Assembly (NCBI GenBank): GCA_047611865.1
Contig: JBLFWS010000018.1
Location: 1 to 33,976 of the forward strand
Direction: 5' to 3'
Source of the DNA: Chlamydiales bacterium
Lineage (GTDB): Bacteria > Chlamydiota > Chlamydiia > Chlamydiales > JBDQID01
DNA: 33,976 bases
The notes beneath the pieces were generated by a model. That model did not search any database, had not been told where the DNA came from, and saw nothing but the letters and a program-made list of their open reading frames with translations. Positions within the stretch are counted from its first letter, which is position 1. Every line of letters starts with the position of its first letter. Of the stretch, positions 1 to 33,976 are shown piece after piece. The translations under genes were made by a program, and so were the position numbers.

Positions 1-290
1 CTCCTCGTTTCTTTCTAGGGTCCGAAATACTATTTAGAGCTTCGAAAAGGGCTAGGCTGGTGGAGTTAAATGTTTCATTAGTTGTCTCTGTGGAAATGCT
101 CATCTGTTATGTACCGTTAGTTTCGTTGTCAGTGTGAAACGATAAACTTACAACAAATTCAAATTTAACTCACGACTTTGCAGGGGTCCTGTCTGAATGC
201 CTGACCTCTCTCAAGCTCGCCAGCAAAGAAGAAAAGGCCTACCAATTCCTCGGATTTATCGAAGACGTCCAGCACAAGTTCCCCTATGAT

Positions 291-650
291 ATGCTACTTA
301 ATAACTGCACCTATCAAGCCATTCGTCAGGAGGAGCTTGTCTGCGACCTCCTGAATGCCAGAAAGGACGAGGAGTCTTCCGTACAAGTTTATCCTCCGGG
401 AAAGCAAATATCCATTTATGACATCGATATCACCCTCACTGACAGGGTCATTGATTTCAGTACAAGGGTAGGCCTGACCTTTTTAGCCGCCACTCCTCTG
501 GGGTCTCTCCTCGGCAGAGGTTACTCTCTCGGAGTCGACGAAAGCATCAGCACACACTGGAAAGCTATGAAACAGGCTACCTGGGTGTGGTTTGAGAAGC
601 GGTCGTCCTTCACAAGCTCGGCCGTTATCCAAGGACAGAGACAGGGTTAG
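291..650 (+). CDS. Hypothetical protein; true start uncertain, possibly a gene fragment
   Basis: 119-aa ORF. The same frame stays open upstream to 138 (TGA at 135-137). No recognisable motif; overlaps the 3' end of the convergent 305-aa ORF by 26 bp. Confidence 0.35.
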   Translation: MLLNNCTYQAIRQEELVCDLLNARKDEESSVQVYPPGKQISIYDIDITLTDRVIDFSTRVGLTFLAATPLGSLLGRGYSLGVDESISTHWKAMKQATWVWFEKRSSFTSSAVIQGQRQG

Positions 651-1542
651 CCAAAACCTCCGCACGCAAATTTTGAAAGGCCCCTCTCGCAGCCGTCAGG
701 TTTTCTGCGAGTAGCTCACTCTTTCTTTGGGGAATCCACTGCAAGTCAATATTCCTCTCTAGCTGTGCTTGGAAAATCTCAAGTGCGAGTCTTTTCTCAT
801 TTTGAAAATTATCGATCTGATGCCCTACGAGGGACCGGCCAAGTGCTGCCTGATGCCTGGCTATTCCTCCGATTCTCATAGACTGCTCGGTTTCCCCTGG
901 GAGAAGGCTCTGCACCTTTGATTTGTAGCTTTCTTCCAAGTCAGCCTTTTTCTGAGACAAAGATGTCGCTCTCTTGTCTTCGGCCTCTTCTCGCACGAGA
1001 TTATCTATTTTTAAATTCCTTTCCCTAAAACCCTCACAGATGCTTATCACTCCTGCTCCAAGCTGTCGGAGATCCTCCCCTATAGAATTACCTTCAAGAG
1101 CCTCCTGCATCTCAGTATAGACGGTTTCTATTCCGGCTCCATCGAGGTCTTCTTGAGGGAGAAAAGCCAATAAATTAATACGCTGGGAATTAACTAGCTC
1201 CACCTGTTCATGAAAAAATTCATTGACTACCCCATAAACCTCTCGAGATTCTGAAGAGAAGAGGCAGAGACTCTTTAAAAGAGTCCCAGCTATTGTCCCT
1301 GGGACAATAAGCATAAGCATTAGAATATCTACCCCTACCTTGTACACCCGGCTTGCGGTTTCTGAAGTCACATCGACTGCCTCAAGAAAGATTTCTCCCT
1401 CATCCTTCTTAACTTCGATAACTCTCCTTCCCAGCCACTCCTCACCCAAATGGCGATAGGGCACCATAGACAGATCTCCAAGATCCTGCAGGAGTGACAA
1501 ATTGGCAATTTTAGCATTGAAAAAGGCGTTACACGAGCTCAT
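625..1542 (-). CDS. Hypothetical protein with one hydrophobic segment and a C-terminal coiled coil
   Basis: 305-aa ORF. Hydrophobic stretch VGVDILMLMLIVPGTIAGTLLKSLCLF followed by an E/Q/K/L-rich helical region. GGAG upstream of the ATG on the minus strand. Confidence 0.7.
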   Translation of the reverse strand: MSSCNAFFNAKIANLSLLQDLGDLSMVPYRHLGEEWLGRRVIEVKKDEGEIFLEAVDVTSETASRVYKVGVDILMLMLIVPGTIAGTLLKSLCLFSSESREVYGVVNEFFHEQVELVNSQRINLLAFLPQEDLDGAGIETVYTEMQEALEGNSIGEDLRQLGAGVISICEGFRERNLKIDNLVREEAEDKRATSLSQKKADLEESYKSKVQSLLPGETEQSMRIGGIARHQAALGRSLVGHQIDNFQNEKRLALEIFQAQLERNIDLQWIPQRKSELLAENLTAARGAFQNLRAEVLANPVSVLG

Positions 1543-1730
1543 CAGGATCTCCGGATAAAATACGAATTAGTAATCGAGAGTCTATACCAAAACTCCACGG
1601 TTCCTGACAAGGATCCAATCACCTTAAAATAAATACTTTACTGAAAATTCAATTGATTTTTAACCACATTTGGAATAAGATGTTTAATCTTAACTTAACT
1701 AAGTTTCATAACTAAGAGATATTTTATTAT

Positions 1731-3473
1731 ATGAAAAAGGCCCTTTTTTTCCTTGTAGTTCTTCTATCCTCATTCTGTAGTTTACACGCAGAGCACCCTA
1801 TCGTAAAACAGCAAATGCTCCGCGACCTGGACTTCGTCCACTACGTATTCATGACCAACTATGCCCCTACACTGTGGAAAAAGCATCATTTCGGATGGGA
1901 TCTGGATAATGAAATTGAGAAAGCCAAAAACAAAGTCCAGAGCAAAAACAACATCACCATAAGAGACTACCATGTCATCTTGAATGAGTTCTTCAGCTCT
2001 ACCAGAGATTATCACGTATCTGTACACTTCTATAACACCGAGAGATCTTCCCTACCCTTCTCTGTAAAAAGTGCCAAAGGCCGCTACTACCTCACCTACA
2101 TTGACCGCAAAGCCCTTCCTCAAAAGTTCTTCCCTTCAGAAGTCGGTGATGAATTAGTACTCTTCGATGGAAAACCTACCGATACTGTTGTCAAACAAAT
2201 CAAAAAAGAAGCCCTCTTTAACGACGGCAGGATTACCGGTGATGGCAACGACAGAACCGATCATTCCGAGGCTGAACGTCTCCTAACCAACCGTTATCAC
2301 GGTGATCACATTGTTCCCAAAGGACCCGTAAATATTGCCATTAAAAAGAAGTATGCCGATATCCTCACCCATTACACCCTAAGCTGGCAATATACCCCTG
2401 AGAAAGTCCCTGAGAACTCTTTCGCCAATTTTAATAAAAGCCTTATTAGCCCCAAAACAATCGCTGCTACAGAGAACATCCTGCCATGCGGCATCAAAGA
2501 ACCTCCTCGCGTAAGCATGACTGCCCCTTTCTGGAGTATGGAAAAAAGCCTTACTCATAAGGACGAGATAAACCTCCACCTATGTGGATCGAAAAAAAGC
2601 TTCATTCCCCGCCTTGGACCTGTACTATGGGAAACTTCTGCCAAAAACTCATTTGATGCCTACCTATTCCACGCTCCTGACGGAAAACAGATCGGCTATG
2701 TTCGAATTCCCCATTACATGGGAGGTCATGAAGAAGAGTCCGACTTTTCTAATATCATCCAGCACCTGGAAGACAACTCGGACGCCTTAATTATTGACCA
2801 GATTAACAACCCTGGAGGCTCTGTCTCCTACCTCTACAATCTAGCTTCTATGCTCACAGACAAACCTCTGGAGCTTCCAAAACACCGAATGACCATTACG
2901 CAAAACGAAGTCCTTTTTGCCGCCCAACTCATTCCTCATCTCGAAAGAATATCTACCGATATGCAGGCTACGTGGGACTTCGGACCACGCTTTGGTGGAC
3001 ACCATGTAAATAAAAAACTAACCGATTCTCTTCTGGACCACAGCCGCCTTGTCATCGACGAATGGAACAATGGCAAAGCTATTACGAAGCCCTGTTACAT
3101 TAACGGTATCCAAACTGTTCAACCCTCCGATGAAGCTCGCTATACCAAGCCCATTCTACTCTTGACTAACGAGATGGATTTCTCAGGAGGAGACTTCTTT
3201 CCTGCAATCCTGCAAGACAACAAGCGCGTCACTATTCTGGGCACGAACACCGCCGGAGCCGGCGGCACCGTTGATGGATTTTCTTACCCAAATATGCTTG
3301 GCGTTGAAGAATTCAAGTACACATCTTCTCTCGCGGAGCGCTCTAACAACAATCCCATCGAGAACCTTGGAGTACAGCCCGACATCGAATACGAACTCGG
3401 TGCCTACGACTTTCAAAATAACTATTCGGAATATGTAAACATCATCCTGAGTACTTTGAAAGGTATGAAATAG
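1731..3473 (+). CDS. CPAF-like secreted serine protease (peptidase S41, chlamydial protease-like activity factor)
   Basis: 580 aa with an N-terminal signal peptide (MKKALFFLVVLLSSFCSLHA). CPAF-type motifs: YAP..WK, DYHV (catalytic His), IGYVRIPHY, ALIIDQINNPGGS, DFSGGDFFPAILQDNKR (catalytic Ser), GTNTAGAGG and IENLGVQP (Glu). Confidence 0.9.
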   Translation: MKKALFFLVVLLSSFCSLHAEHPIVKQQMLRDLDFVHYVFMTNYAPTLWKKHHFGWDLDNEIEKAKNKVQSKNNITIRDYHVILNEFFSSTRDYHVSVHFYNTERSSLPFSVKSAKGRYYLTYIDRKALPQKFFPSEVGDELVLFDGKPTDTVVKQIKKEALFNDGRITGDGNDRTDHSEAERLLTNRYHGDHIVPKGPVNIAIKKKYADILTHYTLSWQYTPEKVPENSFANFNKSLISPKTIAATENILPCGIKEPPRVSMTAPFWSMEKSLTHKDEINLHLCGSKKSFIPRLGPVLWETSAKNSFDAYLFHAPDGKQIGYVRIPHYMGGHEEESDFSNIIQHLEDNSDALIIDQINNPGGSVSYLYNLASMLTDKPLELPKHRMTITQNEVLFAAQLIPHLERISTDMQATWDFGPRFGGHHVNKKLTDSLLDHSRLVIDEWNNGKAITKPCYINGIQTVQPSDEARYTKPILLLTNEMDFSGGDFFPAILQDNKRVTILGTNTAGAGGTVDGFSYPNMLGVEEFKYTSSLAERSNNNPIENLGVQPDIEYELGAYDFQNNYSEYVNIILSTLKGMK

Positions 3474-3550
3474 TACAAACGAGTAAGATTATGAGAGCGA
3501 CATTACCTTGTCGCTCTCTTCTTAAATAGCTATCTATAGTGATTTGTTTC

Positions 3551-4450
3551 CTACCACCCCATTTCGGAGTAGTACCCCCCTTTTGATACATGCCGAATGG
3601 CCTGGGAAATATAGGGAATCGTATTCTGAGGAAGTTCTGTTTCAGAAAAGAACGTGACGCCCCCGCACTTATCAGGCTCACGGTTTTCGACCTGCCCCGT
3701 CCATTTGCGACATTCATAGAAAAAGTCTGAATAGATTCTGTCACTCCTGCGGTGCATTACATGCACAAACTTTAAGTCTGAGGGGTCAATCTTTATCCCC
3801 CCTTCCTCTAATGCCTCACGTACCATAGCTTGAGTTGCGCCTTCATCGTGCTCTACATGCCCTGAAATAAGACCGTAGTTGCCATCCTGCCACCCCGTAT
3901 TCTTCCTCAGGGACAACAATACCTTACCTCCTTCTCTCAAGATCAGGTGAACCGCTATAGCCGTTATAGGGCGCTCTCTATGACTAATCTGACTGTGGTA
4001 GTAACAAAAGGCCTCGCGAGCTGCGTCCATCAAAGGTAGAGTCAAAAGCTCGTCATAGGTCACCCATCGGTAGTCCTGGTGTTCGCTTAAACTGATCTGA
4101 ACCTCAGGCTTTTCTTTTACCTGTACACGATAAATATGATAGGTGTAGTCACAGTCCTTTTTGCGGATGTACAGCTGCCCCACTTTATCCATTTTTTCTT
4201 GCGGATAGACAATCCCTGTTTCCTCGTACAGCTCTCGTAGCAAAGTCTGCCCTATGGTCTCTCCCGATTCCTTTTTGCCAGCAGGCATCCCCCAAAGGTT
4301 TCCCTCTGATTTACCAAAGGCTCTCTTAAGACAAAGAACCTGCTCCTGATATTCTACATGAGCAGCTGCTACTTCCAAATCGAAGGAAAAACCCTCTGGT
4401 GCCTCAAGATAAATCTCTGATCCAGCAGATACAAATGCAGGACTCGTCAT
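3551..4450 (-). CDS. Tandem two-domain NUDIX hydrolase
   Basis: Two Nudix boxes: GKKESGETIGQTLLRELYEETGI and GHVEHDEGATQAMVREALEEGGI. Confidence 0.9.
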   Translation of the reverse strand: MTSPAFVSAGSEIYLEAPEGFSFDLEVAAAHVEYQEQVLCLKRAFGKSEGNLWGMPAGKKESGETIGQTLLRELYEETGIVYPQEKMDKVGQLYIRKKDCDYTYHIYRVQVKEKPEVQISLSEHQDYRWVTYDELLTLPLMDAAREAFCYYHSQISHRERPITAIAVHLILREGGKVLLSLRKNTGWQDGNYGLISGHVEHDEGATQAMVREALEEGGIKIDPSDLKFVHVMHRRSDRIYSDFFYECRKWTGQVENREPDKCGGVTFFSETELPQNTIPYISQAIRHVSKGGYYSEMGW

Positions 4451-4528
4451 GGCTTCCTCAAAAAAGTAAGATTAGAAATATTTGAATGTGGATTATATCC
4501 GAACGAGGGGATTTAATACAATTTCCCA

Positions 4529-5140
4529 CTACGTCTCTGGAGTATCCTCATGGCTTTGATCGGCAGGATTGGTATCCGCCCCACCTGATTTCACTGACAA
4601 AACTTTGCCGAACACATTATCTGCCATCACCGTACCATCTTCATTATCGATATAGGTGTCTACTTGAGAGAATAATTCATCCATTTCCGCATCAGAATAC
4701 CTCTCATCATTTTTATCTTTAACGTCCAACCTATGGTCATGCCTCTGCTCATTTCTATCATGAACTTCCAACTTGCGGACAAACCTTTTCTCCATACGAT
4801 CAGAGACTTCTAAAATCTCGACCTGTCGTTCATTAGTGATACCATCGGCCTCCAAAGCGTCAATAATTTTCTCACTCATCCGATCCATAACCTCTAATAT
4901 TCTGACATTTTTCTCTTCATTATGGTCCATTACTTCAAGTACGCGTTCAAAAGTATCCTCAAAATCATCGACTTTTACATCCTCTCTAACTTCCAAGCGT
5001 TCATAATGTAAGTCTTTCTTTTTAATCCTATCCCCTACTCTATCTTCATGTATCTCGGTCCTCATTTCTGCATGCTCTTCATGTATCGTTGTAAAAACAA
5101 TATGTGCTTTACCAACGCCGCCACTTCCACCCAATTTCAT
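4529..5140 (-). CDS. Acidic/His-rich hypothetical protein with 14-aa tandem repeats
   Basis: Start moved to the ATG at 5140 (MKLGGSGG...), which has AGGAGG about 10 nt upstream; 203 aa. Six 14-residue units with an LEV.D core. Confidence 0.7.
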   Translation of the reverse strand: MKLGGSGGVGKAHIVFTTIHEEHAEMRTEIHEDRVGDRIKKKDLHYERLEVREDVKVDDFEDTFERVLEVMDHNEEKNVRILEVMDRMSEKIIDALEADGITNERQVEILEVSDRMEKRFVRKLEVHDRNEQRHDHRLDVKDKNDERYSDAEMDELFSQVDTYIDNEDGTVMADNVFGKVLSVKSGGADTNPADQSHEDTPET

Positions 5141-5222
5141 ATAGAAAAACCCTCCTACTTGCCCAACGTTCCATTTACATATCGGCATTTGTAGGAGGAT
5201 AATTTAGAAAAAAGATAACTTC

Positions 5223-6347
5223 TTAGACGCGCTCTATCTGTATAGCTAGCGCACCATAGAGAGTCACATCTTCTGGAGAGTAGAAATGATGGTAAATTTC
5301 TTCTGCTTCAGACGTTTCTGTGAGACCGGGGAGAACATTATCTATTCCTTCAGCCTCAATCATTTCCCTAAAGGAGGCATATTTCTGAATCCCCGTAACG
5401 CGACAAGTCACCTCATCATTGAAACGTAAATTCATCCCTACCTGTAGGTTACGATAGCTACCTCTGGAAAGACGACCTTCAACCGTTTTTGTCCCATTTT
5501 TGATTTGGGAAAAGAAAGGCTCCCGTACAGTCATTGGTAGAGGATCTGCTAATATTACTGAGCTACTGGAGGATCCTACAGCTCCGCTAGCTCCCACTTT
5601 TCCCGGAAAGCCTACTAGATGCTCGTAGATATCCAATAGATGGTCTACGCCACCCATAGCTTCGTGCATTTTATTCTCTGGAGGGAGTCCGTGCTGCCGA
5701 GCAATGCCATCTTTTGAAAAGGGCACCTCTTCATATTTCGTCTTCACGCCTGTTGTATAGTCGTGCATCGTCATTCCAAAGTTCATGGAAGCCAGATCCA
5801 GCCAATGGTAAGGCCAACCGTTTTTAAACTGTTCATCTTCCGTAAAGAGTTGCTGAAAAAAAGACCTGTCGAAAGAGGGGTTCTGGCAGATGTAACAAGA
5901 GTTCCATCTGTCTACATGATGCCTCTGAAAGAGAGCCTTGATTTTATTCGCAACCTCATCAATAGGACTTCCTTTTTCCATCTGCTCTTTGGTGATACCG
6001 TTGACCTCCAAAGCCCGTGGGTGAGAGTTCTTCCAGTCTTCTTCTGACACACGTATCATACTATTGAATGACTCCAGAACTAACCCTGAATAGGTATCCA
6101 CCAAGCGAAAAGCTATTTCCAACATTCTATTTGTTTGAGGATTCAGACCATTTGTCTCTGAGTCAAGGAAAATGCCGATACGGGGATCCCCTCTTCGTCT
6201 CTTAAGTAGGTGGACCTCTTGATCACCAGCATCCTGGGTAATCTCAGAATATTTTCTTTTTTGAGCGTCTCTTCCTATACTTGGGGTATCGACATCCATG
6301 GTGGCTTTGCTCTCAATAGCCGATGCCTGATTCACACTTGCTGTCAT
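5223..6347 (-). CDS. DEDDh-family 3'-5' exonuclease fused to a C-terminal ASCH domain
   Basis: ExoI IFLDSETNGL, ExoII QNPSFDRSF, LDLAS and ExoIII-like HEAMGGVD. A G/S linker leads to the ASCH signature REPFFSQIKNGTKTVEGR...YASFREMI. GGAG RBS. Confidence 0.85.
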   Translation of the reverse strand: MTASVNQASAIESKATMDVDTPSIGRDAQKRKYSEITQDAGDQEVHLLKRRRGDPRIGIFLDSETNGLNPQTNRMLEIAFRLVDTYSGLVLESFNSMIRVSEEDWKNSHPRALEVNGITKEQMEKGSPIDEVANKIKALFQRHHVDRWNSCYICQNPSFDRSFFQQLFTEDEQFKNGWPYHWLDLASMNFGMTMHDYTTGVKTKYEEVPFSKDGIARQHGLPPENKMHEAMGGVDHLLDIYEHLVGFPGKVGASGAVGSSSSSVILADPLPMTVREPFFSQIKNGTKTVEGRLSRGSYRNLQVGMNLRFNDEVTCRVTGIQKYASFREMIEAEGIDNVLPGLTETSEAEEIYHHFYSPEDVTLYGALAIQIERV

Positions 6348-6397
6348 GATCAGAACTCCTCTTTATATTATTTATAAATAACGGAAATATAGTGGCT

Positions 6398-6559
6398 TAT
6401 ACCGTTCGTGATTCAAGATTTGAGAATTTGACCCAGAGATTTTTTTGGCTGACAAAGCGCGGAGATCGAAGCCAACCTAGGCAGGTTGGCGAGATCGAGC
6501 GCAAAGTCAGACGGAAAAAGATCCAGTCAAAACCCAATTCTTGAGTCACGAACGGTATA
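6398..6559. repeat. 162-bp palindromic MITE-like element (Rickettsia palindromic element-like)
   Basis: Ends TATACCGTTCGTGAtTCAAGA and TCTTGAgTCACGAACGGTATA. Nested internal pairing closes on the central hairpin GCCAACCT-AGGC-AGGTTGGC. Confidence 0.85.
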
Positions 6560-6612
6560 TAAAGCGAGAGGGGTTTTATGAGAAGATTTTTTAATAGCTT
6601 CCTCTCGCTTTT
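6560..6612 (-). terminator. Possible terminator stem downstream of the C1B peptidase gene
   Basis: AAAGCGAGAGG (6561-6571) pairs with CCTCTCGCTTT (6601-6611) just after the stop codon. The loop is unusually long (about 29 nt). Confidence 0.4.
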
Positions 6613-6619
6613 ACCCTGT

Positions 6620-8119
6620 TTATATTCTAGCGAAAGGATCCCATCCGCTGAGTTGCTCTACATTTTCTTCGCTCTCAGAAGTGCTCACCAGTCTTTCTGG
6701 CAGATACTTTTTATCGACTACCACACCATAGCAATACTGATCGAACCACTTATCCGTCATAAAGATGTGACGGTTCTTACTACCCCAGGAGTTTTCTACT
6801 TTCCACAAAGGACCATAGGTATCGGGTGTTTCCTCCATACTTGCCGCATCACATCTAACCGTCTCTTCATCGTCACAGCCCACTATGACCATGCCATGGG
6901 CGACAGCCGTAACCTTGTAATGCAGCTTATCACCTTTATCCAAGGTGTAGCGCTGGTCAAAACGAAAAAGATCACTCACTTCATCATTATCAATAGAGAG
7001 AAGATCCTTGTCTCTATCGAGATATCTCATTTCACAGCCTATTTCTACAGGATCACCATTTTTTATGGATTCACGAACGGCGGATTTCAGGAACTCCATC
7101 GAAACATTCAAAGACCGGAGTTTCAATCCCTCTACAACATTTCCTACGTCTTCCACTTCGATTTTTTTCCCGAAAGGTACGTAGGGCAAATTTGTTAAAT
7201 GTACTTTCTGGGAAAGGTCGCACTTGCCTTGCTCATAAAATTCTACTGGAGTCATACTCACAACCTTGCCCTCAGCATTTTTCCAAGGGAACTTCTCTGG
7301 CGGATTACCTAAGTAATCACAAAGGAGGGTATAGACTTCTACCATGGCCTTGTCTTTAATAGCATGGAGCTCGTCGACGGTGGCGCTTCCGTCTTGGACT
7401 TTTTTATGCAGGTAGCCTCCCACTTCCCTCAAGCGCTCGTTCAACAAAGACATGTAACCTCCGGAACGTCCGGTAAATTCAGTCTCAGGCATAGCGTATC
7501 CAGGAACTACCCCATGTTTTTTTACTACGTTTTCAAAGAGCTCCCATTCCCCTCCATCAGTAAAGAGGTGTTCGATAGTATTCTGAACTCTCTGATCTCC
7601 TACAGGAAGATCATGATACTCCACCATCTTCTCCAAAAAGAAGTTTGCTCGCTCCATTTTATCCCAGAAAGCAATGAAATTTTGGGAATAGGCAAATTCT
7701 TTACCGTAATCGTCCAGGACATATTTCTTCATAACGTTCAGAGCTGAGAAAATCCAGCAGCGACCTGAGCTTTTCTGATCCGTTTCTTTTCCAATATCGA
7801 TATTATACTTTGTCTCGAGAAAATCTTTTAGACATGCTGGGTTCTTTGTGATGGCCGTGACCCCAAATTGAGATATCGCCCGACTCAAAAACGGATTGAG
7901 ATTGGCTCTGTCTTTGATTTGTTGAATTCTATCCCCTGTGAGAGGCTGCGGATAATATCGGGTCCGATGACATATCCCTCCCATAACATTTCCTGCGCAC
8001 TCCTGAACCACCTGATCCACCATTTCTCGTGCCAGAGCACTTACTATTACTTCTTCCGAATCGCTTGTTCCAGATGGGTTTACACTTACTGCATTCTGTT
8101 GTTCTACCTTTAATGACAT
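6620..8119 (-). CDS. pepC: Cysteine aminopeptidase / bleomycin hydrolase (peptidase C1B, PepC-like)
   Basis: DQKSSGRCWIFSALN (catalytic Cys), SQNFIAFWDKMERAN, DGGEW, AHGMVIVG (His), WKVENSWG (Asn) and the C-terminal WDPF. Confidence 0.9.
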   Translation of the reverse strand: MSLKVEQQNAVSVNPSGTSDSEEVIVSALAREMVDQVVQECAGNVMGGICHRTRYYPQPLTGDRIQQIKDRANLNPFLSRAISQFGVTAITKNPACLKDFLETKYNIDIGKETDQKSSGRCWIFSALNVMKKYVLDDYGKEFAYSQNFIAFWDKMERANFFLEKMVEYHDLPVGDQRVQNTIEHLFTDGGEWELFENVVKKHGVVPGYAMPETEFTGRSGGYMSLLNERLREVGGYLHKKVQDGSATVDELHAIKDKAMVEVYTLLCDYLGNPPEKFPWKNAEGKVVSMTPVEFYEQGKCDLSQKVHLTNLPYVPFGKKIEVEDVGNVVEGLKLRSLNVSMEFLKSAVRESIKNGDPVEIGCEMRYLDRDKDLLSIDNDEVSDLFRFDQRYTLDKGDKLHYKVTAVAHGMVIVGCDDEETVRCDAASMEETPDTYGPLWKVENSWGSKNRHIFMTDKWFDQYCYGVVVDKKYLPERLVSTSESEENVEQLSGWDPFARI

Positions 8120-8268
8120 GTTGCCCTCTTGATTAAGACGTGATGTGTAAAGATATTACTTGGAGTAAAGAAAAATTTTGATTAAGTCAAGTTTTTTATG
8201 CTAGACTAAATCCCTGATATTCTTTAAACTTAATCGGTTGAAAATATAAAATTTACAGGTTTTGACCA

Positions 8269-8767
8269 ATGCCATCAACAACTCCACAGTTATCTACATG
8301 CACCACTATGATACCTTACGTGAGTACAGAGCACTTTCTGGATAATTGTATAATTAATGCTGCCCAAAACCCGACAGACTACTCCCGTGTCCTCAAGAAC
8401 ACTAACCGCAAAGTAGAATCCGTTGCCCTTGGTCTCTTGCAATCAGACCCTGATGTCTCTTCTTCTATGAATAAGGTATACATTGCCTATACCGGTAGCG
8501 ATGGGATACAGGAAAAATAGCGAAAGACTTTTGACGTTTCAACAGGCTGGAATGTTAAATATGGATGAAACAGAGGTAAATGCTCTCGTCACGGCCTATA
8601 ACAAAGCTCTAAGATGGTATCATCTCTCTCAAATAAACTATGAAAAATCCGGTGAAAACAAAAGACCCATCCCAGAGGTCACTACGACAAGTGTAGACCC
8701 CACTGAACTCAGAGAAATGACTGAAGTCATCCATCTCTTCTCGCAAAAACAGAGCCTTTTCTTATAA
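8269..8767 (+). pseudogene. Hypothetical gene probably split by a +1 frameshift (ORFs 8269-8520 and 8483-8767)
   Basis: Removing one A from the A5 run at 8513-8517 joins the two ORFs into about 165 aa (...GIQENSERLL...). No homology recognised. Confidence 0.4.
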
Positions 8768-8836
8768 AAACTTCTATGATACCGTAGCGAAAATCCCGAT
8801 TCTTCATAACGCTATAGAGTACATAGGAGCTTTTAA

Positions 8837-9425
8837 ATGACTGTGTCCTTACCGGCCGAATACAAATGTCCTTTGACACAGCACATCATGTCCGACCCAG
8901 TAAACCTCGGCTGCCACAAGACCCATAATTTCGAAAAAACCGAAATCCACAAATGGATTGCCACAGGGAAAGACACCTGCCCCCTTGACAGGACGCACGT
9001 GGTATTAAAGTCCATCACCTATAACAGCGACCTTGCCAAAAGAATTCGGGATTTTGCTTCAGAGCAGCCGTTTTTTTTCCAACGGATTAAAAGAACCCGA
9101 TACCTCCCTGCAATTGTTTGAGGATACTCACCTCAAAACACAAACTACAGAAGAGCGCACCCTGGAAATTGTCCTGAATTTCAGCCGTAACCGTCCCAAC
9201 ATTCTAATCAACAACAGGCCCTATGATATCCCCAGTACCTCATTCGACTTAGAACTCGGTGGCGAGGAGCTCAACCTACCCGGGGCCGATGCCATCCACA
9301 TATCCATTACCCGCGATGATTTTAATGAAGAGGATCATTATCCAGAAGATTCCAACCTCTTTGACACCCTCGTAAACCGTGTAGTCCTATGGGTACAAAG
9401 GCTAGCCCAATTCATCGGCCTGTAA
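8837..9425 (+). pseudogene. U-box domain protein, frameshifted at a T8 tract
   Basis: U-box motif EYKCPLTQHIMSDPV..GCH..HNFEKTEIHKWI.....TCPLDR and an AGGAG RBS. Shortening T8 at 9071-9078 to T7 fuses ORF 8837-9121 with ORF 9033-9425. Confidence 0.75.
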
Positions 9426-9497
9426 ACTTTCCCTTAACTCTAATACCTTAAATTGTGTAGCTTGACTTTCTAGTAAAATCTTTATTCCTGGAGGGCT

Positions 9498-10199
9498 GTG
9501 ATGAGGATTACACAAAGGACCTTAGCAGAAGTAGCCGCTTGCGCCTACCACGGTGATGGCGGAAGTCCCCCAGAGGGATACCATTTCGTCGACAAACAGG
9601 TGAAGATAAGTGACACATGCTTCAGCACATATATCAACGAAGTAAACAAAACAGCCATCCTGGCCGTCCGAGGCTCCTACTCCCTCCACGAGCTCAAGCA
9701 AAGCGTAGCAGCAGGATTCGATAAAATCACTTCAGGAAGCGCACGCTCTATCCAAACAGAAGTCCAAAAGATCTGGGAAGAATATCTCGAAAGATTTATC
9801 TCCCTGCGATCCCCAGAATACGAGTTCTATGTCAGCGGACACTCCTACGGAGGGATGATAGCACAGGCCCTAGCAGGAGAGCACAACATAAAAGGGGCAA
9901 GCTTTAACGCCCCCGGAATAGGGAAGCTCACATGCCCCTACCCCGAAGTCGAATTCTACAACCACATAATGGCTTCAGACCTCCTGTCATCAGTAGTAAA
10001 CAGATCCGATCACCTCGGAAAAAAGATCATCCACAAGCCCGCAAAATGTTCCAGCAAAGGCGTTTTCAAACGCTTCGAGCATAAAATAAGAACACACATC
10101 GTCGACCCCCAAAAAGGGACGTCTCATTCCCTCGAATACCTCCTAAAGCATCATTTCGAAAAAAGTTGTGAAGATGCAACCGATAGCTGCCACTGTTAG
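9498..10199 (+). CDS. Class-3 lipase-like alpha/beta hydrolase
   Basis: ILAVRGS oxyanion region, nucleophile elbow VSGHSYGG, SFNAPG, then Asp (ASDLL) and His (SHSL). Confidence 0.85.
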   Translation: MMRITQRTLAEVAACAYHGDGGSPPEGYHFVDKQVKISDTCFSTYINEVNKTAILAVRGSYSLHELKQSVAAGFDKITSGSARSIQTEVQKIWEEYLERFISLRSPEYEFYVSGHSYGGMIAQALAGEHNIKGASFNAPGIGKLTCPYPEVEFYNHIMASDLLSSVVNRSDHLGKKIIHKPAKCSSKGVFKRFEHKIRTHIVDPQKGTSHSLEYLLKHHFEKSCEDATDSCHC

Positions 10200-10206
10200 A
10201 CGTCTC

Positions 10207-11047
10207 TTTACTTAAACCGTATATGGGGCTTTGCCCCAAACCCCACCAAAGGGCTAGCCCTCTGGACTCCCCATTAGCTGTCGTAACGCTCGAAGCGTCG
10301 TTATTTCAAGCATGTTTTTTCTCTGAACTCGATGAACTCCGTTCCTCTCGCAAGGCAGTCAGTGTCATTGTTCCAATGGCAATGAAAAATCTCAGCCTCC
10401 GGCGGGGTGACGATACCTGTCAGAATATTTATAAATGCTAAAAACCAAAAGAAACATATAAATCACACACCTATTCCCTTAGAGAAGAGCTTTTTTAACA
10501 GTTCATATTTTCAATGAGATAAAGGCCGAAGGCCTTAAATACTGCCAGCCCGGGGCAACGCCCTGGGTAATGGGAAATACATAGCTAAGCTCTGTAAGAG
10601 CGTAATATTAATCTTATTGACATCAGAATATTCCGCTCTTACAGAGCTGAATTTCTTGTTTATGATGAACCCAGGGCGTTGCCCTGGGCTGGCAGTATTT
10701 AAGGCCTTCAGCCTTTTCAGAAGTCCCCTGAAAAATCTTAGCCTCCGGCAAGGTGGCAATGCATGAATGCTAAAAAGAGTTAAAACGCTGCTTGTAAGCA
10801 CAACTTATTCTTTGTATAGGTTCGTATTATGACAGGTATCGTCACACCACCGGAGGTGGAACTACTCAGTGTCATTGAAACAATGATACTGACTGCCTTG
10901 CGAGAGGAACGGAGTTCATCGAGTGCAGAAAAAAGACTACACTTGAAGTAACGACGCTTCGAGCGCCACGACAGCTAATGAGGAGTCCAGAGGGACTTGT
11001 CCCTCTAGTGGGGTTTGGGGTAAAACCCCATATACGGTTTAAGTAAA
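10207..11047. repeat. Nested inverted-repeat element: arms of about 220 bp enclosing a REP-doublet-like palindrome
   Basis: Arm 10207-10427 is an imperfect reverse complement of 10826-11047 (TTTACTTAAACCGTATATGGGG / CCCCATATACGGTTTAAGTAAA; CTCGATGAACTCCGTTCCTCTCGCAAGGCAGTCAGT matches perfectly). It lies between convergent genes. Confidence 0.9.
10521..10716. repeat. Inner 196-bp palindrome (REP/REPIN-like doublet)
   Basis: GAAGGCCTTAAATACTGCCAGCCCgGGGCAACGCCCTGGGT pairs with ACCCAGGGCGTTGCCCtGGGCTGGCAGTATTTAAGGCCTTC. An inner pair is AGCTCTGTAAGAGCG / CGCTCTTACAGAGCT. Confidence 0.85.
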
Positions 11048-11069
11048 AACACTTTAAAACATTAAAACG

Positions 11070-12893
11070 TTAAAGGCCCAAAATCGTGTCTTTTACTTTG
11101 GTGGCTTCTGCGGCGAATACTAGTGAGGCTCTTTTCCCGCCTACGGTGTTCTGTCTTTCGCCTACGATCTGATGGAGGACTATGTCTTCGGGTTTTGCGT
11201 CTGTCGGTATCCCTGTTAGCTGTCCTGAGGTGTGCCCTCCTGTCAGACGACTTGATACTGTATTGGGGATGTAGTCGAGGGATAATTTTTCGGGGCGGAG
11301 CATCTCTTGTAGGATTCCTTTTCCCTTACTCCCTGAGGATCGATAGACCAGATGCTCTGCCAGCTGCTCTATAAAAGCTGCTCTGCTAACGCTTGTTTCC
11401 TTTTTCTCGAACCCTGATCTTTCGTATTCCTCAAATTCTTTTAGGTGCTCGACAAAGCCTAATTTGTCAAACTCCTCTATGAGCTCCCTGACACCTTTTA
11501 TGATTGTCGAGACGATTTCATGGGCCTCTGGATCAAGCTCTGAGAGCACCCCCTCTCTAATACTCTGGAGGTAGCAGCCTATTTTTTGACAAAACTCTTC
11601 ACGGGAATACTCTTGTCCCCTGATTAATACGGGGTCTGCAAATTGCAGGGAGCAGGCGTATTGAGCGTCTTTTTTTAGATGCCCTCCCGAAATCTGTGAG
11701 GCGTCTTTCTCCATGAACCCCTCTTCCGGGGTAAAGAGACCCAATTTTGTGAGCTCCTGGCACAGATTAATCATATGCTTCCGAGTTGATACTGTAGCCT
11801 TTACCCCCGCTCCTTCAGGCAAAGGATGTGAGTGCCTGTTTTGCACATGCCCTGTCTGTCCATTTGGAATATCTCCCAAATTACTCGTAGTCATTGGAAA
11901 CAGCTCCGAAAAATGATATTCGCCATCACCTGTCTGAACAGGAACAAGCCACATAACTCCAACATTCAGATGATCTTTTAGGCTAAGGTTCATGTCTGGA
12001 TTATCAATAGGACCTAGTGTTGATGGATCATTGGAAAAGGCCAGGAAAACCTTTCTTTCGGGGCGATGATTCCTATATCCATACTTTTCTGGAAACGTTA
12101 TACTTAAGCTCTGGTTCTTCTGTTTAAGAAGGGATACATATTCTTCCTGCTGTTTTTTTGATAGGTCTGCAGGAAAAGGCATAGACTGAAACATCGTTTC
12201 ACGCTCTTCATTTCCCTCTGTCTTCAGGCAGGCTTGGTTATTCGAAGAAATATCATCTTCACGCAAAATACACATCCCATGAGGAGAACTCATTATGACG
12301 TGATCCATAGATTTAGCTAATGCTTGCAGGTTTTCGTCCCCTTCAGCAGAAAAGGTATTGATGTTGACATCTCCAAGGATGGAAATAGAAACAAACCTAT
12401 CGATACGGCTCACAGCCACTAGTGAGGCCGCTATCCCGTTTAATAACTTTGTGTTTGCTTCCAGAGATTTTTTGCCACTCCCCAGGTGCAGGTGTACCAC
12501 CAAATGCTCTGAGGCATTGGCATCGTGTACGAGAAAGAGCTTGTTTTTTGTCGCCTTGCCACTTTTATCCACGGTGAGCTTTTGCAGGAAATCTTCTGCA
12601 TCATGAAAGTCCGGTCGTCCGCCAAATAAATCCTCTGCACTCATTTTAGAAACTGCAGGATCAAAATCCAATCCATAATGAAAGACCAGAACTTCCCCCT
12701 CTTGAAATGCGGAGGCCATCATTGCCTTTACAGCCACCTGCTCTTCTCCGGAGATCTCTCTATTTCCCAAAAGCCCTTGAATGACTATGCCTTGGGGAAG
12801 CTGCTGCTCCTCTGCTGCGGGAGGAATATCATCATCTTGTCTATTAACACTATTTACCAAAATGTCACCGCCAGTAGGATTTATCCCAAACAT
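11070..12893 (-). CDS. Hypothetical protein with weak endonuclease/exonuclease/phosphatase (EEP)-like motifs
   Basis: 607-aa ORF with GGAA/GCGG upstream. Motifs VVHLHLGSG, ILGDVN and KDH resemble the EEP core; otherwise unrecognised. Confidence 0.6.
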   Translation of the reverse strand: MFGINPTGGDILVNSVNRQDDDIPPAAEEQQLPQGIVIQGLLGNREISGEEQVAVKAMMASAFQEGEVLVFHYGLDFDPAVSKMSAEDLFGGRPDFHDAEDFLQKLTVDKSGKATKNKLFLVHDANASEHLVVHLHLGSGKKSLEANTKLLNGIAASLVAVSRIDRFVSISILGDVNINTFSAEGDENLQALAKSMDHVIMSSPHGMCILREDDISSNNQACLKTEGNEERETMFQSMPFPADLSKKQQEEYVSLLKQKNQSLSITFPEKYGYRNHRPERKVFLAFSNDPSTLGPIDNPDMNLSLKDHLNVGVMWLVPVQTGDGEYHFSELFPMTTSNLGDIPNGQTGHVQNRHSHPLPEGAGVKATVSTRKHMINLCQELTKLGLFTPEEGFMEKDASQISGGHLKKDAQYACSLQFADPVLIRGQEYSREEFCQKIGCYLQSIREGVLSELDPEAHEIVSTIIKGVRELIEEFDKLGFVEHLKEFEEYERSGFEKKETSVSRAAFIEQLAEHLVYRSSGSKGKGILQEMLRPEKLSLDYIPNTVSSRLTGGHTSGQLTGIPTDAKPEDIVLHQIVGERQNTVGGKRASLVFAAEATKVKDTILGL

Positions 12894-12940
12894 ATTTCCG
12901 CTTCCTTTCAGGGTTTTTTAAGAAGCGGGTAATACACAAC

Positions 12941-15223
12941 CTAAAACTCTATACTCATTTTAAGCGTCAGGTCTTTTAAGGCCTCCTGTGCTTCTATTAT
13001 ACTCGGGCAATTCGGGCGAGCTCTATGCAACATCTTCTGAAAGTATGAGACACTCTTAACGCGAATGTGGGTGAAATCGGGATATTTTTCGAAAAGACTT
13101 TTGTAAGTCTTTGCTAGATGAAGATACACATCGGGATCAATGGGAAAGCCCAGCTCTTCACTAGTCTCCAGAACCTTAAGAAGAAGCTTCTCGGCAGCAA
13201 AATCCATGCCTTTTTTCAGAAATATTTCCGCCATATGAGTATAACAATCGTGTTCCTTCCCGATAAGCAAGCCTTTCTCCAGGGCTACATAAAAGTACTT
13301 CAAAGCTTCATCATAGTTTTCTGATTTTTTGTAATCCTTTGCATATTGACAGCAAGAAAGTGGTGCCGCCACAGTAATAGAAATAGAAAACCTTCGATTT
13401 TTGTAATGATGAGATGGATCTGACTCCAACAAATCCCTTTGCCGATGAACTTCCATCTTACTCAGTTGTAGCCGCTCTAGTGTAGACCTCCGCTGAGCTT
13501 TCATTCTCTCTTGTCCCTGGAGTTTTTCTATCCACTTTGTATCAGTCGGTTCTTCAAGAGATTTCTCGAAACAGGCCATAGCCTCTTCATATAGCTTCAC
13601 CTTTCCTTCCCAGGCATCCTCTTCTAAGAGCTCAACCTGCCGGATGTGTAGCTCCGCCTTATTCCTCAACAACTCTGGAAGCTTGAAAACTTCAAGGGTA
13701 GTCAAATTCAAAGTGTGATTGGGATGTCCGATGAGGGCGACAGCTAGTTTTAAAACTTTAGAAGCCTCTGTTACCAAAGAAATTTCTGCATCAAGTCTCT
13801 GGACCTGCTCTATAAAATCTCCCTTGTCTTTATGAGGTATCTCCTGATTGATTACCTCTGAAGCTTGATCATTCAACATCCGTGCAGCTAGATTCAAATA
13901 GCGTTCTTCCTGCTTTTCTTTTGCTATTTTGGAGAGCTCCTCATTATCAAAATACAGTCGATGCAATTGAGGTATTTTGCAAAGAAGGTTCTCTTCCAAC
14001 TTGCTGGCATTCACTTTGGAACAATTTCTTAGTCCCAGACTTGTGAGAGTAGGAAAATTCGCTAAATACTCCAGGCCTGCATCGTCAATATTCGCACCTC
14101 CCAGGCGGAGGTCTTTGAGCTCTGGTAGTCCTTGCAGACTTTCAAGAGCTGCATTACTGAGACTTTTCAATCCTATAAGGTGTAAGCTTTCCAAGCTGCT
14201 AAAGTCCTTTAAAAGGGCTATTGCTCCATCACCCACCTGGGCACAGTCACTCAGGTCGAGGGAGTGTATCTCCGGATGTCCCTCTCCACTCAACTGACTT
14301 AGCTGGGTTCCTTTGACAAGAGGCAAGTTCCTACAAGACAGATGCTTTAAACTCTGTATCGCAGCAATACTTCCAAAAGCCTTGTCCGTAATCTTTTTGC
14401 AGCCGCTGATATCCAGCCTAGCTAGGTTTGAGCCATTACTAAGTATTTCTAACGCCTCGTCTCCTAGCTGTTCACAATTCTCTAGACTCAGCACCATTAA
14501 CGAATTAAACTCTGAAAGTACTCTAAGACCCTCTCCCGTCAGATCCGTACATCCCTGAAGATTTAGGCCCTTTAGTTCGGGTAAATTCAAAACAAGAAAT
14601 ACGATATCGTTATCTGAAAACTCTTTCCTTAAACTTTTAGGGATTTCCAGGTAGCTAATGCCTAATGAATGCCTTTCGATCAAATCCAGGAATGCCTCCC
14701 GTTCCATAGTCTCAGACAATTCTTGCTTGGCCCGAAAGCACCCCCTATTGATGATGTCGGAAAGTAAAGACTCTTTTAGCTCTTCGCTTTTTCCAGCTTC
14801 ATTAGATCCCAGAGAAGAAATAAACGGTGGAGATCCATGTAGGCTTGTGCTTCTGTCTTCACTGGAGGACCAACTAAGAGGTAAGCAGTCTACTGTAGTG
14901 GGACTTTTCAATAAGCTCTCGCTTGGATCATCTTGAAAAACCCTTTTTACTACAGACCGCACCAAAGGTTCTTCCCTGTAACTTAACACTTTTACCCGAC
15001 ATTCTGGGCAATGTCCTAAAAATTCTCCCGCTTCTGAATTCTCCATATCGAATATTTTTTGAGCTACTTTTTGGTTTATCAGGTGCCGACAAGGTGAAAG
15101 CGATACTGCCTCGGAAAGAGTTTCATGACTAACGGGACATATTAAGTTCCATTCCTCAAGTTTTCTTGCCTTCGAATGAGAGTAAAACAATGTATCCATT
15201 AAAGACGAAGCGCTGATACTCAT
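12941..15223 (-). CDS. U-box/RING + leucine-rich repeat + TPR protein (putative E3 ligase effector)
   Basis: N-terminal LICPVSHETLSEAVSLSPCRH...CPECR. About 8 LRRs of the L..L.L..C..L/IxD type (aa ~215-425). C-terminal TPR-like helices (YDEALKYFYVALE, YTHMAEIFLKKG, VYLHLAKTY). GGAGG RBS. Confidence 0.85.
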   Translation of the reverse strand: MSISASSLMDTLFYSHSKARKLEEWNLICPVSHETLSEAVSLSPCRHLINQKVAQKIFDMENSEAGEFLGHCPECRVKVLSYREEPLVRSVVKRVFQDDPSESLLKSPTTVDCLPLSWSSSEDRSTSLHGSPPFISSLGSNEAGKSEELKESLLSDIINRGCFRAKQELSETMEREAFLDLIERHSLGISYLEIPKSLRKEFSDNDIVFLVLNLPELKGLNLQGCTDLTGEGLRVLSEFNSLMVLSLENCEQLGDEALEILSNGSNLARLDISGCKKITDKAFGSIAAIQSLKHLSCRNLPLVKGTQLSQLSGEGHPEIHSLDLSDCAQVGDGAIALLKDFSSLESLHLIGLKSLSNAALESLQGLPELKDLRLGGANIDDAGLEYLANFPTLTSLGLRNCSKVNASKLEENLLCKIPQLHRLYFDNEELSKIAKEKQEERYLNLAARMLNDQASEVINQEIPHKDKGDFIEQVQRLDAEISLVTEASKVLKLAVALIGHPNHTLNLTTLEVFKLPELLRNKAELHIRQVELLEEDAWEGKVKLYEEAMACFEKSLEEPTDTKWIEKLQGQERMKAQRRSTLERLQLSKMEVHRQRDLLESDPSHHYKNRRFSISITVAAPLSCCQYAKDYKKSENYDEALKYFYVALEKGLLIGKEHDCYTHMAEIFLKKGMDFAAEKLLLKVLETSEELGFPIDPDVYLHLAKTYKSLFEKYPDFTHIRVKSVSYFQKMLHRARPNCPSIIEAQEALKDLTLKMSIEF

Positions 15224-15276
15224 GAAAACCTCCTATTCCTTCCGAAAAATCCGATACTTCTGCCTTGATGGCAAAC

Positions 15277-16434
15277 TTAGGAACCCTTAGAAACTCCCAC
15301 TGATTCCAAAGCAAATACTTTCGATGCTCTCTTCAAGCTTGTAAGGACATGATGAATTTCCTCATCACGCAACTTTGGATATAAAGGCAAAGAAAGCGTT
15401 CTACACCCTATCTGGTAGGCATTGGGGAAATCCCCAGGAGAAAAGTTGTAAAGCTTGCGGTAGTAATCCAAAGTGTGCACAGCACGATAGTGCACTCCAA
15501 CACCAACACCTTGCTTTTGCAAGTTCACAAGCATGGCGTCTCTCTGTTCTTCTCCCACAAGAATCGTTTGTAAATGTCTAGCACTTCTCCCTTTTGTCTT
15601 CAGGATTTTAATGCCAGGAATTTTAGAAATGGCTCGTTCATAACGATGGCAAATTTCTTCTCTTCTTTTGAGGTAACCGTCCAACCTGTCGACTTGCTTT
15701 ACAAGAAGGGCTGCATGAATATCATCCATGATATATTTGCGGCCAAACACGTCCATGTCCCAATGCTTATAAAGTTCACCATACCTAACTGATGCTGTGG
15801 CTGAGACACCATGATGCCTTAATTTTCGGATCTTGGCCGCTAATGCTTCATCATTTGTCGCTACCGCTCCACCTTCACCACAGGTTAGATTTTTTGTAGC
15901 GTAAAAGCTATAGCAGGCCGCCTCGCCAAGCATACCAGGGCGAATCCCATCCCTTTCCCCTTCAATACAATGAGCGCTATCTTCAATTATTTTGAGTTTA
16001 TGACGACTTGCAATTTCAGCTATAGCTTTCATATCGCAAAGAGATCCATACAGATGAACCGGGAGTATTACTTTACTTCGGGGAGTGATTGCAGCCTCAA
16101 TACCCTCCGGATCGAGCAAGCCTGAGTCCTTTTCGACATCAACAAATACGGGTTTTGCTCCTGTATAAAGTATAGCATTAGCTGTGGCCACATAAGTTAA
16201 GGGAGTGGTGATCACCTCGTCTCCCGGCCCTACCCCCAACGCCATCAACGTAAGATGCAAAGCCCCGGTACAACCAGAAACCGCTACCGTTTTTTTTAAG
16301 TAAGTGTATCGTGAAAAAACTTCTTCGAACTGAGAAGTCACCGGTCCTGTGGTAATAAAAAGAGATTCCAGAACATCCCGTACGGATAGAATATCTTCTT
16401 CCTCGATATTATGCCGACAAAATTCTACCTTCAT
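15277..16434 (-). CDS. DegT/DnrJ/EryC1/StrS PLP-dependent sugar aminotransferase
   Basis: GVGPGDEVITTP, GAKPVFVDV, PVHLYG, IEDSAH, SFYATKNLTCGEGG (PLP Lys) and LSLPLYP. Overlaps the upstream gene via ATGA. Confidence 0.93.
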   Translation of the reverse strand: MKVEFCRHNIEEEDILSVRDVLESLFITTGPVTSQFEEVFSRYTYLKKTVAVSGCTGALHLTLMALGVGPGDEVITTPLTYVATANAILYTGAKPVFVDVEKDSGLLDPEGIEAAITPRSKVILPVHLYGSLCDMKAIAEIASRHKLKIIEDSAHCIEGERDGIRPGMLGEAACYSFYATKNLTCGEGGAVATNDEALAAKIRKLRHHGVSATASVRYGELYKHWDMDVFGRKYIMDDIHAALLVKQVDRLDGYLKRREEICHRYERAISKIPGIKILKTKGRSARHLQTILVGEEQRDAMLVNLQKQGVGVGVHYRAVHTLDYYRKLYNFSPGDFPNAYQIGCRTLSLPLYPKLRDEEIHHVLTSLKRASKVFALESVGVSKGS

Positions 16435-17456
16435 CCGCCTGTACCGAAACTATACTCTTGAGGACCGATTGCCTTATACTGCATAGCATATGTTTCACCA
16501 GCCTTCGGGGGCTTTCGGTATTTCTCTACCAAGTCCGGCAAACTAAGGTCCATTGTCTTTTCCTGCCGCCACCCCAGCGCACACAAGCTGCTGTAGTCTA
16601 AAGCGTAATAGACATCTGCTCCGGGACGGTCTGAAGAAAAATCGGTAACATCTTCGAAACACACATCCATCAAAGAACACACCTTCTGAACAATTTCGCT
16701 CACAGAGAAATCTTCATCAGAGGCCAAATGATACACGCTTCCCGTTTCGCCCTTATCCACAATAGTCAATAAAGCGTTAACGCTATCATGAATATGTATC
16801 CAGTTCCGGATGTAACGCCCTCCCCCGTGAATAGGGATTTTTTCCCCATTGGAAATACAATGGATAGCATGAGGGATCAATTTCTCAGAATGCTGGCGAA
16901 GCCCGTATGTATTGGTAGAACGAGTAATAATATAGGGAATTCCGTATGTCCTACCCCACGCGTAGAGGAGTTGCTCGGCACCGGATTTGGTAGCGGCATA
17001 AGGATTACTAGGCTTGTGCCGGAAATCTTCTTTGCAAGCGTCCGTATATTGGTCCCCAAAAACTTCATCTGTACTGATCTGAACAAAGAGAGGAGTGGAT
17101 TCTAAAGGACTATCAGCTTTCTTTCTCAAAAGTTCCAGCAGATGGAAGACGCCCAATAAATTCGATTTAATAAAGTCCGAACAATCTCCAATGGATCTGT
17201 CTACATGGGTTTCGGAAGCAAAATTCACCACTACGTCGCAACAGGGAAGCTTATCAAGATCATTAATGTCGATCTTTTTGTAATGGTAATCCCCTTTGAA
17301 AAGCAGTCCTGTGTTTGCAGCATAGCTTTGTTTATCAAAGTTGATGACACAGTGTCCCTTTAGCAGACACGCTTCTACAAAATGGCTTCCGATAAAGCCA
17401 AGGCCTCCCGTTACAACAATAGTCTTCTTTTTCGCCAACCTACTCATAAATCCCAC
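16431..17456 (-). CDS. dTDP-glucose 4,6-dehydratase-like (RmlB/RfbB-type) extended SDR
   Basis: VTGGLGFIGS, ASETHVDRS, STDEVFG, PSNPYAATK, EKLIP, RNWIH and DRPG.D..Y. Confidence 0.88.
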   Translation of the reverse strand: MGFMSRLAKKKTIVVTGGLGFIGSHFVEACLLKGHCVINFDKQSYAANTGLLFKGDYHYKKIDINDLDKLPCCDVVVNFASETHVDRSIGDCSDFIKSNLLGVFHLLELLRKKADSPLESTPLFVQISTDEVFGDQYTDACKEDFRHKPSNPYAATKSGAEQLLYAWGRTYGIPYIITRSTNTYGLRQHSEKLIPHAIHCISNGEKIPIHGGGRYIRNWIHIHDSVNALLTIVDKGETGSVYHLASDEDFSVSEIVQKVCSLMDVCFEDVTDFSSDRPGADVYYALDYSSLCALGWRQEKTMDLSLPDLVEKYRKPPKAGETYAMQYKAIGPQEYSFGTGG

Positions 17457-17738
17457 AAGTTTTCTGGTGAATTTCTTCCACCATCCTCTTCTCCAAGGAC
17501 GCTCTTTTACGGAGGTGCATGTTAATGCAAGTCTATAAGACTCTTAACAAAATCAAACATTTCCTAGCAAGCTGTATCAAAAGTATAGAAGATTTTTTTA
17601 AAAGTAAGACCTTAACAGATCAACACCGGGTTTTGGCAAACAAGAATGCAAACTTTTCAAGCGTAAAACCAGTCTGAAAACTTCTTCTTAGAAAAATCCT
17701 AGGTCGTATATTACAATTAGGGAATGTCTGATTTTGAG

Positions 17739-19023
17739 CAGGGTCTTTTGATTAAAAATACTTGATAGTGATTGTGGTAATATGAACCATGGTGATTCCA
17801 AAAAATGGAGACATCATTATGGTTCAAAAAAAACAAAAGAATTTTACTCAGAAGTTGACCAAATATCTGACAGTGAAGCCTTTCTAGAGTCTGTACGTGA
17901 AGGTTTTAATGAAGTTAAAGATCCGAGGACTCAGAATAACCTGACATACAATCGTGTAGATTTATTGCTTATGATTTTGTGCGCTGTCTTGGCAGGAGCA
18001 AATACGATCCTTGATATTTATGACTATGCTCAGCTGAAAATAGAGCTGCTTCAACGCATTTTAAAAATCGATAAAGCTTCGAGTTATGATGTCTTTTGGT
18101 GGTTGTTGACTCGTTTAGACCCTGGACAGTTAGAGAGCTGTTTCGTTCGCTGGATTCAGTCTTTGCCTGAAGAAGAGCGGGAAAAACTAATAGCTATTGA
18201 TGGTAAACATCTCAGGGGGGCTGCGAGAAGCCAAAAGATTCATTTGGTATCCGCTTGGGATAGTAATCGTAGTCTATTACTGGGACAAGTGAAAGCAGAT
18301 GAAAAATCGAACGAGATTACTGCAATTCCAGAACTCCTTGACAGTCTTGATTTAACAAACGCCACTGTTACCATTGATGCTGCGGGATGTCAAACTGATA
18401 TCGTAGATAAAATTATAGATAAAGGAGGGAATTATGTGATCTCGCTAAAGGGAAATCAAGGAACTTTACAAGCAGAGGCAGATAATTTTTTCAGGCAAGC
18501 ACGAGATACAGGTCATGAAGTGGCTGACTGTAAGACCTTTTCAAGTTGTGAAAAGGGACATGGGAGAGTAGAAGAACGCGAGGTAGTTGTCACAAGTCAG
18601 TTGGATTGGCTAGATTGCAAATCCAAGTGGAAAGATCTTACATCTTTTATTGAAGTGGTCTCAAGACGCACGATCAAGGATAAAACGACAGAAGAAAGGC
18701 GTCTTTATATCTCAAATCTTGTATTAACACCGGAACGAGCTGGAGAAATAGCTCGTAGCCACTGGTCGATAGAAAACAGATTGCACTGGAATATGGATGT
18801 AAATTTTGGAGAAGACGCTAGTTTGGCCGCTATTGGAAATGCCGCTGAGAATTTCGCTGTTTTGAGGAGGTTGGCTGCTACTATGATACGAATAGATCTT
18901 GGAGGTATTAAGGGAACTGCGAAGAGAAGGCGGCAAGCTGCTTGGGATGACTCGTGGACCATTAGACTCTTGTCAAGAATATTCGAGGTAAAAGTGTAAA
19001 GCATTTTTAATCAAAAGACCCTG
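17739..19023 (+). mobile_element. ISAs1-family insertion sequence
   Basis: 25-bp terminal IRs with one mismatch: CAGGGTCTTTTGATTAAAAATACTT (17739) and AAGCATTTTTAATCAAAAGACCCTG (ends 19023). No target duplication visible. Confidence 0.92.
17782..18999 (+). CDS. ISAs1-family (H-repeat) transposase
   Basis: DPR, LCAVLAG, IAIDGK, KSNEITAIPELL, VTIDAAGCQ, LKGNQ, HGRVE and RSHWSIENRLHW. Confidence 0.95.
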   Translation: MNHGDSKKWRHHYGSKKTKEFYSEVDQISDSEAFLESVREGFNEVKDPRTQNNLTYNRVDLLLMILCAVLAGANTILDIYDYAQLKIELLQRILKIDKASSYDVFWWLLTRLDPGQLESCFVRWIQSLPEEEREKLIAIDGKHLRGAARSQKIHLVSAWDSNRSLLLGQVKADEKSNEITAIPELLDSLDLTNATVTIDAAGCQTDIVDKIIDKGGNYVISLKGNQGTLQAEADNFFRQARDTGHEVADCKTFSSCEKGHGRVEEREVVVTSQLDWLDCKSKWKDLTSFIEVVSRRTIKDKTTEERRLYISNLVLTPERAGEIARSHWSIENRLHWNMDVNFGEDASLAAIGNAAENFAVLRRLAATMIRIDLGGIKGTAKRRRQAAWDDSWTIRLLSRIFEVKV

Positions 19024-19303
19024 AGTAAGGAAGGGAATTTTAGTTTAAAAATAGCAAGAGCAGACATGAGGCAGTCTGAAATACTGATCTTTTTTTCCAG
19101 TCCTTGCCTTCCTCTTGGAGGTTCTTTTACTTTCTTGAAAATGTTTCGTGCTTTTCTAAGCAATCCTTTAGCGGAAAGATTTACTTTCTCAATTAGTCTT
19201 GCAGCCATTTTTCTTCCAAACTTGAGAGTTTACGAAAAGAAAATTCTACACGACTCACAAATATTTTATAATTAGATATTTAAAATTTCACCGGGAATTG
19301 CTG
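19024..19303 (-). mobile_element. Left-end remnant of a second IS (N-terminus of a DDE transposase), cut by ISAs1
   Basis: ORF from 19208 reads ...ISISDCLMSALAIFKLKFPSLL, which I recognise as a transposase N-terminus, and runs directly into the ISAs1 IR. A putative terminus CAGCAATTCCC lies on the minus strand at 19303-19293. Confidence 0.65.
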
Positions 19304-19406
19304 AATGATTATTTATAAATATTTTGCTTGTTTCTGTTGATCTTGAAAATATGAAATCTTATGGTGAAAGCATTTCAATATTTGAACCAATGCAGGAGTT
19401 CATCCT

Positions 19407-22400
19407 ATGTCTACTCTTCGTCCATCCCCACCAAAAAATCAGTCTGGATTGTCTGCGACTGGTCTGGAAGAACTTAACATAAATTTTAGCCAGCCGGGTC
19501 TTCCGTATTGTCCAAGATACGCTCAATTTGCGACGTTTTACTTAAAAGACAGCAAGGGCGATTCAAGCTATAAGTTGTTTATGGAGCTTGCAAAATTAAC
19601 AGATCAGTTTTGCAGGGAAACATCTTATAAAACAGTGGTGATCAGGGGGGTAAGCTTTGATCTATGGAAAAAGTGGAGCGAAAAGAAAACGTCTCAGCTG
19701 CCTTTGGGTATGGGAAATACATCTGTTTTAGAAGAATTAAACCCTCCATTTGCGAAAAGTGATGGTGATCTATGGTGCCATATCAAATCCGATGACCCTG
19801 CTAAGTGTCAGGAGCTATTCCAGATCATTGAAGATTTTCTAAGCATTGTCACAATTAAATGCGTCGCTACTGTTGCAGCCAAAAAAGAGCAAGAGCGCGT
19901 TCTTGGTGGACGCTTTGTGGATGGTGTTACAAATCCGGTAGATCCAGTGAATTTATCTTCTCGTGTCATTGTAGGAGATGAAGATCCTGAACATTTGGGA
20001 GCGGCCTATGCAATTGCCCAGCGTTTTGTACATAACTGGGAAAAACTCGATGACATGCAAGAGACTGCAAAAGAAGATATGATTGGCAGGAAAGAAAATG
20101 AAGTAGTTTTACCAATTGAAGACGAAAGAAGTCATATCAAATGCGTCAGACAAATGGACAAGGAAAGAATCAACTTCAGAATCATGCGTCAAGCAGTGCC
20201 TTACGGACAAAGGGATGGCAATCCTGGACATGAAAAAGGCGTATACTTTGCGGGTTATGCAAAAGAAACTTCTGTTTTTGATGAAGTATTAAGGGGCATG
20301 GCCGGAAACAAAAAAGGCTATATCAAAGACAAGCTGATGAATGTCACTCATAGTGCAGAAGGAAACTTCTGGTACATTCCTTCGGCGAAAGAACTCGAAT
20401 TGAAAGGTCAAGAGGGGGAAGTGAATGTCCCCATGGTCGAATACTTCAATACTAGAAGTAAAAACGACTACATGTTTTATAACACCAAGGACTACCTCAA
20501 AAACGTAAACAAAAGCAAGCTTGTTGAAGATTGTCCGATCAGCAACAGAATCACTCAACTTCTTGGTCTACAGTTTTCCCGATGGCGTGATGGTTGGTAC
20601 AAAAAAATCGAAACTCCACCTTTGGGTCACTTGAAAGATTACGTACTGAAGGAAGAAGAGTACGTATTAGATGGCTCTGCTGCTTTAAGAAAGGGTAAGG
20701 CAATTGAAATCAGCTTGAGTCGTGTACTGATAAGTAAAGAATACAGCAAGCGAGCAAACCTTTATAAGATCCATCCCGCAGAAATCATCGTGGGAAATAT
20801 GCCGCAACTATCTTTGGGAACCGGCTCTCAAGTGATGGAGTATTTAAGAGATGATGAAAAGATTTCCTTCTTCTTTAAGAACCTGAACGAATATTCAGCA
20901 TCGGGACATAACGTTCCAGATTATTCTCTTTTGGTAAAATTAGGTGCAGGTGAACTTAAAAGTCGCTTTGAAGAAAAGCTTAAAACGGCGACAGGGGAAA
21001 AAAAGGATTACTATCAGTCCGTTGTCTGGTCATTGAATGGCTTTTCAAACTTTGTCAGCAGCTACGGTGATCTGGCAATGGAAATGGCAAAAAGTTTGCC
21101 TGAAACAGAAAAAATGGAAATCCAGAATCTTGAAGAAATCTCCCGCAGAATGAAAAAGATAGCGACTAAAAAGCCCGAAGGTTTTTTAGAGTCCCTACAG
21201 CTTATTTTCATCATGAACTGTGCTTTACATCAAATCGGCGAGTCCATGTCCATAGGACGTCTGGATCAATGGCTGATTGACAGCTACAATGAAGATATAT
21301 CAAATGGATTGTTGAACAAAGAAAATGCACAGGAAATCCTCGATGCTTTCTGGCTGAAAATGGACGAGACTGTGCTTTATAACAGCACGCACATGAATGA
21401 CTACTTGAACTACGGAAGTGGTGCAGTTTTTTATTCAGCTGGTAATTTCCCTCAAGGGGCAGCCATGAACCAGTGGGTACAGCAGGTAACGGTGGGTGGA
21501 TACAAAGCAAACAATTCTGCAACACCCGAAGCTGCAAGCAATGATCTAACTGTCATGTGTCTTAGATCTGCTCGTCGTTTACCTATGAATGCACCTTGTT
21601 TATCTTTACGCGTTCATAAAGACATGGACCCCACACTTGTAGAAGAAGCTGCCAAAGCGGTCCTCAGCGGAGGAGCTCACCCGGTGTTGCTTCACGATGA
21701 TAAACTCATTCCTGCACTAAAAGCTAGTGGGCCGATGGATTTGGAAGATGCAAGGGATTACACAAGTGATGGCTGCTATGAACCAATTATTCAGGGTAAA
21801 ACTGAATGGGCATTTAGTTATGTTCCTGTTTTACCAATTGTTGGTATGGCCATGAATCAGGGTGCAACAATTATGGGTGCTGGGCCGACTCACTTGAATG
21901 GTTTAAAAGAAGGCTGGAATTCTCCTGTGGCACAAGACATCAAGAACTTCGATGAGTTCATGGATATCTTCTTTACCCAATGGCGTTGGGCGATGAACAA
22001 GTTCTACAATAGCTTGATGAATGGTTATGGAGATCTTTGGAATGTTTGCCCAAGTCCACTATTTTCTTCCATGGTGCATGATACTCTGGAGACAGGGAAA
22101 GACATGACCAATGGGGGAGCGAGATATCATATCATAGCTCCGATGATGTGCGGCATGGCTAATACCATTGATTCCCTACATTCTATTAATAAAATGGTCT
22201 TTGATAAAGACAGCTGTATTACGACTCTCCCAGAGCTACTACAGACATTGCGTTGCAATTGGGGACAGAACATGATCGAGCCATGGAATAGTTCGATCGC
22301 AGGAGATATGCGAGCAGAAGATAAATCACTACGCTATAAGTCTCTTAGAGACTTTTCTCTGTCACTGAATAAGTTCGGACAGGGAAATGATCCAGAGATT

Positions 22401-23042
22401 GTAGCTCTCGCGGAAAGAGTTGTGCAAGGATGTGTGGATATTATCCATGACTCTTTGGACAATGCGATACCTCCCATAAAAGATGCTTACGAAAAAATTA
22501 AAGAGAAATACAAACTTCCCAACAGGGACTTCGCTTTCACAGTGACCCCAGGTGTGGGTACTTTCGAAGACAATGTAGGCTTGGGAGAGGGCATGGGTGC
22601 ATCCGCTGATGGACGCACAATGGGAACACCAATTGCAGAGGATTTTGCTCCTGCACCATCCCCACAGGATCTTCCCATAGACAATAAGCCTCGCAATATT
22701 TTTAAAGCTTTGAAAGACTGGAACATCGAGGCGATTAATTTGGGTATCTCCAATGCCGCTCCAGTTGATGTAAATATTCATGAAGAATTTCCATTAGAAG
22801 ATTTGTCAAAAGTTATTACTCAATTTGCCAATAGTGAAATTGGCTCGAATATGATGACCATTACATGTGGGGATACATCCACTTTTGAAAAAGCCGCACA
22901 ATTCCCTGAAAGATACGACCTTGTGAGAGTTCGTATGGGGGGATGGAGTGAATTTTTCGTGGCTATGTTTTCCAACCACCAACAACACATCATGCGAAGA
23001 CCTTTCTTCGTTCACCAAGACTGTCCCCATAAGCATCAATAA
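19407..23042 (+). CDS. Dyp-type heme peroxidase fused to a glycyl radical enzyme (PFL-superfamily) domain
   Basis: Aa ~35-330 are DyP: DLWCHI, GRFVDG (GxxDG distal Asp), QRFVHN, IGR, SHIK (proximal His), IMRQAVPYG (distal Arg), YIPS. Aa ~420-1205 are GRE: EIIVG, GHNVPDY, SIGRLDQ, DGCYEP (Cys loop), ASADGR, AAQFPERY, RVRMGGWSEFF (Gly loop). AGGAG RBS. Confidence 0.9.
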   Translation: MSTLRPSPPKNQSGLSATGLEELNINFSQPGLPYCPRYAQFATFYLKDSKGDSSYKLFMELAKLTDQFCRETSYKTVVIRGVSFDLWKKWSEKKTSQLPLGMGNTSVLEELNPPFAKSDGDLWCHIKSDDPAKCQELFQIIEDFLSIVTIKCVATVAAKKEQERVLGGRFVDGVTNPVDPVNLSSRVIVGDEDPEHLGAAYAIAQRFVHNWEKLDDMQETAKEDMIGRKENEVVLPIEDERSHIKCVRQMDKERINFRIMRQAVPYGQRDGNPGHEKGVYFAGYAKETSVFDEVLRGMAGNKKGYIKDKLMNVTHSAEGNFWYIPSAKELELKGQEGEVNVPMVEYFNTRSKNDYMFYNTKDYLKNVNKSKLVEDCPISNRITQLLGLQFSRWRDGWYKKIETPPLGHLKDYVLKEEEYVLDGSAALRKGKAIEISLSRVLISKEYSKRANLYKIHPAEIIVGNMPQLSLGTGSQVMEYLRDDEKISFFFKNLNEYSASGHNVPDYSLLVKLGAGELKSRFEEKLKTATGEKKDYYQSVVWSLNGFSNFVSSYGDLAMEMAKSLPETEKMEIQNLEEISRRMKKIATKKPEGFLESLQLIFIMNCALHQIGESMSIGRLDQWLIDSYNEDISNGLLNKENAQEILDAFWLKMDETVLYNSTHMNDYLNYGSGAVFYSAGNFPQGAAMNQWVQQVTVGGYKANNSATPEAASNDLTVMCLRSARRLPMNAPCLSLRVHKDMDPTLVEEAAKAVLSGGAHPVLLHDDKLIPALKASGPMDLEDARDYTSDGCYEPIIQGKTEWAFSYVPVLPIVGMAMNQGATIMGAGPTHLNGLKEGWNSPVAQDIKNFDEFMDIFFTQWRWAMNKFYNSLMNGYGDLWNVCPSPLFSSMVHDTLETGKDMTNGGARYHIIAPMMCGMANTIDSLHSINKMVFDKDSCITTLPELLQTLRCNWGQNMIEPWNSSIAGDMRAEDKSLRYKSLRDFSLSLNKFGQGNDPEIVALAERVVQGCVDIIHDSLDNAIPPIKDAYEKIKEKYKLPNRDFAFTVTPGVGTFEDNVGLGEGMGASADGRTMGTPIAEDFAPAPSPQDLPIDNKPRNIFKALKDWNIEAINLGISNAAPVDVNIHEEFPLEDLSKVITQFANSEIGSNMMTITCGDTSTFEKAAQFPERYDLVRVRMGGWSEFFVAMFSNHQQHIMRRPFFVHQDCPHKHQ

Positions 23043-23060
23043 AAAAATATGAACAAGGCG

Positions 23061-23097
23061 CCGTCAGGTATTCACTACCTGACGGGTTCTTTAATTT
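23061..23097 (+). terminator. Intergenic hairpin, terminator or attenuator-like
   Basis: Perfect 10-bp stem CCGTCAGGTA-ttcac-TACCTGACGG followed by an interrupted T-rich tract (GTTCTTTAATTT). Confidence 0.6.
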
Positions 23098-23111
23098 TAA
23101 AGAGGTGACAG

Positions 23112-24122
23112 ATGTTACAAGCACTTAATGATTTAAATGCCAGTGCAGTTGACTGGTGGTTTATTTACAAGATGCCCGACAATATTGGGCCTGATTCAGA
23201 CACCAAAGGTGATGAATATCTATACTACGATCCAGAAACAGGAAAAGGATTAACAAAATCTGACAAGGTTTTAGATAAAGGACAAAGCGCACTGGACGTG
23301 ACTTTGGAGCAGGTATTTAATTCAAAAGGAATGGAAGATGGCAATAGCTACATCCTTTATAACGATGAAAAACCCGATTCGGATAAAAACCGTTCCAGCT
23401 GTGGTCACTGTAAAGGGATTTTAGCTTTCAACAAAAAAAATAACACGGGATTCTATCTTCTTCATTCGACACCACGATATCCGCTGGATAAGAAAAGTGA
23501 ACTTCCTAGTAACGAATTAATTTATGGGCAGACCTATATTTGTGTCACTCTCCCAGACTATGAAACAGCCAATCGTATCGCAGAAGTATTGCGCACACAG
23601 CATGAACCACAAGTATACACCACTCATTTAAGTGAAGACATTACGAAAGATGAAAGTGTGTACAAATTGGGTAGTAACAATAACACCCCCGAGCCCGAAG
23701 AACCAACTTTCATTAGCTTCAAATCAAAAGCCGGCAAGGAATTTCAACTGGCTGGAAAAAATCGTAAATGGGGTAAAGATTTCTGGATTGATTTGATAGG
23801 GCCGCATTTGGGTGTAAGTCTGAATGTAGAGAGCTGGAGACGCGGAGCATCTCCCGGAAATGAAGATTCAGATGGTAAAGACGAGACCTTAAATGCTCAA
23901 AACATTGACTTCACATCGGTTGGTTTGAAAGATTACACCTTTCATTACACAAAAGACCATTCCAAATGGGGAGTCAGTACAGATGCAGCAAATCCTTGGG
24001 TTTGTATAGCAGATATTAACCGCATGGTTTCTCAAGAGAAGCGTGGTGGTGGTGCTTTGATTTTTCAAGAAGAACAACTTTGGAAGAATTTGAAATCTGT
24101 AGAAAACACCGATACAAAATAA
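23112..24122 (+). CDS. Deoxyribonuclease II family protein (PLD superfamily)
   Basis: VDWWFIYKMP, YNDE.P, GHCKG (HxK 1), HSTPRYP, YGQTYIC, DHSKW (HxK 2) and WVCIADINR..SQEKRGGGAL. GAGGTG RBS; no signal peptide evident. Confidence 0.92.
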   Translation: MLQALNDLNASAVDWWFIYKMPDNIGPDSDTKGDEYLYYDPETGKGLTKSDKVLDKGQSALDVTLEQVFNSKGMEDGNSYILYNDEKPDSDKNRSSCGHCKGILAFNKKNNTGFYLLHSTPRYPLDKKSELPSNELIYGQTYICVTLPDYETANRIAEVLRTQHEPQVYTTHLSEDITKDESVYKLGSNNNTPEPEEPTFISFKSKAGKEFQLAGKNRKWGKDFWIDLIGPHLGVSLNVESWRRGASPGNEDSDGKDETLNAQNIDFTSVGLKDYTFHYTKDHSKWGVSTDAANPWVCIADINRMVSQEKRGGGALIFQEEQLWKNLKSVENTDTK

Positions 24123-24144
24123 AACGAATATTTCAGGAGAAATC

Positions 24145-25683
24145 ATGACCGATAAACAATATCTGGAAGCCAACGAAAAAGCGCTGGAGAACATAGAGCA
24201 TATTGTGGTTCTAATGCTTGAAAATCGCTCTTTTGACAATTTGCTCGGATGGTTATATGACGGTGTTGAAGTACCCGATGGCCAGATATTTGAGGGATTA
24301 AATGAAAGTATGTGGAATCCCTTGAATAATATAGATACGGATGGAAACCCGTTTGTAGAGAAAGTCTCTGTCGCGAAAAACGGGATGCCTCGTACAATCG
24401 GAAGAAAAAAGAGATCAGTTAAAGAAGATTTTACTCTACCAGCTCCCGATCCAGGAGAGGGCTACAAAGATACCAACGCCCAGCTCTTTGGAGTGTATAA
24501 GGTAGATGACATCTACCCGCCGGCTCCCACAAATATGGGCTTCGTCAACAACTACAAAGATGCCATGCTCTACGGAACATACTCCTTTGGAGATGCTCCC
24601 ACAGATCCAAGAGACATCATGGTTTGCTATACACCGGAACAAACCCCGGTATTGAGCACGCTTGCTAAAGAATTTGCGGTCTGTGACCACTGGCATTGTT
24701 CAGTGCCTTCTCAGACTTTGCCAAACCGTGATTTTGTTCATGCAGCAAGTTCCAGTGGTAATGTGAACAACAAACCTAATGATACATGTAACGCAAGAAC
24801 AGTGTTCAATCAATTGCAAGATGCCATTGATGGCGGGCGTAATGAATTAAGCTGGGGTGTTTATTCCGGCACATCCAAGGGTAAAGCCTTTTCATTGACT
24901 CGTACAATCATGACACAATTGCATGACATCAAATACAACGATAATTTTTATGGTATAGATCAGTTTTATAAAGATGCAAAAGCGGGAAGTCTTCCAAGCT
25001 ACAGCTTTTTAGAGCCGCAGTTTTCAGGACCAGATCAAAATGATCAGCATCCACCACAGGATATTCGTTATGGGGATAAGTTGATTGCCGATGTCTATAA
25101 TGCTGTTTTACAGTCACCCAAATGGGAAAATACTTTGCTTGTAATCACCTATGACGAGCATGGGGGTTGTTTTGATCACGTAGCTCCTCCCAATGGAGCC
25201 AAGTCTCCGATTGAGGGTGCCGGTGAAGATGGCTTTCGTTTCAACCGTTTTGGTGTCAGAGTACCAACTGTTTTAATCTCGCCATTGATCAAAAAAGGCT
25301 GTGTGGCTAGACCTGCTGGCTGGACTCCTTTTGATCACGCATCGGTTATATCGACTGTTAGAAAAACGTTTAAACTGGACAAGCCTTTAAATGCTCGTGA
25401 CGAGGCAGCACCGGATTTGGGTTGTGTGCTGACTCTGACCACAGCAAGAAAAGACAAGCCGGAGGTAAAGCCTTTGGCCCTTCCTAAACAGATTGAATCC
25501 AGTCATGTGAATGACTTACACCGTATGGCGGAAGATGCTTTGCATTCCGTAACGGGTACAAAGCGTAAAGAAGATCATTCGATTCATGATTATATTCATG
25601 AAACTTACCATGATCATTTTTATGCTAAAAAATCCAGCAAGGATGCAACGGATAAACGAGAAGTGGCTGATGTGGGTGCGTAA
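24145..25683 (+). CDS. Phospholipase C / acid phosphatase (phosphoesterase family, PlcH/AcpA type)
   Basis: IEHIVVLMLENRSFD, DPGE, QTLPNR (Thr nucleophile), LPSYSFLEP, DQHP, TYDEHGG.FDHV.PP and GVRVP. AGGAG RBS; no Sec/Tat signal evident. Confidence 0.92.
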   Translation: MTDKQYLEANEKALENIEHIVVLMLENRSFDNLLGWLYDGVEVPDGQIFEGLNESMWNPLNNIDTDGNPFVEKVSVAKNGMPRTIGRKKRSVKEDFTLPAPDPGEGYKDTNAQLFGVYKVDDIYPPAPTNMGFVNNYKDAMLYGTYSFGDAPTDPRDIMVCYTPEQTPVLSTLAKEFAVCDHWHCSVPSQTLPNRDFVHAASSSGNVNNKPNDTCNARTVFNQLQDAIDGGRNELSWGVYSGTSKGKAFSLTRTIMTQLHDIKYNDNFYGIDQFYKDAKAGSLPSYSFLEPQFSGPDQNDQHPPQDIRYGDKLIADVYNAVLQSPKWENTLLVITYDEHGGCFDHVAPPNGAKSPIEGAGEDGFRFNRFGVRVPTVLISPLIKKGCVARPAGWTPFDHASVISTVRKTFKLDKPLNARDEAAPDLGCVLTLTTARKDKPEVKPLALPKQIESSHVNDLHRMAEDALHSVTGTKRKEDHSIHDYIHETYHDHFYAKKSSKDATDKREVADVGA

Positions 25684-25714
25684 GGGATAATTCCTCCTCA
25701 TAGTTAAAAAGTAA

Positions 25715-25757
25715 AAAAATAGGCCGTGCTTGTCATTGACAATCACGGCCTATTTTT
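25715..25757. terminator. Bidirectional intrinsic terminator after the three-gene cluster
   Basis: AAAAATAGGCCGTG-cTTGTCA-t-TGACAAt-CACGGCCTATTTTT. Confidence 0.85.
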
Positions 25758-25927
25758 ATGCCCCCGCATAAACGGGGTACGAAGTCCAACGGTACGAAAA
25801 GTTGCGCTAAGGACCTCAGAACGATTATAGAGTACTTACAGGATTTCATTGCACTCGAATTCAGGTTAATGTCCAAGTCGTAAGTCGAGAAATTGCAGAG
25901 AGGGATTTTTCTTAAAGCAACTTTTCG

Positions 25928-27822
25928 GTGCGCCACGAGGCGTATAATCACTCGCGGCTGAGAGAGCCGCCACAGAAGCACCGACCCAGTGCAATGTGTA
26001 CCGAGTCTTGAGTACATGAAGGTAACAACATGGATTAAGCGTAGACAGGAATGCTGTAGGCCGTAAGCCATAGGCTGAAGTGATTGAGCTCCGTTAACGC
26101 TTATTTTTAGGTGGGGCGATGAGGTCGAAAACTCAGAAGGCAACATCATCCGGACCAGCAATGGGCAAGGTGCGGGTGACCATCTCGGGGTCAGAGAGCA
26201 TGGCATGCAGTAAAAGTGATTATATGAACGTGGGAGATCCTATTCGCTCTTCAAAGTAAGTATGGGAAGACAAGTGTAATAGCAAGGAATTCCAAACGGC
26301 GAATAGGAAGTCAGACAGGGTATAGTACTGTTGAAGCTGAGTAATGTCAGTGGAGGGAAGGCCCTGGGGTAAAATCAACCTTGTAGGAGAAACGTGTGGA
26401 ATCCAACAGAGATCCAATAAGCACGAACACAAAACTGAATAGGATAGCGTGGCTATCGGCTAAAGAACCTGATAAGAAGTTTGATCAACTTATGCATCAC
26501 TTTAATGTAGGTTCACTGGCTGTCTGTTTCCACGAGCTGGATGGAAAGAAGGCCGTAGGGATAGATGGAATTGACAAGGCGCGTTACGGAGAAAACTTGG
26601 ATAACAATCTTGAAGACTTGACCGCACGTATGAAACGTATGGCATACAAGCCAGCGCCTGTGCGACAAGTTCTAATACCAAAGGAAGGAAAGCCTGGGGC
26701 AACCCGTCCATTAGGTATTAGTAACTTCGAAGACAAGCCTGTTCAGAAAATGATGCAGAAGATATTGGAAAGTATCTACGAGCCTCTCTTCTTGAACTGT
26801 TCCTTTGGGTTCAGGCCACGAAGAGGTTGCCACGATGCTATCAGAGCTCTGCATCAACATCTGTATAGGTACGAAATCCAAACAGTGCTGGATGTGGATC
26901 TAGCAAATTTCTTCGGTACAATAGATCACGCGATCCTGCTAAATATGCTAAAGGAGAAAATCAAGGATCAGAAACTGATTCGATATCTCACACGCATGCT
27001 AAAAGCAGGAGTATTATTATCAGGAAATGACTTGACTATGAGTGAGGAAGGGGTTCCGCAGGGTTCTGTGTGCAGTCCCGTCCTTTCTAATATATTTGCG
27101 CACTATGTAATAGACGACTGGTTTGACAAGGTGGTCAAGATACACTGTTGTGGCCAGGTAGAAATGTTTAGATACGCTGATGACCTAGTGGTCTGTTGCC
27201 AATATGAACATGATGCCCGGAAAATTAACAAAGCTCTTAAAGGTAGACTGGAAAGTTCAAACTTCGAATTAATGAAGAGAAAACTAAACTAGTCTCTTTT
27301 AATAAGCGTAACTAGCACAGTGACAATAGACCAAAGGCCTTTGATTTCCTTGGGTTGACATTCTACTGGGGACGCTCTCGAAACAAAGGCGCTATAATTC
27401 GCAAAGTAAAAACAGAGGGGAAACGCCTGCGGAGTAAACTTACGAATGTCAATCTGTGGTGCCGCAAAATTAGAAACAGGTATCGACTACCTGTTGTATG
27501 GAAGCTCTTTTGCTTAAAGTTGGAAGGACATATCAGATACTATGGTATATCAACCAATCTTCAGGCGGTTAAAAAGTTCCGACATCAGACAAGGCGAATA
27601 TTATTTAAACACCTGAATCGTCGTAGCCAACGAAAATCCTGTAATTGGGAGCAGTTTGAAATGTATGAAAAGTTACATCCTCTTCCCAAAGCGAGGATCT
27701 GCCATGCGCTTTTCTGAAAGCCGATAAATACGTGAATGGTTTTATCTTGAGCCCGTTGCGTTAGTTGCGCATGGCGGGTTCTAACGAGGGGGGAGTTTGG
27801 GTGACCAGCTCCTCTACCCTCT
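25928..27822 (+). mobile_element. Group II intron (1895 nt)
   Basis: 5' end GTGCG at 25928. Domain V GAGCCCGTTGCG...GCATGGCGGGTTC at 27749-27781 with the AGC triad. Domain VI has a bulged A at 27816, seventh from the end. Boundaries are independently confirmed because excision restores the 38-bp IR. Confidence 0.92.
26396..27717 (+). pseudogene. ltrA: Group II intron reverse transcriptase/maturase, disrupted, no endonuclease domain
   Basis: AVGIDG, IPKEGK..TRPLGI, SFGFRP, DLANFFGTIDH, GVPQGS..SP.LSN and RYADD; domain X FDFLG and LEGHIRYYG. One-base deletion at about 27252-27254 (restoring LEKFKLRINEEKTK) and an in-frame TAG at 27313-27315. Confidence 0.9.
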
Positions 27823-27891
27823 TGCCGTTGGACTTCACACCCCTATTAGGAGTTTAAAGTAAACTGAAATGCAAATGGAGTAAAATTTATA

Positions 27892-28582
27892 ATGAGTGAC
27901 TCTTTAAATGATAAAATTAAAAAATAGCTCTTTCTATAGATACATCGTCAGAGATAGAAGAGTTATCAATAGGGTTAATAAAAAATATTGATGATGTATT
28001 GGGGATGGATGGTTTGAGTGCTGAAAATGAGTGTCGCCTGATGTATTTTTAGAGGAAATTCATTTTCAAAAGCATTCGATTTAGAGTCTAATGATATTGG
28101 ATCTCCTAGTTGGAGTTCAAAACTTCTAGAAGAGTCGATTAAAAGTTATCAAGTGTGTGTTCAGCATGAAAAAATTCGAAATCTTGATGATGATTTCGTT
28201 TGCTCGGTTCTTACAAATTTTGCAAATACATTAAGTTATATAGGTCGTCTAGTAGAAGCGAATGATTTTTTTGACAAAGCCATTCGTGTTAAAAACCATT
28301 TTGCAATGGGGATTGGAAATAAAGGATTTTTATTAAGAAAATACTCGGACTGGGTTTTTGAAGAGAAGGATAGATTGAGAATTCTACAGGATTCAAAAAA
28401 GTACCTTGAAAGGTCATTGGAGATTATTAAAGGAGAGGAGGTTGTTGAATGCAGCTTTAGAAAATGTTTAAGTTATGTAAATTCAAAGTTAGATGTATCG
28501 AATTCTAAAATAGAATTCATGTCTGAGAGTCAAAATGAGAGCGGGAGAGAAGAAGAAAAAGAATATACAGATTGGTGTGTAA
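27892..28582 (+). pseudogene. Degraded TPR protein, probably LA2681-type HEPN family, truncated by the IS1634-like element
   Basis: GGAG RBS and ATG at 27892, with early frameshifts. TPR motif LTNFANTLSYIGRLVEANDFFDKAI....FAMGIGNKG. Ends at EEEKEYTDWC, a motif I recall just before the HEPN region in this family; IS sequence begins at 28583. AT-rich. Confidence 0.55.
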
Positions 28583-29330
28583 CCTAAATTCCCGAAAAAA
28601 TGTAGCTAGGTCGTGCCTGAAAGCTGAATGTTTAGACTCGCCAAAATCTCTCGTTGAGGTTTTGTAACTTCGGTGAGGATATGGCCATATTTGCCTGAGT
28701 ACTTGATTTTCGTTAACGTATCCATTTCTTGTAATAGTTCACGCGCCGTATACCTTTCAATAAGATTTGACTTTCTCATCTCATTGCGCAATGCACTTAT
28801 ATAGATGAGAGCGATGAATTGAACAAACAGCCTACCATCAACGGTCGATGAATTGTGCATTCGAAGACGCTTCATGTCGATTTGATTCTTTAAATCATCA
28901 AAACACTTCTCTACCACATCTTTGTTACGGTAGATCTGTAGAGCCTCAACTGGATTTTTGATTCCACTGCTCAATAATACCTGAAAGCCTGCATAACGTT
29001 TAATGTACTGACTGACAGCTATCGTGTTAAACGAGACCTTCATTCCTCTTTTAGGTGTGGTCTTTATTATGAAGAACGTGTCGTAGGCTTCTTGATGGCT
29101 GCTAATCAGAGTTCCTGACTCTAATTCCTCCTTGTATCCCATCAACTCTTCATTGAATTGATCAACGGCATCCGCCCGCGCACGGGCATTGTAGTAAAGT
29201 TGTATGTAGCAACGCCGCTTACTCGTTCCCCATGAATACAGGTGCGAGTGAACATAAAGGATCTCATTATCAATCTTCCTATATCCCTCAGGCCCGTGGA
29301 TTGTCTCATAAATATCATCAATGACATGCT
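28583..29330 (-). mobile_element. IS1634-like element remnant (C-terminal part of the transposase plus one end)
   Basis: YAGFQVLLS, ALQIYRNKDVVEKCFDDLKN, RLRMH...DGRLFVQFIALI and TEVTKPQREIL; stop at 28606. Putative IR CCTAAATTCCCG at 28583. The first ~28 aa of ORF 28606-29415 are antisense Tn3 sequence. Confidence 0.8.
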
Positions 29331-32131
29331 GTACCCATTTATTGTTTATAAGGAAACCTATGCCCAACATCAGCGTTTGATTCTGGAGTACTTCGGCTAT
29401 AGCCCATTCGATCAATCTGTAAAGGTTTCCATCACCAGAGAGATTGAAGCTCTTGTTAGGGTTCAGTTTCGACCAAAGTTGGTATTGCTCGACAGTATTC
29501 AGATGCTGACACGCAAAAAGATCGCGATTCCAAGTTACAACGTGTTGGCTAATTTAATCATCGAAGCCATCAATCAACACCACGTTGAGCTTTGTGCGAT
29601 CGTAAATGATTATCTCGATAAAAATCAATACACTAAGCTCAACGATCTGTTGGAAAAGGAACCTGAAAACAGTTCTGACGAGGGCTGGCGCTATCGCCTT
29701 ACGTTACTAAAGAAGCCTTACCAATCCACGCAACCGTCGAAAATCAAAGCTAATCTGGCAGATCTAAATATCTTACAGACTCTCTACCATGACCTTATTC
29801 CAGTTGTGAAACGCCTAGACTTAAGTTACGAACGCATTCGATACTACGCCTACTCGGTCATCAAGGCACAGGTTCCACAGATCTCGCGCCGCACCAATGA
29901 AGACCGCTATCTGCACCTTATCGCCTTCGTTGTGTACCAAACATTCAGACTCAACGACACTTTGATAGATACGCTGTTGAGTGCTGTGCAAAACAGTAGT
30001 TAATACCGTGGAGAAAGATCAAAAAGAAACATATTTCCAGGAGAGAGAACAGCGCAACCAGTCTTTTTCAGTGCTCGTTGATGAGCTTCGGAAAAACGTT
30101 CATAATACACTTTCGGAAATCAGATATATCGTAGCTGATGGGCAGCTAGATAATGATCAGAAAATTTCTTTAATCAACACGAGATTAAATTCAGAAAATG
30201 GCAAGCCGCATCAGGTCGATAAGAAAATTGACGAGTTCAAAAAAAATGCAGTAAAACTTCAGAGATGTAATGGCTATTTTGCATTACTTGAGTCACGTTC
30301 CATTAAGTTGCAACACCGCGTCTCTGACATCATACGCCAAGTGCAGTTCGCACCAAATTGCAGTAAACCGGCATTGTGGAGTGCTTTGCAGTATTATCAG
30401 GAAAATGATGGTAACGTTAACAAAAACGCGCCTGTTGAATTTTTATCTATCGAATAACGATTTGAATTGACCGCTCAGGATGGAAAGTTCCGAATTTCAT
30501 TGTATAAGGCATTACTCTTTATCAAAATTGCTGAGGCTATCAAGTCTGGAGCATTGAATCTAATCCAATCAGAAAAATACCGCCCTCTCGACGAATACTT
30601 GATTCCAAAGGTTGATTGGGAAGCAAATCGTGACGAATATCTTCAACGAGCCAATCTCAGGGATTTTACCGACTGCAAGACCTCTTTAAAAACGCTTGAT
30701 CGAGAACTCGAGAGCAGTTACCAAAAAACCAACGAGAATTTTAAATCAGGCAAAAATCCATATCTGAAAATGCGAACCAACAATACCTTTCATGTGAGTA
30801 CACCTAAGCAAGAGGAAGTGGAATGTTTGTCTCTGGGAGATTTTTTTCCAGAACGAAAGTATATCTCTATGCTTGAGATGCTTGCAACAGTCGACCACGC
30901 TACGAATTTTCTCAACGAGTTTGAACACTGGCAGGTCAAATACCAACGCGCTAAACCAACCAAGAAAATTTTATTTGCCGGTATCATGGGATACGGCTGT
31001 GATATAGGTCACCGAAAACTGGCTCAGATTTCCAAACAGATCGATGAGGCTGAGCTGAATAATACGGTCAATTGGTATTTCTCACTCCAGAATATACAGA
31101 ACGCCAACGATCGCATCCTGCAATTTACTGATAGGATGAATTTACCGAACATATACCGTAGAGAATCCGATGTACTGCACACATCAAGTGATGGACAGAA
31201 ATTTGAAGTTGCTGTGGATTCCTTAAACGCCAATTATTCCTTTAAATACCTGGGAAAAGACAAAGGTGTCAGCGTGGTGACTTTCATCGATATGCGTAAC
31301 TTGATGTGGCACTCCACAGTGATAAGCTCCGCTGAAAGGGAAGCAGCCTATGTGATCGACGGTCTGATTCATAACGATGTAATAAAAAGTAACATAAATT
31401 CCACTGACACTCATGGGTATTCGGAAATTGTATTTGGAGCAACCCACCTCCTAGGATTTGAATTCGCTCCAAGAATAAAAGGCCTTAGTCGGCAGCATCT
31501 CTGTGCTTTCAAGAATCGTAAGCATTACGAGAAGAAAGGGTATGTGCTGCTACCAGACCGCTATATCCGCGAGTCTCTCATTGAGGACAAATGGGATGAA
31601 GTTCTACGCTTTATAGCGACCATCCAATTGAAGTTTACGACTGCCTCACAGCTCTTTAAACGTCTGAACTCCTACTCCCGGCAACACCCGCTTTACCGGG
31701 CCCTCAAAGAATTTGGCAAGATTCCAAAGACTCTCTTTATTTTGAAGTATCGTGACGATCACCAATTTAGGCAGGCAATCGAGAAACAACTTAATAAAGT
31801 GGAAGGATCCAATAAATTTTCCAAAGCTATTTCTTTCGGCCATAACCACGAGTTCATCCAAAGTGAGAAGGAGGACCAGGAAATTGCCGAAAGCTGCCGG
31901 CGATTGATTAAAAATGCAATCGTATGCTGGAACTACCTTTATCTCTCACGCAAAATTAACAAAGAGAAAAATGAGGAACGCAGGGCTGAACTGACAGAAT
32001 CGATTCGTAACGGATCGGCAGTAACCTGGAAACATTTCAATCTACATGGAGAATTCGATTTTTCGGATGAGAGAATGGTCGATTCGATAGGCTTGGCTCT
32101 TTCCAAAAATTCGGTTTTAAAACGAGACTGA
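29330..32131 (+). pseudogene. tnpA: Tn3-family transposase, 5'-truncated and disrupted
   Basis: SSDGQKF, NANYSFKY.G, EAAYVIDGL, STDTHGYSE..FGATHLLG..FAPRIK, ALKEFGKI.KT.FIL.Y, QLNKVE and NAIVCWNYLY. Frameshift at A4 29990-29993; in-frame TAA at 30455-30457. Left boundary approximate. Confidence 0.9.
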
Positions 32132-32198
32132 ATTTGGAAGGTTGTAAATGGGTACAATTACACGAGTTACCACAGTAGTTTGGAGGTTTACGCAAAAT

Positions 32199-32236
32199 CC
32201 TATGGGACTTTAGTGTCGTTTGTTTAAACTCACCCA
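32199..32236 (-). repeat. Putative right terminal IR of the Tn3-family element
   Basis: The minus strand reads (T)GGGTGAGTTTAAACAAACGACACTAAAGTCCCATAGG, about 38 bp, 70 bp after the tnpA stop and adjoining the kinase stop. No partner IR in the window. Confidence 0.45.
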
Positions 32237-32239
32237 TTA

Positions 32240-33715
32240 CTACTCGCCCAAAAATCCAGAGTGAAGAAAGGCGCGAACCTCTTCTCTTATAGGGGCGAGC
32301 TCTTGTTGTGCAACCCTTTCTCGAACTTCTGCTCTTTTTTTATTCTGGGCTTCTATTATAGGCTCAAACTCTGCCATCGCCAATTGAAGTTCTTCTAATT
32401 GCTGTAAAAGCTTATCGTCTACCGCCAGCCTTTCTCCTGAATCTTGATGTAGCATTTTCTTGATCAAACCTTTTAGACCATTTTCGATAGAGTATCCCCA
32501 ATTTCCTTCTCCCTTCTCTTCAAGATGTCTTGTTTGATGTACACTTGCATGAGCAGAAGCCCAAGCCATATTATTTGAGGGCTGAAAATAAGGACTACGA
32601 AAGATATCTGGAAGGACAGTGAAGAGAACTTCATACATTGTCATTCCTAGTGCATATCCGTCTGCTCTTTTGGGATTGCCAATAGATTTTCGCCTCCAAG
32701 CTTCAGGACAAATATGAGTAGGTGTTCCTTTTAGTGTAACGCGTTCTCCTGTGCGTGCTATAAAATCAAAATCTGTTACTTTTACTTGGTGGCCACAAAC
32801 CTTTCCATCAGCATCCCGAATAGGACAAATAACAATATTTTGAGGCTTAATATCTAGGTGCACGACACCTCTTTTGTGCATTTCCTTGATACTTTCAACT
32901 ACAGAGCACATAATTTTTATTCTTTCTGTAAGAGTCAAATGTGGACTTTCTTTTAAAAATTCATGTAAATCTTTGCCTTCCACGTAGGGCTGGAGAGTCT
33001 TCATTTTTAACGATCCGTTCTTTAGGTAGGTGATAACTCGAGTGTGTACAAACCCAGACAGCTCAGGTCTTGGCGAAGCCCCTTTACCAAAAAGGCTTTC
33101 TAAACAGCTCATAAATACATTAGGAGTTGGAGCACTTTTTTTGAAGGTTCCAAGAGCGACTCGATTGCCCGTGCCGCCTTGAGCTTCTTTTACGACTTTC
33201 ATTCCACCTTTACCAAGAATATTATCTCGATTTGTCGCCGATGTTTTGTGTTTTTTTCTAATTACCGTAAAACTACCATCTTCTTCTTTGGTTAAAATAA
33301 TAGAAGCTTTTAATTGATTATTTACATCAATAAAAGTTCCTTTTCCTAAGCAAACAGAATTAATCTTGCAGCAAGTATCATCTTCTTCGTAATCTACAAT
33401 TTCGCTTTCCTCTGGACAAAACGGAGACGTTTTTAAAAAAGCTCTTTCTTCGTAAACTCTTTTAAACTTAATCATCTGGTCAGGGTTATTCTCCAAGCAT
33501 TTAATAATTACCCTCCTTTCAGAATCATCACACTGAAGAACTCCCCCGAGATCTCTAGTAAATCCAATATCCTCATCAGAGAGTCCTCTCTCTATTGATG
33601 GCTCTGTCCCTGAAGGAGAGGTATCTACACTAATACCTGCTGTGGTGGGTAAGCTAAAAAAGCTTTCTGCAGTTTCAAACTGTTTAAAAGACATATTTAA
33701 TGACATAGTTAACAC
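32240..33715 (-). CDS. Eukaryotic-like Ser/Thr protein kinase with an N-terminal extension (start possibly 33706)
   Basis: LGKGGMKVV, VVHLDIKPQN, VKVTDFD, GTPTHICPE, DGYALG and the subdomain XI Arg (SGER). GAGGTG lies upstream of the ATG at 33706. Confidence 0.88.
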   Translation of the reverse strand: MLTMSLNMSFKQFETAESFFSLPTTAGISVDTSPSGTEPSIERGLSDEDIGFTRDLGGVLQCDDSERRVIIKCLENNPDQMIKFKRVYEERAFLKTSPFCPEESEIVDYEEDDTCCKINSVCLGKGTFIDVNNQLKASIILTKEEDGSFTVIRKKHKTSATNRDNILGKGGMKVVKEAQGGTGNRVALGTFKKSAPTPNVFMSCLESLFGKGASPRPELSGFVHTRVITYLKNGSLKMKTLQPYVEGKDLHEFLKESPHLTLTERIKIMCSVVESIKEMHKRGVVHLDIKPQNIVICPIRDADGKVCGHQVKVTDFDFIARTGERVTLKGTPTHICPEAWRRKSIGNPKRADGYALGMTMYEVLFTVLPDIFRSPYFQPSNNMAWASAHASVHQTRHLEEKGEGNWGYSIENGLKGLIKKMLHQDSGERLAVDDKLLQQLEELQLAMAEFEPIIEAQNKKRAEVRERVAQQELAPIREEVRAFLHSGFLGE

Positions 33716-33976
33716 CTCTGAATACTATCGTTATAGTTTCCAACTACCAACTTATTAGCATTAATTGTATACAAAGCATATTACCAAAATATTAAGAACA
33801 TATTTAGTTTATATTAATCCGAAAAATTACAAATCAGCAATAATTATATACCAGGCCCGGGCATAGAGTTTCAAATTTAGAGATCCATTGAATTGAAAGT
33901 TTATGACCGACAATAAAAAATATTGACTGTAAGATAGCAGTCGTGTTCCTCTTGGCTCTGATAAAAAAACAGAGGC

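Follow-up and report, generated by a model that had tools for sequence, protein, structure and literature searches.

A DyP peroxidase-glycyl radical enzyme fusion in a chlamydial genome and its possible activation without radical SAM

The gene described here, from an environmental chlamydia, is genuine and intact, was acquired horizontally and belongs to a widespread family whose proteins join a DyP-type heme peroxidase domain to a glycyl radical enzyme (GRE) domain. We propose that the heme domain and peroxide start the radical of a diol-dehydratase-like GRE without radical SAM, a reading to which we assign a probability of roughly 0.45. It builds on the observed architecture, residue conservation, lack of an activase, gene neighbourhood and horizontal transfer; from these we infer heme binding, radical formation, a transfer path, a reaction and a substrate.

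An intact fusion gene between mobile elements

The gene lies in a stretch of 33,976 nucleotides that was analysed as a whole (the window; Table 1). A preliminary description of this DNA had reported an intact 1211-residue frame with DyP and GRE parts, and this was confirmed: the reading frame is uninterrupted and both domains are matched. In an independent assembly of run X1, a 7103-base contig covers positions 19275-23500 with 0 differences and 0 gaps, and a contig from run X3 covers 19275-20879, so that the DyP/GRE junction is bridged in both; the two runs may represent the source sample. With these contigs continuous and full-length homologues spread over many phyla, neither a stop nor a misassembly was found between the domains. 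An AF2 model of the fusion (pTM 0.88, mean pLDDT 87.6) predicts that the two domains are packed in a fixed arrangement.

Table 1. Features of the fusion gene and its surroundings in the window (positions count from the first letter of the window).
Feature	Positions	Strand	Basis or remark
IS4-type DDE transposase, upstream mobile flank	17782..18999	+	PF01609, PF13808
Multi-copy repeat between IS and fusion gene	19024..19303	.	assembly breakpoints at both ends
DyP-GRE fusion gene, whole	19407..23042	+	1211 aa, ATG start, TAA stop, 0 internal stops
DyP-type heme peroxidase domain, class B / subclass P2-like	19473..20414	+	~residues 23-336
Asp172, distal acid of (G)xxDG motif, here RFVDG	19920..19922	+	aligned with D of GFVDG in DypB; codon checked
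His243, predicted proximal heme ligand	20133..20135	+	aligned with SNSH His of DypB; codon checked
Arg261, distal arginine	20187..20189	+	aligned with ILR Arg of DypB; codon checked
Complete glycyl-radical-enzyme domain	20439..23039	+	~residues 345-1211
His501, equivalent of His164 in glycerol dehydratase 1r8w	20907..20909	+	alignment
Family-specific aromatic-rich expansion round FPxG motif, residues 652-691	21360..21479	+	alignments, conservation
Cys loop Cys790-Tyr-Glu792 (putative thiyl Cys and general-base Glu of eliminase-type GREs)	21774..21782	+	aligned with C433/E435 of 1r8w
Gly loop RVRMGGWS; Gly1179 at 22941-22943	22926..22949	+	aligned with VRVAGYS of 5i2a, 8yjo, 9f3w, 1r8w
Terminator-like 10-bp stem-loop, then T-rich tail	23061..23085	+	directly 3' of stop codon; pattern match only
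DNase II family (phospholipase D superfamily) gene	23112..24122	+	PF03265, E 5e-81
PF04185 phosphoesterase (phospholipase C / acid phosphatase family), no obvious signal peptide	24145..25683	+	E 2e-72

The architecture itself is no discovery, since it is already in print; the preliminary description had rightly warned that databases might already hold similar ones. The fusion was named 'DyP B-PFL' in 2016, in Chaetomium cochliodes and bacteria (PMC5041501), and defined as 'DyP subclass P2' in 2022 (PMC9719856). In these two papers, the family is treated as hypothetical and 'unexplored', and a PFL activase is assumed or reported. The preliminary description knew of no biochemical characterisation, and our search likewise found none for the architecture. 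The published fusions have the identical domain order (N-terminal class B/P DyP, C-terminal PFL-like GRE) at ~1200 aa; the chlamydial protein differs in being the sole one found among 201 genomes of its phylum. Both Pfam domains occur in 116 of the best 120 database matches (41-62% identity), and the conservation counts given below refer to 52 homologues that are 41-62% identical. Ralstonia, Janthinobacterium, Massilia, Collimonas, Pseudomonas cichorii and Kordia, all known aerobes, are among the carriers, and one clade holds Desulfobacca, Scalindua and a Methanosarcinales MAG, from lineages known as anaerobic. Annexin, C2 or C-type-lectin domains, of a kind typical of eukaryotes, occur in some homologues.

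A search of 200 other genomes from the phylum found the fusion gene in none of them, and the gene is flanked by the IS4-type transposase, the multi-copy repeat, a group II intron reverse transcriptase and a Tn3-type transposase. Contig depth at the IS4-type transposase is 4-8x that of the fusion gene, and the repeat has loose ends at 19023/19024 and 19303/19304 with an X1 depth of 234-244 versus 57. The missing phylum-wide counterparts together with the transposase flanks indicate horizontal acquisition; the nearest relative, at 61% identity, is encoded in a Planctomycetota MAG. The same three observations also count in favour of a recently imported passenger of mobile DNA that has no role in the chlamydial host, whatever the family does elsewhere. 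We consider such a passenger very improbable, given that its reading frame of 3.6 kb is unbroken and encodes every catalytic residue and that two functionally linked neighbours came, or stayed, along with it. Moreover, the G+C content of the gene (42.2%) matches that of the genome (41.5%), so the import was not very recent.

Catalytic residues of the two domains

The N-terminal domain is matched by Dyp_perox_C (PF20628, Pfam) at residues 168-328 (E 1e-21) and by TIGR01413 (Dyp_perox_fam, NCBIfam) at residues 71-329, with 128 bits against a cut-off of 100.5. Homologue matches start at about residue 20-25, and the domain can be aligned with DypB (3qnr) and with 9obr as far as residue 336. Its best matches are DypB of Rhodococcus jostii RHA1 (3qnr, 3vee) and other class B DyPs (9obr), at E 6e-25 to 6e-21. 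All catalytic residues of a DyP had been claimed for this domain. Alignment to DypB (3qnr/3vee) recovers the distal Asp, the proximal His and the distal Arg, but in the classical GxxDG motif Arg takes the place of the first Gly. Other positions differ from DypB as well: Asn246 is Ala263 in the fusion, and two tryptophans stand where stand-alone DypB has Met and Phe, namely Trp211, which does not vary in the fusion family, and Trp322, which at least 90% of its members share. The two tryptophans are candidate hole-hopping residues. The domain is also joined to a GRE, whereas DypB-type DyPs are free or encapsulin-targeted. Across the homologues, the proximal His243 is conserved in 52/52 and the distal Arg261 in 47/52 (five lack it), and position 172 is Asp in 41 and His in 11. 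Not every family member can thus rely on the classical DyP pair for peroxide activation. HemN and HemW are encoded in the chlamydial genome.

In the C-terminal domain, a PFL-like ten-stranded barrel, the PFL-like model (PF02901, Pfam) matches residues 487-1013 (E 1.5e-95), and a phmmer alignment with 5i2a spans residues 472-1198. Foldseek places the predicted structure closest to 1,2-propanediol dehydratase, CutC and glycerol dehydratase (TM (target) 0.73-0.78, E 1e-37). Alignment with solved GREs verified both loops that the preliminary description had named: GCYEP aligns with GCVEP of the diol dehydratase 5i2a, and the pairing of VRMGGWS with VRVAGYS puts Gly1179 at the radical-Gly position. 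That description had called the Gly loop a variant; the RMGGWS reading stands, but it is not peculiar to the fusion, as the nearest stand-alone GREs read RVRMGGW or RVGGW. The tip of this loop has a pLDDT below 50 in the AF2 model. Conservation of the Gly/Cys pair across homologues is complete or nearly so (Gly1179 in 52/52, Cys790 in 51/52), as is that of Glu792 (52/52), His501 (52/52) and the RxRxGGW context (51-52/52). The only homologue without the Cys, from Albibeggiatoa (Cys to Tyr), is also without the Gly loop, a joint loss that is consistent with a coupled function.

By sequence, the barrel retains the catalytic set of 1,2-eliminase (diol-dehydratase-like) GREs, namely Cys790, Glu792, His501 and Gly1179. 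The signature of the eliminase/dehydratase subclass (GDH, PDH, CutC, HypD), consisting of the GCxE Glu792 and His501, is present. We assume for both residues the roles given in the GDH literature, His501 presumably taking the catalytic role of GDH His164. The best matches of the GRE part are B12-independent diol/glycerol dehydratases (Roseburia PD dehydratase 5i2a/5i2g; Clostridium butyricum GDH 1r8w; E 1.7e-45, TM (target) 0.73-0.77), with which the fusion shares the Cys-x-Glu loop, the His164 equivalent, a GKTE motif and the Gly loop. Identity to them is only ~21%, and they differ from the fusion in several respects. The fusion has a predicted N-terminal heme domain and ~18 extra invariant residues round FPxG. 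The dehydratases have radical-SAM activases, whereas the fusion has no activase gene and many of its hosts are aerobes. The FPxG expansion, measured in alignments against 5i2a and PflD 8yjo, is the least confident internal stretch of the AF2 model (pLDDT 57-67), and its D665, G670, A673, F681-G684 and N688-W690 are all conserved in 52/52. E. coli PflD / YbiW (8yjo, 8id7, 8id0), the second-best sequence match at E 1.9e-45, is a stand-alone GRE with a dedicated activase, unlike the fusion. All NCBIfam equivalogs score far under their cut-offs (e.g. CutC, 171 versus 1050 bits).

The substrate-binding residues of GDH are not kept in the fusion: Asp447 is replaced by Phe803 (52/52), His281 by Glu612 (51/52) and Ser282 by Pro/Ser613. 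A pocket so unlike those of known dehydratases would suit a barrel that carries no radical and instead provides substrate binding, acid-base chemistry (Cys/Glu/His) or a scaffold while the DyP heme carries out an oxidation, with Gly1179 and Cys790 kept for structural reasons or non-radical catalysis. It would also suit this reading that the Pfam Gly_radical model gives no match at E <= 0.01 in the fusion protein. We nevertheless think a non-radical barrel unlikely. The radical-relevant residues are the most conserved ones, the single homologue without the Cys has lost the Gly loop as well, and no GRE-fold protein that works without a radical is known to us. If heme activation turns out to be wrong, the GRE fold would still have in this family its first candidate for a role outside radical chemistry.

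Survey of radical-SAM activases

The preliminary description had seen no activase in the window, and indeed the C...C..C motif is absent from all six frames. The search of the chlamydial genome (3.59 Mb, a 272-contig draft, 95.5% complete) did not find a GRE activase either, the best hits to TIGR02494 (E 0.056) and NrdG (E 5e-4) both falling under cut-off. The fusion is its sole PFL-like gene. All 14 radical-SAM matches in this genome were placed in named housekeeping families (MoaA, MiaB, MtaB, RimO, HemW, LipA, BioB, RlmN (two), HemN (two pieces), QueE, ArsS and EpmB).

We extended the survey to 50 carrier genomes, with at least 127 bits required for an activase-type match. No GRE activase was found in 44 of them, where 'not found' is the proper meaning of absence, since most surveyed genomes are drafts or MAGs of unreported completeness; in the same 44, the fusion type is the sole PFL-like gene. 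This combination is among the new findings, together with the radical-SAM assignments in the chlamydial genome, the residue conservation, the phosphoesterase neighbourhood and the absence from the rest of the phylum. The other six carriers have an activase-type match, which in each case adjoins its own stand-alone GRE of 758-876 aa, away from the fusion. Homologues therefore do not co-occur with a dedicated activase, and no radical-SAM gene recurs as a neighbour across 57 fusion loci. The PFL activase assumed or reported in print is not supported for bacteria by these genomes. Lack of an activase in 44/50 carriers and in the chlamydial genome, with many hosts aerobic, is also as expected if the glycyl radical is never made, and so counts in favour of the non-radical barrel discussed above.

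A PflA-like AmmeMemoRadiSam enzyme (TIGR04337) occurs in 19 of 51 genomes, which speaks against self-activation; it is absent from the chlamydial genome. Together with the draft state of that genome and the occurrence of the fusion in lineages known as anaerobic, this enzyme lends some weight to the idea of a conventional GRE whose activase went unrecognised, be it a promiscuous housekeeping radical-SAM enzyme, the AmmeMemoRadiSam enzyme or an unassembled gene. The DyP domain would then merely scavenge peroxide or sense oxidants and thereby protect the radical, as suggested for subclass P2 in PMC9719856; a putative activase is reported in C. cochliodes (PMC5041501). We judge this improbable, though less so than a mere passenger. 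Neither a PflA-type activase nor TIGR04337 was found in 29 of the 50 carriers or in the chlamydial genome, every activase present adjoins a separate stand-alone GRE, and the housekeeping assignment of all 14 chlamydial matches and the lack of a recurring radical-SAM neighbour likewise argue against it. Protection of the radical by the DyP domain, which the preliminary description had offered as an alternative, loses its footing where no known radical-making route exists.

Radical initiation and the phosphoesterase neighbourhood

To our knowledge, characterised GREs are all confined to anoxic life, because the radical and the iron-sulfur activase both die in air. Because O2 destroys glycyl radicals, a stable one would be chemically awkward in aerobes, and activation by the heme domain would need a transient or shielded radical. 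In prostaglandin H synthase, where a tyrosyl radical is primed, and in class I ribonucleotide reductase, where the radical is relayed to a cysteine, a protein radical arises at a metal/oxidant site and travels to a remote active site, where it serves to abstract an H atom. The class I and class III ribonucleotide reductases offer a precedent for exchanging a glycyl radical and an O2-compatible radical generator. We propose that radical handover in the fusion could follow the logic of prostaglandin H synthase and class I ribonucleotide reductase. Prostaglandin H synthase and the class Ia reductase are functional analogies only, with no sequence or fold relation to the fusion. Peroxide and the heme domain would yield a high-valent heme or a protein (Trp/Tyr) radical, the oxidising equivalent would pass to the Gly/Cys pair inside the rigid two-domain protein, and the resulting thiyl radical might carry out a radical elimination on a small hydroxylated substrate. 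Such self-activation by the DyP domain had been put forward in the preliminary description, whose interpretation is partly supported here: of the four checks it had named beforehand, three were run (domain continuity, activase co-occurrence and Gly/Cys conservation), and none of the three refuted its idea. In the fungus C. cochliodes, H2O2 induced the fused gene 3-fold and peracetic acid 18.5-fold (PMC5041501).

Phosphoesterases of three or four unrelated folds occur near the fusion in 27 of the 57 loci, with the DNase II family adjoining it in 4 and the PF04185 family in 13. Both are represented in the window, where the PF04185 gene scores under the cut-offs of the PC-PLC and acid-phosphatase equivalogs. 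This neighbourhood suggests that the fusion's substrate may be made or released by phosphoesterases, here by the DNase II-type and the phospholipase C/acid-phosphatase-type enzyme. More tentatively than heme activation itself, we suggest that DyP-GRE fusions could be the first glycyl/thiyl radical enzymes in need of neither SAM nor a radical-SAM activase, their own heme domain and peroxide (re-)installing the radical. They might then allow GRE-type 1,2-elimination to proceed in bacteria that breathe air, in fungi and in an aerobic chlamydia, where it would complete a mobile phosphoester-salvage module (nuclease/phospholipase-type esterase, then phosphatase, then radical lyase).

If heme and peroxide do replace the activase, radical eliminations would have a third start besides B12 and radical SAM. 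This would explain a 'strictly anaerobic' enzyme fold in the genomes of ~200 species, many of them aerobes, and would offer a single-polypeptide, activase-free radical lyase for biocatalysis. The survey turns a decade-old annotation curiosity into a sharply testable question with a substrate lead, the products of the co-encoded phosphoesterases.

Two further observations concern this neighbourhood. The PDB titles of the PflD/YbiW structures name bound 1,5-anhydroglucitol-6-phosphate or 1,5-anhydromannitol-6-phosphate, so by these titles the enzymes act on phosphorylated polyols, compounds that are of interest beside the phosphoesterase neighbours and are not tied to the fusion's substrate. In the chlamydial genome, the stem-loop 3' of the stop codon counts against the proposal, as it may uncouple the fusion from its two phosphoesterase neighbours.

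Integrity, domains and active-site residues of the fusion

The preliminary description had read the DyP-GRE fusion as one intact 1211-aa ORF carrying the DyP catalytic residues and both GRE loops, and ORF reading combined with alignments to proteins of solved structure bears this out (see table). It had also named a stop or misassembly between the domains as a possible flaw. Independently assembled contigs from two sequencing runs, which may represent the source sample of the window's genome, bridge the domain junction: a 7103-base contig from run X1 spans 19275-23500 with no difference from the window, and a contig from run X3 spans 19275-20879. These contigs, together with the same architecture in many phyla, rule out a misassembly or frame error, and the fusion itself is real. 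A run X3 contig (depth 9) carries a single G>A difference at 22805, within the GRE domain, which looks like strain-level variation.

Features of the window around the fusion gene
Feature	Coordinates	Strand	Remarks
CPAF-like protease	1731-3473	+	Peptidase_S41 + PDZ_4
Bleomycin-hydrolase-like C1 peptidase	6620-8119	-	
LRR protein	12941-15223	-	760 aa; N-terminal CPxxH...CPECR, then leucine-rich repeats, helical tail
IS4-type transposase	17782-18999	+	one side of fusion gene
Multi-copy repeat	19024-19303		280 bp, between IS4-type transposase and fusion; contig depth 4-8x higher
Promoter-like site	19245-19272		10/12 matches; inside the 280-bp repeat
Fusion ORF	19407-23042	+	ATG start, 1211 codons, no internal stop
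DNase II (PLD superfamily)	23112-24122	+	no obvious signal peptide
PF04185 phosphoesterase	24145-25683		PLC / acid phosphatase family
Group II intron-type reverse transcriptase	26396-27717	+	seemingly split into 298- and 120-aa ORFs
Tn3-family transposase region	29242-32131	+	three consecutive ORFs of 253, 158 and 554 aa; Pfam search covered the last ORF
Eukaryote-type Ser/Thr kinase	32240-33715	-	

Pfam assigns residues 168-328 to Dyp_perox_C (E 1e-21) and residues 487-1013 to PFL-like (E 1.5e-95). No other family matches at E <= 0.01, and the Gly_radical model is therefore silent at that threshold. With NCBIfam, the N-terminal part is recognized as Dyp_perox_fam (TIGR01413, 128 bits versus a cut-off of 100.5), and the C-terminal part falls under the cut-off of every GRE model (for example, 254 versus 678 bits for PFL2-3 and 171 versus 1050 bits for CutC). 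Alignment to DypB of Rhodococcus (3qnr/3vee) places Asp172 (RFVDG), the proximal His243 and the distal Arg261 in their expected positions, whereas DypB Asn246 is replaced by Ala263. Against the solved GREs (diol dehydratase 5i2a, PflD 8yjo, CutC 9f3w and glycerol dehydratase, GDH, 1r8w), GCYEP of the fusion corresponds to GCVEP (C433/E435 in 1r8w numbering), and VRMGGWS aligns with VRVAGYS, which puts Gly1179 at the radical position. The genomic coordinates of the key-residue codons in both domains were verified. The Gly loop noted in the preliminary description is thus present; its GG form, called a variant there, also occurs in the nearest stand-alone GREs.

Poor conservation of the Gly or Cys, raised earlier as a possible objection, was not found. 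In an alignment of 52 homologues, the radical Gly1179, the proximal heme ligand His243 and the base Glu792 are invariant (52/52), and the thiyl Cys790 is present in 51/52, as are Gly1178, Trp1180, Arg1174 and Arg1176 in the Gly-loop context. The distal Arg261 occurs in 47/52 and Asp172 in 41/52, with His in the remaining 11. GDH residues were mapped onto the fusion with functional roles taken from the GDH literature. His164 and Glu443 (GKTE motif) of 1r8w are kept as His501 and Glu800 (52/52 each), whereas Asp447 is replaced by Phe803 (52/52), His281 by Glu612 (51/52) and Ser282 by Pro or Ser613. As judged from these alignments, the family thus retains the 1,2-eliminase GRE catalytic apparatus with an altered substrate pocket. 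Residues 652-691 contain a family-specific, almost invariant expansion of ~18 residues around FPxG with many Tyr, Phe and Trp. The conserved loops speak against a non-radical role of the GRE barrel, and the activase survey below speaks for it; we consider such a role rather unlikely.

The Gly loop was found in 51/56 genomic loci, and contig ends or frame breaks account for four of the five exceptions. The fifth, L038 from a Candidatus Albibeggiatoa MAG (match 8001-11411), is the only full-length homologue with Tyr for the Cys-loop Cys, and its protein stops before the Gly loop, making it a natural "double-dead" variant and a possible functional control. Frame breaks interrupt the gene in L039 (Chloroflexia MAG G019, where it reads as two open frames, 783 and 257 aa), L041 (Comamonadaceae MAG) and L067 (Lysobacter MAG); pseudogenes and assembly errors are the two candidate explanations.

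An AF2 model of residues 12-1211, built from 50 sequences, reached a mean pLDDT of 87.6 and a pTM of 0.88, values that imply a defined packing of the DyP and GRE domains in the predicted structure. Internal confidence was lowest in the family-specific insert (pLDDT 57-67) and at the tip of the Gly loop (< 50). Propanediol dehydratase, CutC, glycerol dehydratase, YbiW and PflD ranked at the top in Foldseek.

Activase genes in carrier genomes and the proposed mechanism

Conventionally, a GRE operates in anaerobes together with a radical-SAM activase. The earlier statement that the window has no CxxxCxxC activase ORF was confirmed by a six-frame scan with zero occurrences. In the genome that holds the window, the fusion is the sole PFL-like gene, and searches with TIGR02494 (best E 0.056), NrdG (best E 5e-4), PF04055 and TIGR04337 revealed no hidden activase. 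The 14 PF04055 matches are MoaA, MiaB, MtaB, RimO, HemW, LipA, BioB, QueE, ArsS, EpmB, two RlmN and HemN in two pieces.

We extended the survey to 50 of the 56 carriers, the other genomes with a fusion homologue; G034, flagged as unpublished, is included in all counts. TIGR02494 scored above cut-off in 3/50 carriers and at 127-135 bits in three more. These six are exactly the carriers that have a stand-alone GRE of 758-876 aa besides the fusion, and in all six the activase adjoins the stand-alone GRE, apart from the fusion. In the remaining 44/50 carriers the PFL-like genes are all fusion-type, and activase absence there means "not found", because many carriers are draft genomes or MAGs with no completeness figure; the absence is consistent in complete genomes, Nitrincola and Ralstonia among them. 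Regular co-occurrence with a dedicated activase, which according to the preliminary description would have refuted the idea, was thus not seen. Three weaker TIGR02494 matches that we inspected in carriers are AmmeMemoRadiSam enzymes (TIGR04337), a family present in only 19/51 genomes, absent from that of the window, and thus no general partner of the fusion. Neither a PflA-type activase nor an AmmeMemoRadiSam enzyme occurs in 29/50 carriers. Among 14 control genomes, PFL-like genes and over-cut-off activases were both found in three, the PF02901-positive E. coli, B. thetaiotaomicron and L. lactis. As for fusion neighbours, no CxxxCxxC protein was found in the three clusters scanned for the motif and no radical-SAM family among the annotated clusters.

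The conventional scheme fails on the activase, a defining feature, while all catalytic residues are under strong selection. According to a 2022 paper, the DyP domain may shield PFL and its activase from H2O2 (PMC9719856), which would suit a protective DyP paired with an unrecognised activase. However, there is nothing to protect in 44/50 genomes, and we regard this explanation as improbable. We favor, with a probability of roughly 0.45, peroxide-driven radical initiation by the heme domain as the best-supported mechanism. The heme domain would act as radical initiator with peroxide as the oxidant, and the radical would be fed to a dehydratase-like Cys/Glu/His site, whose substrate is probably a hydroxylated compound formed by the phosphoesterases encoded beside the fusion. 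That a GRE could work in aerobes without an activase runs contrary to specialist expectation. New here are the genome-wide lack of activases, the argument from individual residues that an eliminase-type radical site is intact, and the recurrent association with phosphoesterase genes.

Conserved neighbours of the fusion gene

To survey neighbours, ORFs within 8 kb of the fusion in 57 loci were clustered and re-searched with cluster-built HMMs. PF04185 phosphoesterases occur at 13/57 loci (12 on the same strand, most without a signal peptide), signal peptide-bearing DUF2608 proteins directly downstream of the fusion at 9/57, and DNase II at 4/57. DUF2608 is presumably a member of the HAD phosphatase clan. 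At least one of these three families lies near the fusion at 19/57 loci, or 27/57 when a 427-aa secreted protein (8/57) is counted as well. A small protein with a GMC oxidoreductase recurs at 5/57. The gene order is DNase II, esterase, fusion in Ignavibacteria and fusion, DNase II, esterase in the window; neighbours are thus retained despite rearrangement between phyla, which argues for functional coupling of the fusion with its phosphoesterase neighbours. A 10-bp stem-loop follows the fusion stop codon in the window and makes co-transcription with the downstream neighbours uncertain. The window's PF04185 esterase reaches neither the PC-PLC nor the acid-phosphatase equivalog cut-off.

The 427-aa protein is encoded directly downstream of the fusion in L026, L032, L037, L041, L055 (genome flagged as unpublished), L060, L063 and L066. 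Its mean column identity is 69%, it contains an invariant RHVEAHP...WEH, and it has no Pfam match even at E <= 5. From weak fold matches (E ~1e-4) to a poor model (pLDDT 62.9), an Atlas lead of 0.88 and the RHxE...EH motif, it probably forms a new branch within the histidine-phosphatase superfamily.

A Pho-box upstream of the fusion was dropped as a candidate: scanning 32 loci at <=3 mismatches gave 43 matches in 583 kb, none near the gene better than three mismatches and no enrichment. Response regulators and ABC ATPases that recur in the flanks belong to generic families rather than to PhoB or Ugp, and no equivalog cut-off was exceeded. An anti-phage defence module was likewise dropped, as PADLOC returned no family for the fusion, the DNase II or the PF04185 neighbour. 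The DNase II family is typically eukaryotic and lysosomal; besides the window, it adjoins the fusion in Ignavibacteria, a Kapaibacterium MAG and a gammaproteobacterial MAG.

Family distribution and horizontal acquisition

A word-indexed search with the fusion yielded 637 proteins (E <= 1e-3). The best 120 of these 637 comprise 116 with both Pfam domains (~1180-1260 aa, 41-62% identity) and four DyP-less proteins, which are 763-906-aa pieces on short contigs. When each species was represented by one genome, 202 stretches encoding a relative were found. The 56 loci kept come from Pseudomonadota, Bacteroidota, Ignavibacteriota, Planctomycetota, Verrucomicrobiota, Chloroflexota, Acidobacteriota, Gemmatimonadota and Thermodesulfobacteriota, plus one Methanosarcinales MAG. 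A profile search among 1.84 billion representatives gave 6223 matches at E <= 1e-3, and 11 of 18 further matches inspected have the DyP domain. Added C2, C-type lectin or DUF2278 domains in some of these 11, and annexin domains in two proteins from the word-indexed search, point to eukaryotic members. Two fusion-type PFL-like genes each in G012 (Oleiphilus MAG) and G023 (Acidobacteria MAG) indicate that the family can be duplicated within one genome.

The DyP-PFL architecture has been in print since at least 2016. That paper reports a "DyP B-PFL" fusion, of "elusive" significance, from Chaetomium cochliodes and bacteria. It infers that ascomycetes received the gene from proteobacteria, records 3-fold induction by H2O2 and 18.5-fold by peracetic acid, and reports a putative fungal PFL activase (CHGG_03160 type) (PMC5041501). 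The 2022 paper names the fusion DyP subclass P2 and terms it "unexplored" (PMC9719856). In the openly accessible literature, we found no biochemical characterization of any DyP-GRE fusion. The present protein adds a horizontally acquired chlamydial member to this known, uncharacterised family.

The fusion ORF (42.2% G+C) lies in a 3.59-Mb draft genome of 272 contigs (95.5% complete, 41.5% G+C), of which the window is one entire contig. A search of 200 other genomes of the phylum gave no match at E <= 1e-20. In a FastTree phylogeny of 53 full-length proteins, which omitted loci with ORFs <= 1000 residues (L024, 972; L039, 769; L041, 498; L052, 648), phyla are thoroughly intermixed, and a Planctomycetota MAG protein is sister to the fusion (61% identity, SH-like support 99). 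Mobile DNA lies on both sides of the gene, with the IS4-type transposase and the multi-copy repeat before it and the reverse transcriptase and Tn3-type transposase after it. The most economical explanation is horizontal acquisition. The split reverse transcriptase and the Tn3-family ORFs look like decaying mobile elements. These surroundings speak for, and the intact frame speaks against, a functionless import into the chlamydial host, which we hold to be very improbable. The IS4-type transposase and the 280-bp stretch are multi-copy in metagenome assemblies (depth 234-437 versus 57), with several alternative junctions at 19023/19024 and 19303/19304.

The same contig encodes a typical chlamydial effector-like set comprising the CPAF-like protease, the C1 peptidase and the Ser/Thr kinase. 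The N-terminus of the 760-aa LRR protein looks U-box- or RING-like in sequence, and its repeats are of the F-box/LRR type, with weak Pfam LRR matches only; overall, the protein is similar to eukaryote-like ubiquitin-ligase effectors known from amoeba symbionts.

Follow-up and report, generated by a model that had tools for sequence, protein, structure and literature searches.

A decayed, endonuclease-less group II intron that retrohomed into a 38-bp terminal inverted repeat (IR) of the Tn3 family is the best explanation (at a probability of roughly 0.8) for an interrupted repeat in the window, i.e. the whole stretch of 33,976 nucleotides of Chlamydiales DNA that was analyzed. The element starts at 25928 with GTGCGCCA, whose first bases (GTGCG) match the conserved group II 5' end GUGYG, and ends at 27822 with CTACCCTCT. 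The 5' part of the ribozyme was aligned by cmscan along the entire Rfam model RF02005 (group-II-D1D4-6, model positions 1-225 of 225) with 123.5 bits (E 7.6e-35; gathering score 49 bits), a model that may correspond to class F. Domains V and VI were matched by RF00029 at 27747-27822 with a score below the gathering value (28.9 vs. 40 bits; E 4e-4), over model positions 1-77 of 77 and with the alignment ending exactly at 27822. The predicted fold of these domains (-40.3 kcal/mol, z -4.5) showed both hairpins and a bulged A seven bases before the intron 3' end. Without its open reading frame the ribozyme is small (approximately 580 nt). The coordinates of all features are listed in Table 1.

Table 1. 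Features of the intron, its encoded protein and the surrounding repeats (positions refer to the window).
Feature	Position	Strand	Basis
Left 38-bp Tn3-type IR (GGGG...CTAAG), uninterrupted	25774..25811	+	Repeat and pattern search
Remnant-element interior, 99 bp	25812..25910	+	Sequence
Right IR, inner 17 bp (5' exon)	25911..25927	+	Repeat search, IR comparison
Candidate IBS2, AAGC	25915..25918	+	Weak statistic
IBS1, TTTTCG	25922..25927	+	Complement of EBS1 loop
Group II intron, 1895 nt	25928..27822	+	Ends, Rfam models, fold, split repeat
Ribozyme domains I-IV (5' part), RF02005	25961..26200	+	cmscan
Candidate EBS2 (ACGCUU), internal loop upstream of EBS1 hairpin, tentative	26098..26103	+	Homology with relatives
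EBS1 hairpin; loop CGAAAA (26126-26131) pairs with IBS1	26120..26135	+	Rfam model and covariation
RT N-terminal 298 codons (RVT_1)	26396..27292	+	Profile match; frame lost near 27251
RT/maturase remainder (thumb/X region, without endonuclease domain)	27253..27717	+	Comparison with relatives
Domain V	27749..27782	+	RF00029 and fold
Domain VI, bulged A at 27816	27786..27821	+	RF00029 and fold
Right IR, outer 21 bp (TGCCGTTGGACTTCACACCCC; 3' exon)	27823..27843	+	Repeat search, seawater copy

The intron splits the IR between its bases 21 and 22. When 25928-27822 is removed, the joined segments 25911-25927 and 27823-27843 form a 38-bp GGGG...TAAG repeat that is identical to the left repeat (IR-L) at 33 of 38 positions, with mismatches at IR positions 6, 7, 20, 33 and 34. 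The first-pass annotation had placed a group II intron within a Tn3-type IR and reported this rejoining; both were confirmed, and the recomputed comparison returned the same figure. The two halves were also recovered independently by the repeat search (25795-25811 with 25911-25927, 17 nt; 25769-25797 with 27820-27848), and the 32-base IR pattern had no match in 100 shuffled windows. The Tn3-type format was thus present in the window as an inverted pair of approximately 38 bp with GGGG at the outer and TAAG at the inner end. The ACGAAAA motif within the IR, presumably the transposase-binding core, is common to the classical Tn3 end. The first base of the 3' exon, T at 27823, is the expected IBS3, and on its minus strand IR-L reads TTTTCG followed by T, an unoccupied version of the homing site.

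The two repeats enclose only about 175 bp of non-intron DNA and no tnpA (the tnpA fragments at 29242-32131 lie outside the pair), and no 5-bp target-site duplication is present in the window, since the flanks differ (TAAAC and TATTA). Tn3-derived inverted-repeat miniature elements (TIMEs) are short, non-autonomous elements that combine Tn3-type IRs with a 5-bp duplication; by its IRs and its size the window element fits this description, but the label was dropped in favor of "remnant" because the duplication is absent. The missing tnpA and duplication, together with the 99-bp interior, are also what might be seen if the repeat were no functional Tn3 end but an unrelated 38-bp repeat or miniature element, targeted independently by the intron. 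This is very unlikely, given the 38-bp GGGG...TAAG format and the fact that the same repeat type bounds intact Tn3-family transposase genes (DDE_Tnp_Tn3) in two other genomes (G207:C122 and G332:C43), with the stop codon lying within the repeat. In G332:C43, a complete 4.6-kb Tn3-family transposon, the IR sequence CTTAGCGTACGTTTTCG continues directly into TTCC...CCCC, i.e. the site is empty. The open frame of the interior in the window likewise enters a TAA inside the IR (25913-25915, ...EIAERDFS*), as expected for a tnpA 3' end, and it resembles the G207 tnpA end only weakly. An uninterrupted IR with the pattern GGGG-N16-ACGAAAA-N7-TAAG was found 18 times in 13 of 401 genomes (none with the reversed control pattern), and intact repeats that share the inner half are present in further genomes of the order. 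A perfect TTTTCG|T also stands empty in several IRs, among them G207:C61 and, at a distance of 100 bp, IR-L.

The guide for this insertion was recognized in the hairpin TGAG-GTCGAAAA-CTCA, whose loop CGAAAA is exactly complementary to the last six bases of the 5' exon (6/6 Watson-Crick pairs), as had been claimed from the letters alone. That these bases lie inside the EBS1 loop, on which the initial proposal depended, was borne out by the RF02005 covariance model, which places CGAAAA in the terminal loop of the hairpin, and by covariation with the 5' exons of 21 related introns. Among the latter, the five exon-loop EBS1-IBS1 pairs were present in 92.4% of cells, with changes on both sides in every pair. 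The structure made up of these five pairs and the four hairpin-stem pairs was 90.5% paired, vs. 37-44% in slid controls, and none of 500 shuffles of it matched the observed pairing or covariation. The candidate EBS2 can pair with its own exon over 4 bp and with the IR variant CTTAGCGTACG over 5 bp; the best own-exon pairing averaged 5.45 bp, vs. 4.79 bp in mismatched exon/intron combinations, a comparison that did not fix EBS2 statistically.

Six junctions at the same IR position were found. They involve three IR variants and come from four data sets; the window and the seawater data sets X4 and X6 contribute one each, and genome G207 contributes three. The G207 intron was 86% identical to that of the window over the 135 nt available, and its three junctions involved two IR variants, CTTAGCGCAACTTTTCG followed by the intron in C122 and CTTAGCGTACGTTTTCG followed by the intron in C245 and C302. 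The interrupted IR of C122 adjoins a still intact tnpA of 1016 aa (DUF4158 and DDE_Tnp_Tn3) with a resolvase beside it, and the intron, in the sense orientation of tnpA, is located 12 nt past the stop codon. The 1938-nt contig from X4 covered 25922-27843 with 22 differences (98.9% identity over 1922 nt) and diverged from the window right after 27843, the outer end of the IR, while the contig from X6 read ...CCTTAGCGTACG plus TTTTCG and then an intron 5' end that was 86% identical over approximately 120 nt. The copies in G207 and X6 are known from 89-135 nt at their 5' ends only, short of the EBS loops and the 3' junctions, and a search for the 3' junction of the G207 intron found none.

Chance ectopic retrotransposition, in which the natural homing site would be another sequence and the IR merely similar to it, has precedents in the intron family, where the EBS1 loops of two copies (L151, and L132, whose loop carries ACGAAAA) mismatch their exons, as in ectopic copies. 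It is most improbable here, given that the insertion point is the same to the base in all six junctions, across three IR variants and four data sets, and that EBS1 and IBS1 form six Watson-Crick pairs in the window.

The distribution of the junction was narrow. It was found in only 2 genomes, both by pattern search (401 genomes) and by DNA search (400 genomes; the two samples are from the same order and largely overlap), which suggests a rare lineage with few close relatives in the sample. Matches to the junction with two mismatches, present in 24 other genomes, were all in non-intron DNA. A tree of the first 135 nt recovered no supported clade of the window and G207 introns and was unresolved around the window; in it G207 had only the highest identity and the shortest path to the window.

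This scarcity would agree with a single ancestral insertion that was carried along by vertical descent, plasmid transfer or transposon recombination, with no preference for the IR; so would the fact that only three IR variants are involved, mutually related (14-15 of 17 bases shared), and the 14% difference between the window and G207 introns, which is compatible with an old joint descent of intron and IR. Such hitch-hiking is nevertheless unlikely. Between C245/C302 and C122 of G207, 89 intron bases are identical, yet the exons differ at 3 of 17 positions and the DNA upstream of them is unrelated, a pattern that points to recent moves of one intron into different IRs. In addition, the X4 intron is nearly identical to that of the window but has a different flank past the IR, an interrupted IR is not expected to transpose as a unit, and EBS1 exactly complements the site, as in every well-behaved relative. 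Since the position is identical in three IR variants with differing surroundings, the IR itself behaves as the homing site of this sub-lineage.

More distant relatives, with 66-71% nucleotide identity and found in the same order and in Piscirickettsia plasmids, sit in unrelated targets, with which their EBS1 loops have co-varied; Tn3-IR homing is therefore supported for a sub-lineage and not for the whole RT family. The first-pass annotation had proposed an intron lineage that homes to Tn3 ends, to be checked by whether the flanks of related introns rebuild the IR at the same position. This is supported for the sub-lineage formed by the window, G207 and seawater copies, the closest examinable relatives (G207, X4 and X6) all lying in Tn3-type IRs at that position, and it does not extend to the remaining family, as seen in the relatives at 66-71%.

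In plasmids, megablast gave no match to the intron, blastn gave 51 records (best identity 69-70%, mostly Piscirickettsia) and tblastn gave 4370 records (best 61.5%). On plasmids pREB1-8 of Acaryochloris marina MBIC11017, domains V/VI gave five hits, spread over three of the eight plasmids; each hit precedes one common 3' exon, which is no IR. Among viral contigs, the pattern TTTTCGGTGCGCCACGA had three matches, none with an intron, and a search with P0046, an intact relative of the RT, found no relative. A scan of genome contigs with GTGCGCCACGAGGCG gave at least 120 matches, and among the matches listed only six actinobacterial loci encode an RT (30-44% identical, in other targets); a scan of metagenome contigs with TTTTCGGTGCGCCA also gave at least 120 matches, with no intron junction among those listed.

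The encoded RT was recognized by its RVT_1 match (2.7e-32). Its shortened frame scored 249 bits with TIGR04416, below the cut-off of 300, while P0046, 82% identical, scored 305 bits; the 16 closest RT proteins were 77-82% identical to the window RT, and the best characterized plasmid-borne relatives 35-39%. The frame is shifted near 27251, where the near-identical seawater copy has one extra A, and a TAG at 27314-27316 breaks it again, at a codon that encodes Tyr in intact relatives and reads TAC in the seawater copy; the frame stops approximately 25 residues past the conserved NWE.F motif. As judged from this frameshift and stop codon, the window copy is dead. The closest full-length relatives are 438 aa long and contain RVT_1 and at most GIIM, with PF00078, or PF00078 and PF00680, on record and PF01844 in none; PF08388 is present in some more distant 438-aa relatives. 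Judged by its domain content, the intron protein carries no HNH/En domain downstream of the maturase domain.

Group II introns are known in other mobile DNA, including IS elements, attC sites, relaxase genes and terminators. In a literature search made mostly at the level of abstracts, no report was found of a group II intron targeting Tn3 IRs. RmInt1 encodes an RT/maturase without DNA-binding or endonuclease domains and homes site-specifically by EBS1, EBS2 and EBS3, with presumed priming at the replication fork. This intron of Sinorhizobium meliloti belongs to class D / IIB3 and homes into ISRm2011-2 (PMC4615759, PMC5894124). The present intron resembles it in its small ribozyme, endonuclease-less RT and pairing-guided homing into another mobile element, a likeness of features and not a class placement; the target of RmInt1, unlike the present one, lies inside an IS transposase gene and not in a terminal repeat, and P0046 shares only 37.8% identity with a Sinorhizobium plasmid RT.

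In group IIC introns EBS2 is absent, EBS1 is short and a DNA hairpin is recognized. Those at attC sites (group IIC-attC) and at terminators offer another comparison (PMC7923331). The IIC-attC introns are likewise a lineage specialized on a conserved recombination site of another mobile system, but the intron described here differs from IIC introns in its 6-bp EBS1, its non-IIC model and its linear target in a transposase-binding repeat. Membership in group IIC-attC was accordingly rejected on the best Rfam model (RF02005), the EBS1 length and a target that forms no hairpin. In groups IIE and IIF, EBS1 and EBS2 lie in domain Id with the IBS sites directly upstream of the splice site, and EBS2 is dispensable for splicing, with a role suggested in retrohoming (PMC3753933); the small ribozyme is a likeness to these groups by features, not by class placement. 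A nested group II intron between tnpR and merB3 is described for TnMERI1/Tn5084 of Bacillus megaterium MB1 (PMC6920998). It is likewise inside a Tn3-family transposon but not in the terminal repeat.

The insertion sequences IS4321 and IS5075 (IS1111 family) target the 38-bp IRs of Tn21-type transposons at a fixed position and orientation. The present intron shares with them the use of one fixed position and orientation in Tn3-family terminal repeats, which both interrupt; they are DNA transposons with a DEDD transposase, whereas the intron is a retroelement guided by RNA, with a specificity that is evident from base pairing. It would thus represent an RNA-guided counterpart to their habit.

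The intron RNA reads the IR strand that leads from the interior outwards, with EBS1 CGAAAA pairing to TTTTCG (IR positions 27-22) and the insertion lying between IR positions 22 and 21. In the mechanism proposed, specificity would probably be increased by two further contacts, a short EBS2-IBS2 pairing at the inner IR end and an EBS3 interaction with the T at +1. Because the protein lacks an endonuclease domain, cDNA synthesis may be primed by a nascent DNA strand at the replication fork, a route described for both RmInt1 and IIC introns, and the intron RNA could come from tnpA transcripts that read through. At the DNA level, the 1.9-kb insert within the repeat would be expected to abolish the function of that transposon end, and the transposon would presumably be immobilized.

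Whether the lineage might be adapted to replicative transposition itself, beyond recognition of the IR sequence, was also considered and is improbable. Under such an adaptation, an endonuclease-less intron would need one particular template strand at the fork, and the terminal IR would present the same target on both strands, so that one permissive copy would always be available in either orientation of the transposon. Synthesis in the strand-transfer intermediate, primed from the cut target, would enter through the outer half of the IR, where the homing site has its 3' exon, and could give the cDNA primer. If this were true, the intron would spread preferentially during transposon movement, shutting each end it entered, and would be a natural RNA-programmed brake on Tn3-family transposons. 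On this reading its specificity might also be redirectable to other Tn3-family ends, the classical Tn3 end having the ACGAAAA core in common with the present IR.

The recognition rule is readable from base pairing and therefore testable, and the intron suggests a natural scaffold to target conserved transposon ends. How endonuclease-less introns find their primers could also be examined in this system. As a homing site, the transposase-binding terminal repeat of the Tn3 family would add a new target class for group II introns, in which one mobile element would disable another at a sequence needed for its movement, and intron insertions of this kind may account for some of the "broken" Tn3 ends in genomes.

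A repeat search of the window returned two inverted pairs (25795-25811 with 25911-25927, and 25769-25797 with 27820-27848) that together make up one repeat. When segments 25911-25927 and 27823-27843 were joined, a 38-bp GGGG...TAAG repeat of the Tn3 type was obtained, identical to the left copy (IR-L, 25774-25811) at 33/38 positions; the group II intron therefore sits between positions 21 and 22 of a terminal inverted repeat (IR), the insertion point proposed in the first-pass annotation. Apart from the intron, just 99 bp of DNA separate the two repeats, and the 5-bp flanks of the element are unequal (TAAAC and TATTA), indicating a remnant rather than a fresh insertion. A fragmented Tn3-family transposase gene (29242-32131, at least three frames) falls outside the repeat pair, with no recognisable GGGG...TAAG repeat past its stop; it is adjoined on the opposite strand by a gene for a 491-aa Ser/Thr protein kinase (32240-33715). 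Directly upstream of IR-L, a 21-bp hairpin that is nearly perfect and precedes a run of T's (25715-25757) probably serves as terminator for the phosphoesterase gene (24145-25683). The window also holds a 1211-aa ORF (19407-24122) in which the C-terminal domain of a Dyp-type peroxidase is joined to a domain resembling pyruvate-formate lyase; the ORF is followed by a homologue (336 aa) of DNase II, a mostly eukaryotic family.

Based on Rfam models, the intron gave a full-model match to RF02005 (group-II-D1D4-6) at 25961-26200 (123.5 bits vs. a gathering score of 49) and a full-model match to RF00029 (domains V-VI) at 27747-27822, ending exactly at 27822 (E 4e-4), its 28.9 bits being below the gathering score of 40. 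Folding of the final 78 nt (-40.3 kcal/mol, z -4.5) gave hairpins for both domain V and domain VI, the latter with an A bulged out at 27816. The reverse transcriptase (RT) frame is broken in two: the protein resumes in a second frame at approximately 27253, meets a TAG at 27314-27316 where intact relatives carry Tyr, and stops soon past the maturase region. Intact RT relatives have 438 aa and no HNH domain.

Coordinates of the intron and its parts in the window
Feature	Position	Strand	Details
Group II intron	25928-27822	+	1895 nt; first bases GTGCGCC, last CTACCCTCT
EBS1 hairpin	26120-26135		loop GUCGAAAA
RT frame, first piece	26396-27292		298 aa, RVT_1; in domain IV
RT frame, second piece	27355-27717		in domain IV

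The CGAAAA of the domain I hairpin is fully complementary to the six bases that end the 5' exon (IBS1, TTTTCG). The window and 20 related introns were aligned with 14 exon bases each (a truncated second copy on the Piscirickettsia salmonis plasmid locus L007 was omitted, as this copy lacks the EBS1 region), and five exon-loop and four hairpin stem pairs were counted. Among the 21 introns, 92.4% of cells were paired in the exon-loop helix, with changes on both sides in 5/5 pairs, and 90.5% in the nine pairs together. None of 500 shuffles matched the observed pairing or covariation score, and sliding the partner by 1-3 columns lowered pairing to 37-44%. Within this intron family, the loop is EBS1: the earlier placement of 26126-26131 in the EBS1 hairpin agrees both with the Rfam model, where CGAAAA lies in the terminal loop, and with the exon covariation. 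The internal loop immediately upstream is the probable site of EBS2; in several relatives it can pair over 5-8 bp with the exon at about -13 to -8 (in a crude and weak test, pairing averaged 5.45 bp with own exons vs. 4.79 bp in mismatched exon/intron combinations). The candidate in the window, ACGCUU (26098-26103), can form 5 bp with the CTTAGCGTACG variant but only 4 bp with the exon of the window itself. One intron of another genome of the order (L132, G228:C148) has the EBS1 loop ACGAAAA, as if for a Tn3 IR, but a 5' exon ending in AATTTGT, and this copy may be ectopic or decayed.

At the level of the order, a DNA search detected intron matches in 39/400 genomes. The majority of these relatives were 66-71% identical and had unrelated 5' exons, each fitted by its own EBS1; the same was observed for introns of P. 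salmonis plasmids and for one on G000:C79, in the draft genome holding the window (3.59 Mb). The family as a whole therefore has many targets. The P. salmonis introns (L005, L006 and L007; 69% identical, starting GAGCG vs. GTGCG in the window) lie antisense within a transposase gene, flanked by its annotated halves (transposase; zinc-binding domain). The G000:C79 intron (L008, minus strand from 946 downwards), together with G000:C28 (L003), represents a second intron of the family in this genome, 63% identical, interrupted by a contig break, with target ...GATTGTCAAACCCC and EBS1 GGGGUU; relatives in genome G367 occupy a similar target, ...GATTGTCACA. Five group II intron 3' ends on Acaryochloris marina MBIC11017 plasmids pREB1, 2 and 6 (L371, L372, L377-L379) share one 3' exon, CATGTCGAGAAAAAATCC..., continuing into a coding region, a multi-copy intron with a non-IR target.

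Closer relatives were found in the same IR position. A two-mismatch junction pattern searched in 401 genomes gave true junctions solely in G000, the genome of the window, and in G207, of the same order. At their 5' ends, the G207 introns share 86% identity with the window intron, and all three junction contigs stop 89-135 nt into the intron, preceded by CTTAGCGCAACTTTTCG in C122 and by CTTAGCGTACGTTTTCG in C245 and C302. C122 and C245 are identical at 89/89 intron bases, differ at 3/17 exon bases and are unrelated further upstream. The C122 repeat forms the end of a Tn3-family transposase gene, intact at 1016 aa and neighboured by a resolvase gene; the repeat contains the TAG stop of the transposase, and the intron begins 12 nt downstream of this stop on the same strand. 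Fourteen public sequencing runs shared words with the window, and contigs of four (X2, X4, X5 and X6) were compared. X2, from ice, gave the window sequence again. X4, a seawater run of a different study, yielded a 1938-nt contig across 25922-27843 with 22 differences, among them an additional A following 27251 and a C for the G at 27315; this copy thus carries neither lesion of the RT gene. The contig diverges from the window immediately past 27843, the outer IR end. In X6 (seawater), an 86%-identical intron 5' end is preceded by ...CCTTAGCGTACG and TTTTCG, with yet another upstream sequence. All six junctions fall at the same base and in the same orientation (5' exon being the inner IR half). 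The set comprises few close relatives of known context, and the introns of G207 and X6 are represented by partial sequence. The introns of G207, X4 and X6 lie in Tn3-type IRs at this position and the 66-71% relatives in unrelated targets, which supports homing to Tn3 IRs for a sub-lineage rather than for the whole RT family.

Uninterrupted repeats (GGGG-N16-ACGAAAA-N7-TAAG) were present in 18 copies in 13/401 genomes (reversed control pattern, 0), a sample tally of 4 junctions vs. 18 empty repeats of the ACGAAAA core; X4 and X5 also gave short contigs with the uninterrupted 38-bp repeat in other surroundings. In many empty repeats the inner half is exactly the 5' exon of G207 and X6. One complete 4.6-kb Tn3-family transposon (G332:C43, L362, 56-4646), encoding TnpA (1002 aa), a resolvase and a SAM-methyltransferase passenger, has both repeats empty and non-identical 5-bp flanks. 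Two further solo IRs of the window's genome are empty (G000:C113:8825-8862 and G000:C20:21599-21636, L319 4600-4637); the latter differs from IBS1 at one base (TTTCCG) and directly adjoins the stop codon of the gene for a 1138-aa LRR protein whose C-terminus is weakly HECT-like. Several empty repeats carry a perfect TTTTCG|T (among them IR-L, 100 bp from the occupied repeat, G000:C113 and G207:C61), which may mean that more than IBS1 is needed, or that strand and timing matter. IR-L itself is an empty homing site on the minus strand, opposite to the occupied one (TTTTCG then T, inner half CTTAGCGCAAC), and its vacancy could be due to a strand preference of an intron without endonuclease or to inactivation of the RT.

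The behaviour of the window intron resembles that of RmInt1 in ISRm2011-2 and of IIC-attC introns, and its target is like that of the DNA transposons IS4321/IS5075. TnMERI1, a Tn3-family transposon, likewise harbours a group II intron, but there it is located between tnpR and merB3 (PMC6920998). Full-text literature searches found no report of a group II intron in a Tn3-family terminal repeat.

The sequence comparisons show an RNA-guided insertion site set by EBS1-IBS1, for an intron whose protein has no endonuclease domain. At the tnpA-proximal end, the intron is sense-oriented behind tnpA. By analogy with RmInt1 and IIC introns, it would reverse splice into transiently single-stranded DNA at the fork, and cDNA synthesis would be primed by the nascent strand. 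Splicing would mend the RNA only, not the DNA repeat. A repeat split by 1.9 kb would no longer be a transposase substrate, so the transposon would be crippled at the split end. The intact tnpA in G207 shows that the host element does not necessarily have to be degraded already.
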